From Xylographa opegraphella (Eukaryota): DNA of 64,000 bases. This document shows positions 1 to 64,000 of this stretch, in pieces. The position numbers and the translations under genes were made by a program. Position 1 is the stretch's first letter; each line of letters opens with the position of its first letter. The notes below the pieces were generated by a model. That model was not told the origin of the DNA. It worked only from the letters and a program-made list of their open reading frames with translations, and did not search any database. The stretch spans positions 186,001-250,000 of the forward strand of contig JALDZX010000004.1 in NCBI GenBank assembly GCA_022813865.1. Direction: 5' to 3'.

Positions 1-86
1 GGGTACGGTAGGATGGCTTCGTTCTAAACTAGTTAACGTAAAAGATAGTATACAAAGCAGCACCGGTCCTTTTCCTATCCCCGCTC

Positions 87-135
87 CCTTCTTCTTCTCT
101 CTCTCTCTCTCTCTCTCCCTCACTCCCTCTTTCTC
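87..135. repeat. (CT)n / pyrimidine microsatellite
   Basis: cttcttcttctctctctctctctctctctccctcactccctctttctc lies immediately 3' of the stop codon of the minus-strand gene at 134. Confidence 0.9.
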
Positions 136-1474
136 ACCGGATTCGAATCGCAGACACGTCCACATTCCCCTGCCCGCCCCACCACACCCGGAACTCCATC
201 ACGTTCCCCGGGTTCGAGACCGTGAACGCGACCGAGAAGCGGCCCCACTGGTTCCCGCCCGCGAACTGGCCGCCGCTCACGACATTGGTGCCCAGCACCT
301 GCGAGGCGTCGTAGTCGTGCACGTCCAGCGTGACGGACAAGCCGGCGGGCGAGGGCGCGCGCAGGAAGAAGTCCGCGACGTAGGAGCCCGTGCCGACGCT
401 CGTGTACGGGCCGTACACCATGTAGCCCGGCGGGGACAGGCCCGCGACGGCGGAGAGGACGTGGTAGGGCCGGTAGAAGAAGCCCGACGGCGTGGACAGG
501 GGAGGCAGGCCGGCTTCGAAGCAGATCCTGGCGTGGGCGCAGAGCGCGAGCACGGAGATGCTGGTCGTCTCCGTGTTGATGAGCGTGGACGCGTCCAGGC
601 GGCCCGTCAGCCAGCCGATGTCCACACCGTTCTCCTGCTGCTGCTGCTCCGAGAGGATGGTCGAGCGCAAGGCGATCGAGTGCTGGAACAGCGTTGCCTG
701 CTCGGCGCCGGACACGCCCGCGTCGAGGAGAAAGTCCGTCAGGATCTTCCACAGACCGAGGTAATATTCGGCCGAGAGGCCGCCGTACGTGTATTGCTGG
801 CTGTTCGAGTCGTACCCCGCGGCCGCCTGGCCCAGAATCCCTTTCCACTCGTCGTAGGCGGAGCCGGGGTCGCCGATGGCGAGATAGTACATGCCCGTGA
901 GCGCATCTTGGTCAGGCGCGGACCCTTGCTGCTGGGGCCAGCCTGCGGCGTTGAAAGCTAGGATCTGCCATCTCGTACTCGCTGCGAAGAGGCCGCCTGG
1001 CTCGGGTGCGCCGTAGGCTGCGGACATGTAGCGGGCGAGCCAATTGTCGTCGAACCAGAACTGGGAGAAGGGCTGCCCACGCGTGGTGCCGCCGACGCCT
1101 TGGCCGTTGTGCTCTTCAAAGGAGACGCCGGAGACGGTCGTGGACTCGTAGGGCAGATTGAAAAGCACGTTGCCGTTCGGATCCGCGCACGTGGCCGGGT
1201 TGTCGCCGTTGGCGTAGGCCACGAGTTGGTTCAGCTCGCTCTGAGGGACGTTGTAGTACCCGTAGATATTCTCGAGCCCGGTATACTGCCGCCACGTGCC
1301 TTGGTCGCCATAGAGGTAGGATACGGCACTGAGACCTTGCGGCTGGTGGAAGCCGTAGCCATTATACTGGATAGGTGAGGCGAAGATCTGGCCTGGCGCA
1401 CCGGGCACAGGAGATACGGAGTTTTGCGCCGCCGCCAACACCGACAGCGACAGGAGAACACGAGAAACTTTCAT
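134..1474 (-). CDS. Secreted protein of unknown function (446 aa), intronless and GC-rich; C-terminal beta-sandwich resembling a galactose-binding/CBM-like domain
   Basis: ATG at 1474 gives the signal peptide MKVSRVLLSLSVLAAAQ. The ORF is uninterrupted with strong G/C third positions. C-terminus reads YGPYTSVGTGSYVADFFLR...VTLDVHD...FSVAFTV...MEFRVWW. Confidence 0.8.
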   Translation of the reverse strand: MKVSRVLLSLSVLAAAQNSVSPVPGAPGQIFASPIQYNGYGFHQPQGLSAVSYLYGDQGTWRQYTGLENIYGYYNVPQSELNQLVAYANGDNPATCADPNGNVLFNLPYESTTVSGVSFEEHNGQGVGGTTRGQPFSQFWFDDNWLARYMSAAYGAPEPGGLFAASTRWQILAFNAAGWPQQQGSAPDQDALTGMYYLAIGDPGSAYDEWKGILGQAAAGYDSNSQQYTYGGLSAEYYLGLWKILTDFLLDAGVSGAEQATLFQHSIALRSTILSEQQQQENGVDIGWLTGRLDASTLINTETTSISVLALCAHARICFEAGLPPLSTPSGFFYRPYHVLSAVAGLSPPGYMVYGPYTSVGTGSYVADFFLRAPSPAGLSVTLDVHDYDASQVLGTNVVSGGQFAGGNQWGRFSVAFTVSNPGNVMEFRVWWGGQGNVDVSAIRIR

Positions 1475-2491
1475 GGCGCTATTATACAGAGAAGACACGG
1501 TTCCTCCCCTGAACAGGAATCGATTACATACTTTTGAAATTCCCTCGAAAATAGGATTGCTATATAGGCAGTTCTTGGGTGTTGAAAGCTTTTGCACTCC
1601 TAGAGTGGAGGCTGTCGGTGCCGCCGACCCACATTGTCGTCGTGACTGCGTCGTTTCCACAATCGACGTTACAACGCAGCAAGAACGCCTTGCCTACCTT
1701 GCTCCCATGCACACCGTAGGCTGGCCGGCTGCGCGCTGAAAGGGGAAGGTTGCGAGAACGGTAAAGAGTGATGATGGGGACTGATTGGCTCTCTTCACGA
1801 GCTCGCTTGGTTTTGCTGGATGAGGGCGAGCATGAGCGCAATTGCGACATCGACCTTTGCAGTGGTGTTGCTTGGCGCATGGTTCGGTACAGCATCGAGC
1901 CTTGTCTGCATCGAACTGCTCTCGTGGGCCGGTTGACGACGCTTTTCGAAGAAACGTGAGATGGGGAAGCTGTACTTTTGAAGATAGATGTCGGCACTAA
2001 GATAGCGCCTCGTCCTTCGACTAGGACTGCCCAGCCCAAAGTGCGCGCGCCTCGAGTTATCCGTCGATTAAAGGGACTTATTTCAAATTGATATGTTCTG
2101 TTTGAAGTCCTAAGCGTAATTAATTGGTTTCCTGTGGGAGCATATCACTACACACTTCCTTCACTATTGTTCAAGCTCGATCACAATTGAGAAGGATGAT
2201 GGACTTTTCGGATATATTACGGAACGGCGTACTGAGTATTTTACAAGCCAACTATGGCACTTCCTTGTGGCCAAGAGTCGTACGGAGACGGCCTTTGGCC
2301 TTTCAAAAGCGGTTATAATCGATTAAGCCCCGGACGCTCGTATCGGCCTTTACAGCTTTGGCAATTCGGAAGTCAAGATACCCCTGAAATATTAACTGTA
2401 CCTTGGCAGACGATCTGTCTGGTATCCCGGTAGGATTTTTATGCTGGATAAGAAATTTACGCCGATTCAACATTTAGAGCCGAATGCAAGC

Positions 2492-5021
2492 TTAAAGTTC
2501 CAGATCATTTCTTGCCTTTTCAAGTACAGTCTCCATTTGAGAATATAGCGCTTTGTTCTCTCCGTGCCAACGTTTGCCATCTGGAAAGATGTACCTGCGC
2601 AGATCTCGGATGCAGGGGGCCAACGGCTGGCAAATTGAAGTGAAGCCGGCAGTGGACTTGCTGAAGTCTTCGTCCTCGACAACTAACCCTTTTTTCACCG
2701 GCGCCAATTCTTTGGTGTCTGCGTATTTCCACTTCTTATATTCGGGAACAATCCCACGTTTCGTATCCCCTTTCTCATTCCGACCATCGTAATGTATACA
2801 TATCCAGAAAAGTACCCAGAAGAATGACTCCAGATCATGCATAAAGCTATGAGGCTCGCCAAGAAGTGCCCCAATAGCTATAAAGATCTTGGTGCCGGCC
2901 TTGCTAGGTGCGCTGGAAGCTTGATCATCGCTTGTCTTAATGGCAAGATCAAGATCGATGAGGAAACCGTCGTCTTCTTTCCCAGTAAGCATTATATTCC
3001 CGATCGATATGTCCCGATGAAGGATTCCAGCGTCCAGTAAACACTTATGCCCTAACCAAGTTAACGAGATGTTGTTGATGCTTCTGCCGACCACATACCG
3101 TAGATAGCTCCGATAAATCCACTGATAATAGCTATCGGAGACGAGGCTTTGTAAATGGGCTTGCCAGCGTCTTTGGTGATGACACGCCGATGGACTCGCT
3201 TATGTGTAGGCGTCTCTGCGTCTGTGGCCAGCCGGCTCGAGCACGATCTCTTATTGCTAGCTGGCGGCGCCATCTGGGCCAAACTTGATGATGAAAGACT
3301 TTTGCTTTGACCTCGGCTTGCTACGGATTTCCTTAACGACCCTGAGGCGGGCAATAAGGGTTCCTTAAAGGGTCTCTGCCTGAATGTTGTTCGACCACAT
3401 GTTTTCATCAGCCCTTTCCTTACATTTTCTAAGGTATCATCATTCTTCGCGCCAACCTGAACCGTCTCGTGGTGATAGTACCGGGCGATGTTTCGCACGC
3501 CTTTATCCGTTGCCTCCTTAATAAGCTCCCCTTCTTCAGGTCGTTCTTCATATTGCCATGAGTCCTTGACGATAAGAGGTTCTCTCGATTTATCCCCATC
3601 GGGATATGCCCTCCAACAAGTGATCGCTCGACCAACAATTACCGCTTGTTGTTTGATATCCTCTGTAAGAATAAGTCGTTCGATTTTATTATTTCGGGTG
3701 ATCTTTATGTAACGCTTGCCGTCTGATCGCTGAATTATATGATCATAACCGAGCTACTCGTCATTCATTAGGAAATAGCCGAGCATGATACGTGTGAATT
3801 TTAATCCGTCTTGATTGATGTCGAAGGAGGAAGATTCAGAGCTGCCCTATCGGTCAAATAGCTATAGACGCATCATTGACCCACAGAGTGTAAACCCCAA
3901 AACGAATCGCCGGTCTTGTGTGTAAAAAACTTCTCGAGCGTACGTAGCGAGGTCGACCCATGCCGGGTTCTGCGCGTCCTTTACAGGGTTACGTTTTAGT
4001 TCGCCAGCCACAAGGATCTGAGTCCAATTGGGTATCAGATCACCGATGATTTCTTTAGCCTTGCCATCTTCATGACAAGCCACGATACCAACGTCTATCT
4101 TCCGTTTGTTGGTGGATCCAGCCAGATAGATGCCCGGTCGTTGGTAGATCCGCCGGCTAGCTGCACCATGGACGCCACGTTCGTTCATCCAGGCCGTGCA
4201 ACTCTCCATGAGGTCTTGGAGCCATTTCAGTACGAATTCCTCCTCAACACCTTGAGGCCACCTGGCCCACCCGCTGCCTTCCTTATATAGCGGTGTTTCT
4301 CCTTTCACACACAATTTAAAAACCGCCTCTGTTAGTTCATCGAGTTGTGGGATAAGTCCGAAGACTGCATCGATAAAGTCTGGAATATCGATTCGGAGAC
4401 TCGGAAATAGTTCTTGTTTCAGCGCATCATCGACCTGCTTCCTGTGTTCCGAGGTGTTTTTCCAAGGAACCAGTGTTGGAGGACCAAGGCGTCTGCTGGA
4501 ATGATGATGTGAGCGAGGAACAAGACGGTGGGTTCGTAGATTGGGGTAACGGTCTTGTTCGTGCAATGAGGTTCAAAACAGTTAGCCATATGTCTATGTC
4601 GCTGGTCTGAGTAATGATGTCGCTACTTTGAGTGACTACAAGCTTTAGCAGTGGCGCGACAGATTTGGCGTTTATTTGGTTTGTAGAGAGCTGGCTGTAA
4701 ATAAAAGCAATGTTGCCGCTGAGAGGTCCATCACTGCTCCGTGAGCGAATATTTCGAGCGGCTGGGTGAACTTGAAGTACCATAATGAGATCAAGGATGA
4801 CATCCTTCTCTCCTGTCACTCATTAGCTAAGCTCTTGAATCCATTAAGTATCTCTCACCTCTGTCGGCTGCCTCTGACGTGAGCCGATTAACAACATCTG
4901 TTACGTCGACATTTTGGCTCGTAAGGTATTTCGAAGCGAATGTCGTACGAAAATCATCCAGCCCTTTTCCAATAGGGTGGGCTGCGATAGCCTCTATTTC
5001 ACTCTGCGCGAGCTCAGCCAT
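2492..5021 (-). pseudogene. Fungal-specific protein kinase (FunK1 / Pkinase_fungal) pseudogene
   Basis: Family motifs GELK, RRFVLGFTLCG, VKDSWQY, RYYHHETV, LHRDISIGNIML, GFLIDLDLA and HDLESFFWVLFWIC. Introns at ~4858-4813 and ~3098-3052. Frameshift near 4460 (NTGS|NTSEHRKQVDD) and in-frame TAG stops at 3862-3864, 3847-3849 and 3754-3756. Confidence 0.88.
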
Positions 5022-6485
5022 ATTATAAGAAGGCGCTGCTACAATGAAGAGGATAGTGTTGCAACGCGAATGCCTCCGTACCGTAAAACACGTTAATGCA
5101 AGTCGGAGCGTTGATCTGATTTCTCATTTACAATCCTCCTCGAGAGAGGAGACAAGGGATGGCGCAGAATTTGAGAACGCTTTACCTTATAGCGACAATC
5201 AGCATCACCACTCTGTTAGAGTGTATAGCGCATATCAGAGAACCAAGCAACATGCAAGAGTAGGTCTATAAGGATAGACAGTGCGTTAACGACGTTTCAC
5301 ATTATTATTTTATGGGATGAAAACTGAATGAACTATCAAAGTGGAAGTCGGTAGCATTCACTGGAAATGAAAAGTAGTATGGTCCAGAGTTTTCGATTTA
5401 TAAAGGAGCACGGTACTTGTGACACTCCGGCGCGAAAATGCGCTCCGTTTATGACGCAAGCCTGATCTCAAATATATATATTCTTATTTCTTCGAGGCGG
5501 AATCTACGATCAGGGCAAAAGGATGATAAATTTATATCGTTCAGGAGCCGTCTTATACATACATGATATAAGCCAGACTATCTGTTACATGTTGATGCCG
5601 TTACTCCGTATTGGTACCTTCAAATCACGCATTGAACGTCGCATAATTATTGTGCAGCACGTGCAGCATTAGAACTTATCCCACCCCTATTTTGGGTCTC
5701 GGCACACTAACTTCCCAGTCCAGGAAGTTTCCCTCGGGCTAAAATGTCGGGGTGCCTCGCAATGATTTAATTTACGCGTTATGCATGCTTTCAAGGGAAG
5801 CCTTGGAAGCACCAGATCGCAGCAAACAGGACCCGCGTTCTCAAGGATCGAACTGCGGACAAGAAACAGCAGTTCAAACAATCCGCGCTCGGGTTCATCC
5901 TGCAGCGTCAATTCGCCGTCACCTCGGGGCACATCCTGTGCGAGCGAGTCGATTAATTCGAAACGTTTCTTCCATGCCGAATAAGGACACCGTGGGGGAG
6001 ATGAAATTCATGCGCTATCGATTACGAAACTTCCAGGGGCCGTTGCCCTCGTGTGTGGCGGCTTGTCGATATGGGGACGTTTGAAGAGCACCCATTGCTG
6101 AATGGAATCCAAGGAGGGCTCACCAGGATTGGTCTTATAGCCATCTACGCATACCTATCATGTTGGCCTCACGAGAGAATCAAACCGCCATTGACATAGA
6201 AGCTGCACCCATTGAAACATCGCTGGTGGCGGCGTGCGCGTTCATTCGTCGATCTGACAACGCGCTACCTTTTTCCGGTGTTTCGACTTAATGCCCGCCA
6301 ACCAATGGCTGTGCCTTTGACCCCCGGACAAGAACAACATCAATGCTCCCTCCAATGTCCGGCGTCAATCGACCCTCCGCGCAGCCAAGTCCTCAGAGAA
6401 ATAGACACACTCCCCTTTGTGTCAGCTTTCCTCACATCCTGCCCCTACATTGTCTGCGCCTCCCTGTTTGTCGTTGCTCATCAAG

Positions 6486-6546
6486 GTATGTATATATCCG
6501 CTCTCCCTCTTCACCATTGAGGCTGATTTTCCGTCTTTTGGATTAG
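6486..6546 (+). other. Probable 5'-UTR intron of the thaumatin-like gene
   Basis: AAG|GTATGT...GCTGAT...TTAG lies about 190 nt upstream of the ATG at 6734. Confidence 0.5.
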
Positions 6547-6733
6547 GCGTCGCGATTCCGTGTAGCACGTTTCTTACTGTCATTCCTTTCAGTACGTTGC
6601 CGGTTGAGCTTGACGCTCTTTAGACTATCACACTCCTTATATCGACCATCTTTATCGTCGCCTTGAAATCGAATATCTAGATCACAATACCGCTCATTTC
6701 TGGACAACAAGTACAAGAACCAAAAGCTCCACG

Positions 6734-8023
6734 ATGAAGTGCTCATTAACTATCGCGTTCTCGCTCCTGGCTATCATAAGTCCGAGTTCGGCGCTCGCGC
6801 AGGATTTTCTGCAAGAGATCGATCAGGGCAACGGTGTCTTTGGCGTTGGAGTCGCCGCTCCAGGTTTGACATCCCTCACAGGCTGGGTTTCGTCCCACAA
6901 GTCATCCCGAAATCGAAGCTGATCTGTTCTCGCAGCTGCTCCTGCTGCACCAGTCAATGCTCCAGTAGTGGCACCTGCTCCCGCTCCACCAGCACCAGCA
7001 CCTGTTCCTCCACCAGTAACATCAGCGATGCCTGCTCCCACACCTCTAATCGCACTGGCACTACCCGCGAGCAGCTCTACGACTACTACGACAACTCCCT
7101 CCCCAGTCGTAGCTGCTTCGCCTACAACCTTGATCCCCATTGCCACCGGCATCAAGCCTGTGAACGAAGCTATCGTAACCTCGAGTCCTCCTGTCGCCAA
7201 AGCCCCGGTGCCTTACACTGGCTTCGTCGACGGCTGCACCTCTGTCAATACTCGCTACCTCACGATCCATGTGACCAACGCGTGGACCACCCCTCTGACT
7301 GCCTTCCTCGGCTCCAACTACGGCGCCCCTACGCCCGTCAACAACCCCGCGCCGACTGTCCTCGCTCCCTCCGCTGCGACCTCCTACGTCTTTCCCCCAT
7401 GCTGGGCTGGTCGAATCTCCTTGGACCCTTCATCAGATTCAAATCCGTATGCTAGCAAAATCGAAGGCTCTGTCGGTAGCAACGAAACCACGGAGCTCGA
7501 TCTCGATGTGTCCTACGTGGATGGCTACACCGTCCCCATCACCTGCAGCTCCGGCAACACAGTTGTCGTCGGCTGCAACATCGACCTCTTCGCTCATGGC
7601 GAATGCGGCACCGACAAGGAAGTGTTGGACGACAACGGCACCGGGTGCCAGAATCCCATGAATGACCCGGTCGGTAACGGGCCACCAACCAAGTTCTTCG
7701 CGCCCTGCGCCGGCGCGGCGTACACGTACCCCAACGACAACGACGCCAACAACGGCAGTGTGGATGATACGGTGTCATGCTGCATCGGCACGAACTGCAA
7801 ACCGTCGAACAAACAAGGCCTGGCTAAAGGTTCAAAGAGGGATATGGCCGCATCGCTACAAAGAGCGACATTCTTACTCAACCGAGAAGCGAGCGGGACG
7901 GACATCATGGCCAAGAGCCCGAATGTGGCGGCTCGGAGTCCGGAAGCGGGTGCGGGCGCGCACCTGAGGTCGCATAAACATCGGCACGGGTTGAAGAAGA
8001 GGCACGCGCATCATGTCAGCTGA
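6734..8023 (+). CDS. Secreted thaumatin/osmotin-like protein with Pro/Thr/Ala-rich linker
   Basis: Signal peptide MKCSLTIAFSLLAIISPSSALA. A 72-nt intron at 6864-6935 removes the in-frame TGA. Thaumatin-type motifs WAGRI, DVSYVDGYTVPITC, GCNIDLF and CAGAAYTYPNDNDAN. Confidence 0.85.
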
Positions 8024-10760
8024 TGGCGTTGTGGTTTGGAGGAGAGGGGTTTTTTAAGCAATGTGTGTATATCTATCTGTTGACGTATCTTGCGTTTTGT
8101 TATGATGCAGCGAGCTTGGATATATGGGGTTGCTACTTCAAGGCGGTTGACTTGTGCATACGATCTCTTTCTTCACATGGAGGCGGCTTGGGGGTTTAAC
8201 TCGGGGGAGGGCTTCTCTCTGGTAGAGTGGTACCGCGATGGGAGGGGGAGCTTTTCTCGTACATAGCTTAGCGGAGTGGAAATGAATCGCTTACCGATCG
8301 AGTGTGTGTCGTCGTCGTCGTCGTGAATATTGTAGGTCTGCATGACTGGGTGTGGGGGGACGGGAGTGGCGGGCGGGAAGGATGAGGCGGGGGTGTGTGT
8401 GTGTGTGGTATATCTGCAGGCTGCTGTTGTTGGCGTTGTTGGCATGAATAAGGTTGGAAGGTTGGAAAGGATGCACAAGTCGGCCGTTGCTGTGGAGCAC
8501 TGCGGTGTAGGGGTTGGGTGGGTGGGCTTGTGTGGCGGAGTTGCAAGCTGATGGATGGGGGTGGCCTGAGGATGCGTGCTGACGGGTTGGGCATAGGTAG
8601 GGGTGCAATTCGTCACACAGAACGCTCAAGGGAGATGGGTTGGTGGAAAGGCTCCCTGATTTCGTCAGAATTGCGCCCCGGGCTGTCGTTCCTTGGAGAT
8701 GGACTCTCTCACGAGGCTTCTGTGTTCAGGGGAGCCATACGGGAGAGGATAACGGGCCGGAAATTATCCTAGCCCGGAGCAAAAAGTCAAAGGCATCAAA
8801 TTCATCAAAAAGCCTCGCGATATTTTTTCTTCCGGTTCTAGCGAGTCTTTGATGCTGGTCCTCGAATGATCTTTATTAATAGTGCGCCGCGGTGGTTCGA
8901 CTGGCTGCTCTACAGCCGTTTCATGTTCTCCAATCGATGCGTTCCCCCCCTCGTCCGGCTGCGACAGAAGACTTGTCTGCAGCAGATGGCAGTTCCGTCG
9001 TGGATCAGGCACCCCGATCGAGCTTGACCAATGAATCTTGACGACATCACCTGGTTGGTCTGTTCTGTCGTTCGTGGAACGGCAAGCTCTCGGCGAATCC
9101 ATTGTAATTACTGCGCGCTGCTCATGCCGCATTCCTGCCTCGTACGGTTTCAACATGTCACGCAATATCTCGCTCAACTCCCTTATGCTCAATGTCATTC
9201 GGTGTCGAAGTCCCAAGGCATCGTGCAGCAATAATAAATCATAACTTCAGCTTGCGGTTCCCACATTTCCCCATTCCTGCGGTGGCTCAGCCGATCAGAG
9301 TTTGTCGGTCAGGATAATTGGTTGGGAAGTATACATCATACATTACTTTACTCTAGTATAGAGTACCTACAGAACGCAGCGTTATGTCCGTCGATATTGG
9401 GATCAAGCCCAGACCGGAACGTGGTAGCAGCACAATTTGTGAGGACAGAAATGTAGGTAGATTGGAGGCCTCGATCCTCATGAATTCAACGGTCATGCAC
9501 AGGGAATGCCCTTTATCTGGCGCAGTCTGGATCCTGCCTAAATTCCATTCTTTCTCGACGTCTGACTTGATGGAGGTCTCCGCTTGTAAGATATTAAAGC
9601 AAATACTGCAGGCAAAAGAAGCAACTATACTGGGTCCAGAGTCACATATGGATTTTCCTCAGATGTGGAGGAAAGGTGAGAGACAATGAGTAAGACGACG
9701 AAGAGGAATATCATCTGCACAGAAATGTACCCGTGCCTAAGCCCAGTATAGAAGCACAATGACCTACATGAATACTATACGCCCGTAAAGAAGCTCATCC
9801 GCGAGGACTTCCGCTGTGAACGAGCGAAAGCGTGGCCAATAAATTCCGCTCCAGCCGAGGCACGGCTGACGAGAGGTCGTTTTCGCGGACGGGATGAGAA
9901 GTGCATGCGTGATAGCAAATACACCTGGCCACCTTGTCGTGCGGCTCATATTAGTAATCAGAACACTAGCGGCTGCCAAACTCCGAGGCAAATAGTCGTC
10001 CCAAGCACTAAGCCGGAGAGGCTTAGTGCGTCACCCCCTGAGGCAAACCCACCGCAGTGTCAACTTCAAAGCTTCCTCTCATAACTTATCACCACGATAC
10101 AAAAATGCCGCGATTGTGGGTCTCAGTGCTTCAATAGCCAGCTATGTTAGCACTACCGTGCAATATCCCATGTGAGCATGACTGACAGACTGCGCAAACC
10201 TCCAATCCACGGCAAATTGCATGATCACTCATCATTATGGCCTGCGTCCTTGCCGAGGCATTCATGACCGAACTGCTGTTACCTAGCATTGGCGGAGGCG
10301 TCCACCGCGGTAATGTACTAGCGACTGTAGGTCTCTAGTGCGACCTTCAAGACGCACGCTTTCGACATGAAAGCATGAGAGCTATGATGAGTGAACCGAC
10401 AGTCTTACGGCAATCCTTGATCCATCGGCACACGAGTGTGGTTGGCTTTCATTACTCGCGTCTTATGCAAGCCATGATGTATCACAGCAGCGTCCAATTC
10501 GGGTTTATGCTGCTCTATCGCGCTCTGGTTATCCAGTACATCCACTAGCGATGGCTGTATCAGGAGCCAGCAGCGAAGCTAGTACCCTAGCTTCTTTTCT
10601 CTGTCTTGTTATTTTCTTTTCTTATATCTTGTTTAACGATTTAACTTTTAACATCTCTCTCAATGATCATCTTGATGCTTAATTTCTGATCCTATTCAGT
10701 ATGTTAACATGTTGAAGACGGTATTGGCCTGAACAGGGGCACTTCATACAGACCTTTTGA

Positions 10761-12454
10761 ATGTCGTCCACAGTAACGCAAGCATTAGAGAAAGATGGCG
10801 CATGCGCTGAGTCGAATACGCCTCTTATCGCTCTCAAAGACTGGGACGGTCCAGGAGATCCAGGCAATCCGAAGAATTGGAGCTTTGGCACAAAGGTCTA
10901 TGCTACGGCAGTCCCAGCTCTTTTTGCGTTCGTGGTGTACGGTCACTCACTCAAACGCAATGCAGTCTTCACCTAACAATGCCTAGGACTTTTGGAACTT
11001 CTGTCTATAGCGCTGGGCTCGAACAGTTAATGCAGCAATTCCACATAAGCCAAACGGTGGCGATACTTGGCATTTCATTATATTCTATGGGCATCGGTAT
11101 GTGCACAAGTAGAAACCGAAGTAATGCTTGAGTTCTGATTGATGAAAAGCTTTCGGACCCATGGTCGGCGCTCCAATATCCGAGGCTTTTGGCCGCAAAA
11201 CAGTCTATCTCACCACAATGCCACTCTCAATGCTGTTTATGATGGGTTGCGGACTTGCTCAAAATGCCAGAACCTTGCTCGTCTGCCGCTTCCTGACAAG
11301 CACATTCGGTGCTCCAGCTGTAGCAGTAGGAGCCGGTACTGTGTCCGATATCTGGGAACTTCATCATGGTGGCGGCCTTGCAAGTATGCTTTTCATCATG
11401 TCGCCATTTGTCGGGTCGTCCTTGGGACCACTGGTTGGAGGGTATACCTTGGAAACGAGAGGTGACTGGAGATGGCTCATGTGGGTCATGATTCTTGTCG
11501 CTGGTCCGATCTGGGTCATGTCTTTCTTTTTCGGTGAGACGTCGAAAAAAGAACTACTCCGCCGCCGAGCTCACGAACGAGGGCTTCCGGTGCCTCCAAA
11601 ACCACCCGCCCTGGTTGCGTTGAAAATGCTGTTTGTCATTACTCTCTTTCGACCAATTCGAATGCTGTTCGTGGAGCCAATCGTAATGTCCATCTCGATT
11701 TATGTTTCATTTGCGTTTGGTGTTCTCTTTGCTTTCTTCGTTGCCTACCCGAACGTCTTGGGTAACGTGTACGGATTCAGCCTTGGTCAGACTGGCTTAG
11801 CGTTTATAGCAATCATCATAGGGGTTATCTTGGCAGGAGTGACATTCGCGATCCTTGACAAGACGTTTTATGCGAAAGCAAAAGCAAGAGCACCAGCGGG
11901 AAAGACGCCGCCTCCAGAGGAGAGGCTATACACGTCTATGCTGGGGTCTCTGGGCATCCCAGTAGGCTTGTTTTGGTATGTTTTCGAAATCTGCAGAATG
12001 CGCTTCGTTCCTATGGATATCGACGTATGACTGCTGATTTGAGGTTCTGTCGGAAGGTTTGCCTGGACAGCTCAACCATCGATACACTGGATCTCGCCCA
12101 TCCTGGCAGGAATCCCCTTTGGCTGGGGGATAACGTGCCTATTTGTGAGCATTTTCGCCATCGCTTTAGTGTGCTCGCTGATATTTTCTCAAGCTTGGAA
12201 CAATGACCTACCTCATCGATACCTACCAAGCCTCAAACGCGGCCTCCGCCGTCGCCGCCAATGGCCTATTGCGGTATACTTTCGGTGCAGTGTTCCCTCT
12301 CTTTACATTACCAATGTACTCGAAGCTGGGTATAGGATGGGCTGGTAGTCTGCTTGGCTTCATAAGCCTGCTGTTGCTGCCAATACCGTGGATGTTGTAT
12401 AAATGGGGTCCGTACTTTCGCAGCAAAAGCTCGTATGAGACAGGTCAGTTCTGA
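10761..12454 (+). CDS. MFS multidrug transporter (DHA1 family)
   Basis: DWDGPGDPGNPKNWS N-terminal motif, APISEAFGRK, GPLVGG, WRW, PEERL and YLIDTY. Four GT-AG introns at ~10936-10986, 11097-11149, 11976-12056 and 12145-12193. Confidence 0.93.
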
Positions 12455-12613
12455 ACAAGAGATCTGCGGTCCGGGGGGGCCTAAGAACGGACCGATTTGT
12501 GTGGCTGACTGATAATTATTGAAATACTGAGCATCAATGAGAGCAATTTTTAACCGTGAAGCCTTTCTGTGAGTACACTGAGCATCCGTACCCTTTTCTC
12601 CCGCCTGGCCTGC

Positions 12614-13324
12614 TCATCCTTTCCGCCCAACTTTCCCACTGCCACAACAGAGGTGCGCTGCCCGCCGCCCCTCCCAGTCCTCCCCCTCTGCCATGGCCTC
12701 ATCGACCTGCCGTCGGAACGGCAGCCACCCACTCATTCCCACGAACGCACCGAGCCGAGGACACCCGTTCAAAAGCACCCACGCGCCCATCGCGCAGCCC
12801 TGACTGAATCCCCATACAGCCAGATGATCGCTACCATACCCCAGACTCTCCAGAGCCGCCGTCTCCTCTCGGATCAACTTGCATAAGTAAATGGTGCTCT
12901 CCCGCAGGCCTTCCGCCTGCTCATCCTCGCCCAGCGTTCTGTCCGCGATCGACGAGACGTCGAACCAAGCGTTCATCGTCTTCCCGGCGAAGGCGGTGCA
13001 TTTGCGCGGGAAACCGGATGGGAAGAGCAGTTTGGCGTGCGGGAAGGCTTGTGGGAGAGGGTGTCCTTGGCTGTTGATGGCTGTTTGGAGAAGCTCTGTG
13101 CCGAAGGAGAGACCGTCGGTGCTGAGGCCGTGGAGGAGAATGATGGTGTGGGTGTGTATCTTGGAAGGTAGAATCACGAGGGGCTTTGGATGGCTGGTCC
13201 CCAGTACTTGCATGGTTGAATTATCTTTAAGCTCTGCGAAACGTTGTCGCAGCTGGTCAGGATCTGTAGCGTCGCTGCTGCATATGCCTTCAGCACTTTC
13301 CAGCATTGTGAAATGTGATACCAA
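12614..13324 (-). pseudogene. Phospholipase/carboxylesterase (acyl-protein thioesterase-like alpha/beta hydrolase), C-terminally truncated
   Basis: HTHTIILLHG, AWFD, nucleophile motif GFSQG and GMSGWLPF are present. The family's downstream HGxxD and His motifs are absent before the stop, and there is no room for them before the convergent MFS gene. Confidence 0.65.
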
Positions 13325-14493
13325 CGTGCTACGCGAGGTTGAGCTAGCTTTGATGGCTCGGTCTTCTATCTTTATGATAAGGTACGTAAGGTGAAAATTT
13401 CCAATCCGCAGTTGTGACTTTCCTCCTACACAAGAAATTTAGGCGTCGATGACCAACTCAAAGCGCTTCCTATACTGCCTGAGTCTCAAGTGATCCATAC
13501 CTCTTCTGGCCGATCATCCAATGAAGTTACAATTTCGTCCATACTTTGGACCTTCTATGCTTTTCTATAGCCATAATGAAACCTTTATGGGGGTGTCCAA
13601 GCTTGTCGGTATTGTGATGGATGAGCGGGATAGGAATGAGAGCATACATCGGTGCTACAATTGAGATTAACCGAGGAAGAAGTGACATGTGTCGCTGAAA
13701 GCTCCCAAGAAGCCGCGTCGACTTTCTATCTCTATCGAATAGGTTTCTGGCATGGCTATCTCAACGATGTCGGTTATCTATTTGCTGTGATAACTACCGA
13801 TGAACGACCTCAGCTACCATGTATATAGGAAGTGTGAGAGGGTTTAGCGAGCTTTTTCCATCCTGCTTCAGAACTCGATCTTAGGAGTTACCTTATAAGA
13901 TGTAGCCGCAGACCTCTATCATATCGTCCTCTCCACTGCAATATCTCGTCAGGAGAACCTGCACGGAGATTTTGAGCCCGCAGGACGGTATTAGTGACTA
14001 TCATCAACCCTTCCTCCATGCATCCACATGTCTAGAAGGGTCCGATATACATAATTTGAGCAAGAATTGGTTCCAATACACTTCCTTTCAGAAGCAAAAC
14101 GTAGAAATTTATACTGCATGTAGAACAATCTCCGTAAGCACAGAGATCAAACAAATACTCGACTTTGATTATTTCCCAAGGATCTCAATAAGTGTACAGC
14201 ACTTCAAAAACATAACTATGGTGAGATCAGGAACATAGTTCAGAACTTTAATGATATGACTTTCAAGAAGCTTTGTGGCAGGATATTGCATGCAATCCGT
14301 TTCTACCTTGTTACATCCTTTGCAGATGACTCCGTAGATAAATTATAGACGCGGTGTCGTGCGTGATTGGTCGAGGGCCGAGGGCATGGTTGAGATGGTC
14401 TGTGCACTGCCAAGGAGAGCTCCAGATTTTGTGAGGGCAAAAATTCCGAAGTTCGTTCATCTAGTCTACTGATTGAATGCTTCAATTGAAACA

Positions 14494-15615
14494 ATGAGAC
14501 ACGCCAGAAGCTTGGTGTCGCCAGCAGAAGCGTTGCGCTTAGTATTCTTACCGGCGTTAAACACATCCAGAACCGCTGGCCTGCACCAAGCGACTACTTA
14601 CTATCAACAACGTTCCGTATCCTCTACGTCCGAAGTTTCTCCACCCAAAGACCGTTCCTATCGCTCCCTCGATATAGCACCTCCACGGACTACGGGCCCT
14701 CGTTCGGAAAATGACTACCGTGCTCGCGAAGATAACCGCCAACCCGTTGGAACTTGGCAACCCAGATCATTTGGGCTCCGTGGCGCCGGCAATGGCCGTC
14801 CTCTGGAAAACACCGACGTGTCCTTTGGAGTTTCTACTCCACGATCATTTGGCCCTCGAGCGGACAGCACAGGTCGTCCTCTTAGAGCGAGTGATTCCTC
14901 TATAGAGACAGCAGCCTTCCGATCATTTAGACCCCTCTCGTCCCCTGAAAACCGTGCTCGTGAACAAGAAAAGCACTCCTCCGGTACCCAAACCCCACGG
15001 GAATTTGGGCCCCGCTCCTTGCGAGACGGCCCGCCTCAAGACGAGGCAATCCGCTCCTTGACAGTCCGTATAGTTTCTGACAACAAAATCCAAGAACCTG
15101 GTTACCTCCCCGACATCCTCGCTGCTATAGACCGCAAAACACACTTTGTACAACAGGTGTCTCCTCCGAATGATCCCAAATTCCCCGTTCCCATATGCAA
15201 GATCATTGACAAGAAGGAGAGCCGCGAACAGGAGAGGGCCAGAGCAAAGGCTATGAAATCCAGCCAACACGCCGCGTCGGCGAAGAAGTTGGAGTTGAGC
15301 TGGGGGATCGGAAAGCATGATCTCGAGCATAGAATGAAGAAGGTAAAGGAGTTTCTGGAGGAGGGCCGGAGAGTAGAGATTGTTATTGGGGCCTCAAGGA
15401 GGAAGGGACAGGCAAAGAAGGCGGCGAAAATAGAAGCGCAGGAGGCAGCGGAGACATTCAAGACGATCAGGGAGGCCATAGCAGGGACTGAAGACGCGAC
15501 GGAATGGAAGCCTATGGTTGGATCCGTCGGAACGATGGCCACCTTGTACCTGGAAGCAAAGACTAAGAAGGGCAAAGGGAACAAAGCCGAGAAAGACACA
15601 GAATCTGTGGATTGA
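14494..15615 (+). CDS. Mitochondrial translation initiation factor IF-3 (Aim23-like)
   Basis: Presequence-like N-terminus followed by PQDEAI, PICKIIDKK and KKLELSWGIGKHDLEHRMKKVKEFLEEGRRVEI (IF3 C-domain). Confidence 0.85.
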   Translation: MRHARSLVSPAEALRLVFLPALNTSRTAGLHQATTYYQQRSVSSTSEVSPPKDRSYRSLDIAPPRTTGPRSENDYRAREDNRQPVGTWQPRSFGLRGAGNGRPLENTDVSFGVSTPRSFGPRADSTGRPLRASDSSIETAAFRSFRPLSSPENRAREQEKHSSGTQTPREFGPRSLRDGPPQDEAIRSLTVRIVSDNKIQEPGYLPDILAAIDRKTHFVQQVSPPNDPKFPVPICKIIDKKESREQERARAKAMKSSQHAASAKKLELSWGIGKHDLEHRMKKVKEFLEEGRRVEIVIGASRRKGQAKKAAKIEAQEAAETFKTIREAIAGTEDATEWKPMVGSVGTMATLYLEAKTKKGKGNKAEKDTESVD

Positions 15616-16132
15616 GAACGACGGTCTAATCGATACGAAGAACTTCACAATCACGAACTTGCCCATACTGTGGCGCAAAATCTATCAAAAGGGTGGAGTT
15701 ATAATATTGTCACACTACCTAGCGATATGATGCCAGACACTTGTGTCAGGCAACAACGGGATCCTATAGACATATTATTTCAGCAAACTGGTCTGGAAAG
15801 ATGTGAGGATATCCATATCGTCCGTTGCCTTTTCCCCGTCAACTCTACCGCCACATCAGAGAACGCCCGTCATTGGCTGCAACGGAGGCCGGAATGGTGA
15901 GACTGGGTCATAGTCCGCGATATATAAGAGCCCAACCCAGCTCTTGACAGACCATTGGTAGCGCTACTACAACACTCTGGATTTGGTTCCAAGGAAAGCG
16001 AAACCGAGTTGACCTACGCAGATAAGATCTTGTTTTATGTATGAATAAGGCGCTGGTTCTAGGAGTTGTTTTACAGCGTTCTTGTGATATGACATGGATT
16101 GTCATATTCTCAGCTATTCGTTCCATACCAGT

Positions 16133-17667
16133 CTAACCAGGCATAACCCAAAGCACTTTCGAAGATCCATTTTGACTACCCTCAAGACCACTTGCCGGTA
16201 CCCCATGTTTCCCGCCAATGCTGCCCCCTTCTCCAATTCCCAATTCCTCCACTCTGCTCGCCAGGCTCACCAAATCTTCCTTCTCCTCCACCTCCAAAGG
16301 CCCTTCCACGCCCTCTGGCGGCAGCGCCCATGCTGGCAGCCCAGTTTCGTAAGCCCACTTACCATCTGCACACGCATAGCGCTTCGCATGCAAATAGATG
16401 CCAAGTTCGTGAACACCCGGGTCGCTGTACAGCGGTGTTTGGCATATCTCACAAAGCTCGCCCGTCATCTTCTCTGCCTTTTTCTTGTTATACTCATCCA
16501 TCATCTCGTCGTGGTACGCCATGGCTTCCGCGACTTCGGACTTGCCCATTTTGGATAGTCGGGAGATGATGTCTTCGTCCGCGGATGAGGATGCGTCGCC
16601 GGCGGCCAGCGAGGGGCCGAAAACTCGTTGGTTGCAGTAGATCGGGTCGTTGGCGATGGGATGTCCGAGATATTGGAGGTGAACACGCAGCTGGTGCGTG
16701 CGACCGGTAAGGGGCAGGCAGCGGACGATTGAGTACCCGGACTTGGCTTTCCAGGGGCGATGAGAATCACGGAGTTTTTCTTTCTCGGTACGTGTGTCAT
16801 CGGGTGGGGGAGCATCTCCCATTCTTGGTCGTCTAGAAGGATAATATGCTAGGCGCTTGAAGAGGGTGCGCGCGTCTTTACCGCTGGCTCGTGCTCTATT
16901 GAGCCCGAGTTTGGGGCTGATCTGCATAATCGGCTGATCGCACACAATGTCCTCCTCCGGAAATTCACCAATCACTCGGGCAATATATTCTTTCTTAACG
17001 TTTCGCTCTTGAATTTGAACACTCAATTTTTCGGCTGCCTTCGCATGCTTGCCAATAAACATGACACCGCTAGTCAGCCGGTCGAGGCGGTTACATGGAA
17101 GTGGATTCCATTGATACCCCCGTTCCGCGCGCATGATCTCGACGATTGAATTGTAGTTGTATCGACCGGCTGGGTGAACAGGCACGCCGGCAGGTTTGTT
17201 GATGACAATCATGTCATTGTCCTCATGGACTATACCAATAGGCTGGGCTGTAACGGGAGGCTCATGGCGATGGAGGGTATGAGATATTACGTCGCCATTT
17301 TTGACAATCGAGTCGATGGAGGCGACAGCTTGACCATTGATAACAACTTTACCGCATTCTATGGCATCTTTCTAAGCAGATTAGTGCATATACATTTCCT
17401 CTGAGTATAGGATCGACGAACATAATATTCAGCAGGTCTATCCCGAAACTCTGTGGCGAAAATGTCGAGAAGTTCTCTCCCTCGCCATCTCTCCTTGCAG
17501 TACGTATTGTAGGTATAATGGTATGGGTGTACCTTACGCAGGTCGTCTTCAAGGTAATATGGTCGAGGCCAAGGATCGCAGGGGGTGGTCACAACTGCTG
17601 GAGGTGATGCGAAGACGTCGGGTAGCTCTGAGGTATTTGTAGCTTCTTCCATTACTGTCAAAGCCAT
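16133..17667 (-). CDS. RluA-family tRNA pseudouridine synthase (Pus9/Rib2-like)
   Basis: YNTYCKERWRGR, INKPAGVPVHP, catalytic NRLDRLTSG, TGRTHQLRVHLQYLGHPIANDPIY and LHA. One intron at ~17422-17372. Confidence 0.92.
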
Positions 17668-17898
17668 ACACGGCGAGTTTGCACGCGCTCGCCGTGCCAG
17701 CAAGGCTAATATACGCGTTGAGGGCGCCAGCTGGACTGAAGAGTATCATACTCTGCGAAAATTACAGCTTGACTTGAAAACTGATTCTGCTTAAGTTTAC
17801 CCGGAGATGAAACTGCCTCGGCTAACGCCAGACTTATCTCCGCTTCAGACAAATCGCGTTGTCACAGAATTGCTGAATAGGTGGCTCCAGCCATTGCC

Positions 17899-18468
17899 AT
17901 GCCTTCTACAGGCCTCAAGAAGCGCAGGAGAAGCGACTACTCGTTTCATCAAGAATACAGGACCCGATGGTCCGCAACACGGTATTTCTTCACATCAAGT
18001 GATTTGTGCTGAAGCTCCATAGGTCAGACAATGATATGTATGACCACATGAATAATAGTGTGTACTCGTTTCTGTTCGTCTCATACTCTTTATCTTAATA
18101 TATCTTTCTCCTGATCTGTTGACAGTTTCGATTCTATCATCAATGGCTATCTAATAGAGCACTGCGAACTTCGTCCGCCCACTTCTCCGCAAATTGGATT
18201 AGTGGTTCACTCACAATGTGACTATTTTGGTGCTGTGGCTTTCCCTACTGTCGTTGATCTTGGCCTTCGTGTTTCGAAGCTAGGAAAGTCAAGTGTCACA
18301 TATGAGGTCGGAGTGTTCGAGAGAGGAGCCGATGATGTGAGAGCAGTAGGTGGCTTCACGCATGTTTTCGTGGACCGGGCGAAGAACAGACCTGTTGCGG
18401 AGGGAATGCCTGCGAAGGTGAGGGCAGGTCTAGAGAAGATTCTTACGAAGAAGATGTCAATGTTATAG
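17899..18468 (+). CDS. Hot-dog fold thioesterase (4HBT / acyl-CoA thioesterase family)
   Basis: Spliced translation YRTRW-SDNDMYDHMNNSVY-FDSIINGYL...LGLRVSKLGKSSVTYEVGVF...FTHVFVDR. Introns at ~17969-18022 and ~18075-18125. Confidence 0.9.
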
Positions 18469-18810
18469 TTGCTCTTGTTGCTCAAGTTTACCGAGTCAGA
18501 GGCATGTGTGTTCTGAGACTATCAATGCATATTTCTCCATCAAGTGCAGTCACCTCTGCATAAAAACCTTTGCTTTTGATATTTAAACGAAACATATCAA
18601 GCGGCATGTCGGCTAGCAAGCTAAGAGCATCTTAACGGGTCAAGTGTTCGACCGCCGTGCTTTATTCATCATCGGAGTCCTGCTCATCTGAAACCTTCCA
18701 TGGAAATGCTAATTGACATGCGGTCTTTTTACACCGAATATGCTTTCCAAGGAAATCAGTCCTAAGTATGACTCGTAAGTATAGCGCGTGCCTCACATTC
18801 ATCAACATAC

Positions 18811-19090
18811 CATATCATCAGCATCCTGCAGCTTATCAAGGGCAACGCTTGCCAGTCGCCTCGACTCTTGCAAAACGCCCTCGAAAACATTGATAGCAGT
18901 ATGGAAAGCATCTGCACATGATGTACACTCGGGGGAGCGCAATTGCGCGACGCCCCCCCAACGTTTGTAATGAGTCAAGGTAGTGCGGGTTCTTTCTTCG
19001 TCTCTGGATGCTTCTTCGTAATCTCCTAAGAGTGCCTATCGATAGACTTCAAGCTTGGCTCGCACCCCCTTGAGGTCATGAGTTGTGTAA
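18811..19090 (-). pseudogene. Possible decayed coding exon (helical/coiled-coil-like relic)
   Basis: Minus frame reads HDLKGVRAKLEVYR*ALLGDYEEASRDEERTR...VLQESRRLASVALDKLQDADDM, then a GTATGT donor. A single TAG lies at 19036-19038. Confidence 0.35.
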
Positions 19091-20215
19091 GAAGATATCG
19101 ATATTGTTAATCACCGTGCTGTATAGTGGGGTATGGATATAGGTATGGAGGAACGATACTTAAGAAACCAAACAGACAAGGTTTTTATATTCCCGTGAAA
19201 GTAATTGGTCAGAAGGGGCAGAAGCCATTAGCGAAACAATCCAAAAATATGTGCTGGCTAATCGAGCTTTTAATACAGTCACAACAGCGTGTCAAAGAGT
19301 GTGTCCTGAGATGAAAAAAACATGACCTCCCCACGTCAACTTCTCAGATCGTTGCAAGCAAATCTCATATCAGAGATGTGTCGGCCTCGTTTCGCCATTA
19401 AAGATCCAGCCGACCAACTACTCTGAATGGCAGTGATAATTATATAAGTAGAGCATGGATATTGAATGACAGACATTCTTTGTTCCTCCACTGTACGCCT
19501 CGATCAGTCAACATAGTCTAGTTAAAGACATTCCAATGTACGTTGGCTCGAGATAATTCAGGTGTGGTCGTGCAGAATGCAATCGTGCTTGTCGAATATA
19601 TGCCAGCGAATATGAACAAACGCACACCGCAGAGTGGTCACTCAGATCTGTGGACGGCGATCATAGGCAAAGCCAACTGTCAATGCCTTCCATGTCCCAA
19701 ATTTCGATGCCATTATAACATTTACATGCAGAATACTGCAGAACCAATTGGAGTTGTGGTGATCGACCTCGTCGATATAAACTGCTGCTTTGACTCGACG
19801 ATGTAATCGAAATGCAACACCTTGATGAAATGAAGCGATGTTGTTGAAGAGTTAGAATTTATATAAAGTATAGACATTATACAGCTTGTTCATTCAGCTC
19901 AGAGGTGAAATAGAACAACTATAATTATAACTCTGTAGATGCGCTCATTGGATAGATAAAGATATGTCACTGTGGATGTAATCTTGTCACGAGAGGACTG
20001 AAGTTTTAAGGTTGATAGATGTGATTTCTTTGCTTCAGCGGTCCCTGTAATTTTACCATTTCAAGTTTTTATCGTGGAAGATATTAAAGAACCCGCGGAA
20101 ATGATATGTAACGTGGCGCACCATGCTCCATGTTTTACCGTAGGATTGATCGGAAGATCATCTCCGATCGAAGTTTGCTCACAAGCCACACTGGGAGTCT
20201 ATATACCTTTGCCAC

Positions 20216-21512
20216 TCACAACTGATATTTGGTATCTTTCGGGGTCCCATTGCTTTCTCCGCTTCTCAGCATCAATTCCAACTGTATCATCTTAATAACT
20301 TCTCACTCATACGAGATTTGAGAAGAAATGACTTACCAGCTCAAGATCTGCCAGCGCCTCTTCGGGGTTTTGCCTCTCGTTCGTCTTGCCAGTGGCAAGT
20401 GCCTCGCCCCATTTCCTGACCTCCGGAGGCACTCCACTCCTCTCATCTTTCACTTCCGTTTTCTCTTCCTTACCGTTGATATTCGTGGTGATTGTTGAAC
20501 CCGAGACGCTGACACTACCTTGTTCACAGCCAACTGTCCACTCACTTCCAGTCAATGTGGTGCCAAATGAAACCTGGAAAGTGCCCGTAGAGCCTGTAGC
20601 GGTCTTCATTGTCGCGTCCACAGAGTCAACTGGGGGTAAGTGCTTCTGAAGCTGGTTCGTGAAAGCTGAGAGACGAGTGATTTTGTCGTTCGATCCGAGC
20701 AGCAGTCGAAGACCCGCGGTGAAATGCACACCTCCATCTAATAGGAACCCACCCTGGTGCGTTGGCGTTTTCCGCCATTCAGTTTCTGTCTGGGTTTAGC
20801 AAGCGATCCCGGCTCGAACTCCGGTTATTATCGTACCATAGTACTTTGAACCCGCTTCGACATTACCATATAGTCTAACACGGAAACCGAGTACACGTCC
20901 AAGTTTCTGGACTTGTTGCTGGGCGTGATCGAAGCTGTTGAGGTAACGGAAATTCTCGGCGACAGCCCAAGTAACCTTCTTGGTATCAATATTGGAGTGA
21001 TACCATTTGATCAACTCAGCCGCATCTTTGACATTCTCCGCAACAGGTTTTTCTGACAGGACATGCTTTCCTGCGGATAGTGCAGCCCTGATAAACTCTG
21101 GTTGATTCAGGATGGGAAGTCTAATTTCGAAGGAAGTCAGTTATGTTGTTCCTCCACCAATGATTAGATTACTAACGCAATAATGACGGCATGTATGTCG
21201 GATCGTTGGAGAAGGTCCTTGTACCCCTTTCCAGGTCCGGAGTCTTCTGAGTACAGATCGACGCTTGAGGTATCAGATGAAAGAGTCTTTGCTGATTTGA
21301 GGGATCTCGAATAAACGGCTTTGAGAGTCAGGTCCTTGGACGCCTCAACAGCTGGCTATTGATGGTCAGTATGTTACCCGTTGCAAGGAAAATCGTGGCT
21401 GACAAGATGTTCTTCTCGGGCAAAAATGCCTTTGTTTGATAATGGTCAGCAATGATCACCTTGGCCTTAGGTCGTATATACCGCCTCCGATGATTCCAAC
21501 TCCGATAGACAT
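20216..21512 (-). CDS. Gfo/Idh/MocA family NAD(P)-dependent oxidoreductase
   Basis: MSIGVGIIGGG, IFAREEH, AVYSRS, ALSAGKHVLSEKPVA, VAENFRY and GGFLLDGGVHFTA, joined across about five introns. Confidence 0.92.
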
Positions 21513-21856
21513 TCTGTGATATGCTGTACAGTAGCTTCTCGCAAATTTTTGTAACGCAATTGTGGTAGTATGAGTGAGTCTTCAAGAGCTGTAACAGTAC
21601 CGACTTTAAGTGTATCTTGTTCTGCCCCGCAGAATATGTAACCATCCCGGCTCAATTCCCAGTGTGGGGCTTTTATGAAGCACGGAGACCCTGCCCGAAG
21701 AGCCGGGCGACGATGGAAAATTACATTCCGACTGCTTTCTGTGCCGATATGATGGCTTGCATGCCTTCAAAGCTTGTTCACATCATAATTTATTGTGGTT
21801 ATCTCAATCAATAATGCGAACCGAAGGACCGAAGGGGCACACAGAGGTCAACATTT

Positions 21857-21888
21857 ATGACGTCATGCCTGTATCTAGCCCTAACCCT
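21857..21888. promoter_or_regulatory. CRE/ATF palindrome (ATGACGTCAT) next to a telomere-like CCCTAACCCT box
   Basis: Perfect 10-bp palindrome at 21857-21866 and CCCTAACCCT at 21879-21888, in the divergent promoter between the oxidoreductase and the CCCH gene. Confidence 0.35.
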
Positions 21889-22497
21889 GGATCAGGCGAG
21901 ATACGGAGTAGTCCTTCGAGCTCTGTGAGTTCAACGACAACACAATATTTAGTCCTTCGAGATTTGCAGCTTTGTTGCTTAGCTCAGACTCGGCATTATC
22001 ATCTTCGGAAAGCCTACTTCTAGTCAGCAAACACTACTTCGCGAGAAGCGTTTCGGATCGTTTCATTAATTAGGACTATCTTCGTCAAGTAGATGCTATA
22101 TTGTGGACAATTACAGAGCCTTTTGGTTCAAATCACACAATCATCCGGAACCTCAAGGATCAGCAACGCAAAGAGCGATTCACTCGAGAGGTGAATATTC
22201 AAGTACTCGATGTAGGATGGTCTAAAAAAGATTGATAGTGAAGGCCTGGCCAACAGGTTGCCCAATGTTTTAACTACCCTGACAACACTGGAGCATAACT
22301 CTTGCCCCAGGATTTAGTCCTAAGCGGCCTTAGCGTTAAAACCTGCTAGCTCGTGGGAAAGTCAATTGGCGCGTTCCTGACGATCAGATTGCTAACACTA
22401 AGCAAGTAGCAACAGAAAATCACTCAGTTGTGCTTTGCCCAGTACTGGCTTTCTCTACATTATCTGGTAACCGCGTAGTTCCACGCGTTGACTGTTG

Positions 22498-24201
22498 ATG
22501 ATGGCTGACGAAATCGACGATTTACAACTTACTTTCGAAGCATTGAGAGATACCGAGCATGCTAAGAATCGGCTTATAGAGGACCTCTTGGGACGGCTTC
22601 GAAGACTTTGTCAAGAATTAGAGCAGGAGAAACTTGACCATGATAGAGAGTCACATTTCAACCGAGAGGTTCAGCTTCGAGTCAAAGAACTTAAGGATGA
22701 GCTCCGGTTGGTCAAGACCAGGACTGTAAGTGATGTTGATCTTCAAACGTGGTGAGCTTCCTGCTGACCGTCCTTAGGAACGTGATGCCTTTATACTTGT
22801 TCTTATTGACGGCGATGGGATGATTTTTGATGATCCGCTGATCCAGAGAGGTGAAAATGGAGGCAGAGAGGCTGCAGGCATTCTATGGGGTGCAGTACGA
22901 GACTACGTGCAACAGATAATGCCGGACCTTACATCAGATTATAAGATTGTGACAAGAGTCTACGCCAATTTGAAAGGACTGGGTGACGTGTGTACCAGAG
23001 CTGGCATTCTTGACAGTCCTACCATTATGGAAGACTTCACACGTGGCTTCACTGGCAGCAAGCAATTATTTGACTTCACAGACGTGGGCTCTGGTAAAGA
23101 CCGCGCCGATGATAAAGTCTCTGGTCTGTTTTCCCTTCGGGTTGAACGCTCGTCGACTCGATTCACTAACAGTTCGTAGAACTGTTTAAACTCTTCGTTA
23201 ACAATTCTCATTGCAAGCACATCATCTTTGGCGGTTCTCACGATAATGGCTACGCTAGATTGCTTGAAGATATTGCCGGTCAAGCAACGCCGAATCAAAT
23301 AACTTTGTTAGAGGGAGTTCCGTTTGAACGAGAGCTGGCGATCATGAAGTCGAAATATCTATTTACCAGATTCGACACTTTATTCAGATCTACCAAAATA
23401 AATATTTATCAACAACAATATCAGCAGCTGCAACAGATTAGACCGCAGCCTAATTCTCAATCGCAGTCCATGTCTCAAATGGCGCCCTCTTATATGAGCA
23501 ACTTACAGTCGTCGCACTCAAGCGGATTACACAATGGTGTACCAGACGGACTTTCCACTGCGTTTCCAGTACCGCAGCCACAGCAAACAGGTTACCAATC
23601 ACCCTACCATACCTCAATGACACGTACGCCGTCAGAATCGACTAATAACTCCATGATGAATCCGTTGGCGCCAACGTGGGCTAACAAAGTAGTATCTGCT
23701 CCTCCAGCACAGACTGCTTCACCACCGCCTACACCACAGCCATCAACTATGGAAAACGCTAACAAGATACCTCGGAATAAGTTCGGTCAACGCATTGATC
23801 CTACAATCCAATACGATAAAAGTGAAGTCCGGAGAGTTCAAAAGATCCACATGTGCAATGTCCACTTCCTCCGCCATGACTGTCCATATGGGAACGATTG
23901 CACTCATGATCACTTCTATAAGCCCTCTAAAAACGAACTACTAACACTGAGAGTTATTGCGCGTGGAACGCCTTGTAATTTTGGCAGTGCCTGTGACGAC
24001 ATTAAATGCATTTATGGTCACCGGTAAGGATTGCGTCTTTCATCCCGAGTGTCCACCTCACTATGCGCACTGACGTCAATTAATAGATGCCCATCTGGTG
24101 CTGATGGAAGCAAGGAATGCCGCTGGGGAGTGCACTGCAGATTCAACAAGAGTTTGCATGGTATTGATCTTAAAGTTGTCAGAACTACGAAGGTATCTTG
24201 A
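22498..24201 (+). CDS. CCCH zinc-finger protein with N-terminal coiled coil and LIDGDG (NYN/PIN-like) domain
   Basis: LVLIDGDGMIF, RVYANLKGL, FDFTDVGSGKDRADDK and SHDNGYARLL. C-terminal CNVHFLRHDCPYGNDCTHDH and CNFGSACDDIKCIYGHRC. Three introns. Confidence 0.88.
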
Positions 24202-24610
24202 AGTTGTAGCTTGTGACTTTGTATGAAATTGTTCCACGTCAATGGTCGCACCAATCTTAAGCTGACAGGAATTGGGTAGTTGTCATGATCTTTCAGAAAT
24301 CATATGGCTGCTTCAGATCCACTACTCCACTGGGTTGCCTTCTCGGCTTGGAATGACAAGGAAACATTTTAGATCCGTATCCATACCCACAGAATTCGGT
24401 CAGAGTTCGGTCCTTGTAAGTCCAATCACGCCAGAAGCACAATTCAATGTAGTGTACCAGTCGTCTCTTCAACATTGTATTGAGTTTGTCATAGCGTTGT
24501 CCATCGCCCATCTCGCTAATGCTACTAAGAATGCTATCTTGATGCCGCTCGATGACATGTAAACTCTGAAGCCTGACCCTATAGACCTTGTGCCTGTTTT
24601 ATCTTGATTT

Positions 24611-26797
24611 CTACAAGATTGTAGTTCCGAATATCCGAAACCTCCTCTCCCATTTCCCTTCCACTCTGACACCATACTCCTTGATACAACACTGAAAAGG
24701 TGGCGTTCGTAGTGGGCTATCCGTCAATCCCTTCTCGTTCACATAATCGGCCTCTCTCATATGAACCGCAGAGTTTGCGTTATTTTCGCTTAGAGTACGA
24801 GTGCCAAACTTGCGTTCTTCGAGATCGCCCCACAGGATGAAGAGCTTCTCGCGCAGCTCCGGGAGGGCGGTGGAAGAGTTGCGGAGGCTGGACGCGACAG
24901 ACAAAGAGTATTAGCTAGTGAATGTTGTAATTTGGATGAAGGTTTCATTAATGTTAATTTAGATATAAGATGAATAGATAAAGAAAGAAACGATGGTCAA
25001 AAGTTCCGCAAGAGTGCCGGGAAGATTTCGGACCAAAACATACTTTTCAGCGTCCATTTTGAGAAGGAAAACAGCATCCTCGCCCGCGACGAAGACTTTC
25101 ATCCGGTCTTTTGTCCTCTCCATGCCTGGATTTGCGTCTTCGAGCAGCAGGCAGAAGCGCCATTCCCATTTGAATTCTGCCTTCCGCGTATTGTTTGGAT
25201 CGGAGTCGGATAACGAGGATACGGATGCAGAACCGCTGTCAGTACTGTTGTCAGATTGATCGTCGTCATTGTCGGAAAGGTTGTCGAACTCGCTCGTTTT
25301 ATGGCGAACGGCAAAATCAGCAAGATCATGCGGGAAAAAGTCGACGACGCGGACGATGGCACGACTGCAGATGTTTTGGAAAGGAAGAGTGCAGGAAGTG
25401 CCATTGGGAGTGACGTGGGCGTGGGTTTTGTCGAGGGAGATGATTGAAGACAGTGAGCGAGGAGGGATGCTATCGTGTGTGCAGGCAACTGGTAAGCATA
25501 TCAGATATCAGCTTCTTCGGCTGTGAGTATTGAATGGGATCGGAGAACTCGCACTATTCTTGTTCAACTCTTTCCCCTTCAGTTTCGTCATTATATGTGT
25601 ATTGAGTTCTGCACCCTTGGTGGGCTTTTTTCCTTGTTCTGCTTCTTTACGTTCCTGTCGTCTTTTCTTCTTCAACTGCGCACTCGATAACGACTTTGCA
25701 GACTCTTCCCCTTTGCGTTTCTGCCCACGAACCTCGTCTACAAAGTCCTTGCTCTGATGCTCGAATTTCTTCAAATAGTCTCTCTTCCGCCGAAGCACAT
25801 CCTTCACTCGGTCATCTGCAGTCTCCTTGCTGTCGAGTATTGAGATGTCCACTTTTTCAGGCCACCGTTCATCAGTGTGCAGGACACCTTCTATCTTGGA
25901 GTCTCTGCTCCATTTGATATGCACATTACGGAGAAAAACAAAGTCACCCTCCTTTACATTTGCCTGCGTCCAAGAAGAGTGCGGACTCCATAATGTTACA
26001 GATAGAGTGAGCCTACCGAAAGGACCTGGCCAACTCTTTTTCATAACTCTCAGTGCATAGCCATAGGCATCGCCCTCTCTTGCAGCTCCGTCGTCTGCAC
26101 CGCGACCCCATTCATAATTGTATAATAGACCATTAGAAGTATAGTCTGTAATGTAGAGCTCGGTTTTGATATCATCAGGGTACAGCTTGACAACCTGTCC
26201 GACAATATCATAGTATGTGGCCACAGCAACATCCTTGATTAGGGAAAACTTCAATCTTGGTCCCGAGCCAGCACTTGTTGATGCATTTGGTGTGCACGTC
26301 TCGGTGCTGGCATTCTGAGAAATAAGAGCAATATATGTGCTCCGATCCTGAGAGTTGCATAACGTTATGGCATAATTGGTTTCGAGTATGTTCGGCTCCG
26401 GTACCGCTGCTACTTTGGAGAATTCTAGAATAGGCTGTTTTTCAGGAATACTAATTGGAATTGATGTTTGATGAAAGACCAGCCAAGTGCTTGATCGACC
26501 AGAAAGTATTATTTTCATTCCAGACCAGTCCTTAATCTTTACATTTCTCAGCATTACTACGTCACCCGTAGATCGAATGTTTGGAAGGTTAGTCTGTAGA
26601 GGTCGAAAGAATCTTACCCTCTCACCCGTATAGCTGGTGGTATTGTCAACAAGCGTGAATGTAGACATCCAATCAGTGCCTCTTGACTTGACTGGGAGAA
26701 GATAATCAATGACAACCCCCATCACATTTAGTTCGGTATCTGGACGCATGAAAGCAGTATGCAGATCAACAAAACCAGGTGGTACTGTGGACGCCAT
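24611..26797 (-). CDS. POT1: Telomere single-strand binding protein Pot1
   Basis: OB-fold motifs NVMGVVIDYLLPVKSRGTDW, GDVVMLRNVKI, YYDIVGQVVK, LYITDYTSN and FVFLRNVHIK. C-terminal WEWRFCLLLED, LREKLFILWGDLEE, FQCCIKEYGV and WERRFRIFGTTI. Two introns. Confidence 0.9.
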
Positions 26798-27235
26798 TCT
26801 TGCTACCACGACAGGTATGGAGGAATAAACAACTATATAGGAAGTCGAAAGCACGTGCTTTAATTGAACGCGTGTCTCAAAACAACATTGTATAACATAG
26901 AGGAGGCGCACAACCGGCCGCTCGCGTTAAATATGGAGCGCGGGACAGCCATTTGCTGCCGGAAATAACAATTCACATGATGACAATGGCCAATCTAGCA
27001 CAACAGCATTGAAAATTCGCGTCTGGCTCAAAGAAAGAAATTTCGCTTACTTGTCAGCCTTACCTGCCGTTAGCGTCTTGCAGAACCGTGAAGCTCTTGG
27101 CACTCACTACCTATTCCTGCTCAGTCCCACATCGCTCTCCAACCACAAAGCAACCTACCCTCCTTTGCTGGCACGATCACCAGCCGGCTAATCACTAAAA
27201 ACAGTTAATCATCGTGCCCTTTAAGGTTCTTCACC

Positions 27236-29198
27236 ATGGCGGAACGCTACATCCCAGAACATCGCAGGACTCAGTTCAAGGCCAAGAACACCTTCAAGCC
27301 AGATGAGCTGCGACGTCGTCGTGAAGAACAGCAAGTCGAGATTCGCAAGGCTAAGAGGGAAGAGAATTTGGCAAAGCGAAGAGGCATAGTGGCGAGAGAT
27401 GGCACTCAGACTTCAGCCCCAGGTGAATCTCTAGGAGCAGGATTCGATAGTGATGATGAAGATGGGGGCTCAATCGAAAGTCAGGTACGCTGAACATCCG
27501 GGCGAAGGGCATGCTCCAGAATATCTATCATTACTCAAGACCTTGTACTTCCACAGCAGGGATCTTTCACGAGAGACCTTTCTGATCTTTGATGGCCTCG
27601 TTACTGATCCCCTCAACCGATTTGTTTACTTCCACTTCCATTTATAGACACATGCAACCGTGTTTTGTATGCTATTAATATGAACTTCACTAATCGAACC
27701 TCTTTAGCTCAATGTCGAACTGCCACAAATGGTACAAGGGGTGTTCTCAAACGAAATCGATGCGCAGATTCAAGCAACAACTAAATTCCGTAAACTCTTG
27801 TCCAAAGAGCGCAACCCTCCCATTGAGAAGGTCATCGAAACAGGAGTTGTTAGCCGCTTCGTAGAATTTCTCCGCTCACCACATAGCTTGGTTCAGTTTG
27901 AAGCGGCTTGGGCTCTCACAAATATTGCTTCTGGATCTGCTCAGCAGACCCAGGTCGTTATTAATGCTGGAGCAGTGCCGATCTTTGTCGAGCTGCTGAG
28001 CAGCCATGAGCCTGACGTTAGAGAACAGGCAGTATGGGCACTTGGTAACATTGCCGGAGACAGCCCCCATTGCAGAGATTTTGTGCTTGCGGCAGGAGCA
28101 CTCCGACCTTTACTTGCCCTTCTCGGGGACAGTCGTAAACTTAGCATGCTGCGGAATGCAACATGGACACTTAGCAACTTCTGCCGTGGCAAGACTCCTC
28201 AGCCAGATTGGCAAACAGTACGTACACTTCGAGCACTATTTTAAGCCCACGTGCTGATTGCTCGATAGATTCTCCCAGCTCTTCCTGTGCTTGCAAAACT
28301 TGTCTATTCTTTAGACGATGAGGTCCTCATTGATGCTTGCTGGGCTATTTCCTATCTCTCCGATGGCGCGAATGATAAAATTCAGGCCGTGATTGAAGCG
28401 GGGATCCCACGCCGTCTCGTAGAACTCCTAACACACGCTTCAACATCTGTGCAGACTCCCGCCCTCAGATCGGTCGGAAACATCGTTACGGGAGACGATG
28501 TGCAGACTCAGATCATCATCAATAATGGCGCTCTTGCAGCCTTGTTGTCGCTTCTGGACTCCACAAAAGATGGCATACGCAAAGAGGCTTGTTGGACCAT
28601 TTCCAATGTGACTGCAGGGAACTCTACGCAAATTCAAGCTGTCATTGACGCGGGTATCATCCCTCCTTTGATACACCTACTATCCAACGGCGACTTTAAA
28701 ACTCGAAAAGAAGCCTGTTGGGCCATCTCCAATGCTACTTCAGGTGGACTACAGAAGCCTGAACAGATCCGATACCTCGTCCAGCAAGGCTGCATCAAGC
28801 CTCTTTGCGAGTTACTTTCGTGTCCCGACAACAAGATCATCCAGGTAGCCCTCGATGGTTTGGAGAACATTTTGAAGGTCGGCGAGATGGACAAGGAAGC
28901 TTCTGAGAACGCAGCCGATCAAAGTATTAATCGTTATGCTCTATTCATCGAAGAAGCAGGTGGTATGGAGAAGATACATGATTGTCAGAACAACGTCAAC
29001 GAAGAGATTTACATGAAGGCATACAACATCATAGAGAAGTACTTTTCTGACGAGGAAGATGCTGGAGAGATCGAGAATGCCGCTCCTCAGCAAGGACAAG
29101 ATGGAACATTTGGATTTGGAGGCCAGCAGCAGCAACAGCAACAACCACAACAAGGCGGCTTCAGTTTCGCCAACGGAGGAGACTCCATGGATATGTAA
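27236..29198 (+). CDS. SRP1: Importin subunit alpha (karyopherin alpha, Kap60/KapA)
   Basis: IBB domain [26 protein letters not shown] and ARM repeats ([36 protein letters not shown]). Introns at 27485-27707 and ~28218-28268. Confidence 0.97.
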
Positions 29199-29976
29199 AG
29201 TGGGTCCCGTTTCGAATGACCGATGTTTCTCTCGGCATCACTTCTTTTGGAGCACGCGTTCCTCAAGCCCATGCAGGCAACTGAAGACAAGTCATTTCAT
29301 GCGGGATTGAATGCAATCGTTGCCTTGCATCATGATCCTGCACAGTTTCTCAACCTCTTTCGATTCACTCCAAGCAAGTCGACCATCACCCGCTCATACA
29401 CACCTTCGATCCACTGGTATCACGACTGTTTTATGACCCCGAAGATTCACAATCATGTAACCCCGATTCCCATGACACCGCACGGCACAGCATCATCGAC
29501 CACGGCGTTTACCCAGCACTAGCACCATGTTTTCCCGGCCAGCCGTTGCGCTGGTACACCTAATATGGCTATGTTGATAGAGATTGGGTTCTGTGGAGGT
29601 TGAAATGCTTTCTGCTCTATGTATCTTCGAAATTCATAGGTAATGCAGGTACTTTTGTGCGAGGTCCATTGCATGTGATACTATCGGTCTACGTGAACGC
29701 TGGCACCCTCATTCAGATTGACCCTTACACATATCTCCTAAAACTGTTTGATTGGCAAGTCAAGTGCCTGCTTTGACTCCGTGAGTTGGGATGCGTCCAA
29801 CATCCTGTCTTCGCCCACCCTGGCCTGATCTTCCTTTCCCCGCATTTCTCACCCCGCAGACTTTATCAACCACCAATGACATAGGTAGATAGACAAGAAC
29901 ATCATAACATGGCCGAATACTCCAACTGCTGCGGTCAGGCAAGCTCCTCTCTTCCTCAAAGTTGCCCCTCGAGAAG

Positions 29977-31531
29977 ATGTCGTCCACAACGACTGCCTCC
30001 ATGAAAGCCGTCCATTACGAGGGTCCGTTTAAGGTCAGTGTGAGAGAGGTACCTCACCCAAAGATTCAACATCCGGACGATGCAATTATCAAAGTAACTA
30101 CAGCTGGTTCGTTTGCTCATTTCCAGCTTGAATATTTGACAGTACTGACCAGGAGAATTCCAGCGATATGCGGTTCAGGTAATGACTGATAAGTGCATCA
30201 CCCAGCCTTCAACAATTATACTGACCTTTCAAAGACCTCCATATGTATCAAGGGCGGACAGCCGCGGAGAAGGGCCTTGTGTTTGGTAAGTAGAGTCATG
30301 TGGCAGTACAGACATGCGCTTGCGGCCTAAGGGCTTTACTAATGCCTCCCCTCACCAGGACATGAGAACATGGGCATCATCGAAGAACTTGGAGATGGCG
30401 TCACACTTCTCAAGAAAGGCGATCGTGTTGTCCTTCCATTCAATGTTGCGGACGGCCGATGTCAGAATTGTGAAGAGGGCAAGACGGCGTTCTGTACGGG
30501 CGTGAATCCAGGGTTTGCAGGCGGGGCGTATGGCTATGTAGCTATGGGTCCTTACCAGGGCGGTCAGGTAAATTCTCAAAATCCTCATGTTCGATGCCTT
30601 AAGTATTGGTGACACTCGTGAAGGCGGAGGCCGTTACGTGGTTGCTCTTCACCTGATGTCAACTCTCTTGGTGGTCTTCCTTTCAACTGACGCCAACTTG
30701 CAGGCCCAATACCTTCGTATCCCTTATGCCGACTTCAATGCACTGAAATTACCGCCTGGTACGGAGCACGAAGCCGACTTCGCACTTCTTGCCGACATCT
30801 TCCCAACTGGCTGGCACGGTGTCGTCCTATCCGGATTCCAATCCGGCGAGTCGATCGCTGTCTTCGGCGCCGGTCCAGTCGGCCTCATGTCCGCTTATAG
30901 CGCCACGCTTCGAGGTGCTTCACGCGTATTCGTTGTTGACCGTGTTCCCGAGCGTCTTGCCCAGGCCGAGAAAATAGGCTGTATACCCATCGACTTCAGC
31001 AAAGGGGACGCGGTGGAGATGATTATCGAGAAAAATGGTGGCATGGTGGACAGGAGTGTGGATGCTGTCGGCTACCAAGCTACTGGAAGTGGGGAGGAGG
31101 AGGTCCCAAACATCGTCATCGAGCAGTGCATCAAAATCACGAGGCCGACGGGCGGTGTTGGCATTCCGGGCTTATATGTTCCCAGCGACCCTGGGGCGCC
31201 TGACGAGAAGAGCAAACAGGGGATGATGTTGATGAGCTTCGGAAAGCTGTTTGAGAAAGTATGTCGTAGTGGAACCTACATGTGCTGTTTTCATGGAAGA
31301 CTCACTGACATGGCTCGCTTGTCGTAGGGGCTGACTTTCGGAACCGGCCAGTGCAACGTCAAGAAGTACAACCGCTATCTGCGCGACTTGATCATTGCTG
31401 GGAAAGCCAAGCCCAGCTTCGTGGTGTCGCATGACATCAATATTGATGATGCGCCGACGGCGTACGAGAAATTTGATAAGCGGATCGATGGGTATACAAA
31501 GGTTCTCATTCATCCAAATGGTCCTCTGTAG
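29977..31531 (+). CDS. Zinc-dependent alcohol dehydrogenase / glutathione-independent formaldehyde dehydrogenase-like (MDR family)
   Basis: AICGSDLH (carried on a micro-exon), GHENMG, ADIFPTGWHG, GAGPVGL, DAVGYQA and GQCNVKKYNRYLRDLI. About five introns. Confidence 0.92.
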
Positions 31532-33125
31532 TTTGTCATCATTAATGCGCATCACGTCTTCCAGTCACTCAAATGAGAGGCTTTCACATAGATTATAAAT
31601 CTTGGCAAACAGCCTTGTCTTACAATCCTGAAGACCTACGCATACTTGAGAGGTTTGAATTGCTTGAGCACAACAGCGCCAGTAGGATATGCTTTAAACC
31701 ATTGTCCCTACTTGTTGAATAACCCCAGGCTCATGGATCGTGAATCGTAAAAAGTGGCTCTAATGAAGTAGCTCACGAGCTGAAAGAGATCGCTTGAAAG
31801 CACATGGATGGCTCTGGGACTGGTTCACTGTACCAGTGATCGCTCTTACGAAAGCTTCGTAACAATACTGGTTGGCGAATGCACGGATAAGCACACCCAG
31901 TCCAAAGATGTGATTGTTTTTCAGGTCAACGAGGTAGGTGCCAGGTGATATCAAAAGCTTCGAAAAGCACGTCGAAGGCATGGGTGTTTACAACTCCTGC
32001 CAGTTGCAATTCATTATACAAAGCGTAACTCCGCAGAGGCGATTGTCTGTTTAGCGTCAAGGAATATTTTCCTTTTAGAAGAGAGAAGCGTTCGGGCTCT
32101 CATATGTTGCAGATCAACTTCAATATCGCTCCTTTTACTTTGAGTGCAATGGATAGTATTTGGATATCGTGGTCAGTAAATGACGACGACCTATTTCCAT
32201 GTAAGTGATGGCCTACTGGCCTCATGAAATAGTACGAAGAGAGTACGAAGAATCGTTCTCCAAAGCTGGGCCAAAAGAGGTATTCATTTTTTGAGAAGAG
32301 AAGACACAGGTGTCTTGAACTAAACTCCGCGAGCAGAAGCAAGGACGTAGATAACGAGGCGATCCGTTGTGATACAGTGATTCTTACAGAGCCAGACCGT
32401 GACGAAGATACTGGCATTGCCACGAAAGTCACCGTAGCTTGTCTGGAGCCTACAATTTGAACTCAGCCGAGCAATCGGCTACAGAACATCTGTTGCGGCG
32501 CTCTTGTTACTAATATAGAAGAATTGAAGGACAACGTGTGATAGCTTCCCACTGATCAACCATCAGGTACTGTAAGATATTGAGCCGAAAGATTTGTTCT
32601 AAGCTATTTGTGTACTAGCGGGCTTGGTTCGGAGATAGCAACCAATCACGACCGACTTCAACCTCGAATCTCTGGACCGTTACAGATTCACACTGTTCAT
32701 GTTTGTACCCGTATCGCTGTTGATCTTGACATACGGCCGTGCAAGCTGCTTCATGGAGTGTTCATGTCGCTCAATAGATGCTGCAGCATGTTTCTGAAAC
32801 TGGTTTTCCGAGAATGCCTCACCAGTGACCTTGCTATGTGCACTGCCAATCCCGCCCTCTACAAGAGGTGCTTAGTGTCGGAGCCTACTCTGCTAACTGG
32901 GGTAGGAGGCTGAATTTCCCCTGCGCCCTCATGACGATCACTTGTGCCGCAAGTAGCTCCGTTGCTACTTAGCTTTCATCTTATCTCATATATGTAACAG
33001 TCGTTTCGGCATGTGCGACATGTCCTAGCCAGCCTTCGAATTTCCCGGTGCTTTTACCATAATTCCATTCGCTCCGCCATCATTTTCTGTATCGCGTCGT
33101 TTCCTAGGTTTGACGTCTTGCGGTC

Positions 33126-34032
33126 ATGAACAAAGCACGGGCGGCAACTGCAACGACAGTGCTACCACCAACCTCCACACCCGCAGGATGGTTCGGATGT
33201 TTCGCACAACCAATTGATGGCCATGCATTTCCAGTCGCACTCGTTGTTCCGTGCGGCAATGGCACGATAGAGAGCTGTTGCGAAATTGGCGACATATGTC
33301 TATCGAACTCTTTCTGCAGAAACGCAAGAGACGCGGGTTTTGTAGAATACTATGGCTCATACTGCACCGACCCCACGTATAGCGCTGGGCAGTGCAATCC
33401 GAACTGCAGTCAGTCTTTTGAATGTGGAATGTTGTCTAGTGGAAAATTAACTGCTGATAGTGTACGAACCAAGTGTCCCATGTTCAGATGGCACGGGGAT
33501 TGAACTCTGGCAATGCTCGAACATGTCCACCTGCGATACCTCCAATACGAGCATGGGAATGTCTACGTTCCTCGCGCCAGATCCCACCAACCTCGTGAAC
33601 CTGACCACTTTGAACACGGTCGAACCGACTGCGATCCAAACCCAATTCATCCCGACCTTATGGAACAGTCCCTCAACTGCGTCAACTTCCATTGCCAGTA
33701 CTACGACCTCAGCTGAAGCCATCTCGTCCAATTCAGGGAGCCCGTTGTCAAATTCTGCAATTATTGCTATTGCCGTTGTGATCCCAGTGGTAGTTGTACT
33801 CGCAATAGCCGGCATCATAACCTTCTGTTGGCGACGGCGCGCTGCTCGCCGTAGGGAGGAAGCAACAAGAGGAACATACAAAGTGGCCCGAACAAAATCG
33901 CCAATGCTTTACAACGCCCCAATGAACGAGATCGATGGCCGGGCACACGTGACTGAGATGGCGGGCGGCGACTCGAGAATCGAACTTTCAGGGACAAACC
34001 ATCCGGTCGAGCTCTCCGGCACAGCGAATTGA
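33126..34032 (+). CDS. Single-pass membrane protein with Cys-rich ectodomain and Ser/Thr stalk (Mid2-like architecture)
   Basis: CC..GDICLSNSFC...CTDPTY...C ectodomain, intron ~33408-33460, S/T-rich stalk, TM segment IIAIAVVIPVVVVLAIAGIITFCW followed by RRRAARRR, and a cytoplasmic E(L/M)xG repeat tail. Confidence 0.8.
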
Positions 34033-35230
34033 CCTTTTTCCCCAAATATCTACACCATCTCTCGCAGGGTGCGAACTTTCTGAAAGCACTAATATAATAT
34101 GCGGTGAAGCAGATCTGATTGGTACAGGATCATTCTTGTGCATGGAAAATCCGGTGCAAGTTTCTGCCTGCGAAATCCCTCCCGCACGGCAAAGGGAGCC
34201 TATCTTCAACGACCAGCTGCCACGTGCCAAAGCTTCCAGCCACTCATAAGCTCGGGGGACGACGTCGTGCCTTCTCGCTTGCAAAAGCGGACTCGAAGGC
34301 TTCGTAAAGTCGTGGAAGCCCACTTCGATGTAACAACCACAAAAAGACCTCTTCAGATCACCAATGACTGGCCAGGGCTGTGGTGGTGTTTCGAAAAATT
34401 CTACCCTATCATAAGGCTTTCGCACGAAAGACCAGCGCAGCGACCCAGAGGTGCTGTAATGACTACTCGTCCTCATCAGTGCGAATATATATCTACACCG
34501 CGTCTACCACTGGTTTCAAAGTTGCAGGATGTGTCCTCGTTGAAATCCGAGAACAGGAGGGGCATAGCTCTCACGGGCTCATAATATTGGAGTCAAAATC
34601 GAAGCAGCTGGCCTTGCTCGTCCGGCATATGGATGTTGAGGTCGCCTTGACAGTAGTTTCGGAGGATACAAGCCTGGAATGCAGAAGCAGGCCTGGTGGA
34701 GACATGCCAGTAGACAGAAAGGTTGGACCACGAAGCGAAGCATACATACGTAGAACAGATTAGGCAGAGTAAGAACTACAATATGCAGCATCACTTTTCT
34801 CACCACCAACCGAACCATTCTCATCCAGCCAACTCATGAAGCTCTCTCGTATCCATTTGTGCAAGCACCACTCTCTGCTATGTAGCCCAGCGCCAGATAT
34901 CCACAATCCGCTGCCGCCACCACATGATTGCTACAAAACCAAAGCGGACATCATGAACCAAGCAGCGAAAGCTTCATCCGCTTCGCAAAACCCACCAAGC
35001 GCCCGGCTCGTCCCCCGAATACTAGCCGATCGCCCAGTCTTTTTCGTGCCTCATTTTAGTTGTACAAGTAGTAAAGAAGAAGAAAAAAAACACAATTTCC
35101 GCCCGCAAATATACAATCCAGTGAAAGTGGCTCATCATGTCCAGTATGTTTTCGCACCAGCGGGCAGGGCATATGGATACCCAAGCACGGCGCGGGAACC
35201 ACCGTCGCTGCTCACAGAGCGGGAAGAAGG

Positions 35231-37689
35231 TCAAAAAGCATCCTCGTCCGTCCATCCAGCCTCACTCCCCGCCGGCACGAACCTTCCCCCTTCCTCGACG
35301 AGCGTCTGGCCTCCGTGCATCGGCTTGAGCTTCTTGCCCTGACCCTGCCGCGGCGACGGATAACCTCCTTCGGGCGTATAGCGCTTTCCCTTGGCGGCCT
35401 TCAGCTTCGCGTAATACGCCTCGCTGGCATCCGGCTCGGGTTCACTCGCATCGTCGTAAGTCTCCCAGTTTTCGGAGCCGGAAACGGCTTGTGAAGCGGT
35501 CGAAGTGGTGGAGATCTGTCTGCTGTCTGCGTGAGGCACGTAGCGTTCTTGCTGAGGCTGGTAGCGTGTATCGTATTTAAGAGCGGGCTGGAGGTCCTGG
35601 TATATTTGAGGAGTGTGGTTCTGAGACGGCACGGCGGAGGAGGGAAGGTAGGACATATGTTCGCGACGATCCGAATACACGTCTTCAGGAGTGGTGCTTC
35701 GAATGGGCCCGGAGTCGTTTGAGGAAGCTACAGAATCGCACCGCCAATTCTCGGAGTCTGGAGCGCTCTTCGGGGTGGCATGTGGGGGTATGAATAGATC
35801 ACGCATCTTGGGAGGTGGTGCTCTAGCCGGAGGACCCATTTTGCGCACTGTATTGGAGTCGTAGTTGGGCTCTTGTGCAATTCCACGGCGCTCTGGTGAA
35901 TTAGGTCCGTGTTTCATGGTTCCCAAAGGAACACGAGAAGGGATCTTCGAGGGAGATGTCGGGCCTGTTGCGGACATGGTGGAGCTTCCAAGAGGATTGC
36001 GTCTCAGAGTCCCAGTAGGACTCCTAGCGCCTGAGCGTGATGGAGCTGCTCGCAAAACGCTCCCGGCGCGTGAGCTTGCTGGAGTGGGTTTTGCCGGCTT
36101 CATAACTGGTGGTGGAAGTCCAGATGGTGTTTTTGACCTAGGCGGTAATGTCTTTGCCTCCGAAGCAGCAAGCTCATCCAGATATCTCTGTCCGTGCACG
36201 AGGAAAGGTCGGCCATACTCATCCTCCCAGCGCTCCAGGATCTTCTTCAACTCGACTTCAATCTTTGGCAAATCCTTAGTGATCCTCTTTCTCATCTTTT
36301 CTTCCCTCAAAAGCCTCGTGGGATCTCGCTTTTCGCCTTTTTGTCCTCGTAACATCAGCCTTGAGGCGTCCTGACTGGAGGCAGCTAAATCTTCCCGATC
36401 TTTGATAAGTGATCTATGCTTGTCAATCATTTGTAATGTCGGTAAACGCTGTTCCTTGAGTGCTTCTAATCGAGCAATTTCTCCTTCGTGTGCAGAAAGC
36501 AACGCGTCGCTGTAGACGTCTGAGAATGCGGGAGTGAAATCGAGCATCTCCTCCTCGGAGAAGTACAGACTGTCCCAGAGTTCCTGCAGCTTATATCGTG
36601 CGTCCTCGACGAACAGGTGCAGATTCTGACGTTTGAGTTCGCTGAGTCGATCTAACTCCGCTTCGAATTCGTTGATGACACGAAGTCCACAACCTCGAGT
36701 ACCTGCAAGGAATCGTTTTCGATCCATGTCGTCGACAGCAAGCCGATCCCATAGACCCTCGACTGTAATTTTCAGCTCCTTGAGTTTACGTTCCCGGTTC
36801 CGCTTTTCGTCTAAGAGTTTGTCTCGCTTGGATTGAAGCCTTGTGATATCAGTTTCGTGAAGACCAAGCTGTTCCGGGGAGTCCCGGTAGTTCTTGACTA
36901 TGATGTTGTCGGTTTGTGCCTGAGGGGTCCCAAGTTCAGCCCATAAATTTACGATTTCTTCCGAAGTTGCTTTGACCGTCGCAATTCTCCTCGTATATTC
37001 CTCATAGACACGCGAGAATTCGTTGTCGAGAGATGTCACGTATGTTGGTGACAGATCAAAATTTGTCGGGACGGATGCGTTGCTGGAAGTGGGAGGCAAC
37101 GCGACCTTGATGAAAGATGGCTCTAAATGGGACGAGTAGGACTCGAGAGCAATAACAAGCTCTATATTTCGGTCAGCAGGAAATGTCGGTATGCGAAAGC
37201 AATACTCACTCTTGACTTGTTCGAAGCGCTCACGGTGTATCTTTGCGATTGTGTTATATTTCTCCTTGAGGTTTTGGATACAGCGCGAAAGAGGGATTGT
37301 GACTTTGAGTGTATCATCTTCCAAAGGATAGTCATTGTTCAGCTTGCGGTCTTCGAGAGAGGCCTCCATCTGCCTGATGGTCTTGATGATTCCGTGGGCT
37401 TCCTCTGTAAGTTCGTTCTTCTCGCTGGTCCTAATTAGTCATACTATCCATGGTTGTGGATGTGAATCAGACTCACGCTGTGACAAGACGCAGTTGATTG
37501 TGTAATGTCTCTGACAGAGCTGTGAAAAGCTTTCGTGGGTGTTAGCAGAAATCTTTCGTGGAGCCGTGCCAAACTAACCTCGGATTCTCGGGACTCTCTC
37601 TCATTATTAGGGACACCGATTTCATCGAATAAGCCATGAAGTTGGCCGATGATGGTCGCAACCTGCGTCGTAAGATAGCTGGTGTCCAT
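35231..37689 (-). CDS. ASE1: Anaphase spindle microtubule-bundling protein (Ase1/PRC1/MAP65)
   Basis: MDTSYLTTQV start, LWAELG, LQELWDSLYFSEEE, SQDASRLM, RLLREEKMRKRI and WEDEYGRPFLVHG. Three 5' introns. Confidence 0.93.
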
Positions 37690-38211
37690 GACCGACTCTA
37701 CGGTAGTCACGTCGCAATCTGATCGCCAGGGTTGTTCCCTTTGCCTGGTGACTGTGGACCTTTGAAAGGTTGGAGCAAATCAGGCACTGAGCTAGTAAAT
37801 CCCAAGCTTGCTATTTCAAAGAAAAACAATCCCGATGAGAACTCATGCTGGTAAGCCGTTGTGAGATTCTGCAAATCGTCTGGGTTTGGTCGTAGAAAGA
37901 CCTGTTTCATGTTGTTCGCGTCAATCTGTGATATTGCCGCCATCACCACGGCAACGATCGCGGTTACGTTCCTAGGCGATTACATAAAAGCCCCTCGGCC
38001 GCTAGGCTACCTCGGCTACCTTACCTAAGGTACTTCGTACCTTGTCCTAGAGCTCCAACATTTGGCTGTGAAAGGCCACCAAAGAGCTTTTTCTTTGGGT
38101 TGTAGCTTTAGAAGCTTCACTCAGTTCTTCCTCTTAGTAACATTGCAAAATATATTCACAATGCCAATTCCCTGACCTAAGAATATGTCTATTTTCTCCC
38201 TGGTGGCGAAC

Positions 38212-39277
38212 ATGTCAGCGACTCAGAAGGCCTGGGGTAAGCGCTTTCTTTACTTCATATTCAATCCGCGGATCTAAGGATCTCTCTACAGAACTTGAGA
38301 ACGCAGTCAAGCTCGTTGATCCACACCGGGATGCTCTCTACGGCTATAGTTATGATGAACAGAAAGCCATCCAAACCCAGCAGCCGTGGCGCAAAGACCC
38401 GCACCATTTCAAACATGTACGAATATCCGCAGTCGCGCTACTGAAAATGGTCATGCACGCTCGTTCGGGTGGTTCCCTCGAAGTCATGGGTCTGATGCAG
38501 GGTAAGATAGCTGGGAATACCTTCATTGTGACAGATGCTTTCCGGATACCGGTCGAAGGGACAGAAACACGAGTGAACGCCTCAGATGAGGCAAACGAAT
38601 ACGTAATACAATATCTACAGTCGTCTCGTGAGAACGGAAGGGCGGATAATGCGGTTGGATGGTACCACAGTCACCCAGGCTACGGATGCTGGCTCTCAGG
38701 CATTGACGTTGCTACTCAGATGGCTCAGCAATTCCAGGATCCATTCTTAGCGGTTGTGATTGATCCAGATCGCACTATCTCCGCCGGTAAAGTCGAGATT
38801 GGTGCTTTTAGGACCTACCCAGAGGACTACAAACCACCCGGAGGCCAGGAAGATGATGACTACCAGACTATTCCTTTGTCAAAGATCGAGGACTTCGGAG
38901 CGCATGCAAGCCGGTATTATTCTTTGGAGATTTCTCACTACAAGAGCACGCTTGACACCCATCTTTTGGAGCTTCTCTGGAACAAATACTGGGTGTCCAC
39001 ACTCAGCCAGAGTCCATTGTTCACGAACAGGGAATATAGCAGCAAGCAGATGCTGGATTTGAGCCAAAAGATTCGAAACGCAGAGAGGAGTATTCAGTCA
39101 AGCTCGAGAGGAGGCCATATGGGAGGCCGAGGCAGTAGGGATAGTCATCTGGAAAAGGTAGTAAGGGACAGTAACAAGATCGCAGGTGAAGAGATTACAG
39201 GCTTGATGGCGGGAGAGATCAAGGCCAAGCTATTCGAAGGCGTAGGCACTGCTGCTAGATCCGAAAGCGCAGCATGA
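38212..39277 (+). CDS. CSN5: COP9 signalosome subunit 5 (JAMM metalloprotease)
   Basis: [34 protein letters not shown] motif [31 protein letters not shown] and LWNKYWV. One intron at ~38237-38291. Confidence 0.96.
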
Positions 39278-39327
39278 GAAGCGCAGCATGAGAAGCGCAG
39301 CATGAGAAGCGCAGCATGAGAAGCGCA
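39265..39327 (+). repeat. 14-bp tandem repeat (AAGCGCAGCATGAG)x4.5 spanning the CSN5 stop codon
   Basis: Perfect copies start at 39265, 39279, 39293 and 39307, with a partial copy at 39321. Confidence 0.95.
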
Positions 39328-39416
39328 TCGGCGTTTCTGGCCCAGGCATGGTGCATCAAACGTAAAATGATAGCAATGTGGGAATGCATAATGACACCAG
39401 AAAGTTGAGTAGACAA

Positions 39417-41470
<2,054 letters not shown>

Positions 41471-41720
41471 TCAGTCTATCAAGAGAGGTTTCCGGCAGAT
41501 TGCAGATGATGTCAAAATAGGCTTGCTGAGGAAAAAATGCGATGCCAAGGAGCCTTTCGAAGCTTTCCTTTCGTCTCATCTCATCAATGACTGCTGTTTG
41601 GGCATTCTACAAACAGTTATTTCGAATTTATACATAATGCCTTATCAGGAGACCTGGAAATAGGTGTATAGCCTCTAAACTATATGTGTTAAAGTCCGAC
41701 GTTTTCCATAATTGTACACA

Positions 41721-43226
41721 AGTAAGCTCTGATTTACACCCGACAACGGACCCAAAACTATTAACACTCGACAGTGACCGATTCTGCTGAAGAGATTGAC
41801 CTCTACGGTAGTTTAGATGTATGTCCGTAAATAGGGTGTACTGAGTCCCCTCCAGAGGTTCTTGAGATTACACGGGACGCAAGCAAAGCCGAAATAAAAA
41901 AAGCCTATCACAAAGTGAGATATCCTTGTTCTCCGGTCGCAGTAATACTCAGACAAGCTCCAGGCGGCCCTAGCAAGCCACCCGGACAAGGTGGCCGAGG
42001 AGGATCGAGAAGCTGCAGACATCAGATTCAAGGTTGTCAGCCAGGCGTACGAAATACTCTATGATGAGGGAACGAGAGAAATGTACGACGCCCACGGCAT
42101 GGCAGCCTTTGACAAAACCAAGGGCGGCATGCCTCAATATACCGACATGGACGACATCATCAACCAATTCTTCTCAATGGGAGGAGGAATACCCCCAGGT
42201 TTTGACGGCGGGAGGTCGAAAAAACCTCGTAAAGGCGCCGATCAGATCCAGGATTACCCAGTAACTATGGAAGATCTGTACAAGGGCAAGAGTAAGAAGA
42301 TAAAGATCACGAAGAACGTCATTTGTGGGTATTGCAAAGGTACGGGTGCAAAATCAAATACAAAGTCACATCAATGCAGCAGCTGTGGTGGCGAGGGTAG
42401 GCTTTACTGTCGCATTTAGTACTGTACGCAGCTTAGAAAAGATTACCAGGAGCCACACAGAAAGTGAAACACGTCAATGGCGATTATCGCCATATCAGTG
42501 CTGAGTGCAGTACCTGCCACGGATACGGATCCATTTTCAAGGAGAAGGACAAATGTAAAAAGTGTAGGGGTAAAAGGATTACACTGGAGAGCAAGGTGAT
42601 TGAGTTGTATATACCCAAAGGGTCTTAGTAAGCTTTAATTCTCTACTCTTTGATTATATGCAACTAACACATTATATAGTGATGGGGATAAGATAAAGTT
42701 CAAAGGTGAAGCAGATCAAGTACCGGGTCAAACACCTGGAGATCTCGTAATCCTTCTCAACGAGAAACCTCAACCTACATTCACAAGGAAGGGCGAACAT
42801 CTGCTTGCAACTATCAACATTGCCCTTGCAGAGTCCTTGTTTGGATTCTCGCGTGTAGTGCTCAGACACGTAGACGGCCGCGGCCTGCACATGAGTAGAT
42901 CTCGGGGTCAAATTACAAAGCCTGGTCAAACCTTCAAGATCGCTGGGGAAGGCATGCCCATCAAGAAGACGGGGATCACAGGCGATCTGTACCTCACGGT
43001 GAATGTCGAATTTCCAGACAATGGATGGATCCCAGACCAGAGCATGATATCAAGCTTTGTGAAAGCACTGCCACCTACTCGAAAGCCTCTGCTAGCTGAC
43101 ACAGTGGACGAAATCGAATATGATGAAAAGGCCGACATTAATCAGATTAGGATTGCCGACTCCAGGACTAACGAAGAAGATGAGGACGACGACATAGACA
43201 CAGCCCCTCAGTGTGCACAGCAATAA
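41721..43226 (+). CDS. Type I DnaJ/Hsp40 co-chaperone (Ydj1/Xdj1 family)
   Basis: J domain (DLY-EVL...EIKKAYHK-AALASHPDK...AYEILYD), CxxCxGxG zinc repeats, GEGMP and C-terminal CaaX-like CAQQ. The start ATG appears split by intron 41722-41774. Confidence 0.92.
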
Positions 43227-43674
43227 ACATCATTAGAAGTCAATATCGTATATAGCATTCTACGGCGTTGCTGCAGCATAGTTCCTAGGTAGAGACCATC
43301 AAGCTACTGCAGCTTGGGATTGGTTTTCTTGGGGGGTAAACTGTCTGTAGACGATTTGATGTATATTGATTCAAACCTCGTTTATATCATTCATTGTCGT
43401 ATAGAATGAGCATTTTAACAATGGCTGCTCATAAAGCACGAAGTAAGGTACTGGAAAATACCTAATGTTCCGGGAATAAGGTACCCTATTCCTTCGCTTA
43501 AATCATTAGCTTCCCACTAGTAACACTTCGCCAACCTCAATATTGAAATCCTGATTAACAGCGACGACAAAGTCAACGACAATACCGCCAAGGTAAGTAA
43601 TCTGACCTAGTGCTATTCTTCCATAACGCTGTATGAATCTGTCATTGATAGGCGACTGACCGGTGTTCCTACAG

Positions 43675-44420
43675 ATGGTTTCCGCAAAAAAGCACATCCC
43701 GATTATCAAGAAGCGTATGTCTCAATTTACAATCCTGCCACTGTCAAGACTTTCCTATAGCAACGAGGCGCTTCGAAGCAGGGTGGATACTTGGGCGAGG
43801 AAGAGAAGGTGGATGCTGATATGCTGCATTCGTAGATCCCAAACGCTTCAATCGCCACCAGAGCGATACCTATAAATGCGTCGATGCGAGCTGGAGAAAG
43901 CCTAAGGGTATTGACAACAGGGTTCGAAGACGGTTTAAGGGACAGGCAGTCATGCCATCGGTACGTCGATTTTGAAGATCAAGGATTTATTGAACGGGCT
44001 GGTCGTTGGTATGAGGGTAGCAAATTTGCTCAGGGGACCTGTTGTCCAGCGTGACAGTAACAAGAATGCGATTGTCTGCCGAAGGAGGTGGTAGAAAGAT
44101 AGAGCTGATTGATGCGACCCTCACAGATTGGATTTGGTTCTAACAGGAAAACCCGCCACCTGATGCCTTCCGGTCACAAGGCCTTCCTTGTGCACAATAC
44201 CCGTGACGTTGACCTTCTACTCATGCACAACAAGACCTTCGCTGCCGAGTACGTTCTCAGTCCCAGCTTGATCGCGAAAAAATACAAAAGTGAATGGCTA
44301 ACTTTCCCCAGGATTGGACATGCTGTTTCATCGAGGAAGAGGGTGGAAATTGTAGCGAAGGCGAAGCAGCTGGGTGTCAAGGTTACGAACGCGAAGGCGA
44401 GGGTCACAACGGAGTCGTAG
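43675..44420 (+). CDS. RPL32: 60S ribosomal protein L32 (eL32)
   Basis: [50 protein letters not shown]...[16 protein letters not shown]...[13 protein letters not shown]. An intron (43592-43674) ends directly before the ATG, with three more in the CDS. Confidence 0.96.
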
Positions 44421-44778
44421 GATGCGGGCTATGGTACGTTGCTTGTGCAGACCTTTATGCTGGCATGCCAGAAATTAAATGAAAGTCACACTTGCGATTG
44501 CACGACGGTTCATTTTCGCGCACAATATCGACTGGGCCGTGAGTCGATGCAATTTAATGATGAGCACGCACTTCTGTTCTTTTCACCTCACACTCTATGA
44601 TACATCCTTTCCGCCAGCACCAAAGTGGAGTGCGCTATCTAGATATAACACAAGAAGAACGGCCCCATCCGGTAGTCATTGTTTATTGTACAGTAGCTGA
44701 GATCGGAGTTCGATGCGCCCCTTAGCCTTCGATTTGGAAATGCCTAGCAGAACAGTTTGCAGTGTACAGGATCCTCTT

Positions 44779-46316
44779 TTATTTAATGATCTGTGTTACT
44801 AAACCCGTAGCCACAGTTCTACCACCCTCTCGGATATTGAACCGCTGTCCCGACTCCACGGCGACTGGGTTGTGGATCTCACAGATCATCTCCACATTGT
44901 CGCCTGGCATTACCATCTTGGAGTCCTTGTCGGGAGTTTCATCGGGCCAGTGCAGTGCTGCGGACTCGTCTTAGACCGGTGTTAGCATGAACGAAGAAAT
45001 AGAGGGCAAACAGTAAATCTTACCCGCTGTCCGAATAAAAATCTGTGGCCGGTAATTGTCGTGGAAACCAGTGTGACGTCCACCTTCCTCCTTGGTTAAG
45101 ACATACATGGAGACCATGAATTTCTGATGGGCTCTCGTGGTACCAGGCTTCACAATAACCATACCACGCTTAACGTCCTCCCGCTTGACACCTCTCAGCA
45201 GAAGTCCGGAGTTGTCTCCAGCTCTTGACTCTTCACATGACTTTTTGAAGGTCTCGATATCTGTGACTTTGGTCTTTATAGGATGCTCCCCCTTGCCTAC
45301 GAGCTCCACATCGGCGTCGCGTTTTAGTGTTCCCCGTTCTACACGACCAGAAGCAACAGTACCACGACCGGGAATGGAAAACACATCTTCAACCGACATC
45401 AAGAACGGCTTCTCAGTCTCGCGCACAGGTTCCGGAATCCATGTGTCCACCGCATTGAGTAGCTCATCAATCTTTTGGACTCCAATTTCAGGTCGTCGGC
45501 CTTCAAGCGCACAAAGAGCCGAGCCAAGAATGATCGGAGTGTCATCTCCTTCGAACCCATACGTTGTAAGAAGTTCCCTCATTTCCATTTCCACAAGTTC
45601 CAACATCTCCGGGTCCTCAAGCGCATCCACCTTGTTGACGAAAACAACAATCTTCTGAACACCAACCTGGCGGGCAAGGAGTAAATGTTCCCGGGTTTGA
45701 GGCCTGATACGTGGTCAAAGTCGCCCATTCTGCTCCTTGGAGTTTCACTTACATTTGCCCATCAGAAGCAGCCACCACAATCACTGCTCCATCCATATTT
45801 GATGCACCAGTAATCATGTTCTTGATGTAGTCGGCATGCCCAGGACAGTCGACGTGAGAGTAATGCCGAGTATCTGTCTGGTATTCGATGTGTGCCGTGG
45901 AAATGGTAATTCCACGCTTTCGCTCCTCGGGTGCCTTGTCGATTGCGCCATATTCCATGAAATTGGCAAAACCTTTTTCTGCTTGTCGTTTGGTTATGGC
46001 CGCCGTGAGGGTAGTCTAAGGATATACTGTCAGCATGATATTTGTTGTCTGTAGAAGCCAGCGGCCATACCTTGCCATGGTCAACATGACCAATGGTACC
46101 TGGCAGGATCAGTCAGCACCATATACAAGTAGAGGTTACTGTTAAACTACCAATATTAACGTGAGGTTTTGTGCGCTCAAATACAGTGGCAAGACCTCGA
46201 ATACCATTGCGGTCGAGGCCAAAGACATGCTGGACAGGATTTACTTCTTTCGGCCGTAGCAGGACGCTCCTGCTGGTTCGCAAGAGTGGGACCAAGGATC
46301 TTGAGAACGCCAACAT
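44779..46316 (-). CDS. TUF1: Mitochondrial elongation factor Tu
   Basis: Presequence, [59 protein letters not shown] and [13 protein letters not shown]. Four introns. Confidence 0.97.
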
Positions 46317-46900
46317 CCTCGATACCACCAGAAGCAGGAGAGTTCAGGCGTTGTAATCAAGGACTGACCAAACAACTAATGTTTGTCTTCATTCCTCCGA
46401 AATAAGGTAGTCATCGAAATTTCTCTAGTCTAGACTAGCACAGAGCCGGGCGCTAAGGCAGCTAGATTAAGCTCATAATGTAGGGGCCAGTTACGGGAAA
46501 TACGCGCCTCGAACTTCTCTCCACCCTGTTAACTGGACATGAACGCACTCTTCTAGCAATCCGTGTGAATTGCTTCAACTTGGATGTCTCTCCGTAAACT
46601 GTACATTATATTTACAGCACAGTATATCGGAGTTGTTGGTACGCCCAAGCATGCGGGATCTAGGCGCGGATTCGATCCCTACAAAATCTATCACCGGTGA
46701 TCCTTGCGCATCGTCCGGCGGCTGTTGGCATGCATTCATTGGACTGGACATACCGAGTTTCAATTCATGCATCCATCTCGTAGTTGCGCGTTTGTGTGCT
46801 ATAGGCTGCAGGGGATCAGCATAAGGCTTTCAGCAGGCATTTTCCTTTGCTTCACAACTCTTATTTCTGCTACAGTTTTTTGGGCACATGGTATATTATT

Positions 46901-49347
46901 ATGGCGTTCAGTTCTCAATTTGCCCTCTCATACGGGCTCGACAATATTCTCCCTGTAGTACCGATTGTCAATTTTGCAAGTGAAGGTTTACTAGAACTTG
47001 TCAGAACTCATAAAAGATCCGGCTCCGATTTACCTACGGAGTATGAGTTGGCTCGCGCTTTAGGTCGAAATAAAATCAATACTCAGTTCGAAAACAGTTT
47101 CAAGACCGCGATTCGTCATTCCACCGTAGTTCGTCGAGTATATGACATAGCCGAGCTGGTCCTCGAAGCTGGCGCCGGTCCAACGGTTGAGCACACTGTT
47201 AGCAGAGGTCCTTTTTCTTCTATGGTTATACAAATGTCATTGTTGTTATGGTCCCACCAAATTGACACGCTTGTCAAGGCAGTTGGGAAATTGCTTCGAC
47301 GTGGGAAGGACCAGAAGCAGGAGAGTCATCCTAGTCCCGAAGTATTATTAGGCACTTTCAGAAGCATACGACAACAAACGAGCGGATATCCCTGGGAACT
47401 TTTGTTCGCTGCGGTTGAGGAGACTCTGAAAGCACAGCTGGGCTTGATATCATCTCAACTGTCTCGTCCTACTCCGTTTCCTGTACTTCAAGTGATAGCA
47501 AGTGGGATCAGTCTGCTACAGAGCCGTCCTGGGAGCGTATTTATGGCAGTCCGTACTTTGGAAGGACTAAGTACGATTGTTGTTTGGGTGCACAACATGC
47601 TGGGACTTACAGTAGAGATAAAAGCTGACCGGGGCAATACTTTCTTTGGCCCTAAACCCGCTGCAGTTTTTGTCGACTGCAGGAGAATCGGTGGCCCCTT
47701 TCTTGCAGAGGCTGCTATACTCAACGAAAGCCAAGATGTCAAATTTCAAGTCGTTTTCAACCCAATGGTTGATCCGCCACTACGACCTACGAATGCTCAT
47801 CCATTGAAAGGATATGGATCAAAGTTTGTGCAGGAACTTTTGGGGATTTGGATCTCCGATGCTAAGGAGGGAATAATCACTCAAAGGATTGTGTCCCATT
47901 ACATGTCAATCTGTGTGGCGATTGTGGAGGATTACAGAACATCGAAGCAGCGTTCCGTTCATAGAACAGCCGACGAACATATACCATCCAGGCAAAGAAT
48001 ATTTGCAGTGGGGAAACTGCTCTTCCCCAGATTTGAGATATCATCAAGCAGCATGCACACGCAGAATGCTTACACGAGATATTCATATGATGAGATCAGA
48101 GGCATTCCACATGATGATTTTTGGGGCTCAAATAAGGTAGGGACGTGAGACATGAACACGTTTCCGAGTCTTATAACACGCAATTTCGTCAAAGTCAGAA
48201 AAACTGAAAATCTCGTTCGATGAGGGCGCTTCAGGGTACAATCTTCGCACTCTCGGCAGTAGACAACTTACATGACTGCGAAACAGTGCCGCTCAACGTT
48301 GATAGCTCTTCCAAATACGATAATCATATGTGCTTGACGATGTCAAACAGCTTCAACACTCTGGCGAATCTTATGAGCGACGGACCTCTCGAGACTTAGG
48401 ACCTGGCAAAAGCAGGAGTGATTAGTGGCAGAGGATGGAGCCTCTGTATGAGCTCGATCGTATCCTCTGATCCAGAGTCACTTCGTCCAGGATTGACAAT
48501 ACTTCATGGCGTCCCTTCACGTGATGGTGGACGCAGGGAATGTATTCGAGACTCCCAAATTCATGGCGAGTCGGATTGTCAAGTTGAAAAATATTCGAAC
48601 TGTACTATTGTTGCAGGACCGGGAGACACGTCCCATATCTCAAGTTTTATTAAGGGGTCAGAAACGGCTTATTATATTGGAATGGACGATCGATCATTCT
48701 GGGTGCATAAGACTTTTACATGTTTTGAAGATACTCCACCAACAAAAGACATAGCGACAATTAGAGACGGTTTTAGGATCTTGCAAGCTTTCTACTGGGC
48801 AATTTGCCAGTTACCGGACTGCGACCACTTCGCCGAGAAGGAGAAGGAGTTGAGCATACCCCCTCAAACTTACGTATTCGCAGGCTTGTGTGAGCTGATC
48901 ACGAAGGACTCGCTCAGATATAAGAAAACTTTACGTGTCGCCGGAGCAGCAGACAGTCTTCCAAACGTGGCGGGCGCAGGCCAGGTAGACGCCCTAGGTT
49001 CGCTGCAAACCAGCTTGGATGAAGACGGCAGCACGAGTGACGACAGCAGTTCAGATGACCGCAGCAGTTCAGATGAACAGAGCGATTCGAACAATGAGCG
49101 GCCGCCCGATCTTGCTGTCCAGCGCTCCAGCACTGCCGTTCCTCTAGAAAGGCATGCGCCATCTGTGTATCTTAGTCTGAGCTACAACAACCCAGCGTTG
49201 CGATGGATTTTGGTCAGGAACCTTCGTGTAACGTCGTGTTTCGATGCTGTTTACTTGAAGCACAGTAGATGCTGTACACCCTGCGCGATCAAGTTTATCC
49301 AGGCACGGACTTCCCGGAAGATTCAGCGTGTAGCATTGGTCACTTGA
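46901..49347 (+). pseudogene. Disrupted paralogue of the 50179-52572 gene (unknown function)
   Basis: Colinear similarity to the partner (SGSD..TE, AEL.LE.GAGPTV, GWSLC, GVPSR.G, CCxxCAI). Frame break at ~48148-48220 and an in-frame TAG at 48397-48399. Confidence 0.75.
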
Positions 49348-50178
49348 CCGAAGTGAGTGGAGCAGAAAATATTGGGATCAGAAGGACTTGAGCCCGTTGC
49401 TACTGGCATATCGTCTCCGGCATGCTCATTCCCTTAGCTGTATACTCTGGATCATACGACGCTATCTGATCCACGAGCTTTGCTGTTGCAGTTACCATGG
49501 ATATGCAAAGTACGAGTTTTTCACTCTCGCGCTATCTTTACAATGCGGACTTTTGCGTGGTATAGAGATATTGTATTTGACCTACGCATAAGTGGTCTAC
49601 GCGAATGCATAAAATGACATAAGCGCTATAGAGCAAGAAAAGGGCTATGCGAAACCTGAATATAAATCGAAGAGGCACATGAAATCCATTTATTTCGTCA
49701 TTATGAAAATTCCCATTGTCTTCACTGATCCGTACCGCCCAACGGTTATCCTGACACTTGCGCTTACATTTAGTTCGCCAACGTGTGTAGCCCCTTTTGC
49801 CAATAAAAATGTGCTTTGAAAGTTCGCTGAATGGATTCGTACGCTGATGTGGCCGTTTCGTTTCTTTCATGGCGACCAGATCTCTGGACGATCGCTATAT
49901 CCCTTGACCGTGAGTAGTACTATCCGACCATGCAGCGGGAAAGTCGGAAAGGACGAGGTACTTGGTAATAACCAACAGCGTGCTGTTCTCAATCTAGCTT
50001 CCGCGGTGGAATCTGGAGACAGGTGTGAAGGAAGGCGAAATTCAAAGAACCAGCGTGGCTGCTAGAAGCCCATGGCATGTCAATCTTCCACTACTTCCTA
50101 TTTACAGACATTGCAGGCAAATGTCGCAGTAATTTATAGCTTCACTCGCCAGGAGAGGTGAATTCCGGAACGGGCGGC

Positions 50179-52572
50179 CTATGCGATCAGCCCAACATGC
50201 TCGAACCCTTCTCGACCTCGTTCCTTAACAAAAGCGATAGCGCAGTCCACGCAGCATGCATCGTGCCGGAGGTAAAACGCCGCGAAAACAGAAAGCGTGT
50301 GACCACGATGGAAAGTCCGAAAATTCCCCAGCAGGATCCACCTCACCGCACTGTTCTTGGCGCTCTGGCTGATGTGTACCTGTCGTCGCCCTTCGGCAAT
50401 GAAGTCGAGCAGACCCCGGTCCACTGTCGACCTGCTCGACAATGGCTGCTCAGACGGCCTCGAGGTTGCTGCTGCCGATTCAGGGGCTTCGTTTGGCTGT
50501 GGCAGCTTTGCTGGGGCCACCTCCCTCGGTCCTGTCCCGGAAGCGCCTGGTTTGCAGGATTTATGCCGATACAGCTTGCCGGCCAAACCGTCAGAGCGAT
50601 CTGATCCTAAATGGCCGAGAAGGCCCTTGAAGACCCACACAGCTGGCGGTACTGTTATCTGATCGTTGGCCTGAAAGGAGTGTTCGCACGCCGGAACAAG
50701 ACATGCCTCCCAGAACAGATCCTGCATGTATCGAAAACCCTCACGAATATATGCAGAAGGCCCGTCGACGCGTTCCATGCATGAGAATATATTGAACACT
50801 ACAAAGGCCTTTCTCCCAGAGACCGTGGTAGTCCCAATCATGTGTTTCGACGTTGAAAGTGGTAGGAAACTCTTCACAGACACCTGCTCCGTTTCAGATG
50901 CCACAATCTTATGAGCTTCACAAACAGCACCGAGTTCAAGATCGGAGTCCCATGTAACGTTATTGCCGGCGTCCATTATCCAGTCTTTACGCTCTCCTAG
51001 ACGGGATGGAACGCCTTGAATCAAGGCTAGATCTGTGAAGACGTCCCCAGGATCGGATGCTCTAATTGAGCCGATACAGAGACTCCAGCCCCTATGACTT
51101 ATCACAACGGCACGATCGAAGTCGGTTTGATCAGGCGCTTTGCCAAGGAATAGTAACGCTAGCAGCGCAAAGGCCTCCTTCACAGTGGTAAGGCGAACAG
51201 TTCTGAATTCGGCCATTGGTAGCATATTTGTGCTAAGAGGGGCCTTTCTGCAGTCTTCTACATTCCCTATCCGGGTCATTGCGAGAATGATTACACAAAG
51301 CCTCTTGAAAGTTATACGAAGGTACTTTACCATATGTTCATGTGTTTTTGACTCCATTTCAAAAGGCACAGTAATTTGTCGAACACTCTCCAAATCCCAC
51401 TCTGCTCGTGCCAAACAGACTTCATCCATAATTGCTTCCACTTCAGAGGAGAGAATAAAATAAGCTGGAAAAAGAATTTTACCAATACTTATTATGCTCT
51501 CCTTGGTTGGCACAACATAGTTGTTCGTGACGTCGACACGGCTTTGAGCTTGGAAATTAGATACTTCTTGAATAATCTGAAAACATGATTTCATGATTTG
51601 AATCACGAGCAGCCGCCCGACACTTTGATCTTCAAAGTACGCATTTACTATCTTCGAGCCGTAGCCTTCCATGGGATGTATATTTGCAGGCTCAAGCTGT
51701 GGATCTTCCAACCAATTTGTACTTGCATGAAAGACTACGTCTTGAGTCTCGCTCAACAACGTTACTTCGTCTCGTGCACGACTATGAATTGTGCCACAAT
51801 CAATCAGCACTCTGGCAGGACCATCTCCAAACTTCACACTATATGTTTCCGAACGGACCTCAACTGTCAGGCCAAGCACCTGATGGGCCCAGATAACGAT
51901 GGTTGAAACACCCGCAACAGTCCGGAGAGATAAGAAATGGCTTTCGGGAAAGCGCTGAACGGCCGGCAGTGCATCCAGGAGACTTCGAAGTACGACATGT
52001 GCAATGGGTCGCTGGAGACAGGTCTCATCTAGGCGGAGCGCGTCCTTTAACTTCTCGTCTACAGCGGCAAACTGTAATTCCCACGTAAATCCGCAAGTCT
52101 GTTGCGAGATGCATCGCAACGTCCCGAGTAAAGCATCATATCTTGGGATATTTGAGTCCTCTGCAGAAGCTCGACATTCTAATGCCGTGGCCAATGACAA
52201 AGCAAGCGAGGTTGTCCTATGGGCCCAAACGAGCAGGGAGATTTGGACGATCATAGAGAACAGCGCAGCATTATCAAGTGCCTGTTTGACGGTTGGTCCT
52301 GCGCCAATTTCAAGGATAAGCTCTGCGATACCAGCCATCTGATAAATGTTTGAATGCTGTACAACATTTCGGAACGTGCGCAGGAATGGTGGGTTGATGT
52401 AGCATCGTCCGAAAATGGCTCCCAGGTCATGCTCCGTAATCCAGTCTGAACCCGAGTTCTGTAGATTTCTAACCACGGCAAGCAAATGCTTACTAGCAAC
52501 ATTAACAATTGGCGCCAAGGGAACAATTTTGCTTAGTTCGAGTGAGAGAGAGAAGTTGTTTGAGAATGACAT
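50179..52572 (-). CDS. Intronless ~797-aa hypothetical protein (uncharacterised family) with C-terminal CxH...CCxxC motif
   Basis: Long uninterrupted ORF starting MSFSNNFSLSLELSKIVP. It aligns end-to-end by eye with the neighbouring paralogue. Confidence 0.85.
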   Translation of the reverse strand: MSFSNNFSLSLELSKIVPLAPIVNVASKHLLAVVRNLQNSGSDWITEHDLGAIFGRCYINPPFLRTFRNVVQHSNIYQMAGIAELILEIGAGPTVKQALDNAALFSMIVQISLLVWAHRTTSLALSLATALECRASAEDSNIPRYDALLGTLRCISQQTCGFTWELQFAAVDEKLKDALRLDETCLQRPIAHVVLRSLLDALPAVQRFPESHFLSLRTVAGVSTIVIWAHQVLGLTVEVRSETYSVKFGDGPARVLIDCGTIHSRARDEVTLLSETQDVVFHASTNWLEDPQLEPANIHPMEGYGSKIVNAYFEDQSVGRLLVIQIMKSCFQIIQEVSNFQAQSRVDVTNNYVVPTKESIISIGKILFPAYFILSSEVEAIMDEVCLARAEWDLESVRQITVPFEMESKTHEHMVKYLRITFKRLCVIILAMTRIGNVEDCRKAPLSTNMLPMAEFRTVRLTTVKEAFALLALLFLGKAPDQTDFDRAVVISHRGWSLCIGSIRASDPGDVFTDLALIQGVPSRLGERKDWIMDAGNNVTWDSDLELGAVCEAHKIVASETEQVSVKSFLPLSTSKHMIGTTTVSGRKAFVVFNIFSCMERVDGPSAYIREGFRYMQDLFWEACLVPACEHSFQANDQITVPPAVWVFKGLLGHLGSDRSDGLAGKLYRHKSCKPGASGTGPREVAPAKLPQPNEAPESAAATSRPSEQPLSSRSTVDRGLLDFIAEGRRQVHISQSAKNSAVRWILLGNFRTFHRGHTLSVFAAFYLRHDACCVDCAIAFVKERGREGFEHVGLIA

Positions 52573-53617
52573 CTTCAACGACGCAGAATATATAATTACA
52601 ATAACTCAAAATGGGAAATGAGAAGGCGTCTTCATCTTTAATGACAGGTAATGAATGAGAATAACGAGGACGTCGACCTCATCATCGAAAATAGCGTATT
52701 CAGCTGACGACAATATAAGAAAACCAATACAAGAGCAGATGAAGGTGCTTGTCTTACTTCATTGAAGCCCATTGCATGTCAAACACCACAGCCAGATTAC
52801 CGCTCAAATATTCGCCGCACGTGATAATATGTTGTGTAACACGAAGGAGAGCACCATGCATCTGAGCTCGTGCATAGAATGCTTGTAGAAGGCGTCCAAT
52901 CAGGGCTCAAATATGGAGCTAGGCCGCTGAAGGTGCCGATCCTGCTCTATCATGGCAGCGATCACAGAGTACCTACGGAGTACTTCTTTTCTTGCTTCCC
53001 GAACTCGAGTTGTAACATCTCAGATCCGGTCGCTACTAGTCTGCACAACTTCAGCTGGATATTCTCACATGGAACTGACATTTGGTACACATAACATGGT
53101 GAAAGGTTGGGTTCTGCGGTTAGTGAAATTTGCTAGTGTTCAGAAAACTACGCCTGACGTGACAAAAAGAACCTGAACCACGTTGACGTATCATTGATGA
53201 AAAATGTAAACTGTAGCTCTGGTACTTGGGTTAGGATTCTGGGAATAATTATGAAGCGAGGGTTTTACTGTGGCGTGAGCTTCAGCCTACAGCATTCTCA
53301 CAATTATACAGTTTCCATGCGAACTGAAGACAGGCATTGAAATATCTTGGATTGTATTTAAGATTCTTCGAACTTGCAGGCAAACCAGCACGAGTTTCAG
53401 GGCAGAACCATGCTTTTCATTTATACGATGTAGAGCTTTGGACTTGCTCGTGACATTGAGTTATATTATGAAAAGCCATTCAAGAAATCAGATTCAAAAG
53501 GGTATCTAACCACAGAATTCCCGCCACGTCGAACCTCAAATCCAGAAAGCAAAACCTTACACGAGATTACAGCTTTGTCGACCCTTTTCTCAAAGTCAAC
53601 ACAAGGTCTTCCATGCT

Positions 53618-55486
53618 TCACCGTCTTCCCATGTCATGCCTAATCCTCACCCCACTCAGCCCTTTCACACTATCCCAAACGCTGTCACCGACCCGAACAG
53701 GCAGCTTCCTCCCTTTAAGACACTGATCGACAAGCCACGTCCCAACTACGAACTCCTCCCGTCTAAGCTGTCCCTCTTTTGGAGTACTCACGAGCTCCCA
53801 TATATCCTCCAGCATGTTGGGCGCCAGCTGGCTGCGTTTCCAAATATCCTTGACCACCAGACCGTGTACACATTCACGTGCGTCGAATGTGGATTCCTGT
53901 TTACTATCGCCAGTGGAGAGAGAAGGATCGAGAAGCAAACCTCTATTCGCAGCCCAGAGGCCCTCGTACCGTTTGCGTTCCCGCTCTGTGATGCTCTCGC
54001 GCCAGCGCTTGCGATCACCCTCGGCGTGTTTATTCGGATGCTTTTTGAGAATATAGTGATGATGCTTTTTGTGATCATCATCCGAATGAGTTGATAACTT
54101 CCGCAGAGTCTGACGCATTGGCTTGGTAGGCGAGGAAGCGCGGGACAGATGCTGCGGCGGTAAGAAGAGGTGACGTGAACGCGAATGGCTGCGAGAATAT
54201 GAAGGGGAAGCTTTAATGGGTGAGGTAGCGCGAGAGGAGGCAAGAGAGGATGCTATAGAGGAGGCAATCATCGCGTTTGCCAAAGAGTCGGCCGTCAGTT
54301 GCGGAATGATACGATTTGTGGTGTATCTGATCTCAGGACGTGAAGACGCGCGACGCGGGACACGAGGCCTACTGGTAAAGGAAGGTCGAGAAGTCAAGGG
54401 TGGGGGTAGGACGGGTTTATTGGATATGGCGGAGATAGATTTCTCGATTGTACCTGTTCTAGAGAGAACGTCTCGTGCTGATGTATACGATGAAGACGAT
54501 GATTCACTTTCCGACCAATTTAAGGAAACTGGGACTTGCCGCCGCTGAGGGCCAGCTTTCGACATTGAAGGCTTTGTATGACGTGGAGGAGGTAAAGCCG
54601 GTGGGACTTTCGAGATAACAGAGGACGGAGAAAGAGACATTAGCGGCACGTTGTTTGCCTGTTCTTCAATATTTGTGACAGCGGAGGTCGTTTGCCTGAA
54701 ATCGTTGCCTGGGATCGGTTTATGTAAACCAGGGTCTTCGATACTGAGCGAGGCGGTACTATTCTTCAAGGTGTTTGACGAGAGCCTGAGCGCTACCGAA
54801 GGTCGAATTGGTGTTGGACTGACGATTTGCCTGGTGTGCTGAGATTGACTTGTATCTCCGACGGACTCCCGGACTTTACCCACGTCCTGATTATTCGCCG
54901 CGTCTTTGACCTCCACATTAGCCTCAGTGATTCCATACCTCGACTCGAAGAGCTGCACCAGTTCCATCGTTGCCGGTATGCTTTCATCTTGGCGCTCAGG
55001 TGCCGGTATAGATTGACCACGAGCTCGAGATGTTTTTGTGCTCGTGCTACTGAGAGGAGCGATCAAAGGTACCGGAGTAGATCTTGCAGCAGCTAAAATA
55101 GCGGCGATATGCGAAGGCGACTGCTGGCGACTCGAATTTGCCGTTGAAGATAGTCTCAAGCTCTCCACGCTGCTAGAAGTAGCTCGCTTCAGAGGCACTT
55201 CTCTGACAGGGGTTCGTGGTAGGTCGCTTGAGGTAGGAGCCTGAGCTTGCACAGAGGCTATAGTGGTATGGACGTTGTTCTTGTTTCGGCCTATTCCGGC
55301 TCTTGTCGCAGCGGCAAGAGCTCCATTGTTACCGCTGTAGGTGTTGACCAAGGGTTTGGGAGGTGGAGGTGGTGCGCGGAATGCGAGTGAGGCACCTCTG
55401 AGTGCTACATTGCGATGCGGATCGTCAGTAGACACGCTCGAACGTCCGTCGAATGAGCGAGCACTCGGAGGGCTGAAGGATTTCAT
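53618..55486 (-). CDS. IRS4: Increased rDNA silencing protein 4 (EH-domain protein)
   Basis: ALRGASLAF N-terminus, Ser/Pro-rich middle, LANAMIASSIAS, KHAEGDRKRWRESITERERKRYEGLWAANRG and EH domain (VVKDIWKRSQL...EEFVVGTWLVDQCLKGRKLP). Confidence 0.88.
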   Translation of the reverse strand: MKSFSPPSARSFDGRSSVSTDDPHRNVALRGASLAFRAPPPPPKPLVNTYSGNNGALAAATRAGIGRNKNNVHTTIASVQAQAPTSSDLPRTPVREVPLKRATSSSVESLRLSSTANSSRQQSPSHIAAILAAARSTPVPLIAPLSSTSTKTSRARGQSIPAPERQDESIPATMELVQLFESRYGITEANVEVKDAANNQDVGKVRESVGDTSQSQHTRQIVSPTPIRPSVALRLSSNTLKNSTASLSIEDPGLHKPIPGNDFRQTTSAVTNIEEQANNVPLMSLSPSSVISKVPPALPPPRHTKPSMSKAGPQRRQVPVSLNWSESESSSSSYTSARDVLSRTGTIEKSISAISNKPVLPPPLTSRPSFTSRPRVPRRASSRPEIRYTTNRIIPQLTADSLANAMIASSIASSLASSRATSPIKASPSYSRSHSRSRHLFLPPQHLSRASSPTKPMRQTLRKLSTHSDDDHKKHHHYILKKHPNKHAEGDRKRWRESITERERKRYEGLWAANRGLLLDPSLSTGDSKQESTFDARECVHGLVVKDIWKRSQLAPNMLEDIWELVSTPKEGQLRREEFVVGTWLVDQCLKGRKLPVRVGDSVWDSVKGLSGVRIRHDMGRR

Positions 55487-56003
55487 GGAATCATGGGGTC
55501 CAGGTGGAAGGCAACTAAGTGCTGCAAAGGCTGGTGAAGATGTGTGAGCATTTTCCCGTGGCAGATTGCAAGGTTTGCCGCGCCTTTGGCCACTCTTTGT
55601 GTGTGATAGGCCTACATAGGTGATGTAAGGCTATAGAAATGACAAAGGCGGTTGCTCTTTCTAATGATACATTTAAGGTTTACAATAGAGCCACGTAAGG
55701 CTGACAGCTCTCGGTTGTGGGCAGCGCTAGCCCTGCTCGAAAAGGTAAGGTAACTTTTCTTTCTCGAATACTTACGGTTGAGGTTGATCTCCGCGATTGA
55801 GATTACGGTCGCGTCTTGAAGTCCTGGGATAACTCAGTCCGTATCTCATGGTAAGATAGGCGTGCAGGAGTTGCCAGGTCATTTTGTAAATTATTTGGCT
55901 ATTAGTGATCTATCATGAATACCACTTCTAACGCCAATCATTTCACCATGAAACCCTCCTGTCTAACGTATGCCGCCAACGCCTCGCTCCAAAGTTCCAA
56001 ATT

Positions 56004-58033
56004 TCACCAGGTGCTTCTCGTCACAATATCGATAGTTTCAAGTAGTGATAAGGTCCAGCTTCGGAGTGACAAAACCCTGTCCATCATCTGAGATCGTGCA
56101 CGGTGGAGGATAGTTTTTTGAGACCCTTGTCGAGAAGTGGTGTTGCCCAGCGTTGACTCCAATCTGATACCTTGAACGTGTGCCACATTCTGTAGTTCAA
56201 ACTTAGGGGAAACTAGCGGCTTGACACGTTGTCGTACCATCGTACGTTGCTCAAAAGCATACGCAACGGAAATCAGCTTTTCCTCACTCCACGCTCGACC
56301 CACGAAGGAGATCCCAAATGGAATATTTGGAGCTACCGAAACCGTAGTCCCTTTCAGATTCATTACTAGAGGCGTGTCAGCAGGATAGTACCCCAAAGGG
56401 ACAGTCACTATCGGCAATCCAGCAATTGCAGGTAGATGAAATGATGCAAATGTAGGCAGGACTAAAACATCACAGCCATATCTATCCAATGCTCCAACAA
56501 CTCCCTCTTCCAGACCCATCTTCAGGTTGGCCTCATAGGCTCGAAACGACTCAGATGATCCGCTACTGATGTTCCTCGATAGTTCTCGATCCCAGACGTA
56601 TGTGTCCCGGTCTGGATACTCTTCGCGTGGATCACCTTTCGTGAAAGCAGCCAAGTCTTCGAGGCTGTGTATGCCAAAGGGATTATGGTCCAGATGCAAG
56701 AAGTATTCAGCAAGACCTGCAACAAAGTCTGTATCCAGGACAATACTGGCATTGCGACTGAAAGCAGGGAAATCGAAGACGGGGAAATTGGCTTTATCGA
56801 TGATCGTAGCACCAGCATTGCTCATGACCTGGAGTGCATTTTCAAAATCGTCCATAATCGGCTTAGTGCGCTCGTCCAGAAAGTAATCGATGCCATTTCT
56901 TGGGATCCCGATCCGAACCCCTTTGAGGCCAAAGAAGTCACATGCTTTAACATAGTCGGGAGTGGATCCGTGCCTGAAAGGTTGCGCGGAAGTCCAGTTA
57001 TCAAACTTGTCCGGTCCAGCAATGGCACTCAGAACATATGCAGCATCTTTCACTGTCCTCGTCATCGGTCCCACGGTATCTTGCCTCAAACTGATGGGAA
57101 TCACCATACTCCGGGATGTGAGTCCTAATGTTGGTTTGATCCCGACGCCGTTACCTTTCTCGCTTGGATTGACGATACTGCCTGAAGTCTCGGTACCTAT
57201 GCTTGCGAGTGCTAATCCGACTGAAACAGCTACAGCGCTTCCACTCGAGCTCCCGGACGGGTCTTGTTGAGGATAGTACGCTCCATACACCTGTCCGCCA
57301 TAAGCACTCCATCCATGAGATGAACTCGCTTTGCGAGATCTACACTGTGCCCACTCGCCCATCGTTGCTTTGCCCAAGATGATTGCACCAGCAGAACGAA
57401 GCTTTGTAATCACAGTTGCCTCTCGTGTTACAGTCGCACCGACTAATGCAAATGATCCAGCTAGATAATGTCAGCGGCCCGCGTTTCGGGAATAAGTGCA
57501 AGATAATACCTGTATTATTTAGTTTGTCCAACGTCGCAATGTTGTCTTTGACAAGGATCGGTACACCATGCAGAGGCCTTAGATTGTGTTCAGTATTGTA
57601 ACAGAGACCTCCAAGTATTGAAGGCTTCACCTTACCCACGAATGTGGCCTTGAACACGCTCGGCATCAAGAATCCGAGCGATGCTTAGGGCATCTGGATT
57701 GATCTCGCCAACGGCGTGGAGGACATGGTTCACCTCGAAGATACGCTCGATATATGCCTATATAGGTTACGACGTTTCATTGAGATAGCACGACTCATAA
57801 CATACGCGCACAAGATCGACACTCGTCAGTGTACCGTCGGCGAAATAGTGAATTAAATCATCAATCGTGATCTCGTCCAACGGCAGGAAGTGAGAAGATG
57901 GTGCGCTCCCAGCGACCGTGGAACTTGCGTCAAGCAGCCACGGTCGCTCGGGCGCACCCACAGCCAAGAGGGGGAGGTCAAGGGAAACGAGAGGAATCAG
58001 CCCCAGGAAGAGGCTGACACCAAGCCATTTCAT
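56004..58033 (-). CDS. Secreted amidase-signature family enzyme
   Basis: Signal peptide MKWLGVSLFLGLIPLVSL, PLHGVPILVKDNIAT, GAIILGKA, PSGSSSGSAVA, IGTETSGSIV and GPMTRTVKDAA. Three 5' introns. Confidence 0.92.
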
Positions 58034-58782
58034 CACACGCTCAAGAAGCAGATGACAGGAGCCTGAAGTGGTTGCAGTGCAGCTTGTACTGGTACTCTAC
58101 GGTGCGACGTGATGAACGAGCTACAACGACAACGTATGAAGGGTGAAGAAGAAATGCACAAAGACGAGCAGTGAAGTGGCACAAAGCTGCATGGTCGCGC
58201 TGCGCACAACACGAATGGTACTCCACTATCATCACTACGGTACCTTAGATAACCATCACACCCAGCTCCCGGCCACTCGTCTAGTGCGAGACCCTTTGCG
58301 CACACAACAGTGGTCCTGCCCAGCAATTGCATGGCGGATAGGTGGCGGTGAGTTAGGCAGAGTGGATGATAACGGGAGATGAAGACCAGCACGAGATGAG
58401 ACCTGGACCGTGAGACAGGGGCTGACTGATAAAACATGACACACCAGATAAGGGGTATAGTGGGTCATGTGACTGTCAAGGCTTGGCAGAGGATTCCCAA
58501 TCTCGCCGCTGATTGGCTGCCTGACCTAGAACTCTCAGCCCTGCAACGTCACCTGTTGGCTGTCAATAAGGTACAGAACACCTCGCTAAGGGACCTGGAA
58601 CCCTGAGTAAAGTACCCAGGGAAGGTAGGTACCTTAGGTAAGGTAAGGTAGGAGTGCTGCCTGCAAACACCTTCAACCGTGCACATCGTACACGCAGCTC
58701 CCGCTTCCACCAAGATGTCGAGAGTGGTCCATCATAACAAAAGATTCCATGCTGGATCGCACATCCACTCTTTCGCCTAGTC

Positions 58783-61700
58783 ATGCCTCCCCCTTCCATA
58801 AGACGCCAAGACTCTGATACCGTGGATGCCTCGGGCACGCAGCCACAGGTGTTGATCTCTGAGCATGATTTGGATGAAAAGTCACTTCTTCATTTTCTTT
58901 CCCAAACCACCGGCACTAACCCCTTTACAGATATCCCAATCGACCTCGCAACTTTGCCAAGACGCTGCCCTTCCATGATTTGTTTATAACACTGTTCAAT
59001 CCACTGAACAACAACAAGAAGAAGCCATCAGGACCTGTCGTTTCGAGAAAGAAACAAGGGCCACACGGACCGTCGAGCCTGTCACCCCATGAAGTGCGCC
59101 GCTCGATTATCGAGCGATTCATTTCACGATGGAGAAAAGAGGTCGGCAACGACATTTATCCGGCGTTCAGACTTATCATTCCAGAGAAAGACCGAGACCG
59201 TGCCATGTACGGTCTCAAGGAGCGGACCATCGGCAAGCTGCTCATCAAGGCTATGAAGATCAACTCCAAATCGGAAGATGCCCAGGATTTGATCCACTGG
59301 AAACTCCCTGGCCAGACGACAACCAGTAAGATGGCGGGCGAATTTGCAGGTCGGTGCTACGAAGTCGTGAACAAACGCCCAATCACATCCGACGTGGGGT
59401 CCATGTCCATCGGAGAAGTCAATGACTTACTCGACAAACTAGCTGGAGCGCAGCGGGAAGAGCATCAGCTACCGATCATTGAGGAATTCTACGGTAAGAT
59501 GAACGCCGAAGAAATTATGTGGCTCGTTCGGATCATTCTACGCCAGATGAAGGTTGGAGCTACTGAAAAGACACTCTTCGATATCTGGCATCCAGATGCC
59601 GAGAATTTGTTTAATGTTTCTTCTAGCCTACGCCGCGTGTGCTGGGAGCTGTATGATCCCTCGATCCGCCTCGACGGTGAAGACCGAGACATCAATCTCA
59701 TGCAGTGCTTTCAACCTCAACTCGCACAATTTCAAATGCGCGGTTTCAAAAAGATGGTTGACAGGATGCGGCCGACCGAGGAAGACAGTACCTTCTGGAT
59801 CGAGGAGAAGCTGGATGGGGAAAGGATGCAATTGCACATGGTCAGCGACAATGGAATCGCTGGCGGCAAACGGTTCAAGTTCTGGTCTCGAAAAGCTAAG
59901 GAATACACATATCTGTACGGAGAGAGTTTCTTCGACGATAATTCCGCCCTGACAAGACACATCAAGGAGGCTTTCCATGAAGGCGTCCAGAATATCATAC
60001 TCGATGGAGAAATGATAACGTGGGATCCGAAACAAGACGCGATCGTACCCTTTGGCACCCTTAAGACAGCAGCAATTGCCGACCAGCAAAATCCTTTTTC
60101 CGATACCGCTCACCGTCCGCTGTTCCGCGTCTTCGACCTCCTGTACCTCAACGGCGTTGCACTTACCCACTATACACTTCGAGATCGGCGGAATGCTCTC
60201 GAGGCCAGTGTCAAGTCCATTCATCGACGATTTGAGATACATCCCTATGTGGAAGCTCACAGCGTTGAGGAGATCGAGCCGATATTACGCAAAGTAGTCG
60301 AGGAAGCATCGGAAGGGTTGGTCCTCAAGAATCCCCGTTCATCTTATCGCCTCAATGCACGAAATGATGATTGGATGAAAGTGAAACCGGAGTATATGGA
60401 CGGTTATGGAGAGTCTTTGGATTGCGTAGTCATCGGTGGCTACTATGGCTCTGGGCGTCGCGGTGGAGGTCTATCCAGCTTTCTTTGCGGCTTAAGAGTC
60501 GATGAGAATCAGATTAGCCAGGGTGCAAATCCAATGAAGTGCTATTCGTTTTTCAAAGTCGGTGGTGGTCTCAATGGCGCCGACTACGCAGAAGTGCGGC
60601 ACCGTACCGAAGGAAAGTGGAAAGTTTGGGACTCGAAACGACCTCCGAGCGAATACATCGAACTAGCGGGTGGTGCTTTACAGTATGAGAAACCCGATGT
60701 ATGGATTAGACCAGATGAATCGGTTGTGGTGTCTGTCAAAGCAGCAAGTATCACGGCGACCGATAAGTTCAGAGTCGGATTTACGGGTCGATTCCCGCGT
60801 TTCAAATCCCTCCGACGAGATCGGGCTTGGGATTCTGCATTATCAATCCAAGGCTTTTTACAACTCAAAGCCGAAGTTGAGACAAAGCTGAAGGAGGAGG
60901 GCTTCCGCGTAGATGATAGTCGAAGGAAACGAGTGAAGACGACACACAAGAAACCTCTGGTCGTGGCAGGCAGTGAAGCAAAGCCCACAATACCATATGT
61001 AGGACCGACGAACACCATCTTCGAGGGCTTGAGCTTCTTCATAATGACCGAGTCGCTTATACCAGAGAAGAAAACGAAAGCAGAGCTCGAACAGCTCGTC
61101 AAAGACAATGGCGGCAAAATTTTTCAAACACATAATGCAAGTCCAAACACCATCTGCATTGCTAACAAGAGACTCGTTAAGGTGGCCGCTCTGCAGAAAT
61201 TGGGAAAGTTTGACATAATACGACCGTCATGGCTGCTTGATTGTATAAGGCAGTGCGAAAGTGACTCTGGCAGGCCACGGTTGCTTTTGCCCATAGAACC
61301 TGCGCATCTTTTTTCAGCATTGGACGGAACGAGGGAGCTTGCACAAGATAACGTCGATGAGTATGGCGACAGTTATGCCAGAGATGTGACAGTAGCCGAA
61401 CTGCGGACCATTTTCGACCAGATGCCACGGGAATTCGAGCACGAGTTCAATGCGCACGATTTCAAAGAGGAACTCGAGCAACACGGTCACGAATTGGCAG
61501 AGTTCCCGGGGCAGATGCCTGAAGGCTCCCTAGTCTTCGTTGACGCACTCCATTCATCTCAAAGCGATGGCACTTTCAACACGGATGACACTTTCAACAC
61601 GGATGACATAGGCATCCCGGGCACGGCTGATCTCAGGTACAAGCAAGCATGCAACACAGCAAGGTTTGCAGGTGCAGCAATCACGACGCACGTGGTTGAC

Positions 61701-61868
61701 TCGAACATCTCTCACGTCCTCATTGGAGAAGACCGTCGGAATTTGCGCGCTCTTCGCAAGGAATTCTCCACACGCAGGAAACTACCTCGTTTCGTGACAC
61801 TGGAATGGATCGAAGAGAGCTGGAAGGCGAAGACGTTGCTTGACGAAGAGCGCTTCGTCCCAGTCTGA
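58783..61868 (+). CDS. LIG4: DNA ligase IV (NHEJ)
   Basis: Intron ~58881-58930. EKDRDRAMYGLKE, adenylation motif EEKLDGERMQ, ILDGEM, EGLVLK, WMKVKPEY, RFPRF and two C-terminal BRCT domains. Confidence 0.96.
61571..61608 (+). repeat. Perfect 18-bp tandem duplication within LIG4 (TFNTDD x2)
   Basis: CACTTTCAACACGGATGA at 61571 and 61589. Confidence 0.9.
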
Positions 61869-63438
61869 GACCTCAATAGCGTCCAGTCTGAGATTTCAGT
61901 AGCGCCCACAATACCCACTTCCGTTTACCTTGGACTACGGCTTTCAGCAATATGCACTTCTGGGCGCACGGCACTGGGTGGAGGAGTCTATCCTAATCCC
62001 AATACCGTTGCTTTTCCTCAACGACGCTTTCCGCTGGTGAAAATCTCTGCGGTGTTCATCGACCGGCCCACCGGCTCGGCAGCAGCGAGTGTAGGTCTGT
62101 ATTCGAATTTGACAAAGTCCGCTGTGTCATAGAATTGGCACGGAGTTCAACACGATGGGTTGGGCGGAGTCCACGATGTGCCGCACGTAAGCGAGCGGAG
62201 CCATGATGGCATGGAACGTACGGAGTTTCGAAGTAGCAGATCCGGGGTAACCCAGCGATGCAAAAAAGGCAAAACGACGGTAAACTCGGTGGAGGATATA
62301 GGTTTAAGCAAGCTATTGGTTCCCATCATCACGGCCTATTTCTATCAGATAGGCTGAGGACGAGAGTGTTTGTCTCGCGCTACAGAGTACCGGCCTCGTG
62401 GTTAGCTGGACAGCTGTCATCCAGAGAACAAACAAGTAACGGTGATTTCCCTTCTCCTGCTGTAGGCATCCCGACCGCGAAGGTGAAGGTACAGTGTAAG
62501 GTAGGCCCCAACGATGCACGGACGTCATCGGCCGATTCCGCGTGGTCTTGCCGCATCGGACGTAGGGCCACGTTCCCGAGTTTCATAGGCCAAGACGCTA
62601 CACCCGAATCCTCTCCGGAAGATCCATCTTGTAGAGTAAGATTTATGTAACCACCGACAGCACGCACGCCTGTCCCACCTGCCCCATTCAGCGCTTGATC
62701 AATCTGGTGCCGGAAATTCCTCCGAGCCCCAGCTCCAAAAGCGCATGGTTACGAAAGTTGTACCAGGACCAATTTCTAGTACTGTGCTACTATCAGAGGT
62801 GAAAAAGCCGTGATAAGTAGGTAAGGTAGGTGGCCTACTCGGGTGCATGACGCTCGCGGCTGCAGCGCCCAACCAGCATGTGTCGTGTGCCTTTGCTTCT
62901 TATCTCTGGCCGAACTTGTCGGGCGGACGCCTGCGCTCTCGTAGGCTGCGCTCGGCTTACCTGATACGCTATTGTGTCACCTTACTTATCTTGGCTGCGA
63001 AAGGGCAAACTCCTTCGTCTCGCTGGAGGCAGAAAGTCCGTGCGACCTTCCTCGACCGCTCCTTCAGTCGCCCGCCGACTCCATTGCCATCACGACAGTG
63101 ACCGCCATTCTCACATTTCCCTTCAAAAGATGCGCACTCTTGCGGTCCATACCAAAGTCTCGCACCGTATGTGCCAAGATAAGCGTCCACACAGGGCCGC
63201 ACGACTCGAGGACCGTCATCCGAGGACACTGGTGATGAGACGATAGGCCAGTTGAAAAGAAATATATTGCATTCATTTCATCGAAGACATGATGGTGCCA
63301 CGGGCCTACCACTATGCCACTCCGCTGCCCGTCCGATCGCCGACACAAGATGAGAAGAGAGGGACAGTAGAAGGACGACGTGTCAAAACAGAAGGGACGA
63401 AAAAAACACAAGTCTCGAGGCCCACGATACCGGTGAAG

Positions 63439-64000
63439 ATGGCTGCAGCCCCTCCGCCTCCGGTCACGGCTTCAAGACCGGTGATAATTCCTACCCGTAG
63501 TCAAAGTCCGCGGCTACGGTCTCGCCGGGAGTCTGGCATCGTGGTTCGGGAAGAGCGGGACGATAATGGTCCCCTTCATGACATGGATGCCGTATCGCCA
63601 TCAATGGCGGCCTTACTCGCCATGACCTCGATGCCCGAGAGCAAGAGCCTGGCGTCTCGTCGTTTGAAGTCTGGCCGATCCAGAAGGGTTTCCGACCTCC
63701 AATCATTGGAAGGTACACGGAAAGATCAAACGCGGCCGCCGTTGTCGAGCTCAAGTCCGCAATCCTGGGAACTCCTGCAGAGTCCCCCTCAAGACTCGGA
63801 TACTGACAATTGGAGTATTGGCAGTGATAGCACTGTAGCTCCCCTATCCTCTTTTCGTTCCCTGTCAAGCGAGTCCATGCCGTCTCTCGACATCGATCTC
63901 GAATCGCCGCAGTCAGCAAGCCAAGTTTCTACGCCCGGAAAGCGCGTTGGAAGGCGTGACCGACGAGGCAAATCCCTCTCCGAGTCACTTGTGGAAGACT
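63439..64000 (+). CDS. 5' part of a Ser/Pro-rich hypothetical protein (runs off the window end)
   Basis: Frame is open from ATG 63439 to the end: MAAAPPPPVTASRPVIIPTR...MAALLAMTSMP...SWELLQSPP...RSLSSESMPSLD. It is missing from the ORF track because no stop falls inside the window. Confidence 0.7.
   Translation, partial: MAAAPPPPVTASRPVIIPTRSQSPRLRSRRESGIVVREERDDNGPLHDMDAVSPSMAALLAMTSMPESKSLASRRLKSGRSRRVSDLQSLEGTRKDQTRPPLSSSSPQSWELLQSPPQDSDTDNWSIGSDSTVAPLSSFRSLSSESMPSLDIDLESPQSASQVSTPGKRVGRRDRRGKSLSESLVED

Follow-up and report, generated by a model that had tools for sequence, protein, structure and literature searches.

The described systems closest to the locus analyzed here belong to several classes. 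The first comprises fungal allorecognition and meiotic-drive pairs, such as het-c/pin-c, het-6/un-24, and the Spok genes; the present locus resembles them as a tightly linked pair of divergent genes, one of them broken, from a lineage-restricted family, but it differs in that the pair lacks any Pfam signature of HET, NLR, kinase, or nuclease proteins, has syntenic and conserved orthologues, and contains no hypervariable domain. In the second class, a vWA protein with a MIDAS motif acts with a dedicated partner, the examples being the MIDAS of Rea1/midasin with Ytm1/Rsa4 and the bacterial MoxR-vWA pairs. Here the likeness is that genes of the family under study immediately adjoin an intact-MIDAS vWA gene in 7/12 related lineages, in two orientations and once within a fused gene model, and that near-invariant acidic residues are found in a flexible N-terminal peptide of the family proteins, while the difference is that neither AAA+ or UBL domains nor any other known ones are found in the family and that no vWA gene is present around the pair itself. 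Thirdly, the broken gene is similar to a unitary or recent pseudogene in a tandem pair (two lesions, an otherwise undecayed frame, intact orthologues, and a sister paralogue that is kept), although one of its lesions is a 68-nt piece common to a second locus and having an intron-like core, which is an unusual gene-breaking route. Finally, like the Pezizomycotina families entered in Pfam as "domain of unknown function", the family is large and conserved and its members are named "hypothetical protein", yet no Pfam model matches it. We consider it probable that the two genes are ancient paralogues of an undescribed family, termed A- and B-type, and that the B-type copy was recently inactivated in the course of ordinary gene loss, the family itself possibly serving as a partner of vWA proteins.

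Layout of the locus and relationship between the two copies

The window, i.e. the whole stretch of 64,000 nucleotides from a Xylographa-like lichen fungus that was analyzed, contains two family genes arranged tail to tail. The A-type paralogue is located on the minus strand (50179-52572) and is an intact, single-exon ORF encoding 797 amino acids plus a stop codon. The B-type paralogue on the plus strand (46901-49347, delimited by ORFs and tblastn) is broken into an N-terminal ORF of 415 amino acids (46901-48148) and a C-terminal ORF of 299 amino acids (48448-49347), the frame of the latter being open from 48400. Comparison with the X. bjoerkii orthologue P0040 using tblastn placed codons 1-413 at 46901-48139, in the frame of 46901, and codons 414-792 plus the stop at 48208-49347, in the frame of 46903; residues 1-413 of P0040 matched 46901-48139 with 78% identity, and residues 414-793 matched 48208-49344 with 72% identity. 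The convergent stop codons are separated by an 831-nt spacer (49348-50178), in which neither repeats nor ORFs resembling family or vWA genes were found. The pair is flanked by an EF-Tu (TUF1-like) exon (44974-45714, minus strand; Pfam GTP_EFTU, D2 and D3) and by an EH-domain, IRS4-like ORF (53621-55486, minus strand; Pfam EH, E 2.3e-7), in agreement with the initial annotation, which had placed it between TUF1 and IRS4 amid housekeeping genes.

The relationship between the two copies is evident in their proteins. BLASTP aligned the N-terminal part of the plus copy with the minus copy at 39% identity over 386 amino acids (E 7e-89) and its C-terminal part at 29% identity over 320 amino acids (E 1e-33), and all ten motif pairs listed in the initial annotation were present in the translations, so that its description of a highly diverged, tail-to-tail paralogue pair with asymmetric decay holds. 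No DNA-level repeat linking the copies was found, and the similarity is therefore old and visible only in protein. In the tree, the A and B clades each received 100% SH-aLRT support, the stem of the B-type clade measured 1.1 substitutions per site, and the terminal branches were 0.18 for the plus copy vs 0.14 for the minus copy. Judging from these comparisons, the A-type and B-type genes are ancient paralogues derived from an old duplication.

Orthologues of the minus copy, 795 to 797 amino acids long and 74 to 83% identical to it, were retrieved from four named Xylographa species and one further record. Both copies have full-length, adjacent counterparts, at 74 to 82% identity to the respective copy, in X. 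bjoerkii (MMC18_001032/001033, neighbors on one contig of 300,895 nt) and in X. pallens (MMC27_000605/000606, neighbors on one contig of 683,186 nt). Among the 8000 best word-sharing candidates of 436 to 1388 amino acids, no full-length plus-type orthologues were found for X. soralifera and X. trunciseda. The two genes have thus been kept as neighbors in at least three species, and the tail-to-tail pair appears to predate the split of the Xylographa species.

The surroundings of the family gene also recur outside this genus, as genes for mIF3, importin-alpha, DnaJ, and EF-Tu are found close to it both in the window and in the metagenome loci L019, L002, and L004, the EF-Tu ORF of L019 being about 3 kb away from it. 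The EF-Tu flank appears to mark a conserved neighborhood of the family gene and, because these four neighbors recur, the family has apparently been passed on vertically within a conserved housekeeping environment. These observations bear on the idea that the genes are domesticated or selfish mobile-element genes, for instance transposase-like ones with a Cys cluster, and that the pair arose by local transposition. Such an origin would fit intronless genes that are patchily distributed outside Lecanoromycetes, occur in several copies per genome, and encode a Cys/His cluster (see below), but no transposase or integrase family was detected with Pfam, both copies lack repeats at their ends or in their flanks, the neighbors are conserved across distant lichen fungi, and the orthologues are positioned alike in three Xylographa species, which makes this origin highly improbable.

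Protein family, predicted fold, and putative zinc site

A phmmer search retrieved representatives from 585 clusters at E<=1e-3, of which 188 remained at E<=1e-30. They come from Lecanoromycetes, Eurotio-, Dothideo-, and Leotiomycetes, and those with names (Lecanoromycetes, Aspergillus, Lophium, Coleophoma, and Oidiodendron) are annotated merely as "hypothetical protein". Outside lichens, the range is patchy and some genomes harbor two or more copies, whereas a single family gene was present in 23/23 other loci, with a second copy nearby in 0/23. Some representatives are of half length, for example P0035 (437 aa) and P0048 (430 aa). We take these sequences to constitute an undescribed, probably vertically inherited family of Pezizomycotina (filamentous ascomycetes), the members of which are soluble proteins of about 720 to 800 amino acids without a signal peptide. 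Both genes of the window are full-length, colinear members, as, of the 47 columns conserved at >=90% among 184 family members, all are kept by the minus copy and 45 by the plus copy.

As stated in the initial annotation, no domain was recognizable in the pair: hmmscan against Pfam returned 0 families at E<=1 for the three pieces of the window, and for 19 of 20 diverse relatives it returned none at E<=0.1, the remaining one showing a weak vWA match in an N-terminal extension. The AlphaFold model of the minus copy reached a pLDDT of 75.7 and a pTM of 0.79, and confident models (pLDDT 75.7 and 80.7) matched no solved fold. Foldseek against the PDB gave no match at E<=1e-3 for either the whole model or the C-domain, and the VIA wide search yielded Z-scores of at most 5.1 (whole protein) and 3.4 (C-domain). 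HeLo, gasdermin, TIR-like, and nuclease-like folds were not listed in the VIA results, where an unlisted fold may still be present. In the predicted architecture of the family, the N-terminal peptide is conserved, the N-half is of alpha/beta-plus-helical type, and the C-domain is rich in beta structure and interrupted by a disordered insert.

The N-terminal peptide (minus residues 1-26, M.F..F.LS.EL..VP..P; 52495-52572, minus strand) is the most conserved block among the orthologues (0.9) despite being predicted as disordered (pLDDT <50). Its Glu12 is present in 167/186 family members and is replaced by Gly solely in the plus lineage. Conservation among orthologues peaks in the N-half and reaches its minimum only in the disordered insert, with 0.28 to 0.38 invariant columns in three plus-type and 0.35 to 0.38 in five minus-type orthologues. 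This low-complexity insert, which had been assigned to the same position in both copies, indeed corresponds to minus residues 656-718 (50419-50607, minus strand; pLDDT <50) and, in the plus copy, to a Ser/Asp-rich stretch identified by alignment and translation (48946-49155, plus strand).

On both sides of the insert lie the halves of a putative zinc site. In the minus copy, they are C629-E-H631 (50680-50688) and C773-C774-V-D-C777 (50242-50256), whereas their counterparts in the translated plus copy are CDH (48820-48828) and CCTPC (49270-49284). Across 186 family members, C629 is retained in 180, H or C at position 631 in 181 (151 H and 30 C), and C774 and C777 in 176 each, while C773 is found in 144/186. 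Four putative ligand positions are thus conserved in the family, one of which alternates between Cys and His. Because of the H/C swap at residue 631 and the near-invariance of C629, C774, and C777, the Cys-x-His/Cys … Cys-x2-Cys cluster most likely binds zinc structurally and closes the C-domain; the metal site suggested earlier from "CxH plus CCxxC" gains support from the retention of these positions in 176 to 181 of the 186 members.

These data allow the proposal of the initial annotation to be weighed, namely that the locus serves allorecognition or cell death or forms a toxin-antidote system. One paralogue would then act as a poison or trigger, the other as its antidote or partner, and the decay would reflect allelic or presence-absence dynamics. 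Linked, divergent, and convergent genes, one of which is broken, would be compatible with this proposal, as would the patchy occurrence of the family outside lichens with two or more copies in some genomes, and the burst of change in the plus lineage, with its long stem and the loss of the near-invariant Glu12; moreover, with no match to a solved fold, the structure excludes nothing. However, (i) no HET, HeLo, NACHT, or other family was found with Pfam in the pair, and no HET, HeLo, or NACHT-type gene among 42 other ORFs of the window, (ii) both copies are full-length, adjacent, and 74 to 82% conserved in two other species, (iii) no hypervariable recognition domain is present, as conservation is lowest only in the disordered insert, (iv) a single copy is the rule elsewhere, and (v) the neighborhood consists of conserved housekeeping genes. 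In contrast to lineage-specific, poorly conserved, and often mobile killer loci, the two genes stand side by side at full length in X. bjoerkii and X. pallens, and the housekeeping surroundings are conserved. The proposal is therefore unsupported, and we regard it as very improbable.

Lesions of the plus copy

In comparison with its orthologues, the plus copy carries two lesions, which correspond to the frame break and the TAG reported initially. The first is a 68-nt insertion (48140-48207, plus strand), comprising in the alignment exactly the bases missing from P0040 and P0234, both of which are automatic gene models compared as proteins, whose genes might have an intron at this codon. The insertion displaces the reading frame by +2, so that the upstream frame runs into a TGA (48146-48148), and it carries another TGA (48205-48207) that falls in the downstream frame. 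Within it, there is a 54-nt intron-like core with GTGAGA at 48145, TTATAAC, and a CAG ending at 48198; script enumeration found no canonical in-frame GT-AG that removes the insertion and keeps the conserved KSRSMR. Hence, the description of both genes as intronless is correct for the minus copy, a single ORF of 797 amino acids like its orthologues, while the frame break of the plus copy is an insertion rather than an intron. The second lesion is an in-frame TAG at 48397-48399 (not 48398-48400) on the plus strand, at an aligned position where X. bjoerkii has Gly and X. pallens has Glu.

Contigs of the sequencing run break precisely at 48140 and 48207, and a 68-nt run contig that matches the insertion at 67/68 positions (A>C at 48176) links two other contigs, the flanks of which do not resemble this locus. 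This indicates that the piece also occurs at a second locus in the genome; the window contains only one copy. The run contig spanning 48178-49400 shows the TAG, with 0 other letters. The run is the sole one holding this stretch and perhaps derives from the sample behind the window assembly, hence it is not independent confirmation of the lesions. A mis-join would be conceivable at a two-copy repeat where run contigs break, in which case the lesions would be assembly or sequencing artefacts and the gene intact in the organism, but on either side of the repeat, run contigs lead into it from unique sequence of the plus copy at about 160-fold depth, the TAG is uniform, and both independent lesions would have to be errors. 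We find this scarcely credible.

After removal of the 68 nt, the plus copy consists of 792 codons with one stop, is colinear with the intact 793-aa orthologues of X. bjoerkii and X. pallens, and is 75.3% and 74.5% identical to P0040 and P0234, respectively, as compared with 77.3% between the latter two. The 45 conserved family columns that it retains equal the number in intact P0040, and plus-type sequences diverge about 1.1 to 1.3 times as much as minus-type ones in all three species pairs, the intact-intact pair included. Since so many family-conserved residues remain, we infer that the inactivation was recent.

A still functional plus copy, expressed either through a long in-frame splice from GT 48137 to AG 48399 (263 nt) or as two separate proteins, an N-half of 415 aa and a C-half initiated at ATG 48448, seems quite unlikely to us. 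It is true that one canonical GT..AG found by script enumeration takes out both lesions while the frame stays open, that the remaining reading frame is undamaged, and that half-length proteins such as P0035 and P0048 exist in the database. Yet this sole splice bypassing both lesions deletes about 65 codons conserved among plus-type orthologues (0.80 invariant columns in block 401-440), which align to linker helices in the model of the minus copy, and its donor, GTAGGG, is weak, whereas the half-length entries may represent contig ends or broken models. A length of 263 nt is also long for a fungal intron. The plus copy thus combines lesions relative to intact orthologues with the lack of a canonical splice that restores the conserved frame, as is typical of a recent pseudogene.

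According to the preferred reading, the A/B pair would have formed before the Xylographa species diverged, and in this genome the B copy would recently have been hit by two independent lesions, the insertion at 48140-48207 of a 68-nt piece copied from, or common to, another locus and the conversion of a Glu/Gly codon to TAG at 48397-48399. The asymmetric decay would then be ordinary birth and death, in which a small multigene family loses one of its genes.

The vWA neighbor in other lichen fungi

A MIDAS-type vWA gene adjoins the single family gene in 12/23 loci, representing 7/12 other lichen-fungal lineages, in two arrangements and one fused gene model (P0016), and retains an intact MIDAS motif, DxSGS…T…D. 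Five lineages had no such neighbor, the flanks inspected being about 10 kb per side for the L014 group and L021 and 7.3 kb downstream for L011, and too short for judging adjacency for the L018 group and L023. The 64-kb window contains no vWA gene (tblastn, E<=1e-4; neighbor HMM, E<=1, ORFs >=40 aa). The module composed of a family protein and a MIDAS-vWA protein is defined in this analysis from metagenome loci.

Because the family gene adjoins an intact-MIDAS vWA gene in most related lichen fungi, the family proteins may be zinc-stapled, non-enzymatic partners or scaffolds with which the vWA protein interacts, possibly offering a conserved acidic residue, e.g. Glu12 or Glu47, to the MIDAS. This model is not directly applicable to the window, as no vWA-like ORF is present there; in Xylographa, the second paralogue would take the neighboring place, with the vWA gene not nearby. 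A more elaborate version, which we hold to be rather unlikely, is that the family and the MIDAS-vWA protein form an undescribed two-protein module, having a fold with no solved relative, that was remodeled in Xylographa: the vWA gene left, the A/B duplication took place, and the fast-evolving B copy lost Glu12, which might be the MIDAS ligand, becoming a divergent partner or regulator of A that is now being lost in this species.

The poison-antidote or self/non-self reading has not been borne out, and the locus deserves no priority on that ground. Nevertheless, an ascomycete family of 585 clusters without a Pfam model or a relative of solved fold makes a candidate both for structure determination and for a family entry of its own. 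Its likely zinc site is joined by a recurrent MIDAS-vWA neighbor, and this adjacency offers a concrete, testable handle on function. The plus copy represents a clean case of very recent gene death, and its 68-nt lesion, with an intron-like core and common to another locus, may inform the origin of short templated insertions in fungal genomes.

The convergent gene pair and its lesions

The minus-strand copy (A-type) is an intact open reading frame of 797 aa (50179-52572, -), while the plus-strand copy (B-type; 46901-49347, +) is broken into an N-terminal piece of 415 aa (46901-48148, +) and a C-terminal piece of 299 aa (48448-49347, +), the frame of the latter being open from 48400. The N-terminal piece matched the minus protein over residues 1-378, with 39% identity (E 7e-89), and the C-terminal piece matched it over residues 500-796, with 29% identity (E 1e-33); all motif pairs that the initial annotation had quoted for the two paralogues were found in both translations. 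The open reading frames and protein alignments thus confirmed that these are two convergent paralogues, one of them interrupted, with an old likeness at the protein level; no DNA-level repeat joining the two copies was detected. The flanks are also those claimed, namely an EF-Tu exon on one side and an EH-domain IRS4-like gene on the other. No third family copy was found in the window, as 16 queries gave 0 HSPs outside 46800-52700.

Several other features of the window were recorded. A DNA ligase IV-type protein with ligase N, M and C, BRCT and DNA_ligase_IV domains is encoded by one long open reading frame (58920-61865, +) and is an ordinary landmark. Three successive open reading frames at 2495-4572 (-) match consecutive parts of Pkinase_fungal (PF17667) and represent an intron-bearing or broken gene. 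The first 2000 nt have a GC content of 0.607, compared with about 0.47-0.55 elsewhere, and contain overlapping long open reading frames (2-958, +; 137-1693, -) with no Pfam match.

The lesions of the plus copy were located with P0040, its 793-aa orthologue from X. bjoerkii. A tblastn comparison with the window placed residues 1-413 of this protein at 46901-48139 and residues 414-793 at 48208-49344, which left over 68 nt of the plus copy and placed a stop opposite Gly476. The length of the 68-nt piece is not a multiple of 3, and it brings in a TGA in the upstream frame (48146-48148) and a second one in the downstream frame (48205-48207). The other lesion is a TAG at 48397-48399, where orthologues have Gly or Glu. 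An intron was considered as the cause of the frame break, and a script tried all GT/GC…AG pairs. The sole short in-frame candidate (48145-48224) deletes the conserved KSRSMR and keeps the TAG, and was rejected; one long candidate (48137-48399, 263 nt) skips both lesions but removes about 65 conserved codons. The ends of the 68-nt piece are GG…GA, not GT…AG.

The piece occurs once within the window, and we followed it in read contigs from the sole public run that covers the locus. One of these contigs stops at 48169 and another begins at 48178, while a separate 68-nt contig corresponds exactly to 48140-48207 with one difference (A>C at 48176). Another two contigs, of 38.6 kb and 3.5 kb, end or begin with the first or last 30 nt of the piece and run on into sequence unlike the plus-copy locus. 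Since these two contigs join it to foreign flanks, the piece is present at a second genomic place with 67/68 identity. The depth of the 68-nt contig was 192, versus about 160-168 in the flanking contigs, which by our own arithmetic is compatible with two copies that differ in one base and were collapsed into a single contig. At the TAG (48397-48399), the run's contig had no other letter. Because the run is possibly the window's own sample, this agreement rules out a consensus slip and does not amount to independent confirmation; X2 and X3, two more runs from that study, lacked coverage of the locus at 80% likeness. Within the piece, 54 nt form a well-formed core resembling an intron (GTGAGA…TTATAAC…CAG, 48145-48198). 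The whole looks like an exon-intron-exon junction fragment copied from elsewhere. It may be filler DNA from another gene's exon-intron junction that was taken up in break repair.

Constraint on the plus copy and age of the duplication

To compare the plus copy with its orthologues, the 68 nt were omitted and an X was set at the stop, giving 792 codons. Apart from one residue in the low-complexity insert, the alignment was free of gaps. Its identity was 75.3% to P0040 and 74.5% to P0234, the plus-type orthologue from X. pallens, and these two shared 77.3% with each other; the corresponding values of the minus-type gene in these three species pairs were 78.0, 80.8, and 81.9%. Judged by these pairwise identities, the plus type exceeds the minus type in evolutionary rate by a factor of about 1.1-1.3 in each pair, and does so also where both plus-type genes are intact. 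We then looked at the 47 columns that show ≥90% conservation in 184 other members of the family: 45 are kept in the broken plus copy, 45 in P0040, 43 in P0234, and all 47 in the minus copy. Terminal branches of the two copies in this same genome were 0.18 (plus) versus 0.14 (minus) substitutions per site. Taken at the sequence level, the plus copy appears to have been under constraint until very recently.

Both copies have adjacent orthologues in other species. In X. bjoerkii, P0040 (MMC18_001032) and the minus-type P0004 (MMC18_001033) lie on a common contig of 300,895 nt, and in X. pallens, P0234 (MMC27_000605) and the minus-type P0240 (MMC27_000606) lie on one of 683,186 nt; the tail-to-tail neighbours are conserved across these two species. 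The Xylographa genomes were released with the genome paper of Resl et al. (PMC9098629). The minus type is present in X. soralifera and X. trunciseda, and no full-length plus-type protein was returned for either of them among the 8000 best word-sharing candidates (436-1388 aa), so a loss of the plus type in these species is possible.

An IQ-TREE phylogeny of 67 rows placed the minus type and its Xylographa orthologues in one clade (support 100), and the plus type, P0040, and P0234 in another (support 100) with a stem of 1.1 substitutions per site. Slower B-type genes, those of X. carneopallida, X. parallela, Lambiella, and Ptychographa, form the sister group of this stem (94), which indicates that the duplication predates these genera. 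The plus lineage passed through a burst of change and then settled. One of its two lost family-conserved residues is Glu12, replaced by Gly, at a position that is Glu or Asp in every other A-type and B-type sequence displayed.

The initial annotation had likened the pair to an allorecognition, cell-death, or toxin-antidote locus. While its descriptive part, a diverged pair with one broken member, proved right, nothing that we found supports such a functional design. No relevant domain was detected in the pair or in the 42 other window open reading frames scanned, adjacent orthologues of both copies are conserved in other species, and the proteins have no hypervariable structured region. We therefore regard an allorecognition or toxin-antidote role as very improbable.

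An undescribed family with a predicted metal site

The window proteins had no Pfam match at E≤1, nor did 19 of 20 diverse relatives at E≤0.1. An exhaustive phmmer search retrieved 585 representative clusters at E≤1e-3, of which 398 passed ≤1e-10 and 188 passed ≤1e-30, and all named members are annotated as 'hypothetical protein'. Those from Lecanoromycetes belong to Xylographa, Lignoscripta, Ptychographa, Lambiella, Loxospora, Varicellaria, Umbilicaria, Teloschistes, Circinaria, Schaereria, Toensbergia, and Pleopsidium, and the other named ones to Aspergillus sclerotialis, A. lentulus, Lophium mytilinum, Coleophoma crateriformis, and Oidiodendron maius. Many representatives are half-length, with the N-half or C-half only (P0035, P0048, P0058, P0066, P0070); these may derive from contig ends, from split gene models, or from more broken copies. 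Full-text searches returned no description of the family, and PADLOC and NCBIfam gave no match.

AlphaFold modelled the whole protein confidently, with a pLDDT of 75.7 and a pTM of 0.79, and likewise residues 441-797, with 80.7 and 0.80. The parts of the model are an N-terminal peptide (1-26) that is disordered yet highly conserved, an N-half of helical and alpha/beta character, a linker made of helices, a C-domain rich in beta structure, a second disordered segment, the insert (656-718), and a last alpha/beta element. The best E-value was 0.33 in a sequence profile search of the PDB, 0.097 (whole model) and 0.081 (C-domain) with Foldseek against the PDB, and 0.025 with BFVD, and no ESM Atlas score reached ≥0.9 for the whole protein or residues 27-300. 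The top score of a wide VIA search was Z 5.1 for PqsE (82 residues aligned, rmsd 3.7), followed by RecA/DEAD-like rows at about Z 4 on residues 46-292 and a best Z of 3.4 for the C-domain; the Foldseek, BFVD, and VIA scores are all under the respective tool's meaningful level. HeLo, gasdermin, HET-like, and nuclease folds were not among the fold matches listed, though absence from such a list does not exclude them. The protein start does not resemble a signal peptide, and hydropathy analysis revealed no convincing membrane segment: the highest-scoring windows of 19 aa (1.6-2.0) fall in predicted core strands or helices.

The suggestion that CxH plus CCxxC form a metal site gained strength. Residues C629, C774, and C777 hardly vary across the family, and position 631 holds His in 151 of 186 members and Cys in another 30. 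An interchange of His and Cys is typical for a metal ligand, as in zinc sites, and on the basis of this conservation a metal site is predicted.

Genomic neighbourhoods and the vWA protein

A metagenome scan yielded 23 loci of other lichen fungi with family genes, and 13 diverse queries (E≤1e-5) found a second family copy within the flanks of none of them (0/23), which makes the tail-to-tail pair a Xylographa trait rather than a family trait. Homologues of the N-terminal extension of P0016, a fused Circinaria model, are immediate neighbours of the family gene at 12 of the 23 loci (L001-L010, L012, and L019; e.g., L004 7700-9164 and L012 13845-15083), or 7 of 12 lineages when loci are grouped at ≥90% DNA identity. 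Two arrangements occur, with the neighbour either upstream of the family gene on the same strand or downstream of it and convergent. It is a vWA protein whose MIDAS motif is intact (DDSGSM…TP.G…ITDG); the one at L012 matched Pfam VWA (E 4.8e-8), and a sequence profile search of the PDB gave no match at E≤0.01. At L002, the neighbour carries a long PQQGY-rich repeat tail at its end. The vWA neighbour is missing from two lineages with about 10 kb per side, from L011, and from the window.

Housekeeping genes are also shared. IF3, EF-Tu, and importin-alpha occur at L019, and DnaJ and importin-alpha at L002 and L004, while the window holds mIF3 (14473-15612), importin-alpha (Arm/Arm_3; 27708-29195), DnaJ (41946-43223), and EF-Tu (44974-45714). 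These common neighbours argue that the family gene has been inherited vertically at a stable place in the chromosome; the neighbourhood of the window and the distant lichen-fungal loci is conserved but rearranged. An amidase gene lies near the pair (56007-57470, -), and amidases also occur near family genes at L011 (8367-9965) and in A. lentulus (P0231), where one gene model fuses the amidase to the family C-half. The latter two share 44% identity, whereas the window amidase is only 26-27% identical to either; we therefore treated its proximity as a coincidence, and the link at the window may be due to chance.

The recurrent neighbourhood tentatively suggests that the family is a putative zinc-stabilised, non-enzymatic partner of the MIDAS-vWA protein. 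That the two make up a new module, remodelled in Xylographa, seems to us unlikely. The family is undescribed and without a structural match, and the event in the window is of a known kind: the data fit ordinary birth-and-death evolution, in which an old local duplicate pair of this family has had its plus member freshly inactivated in the present species.
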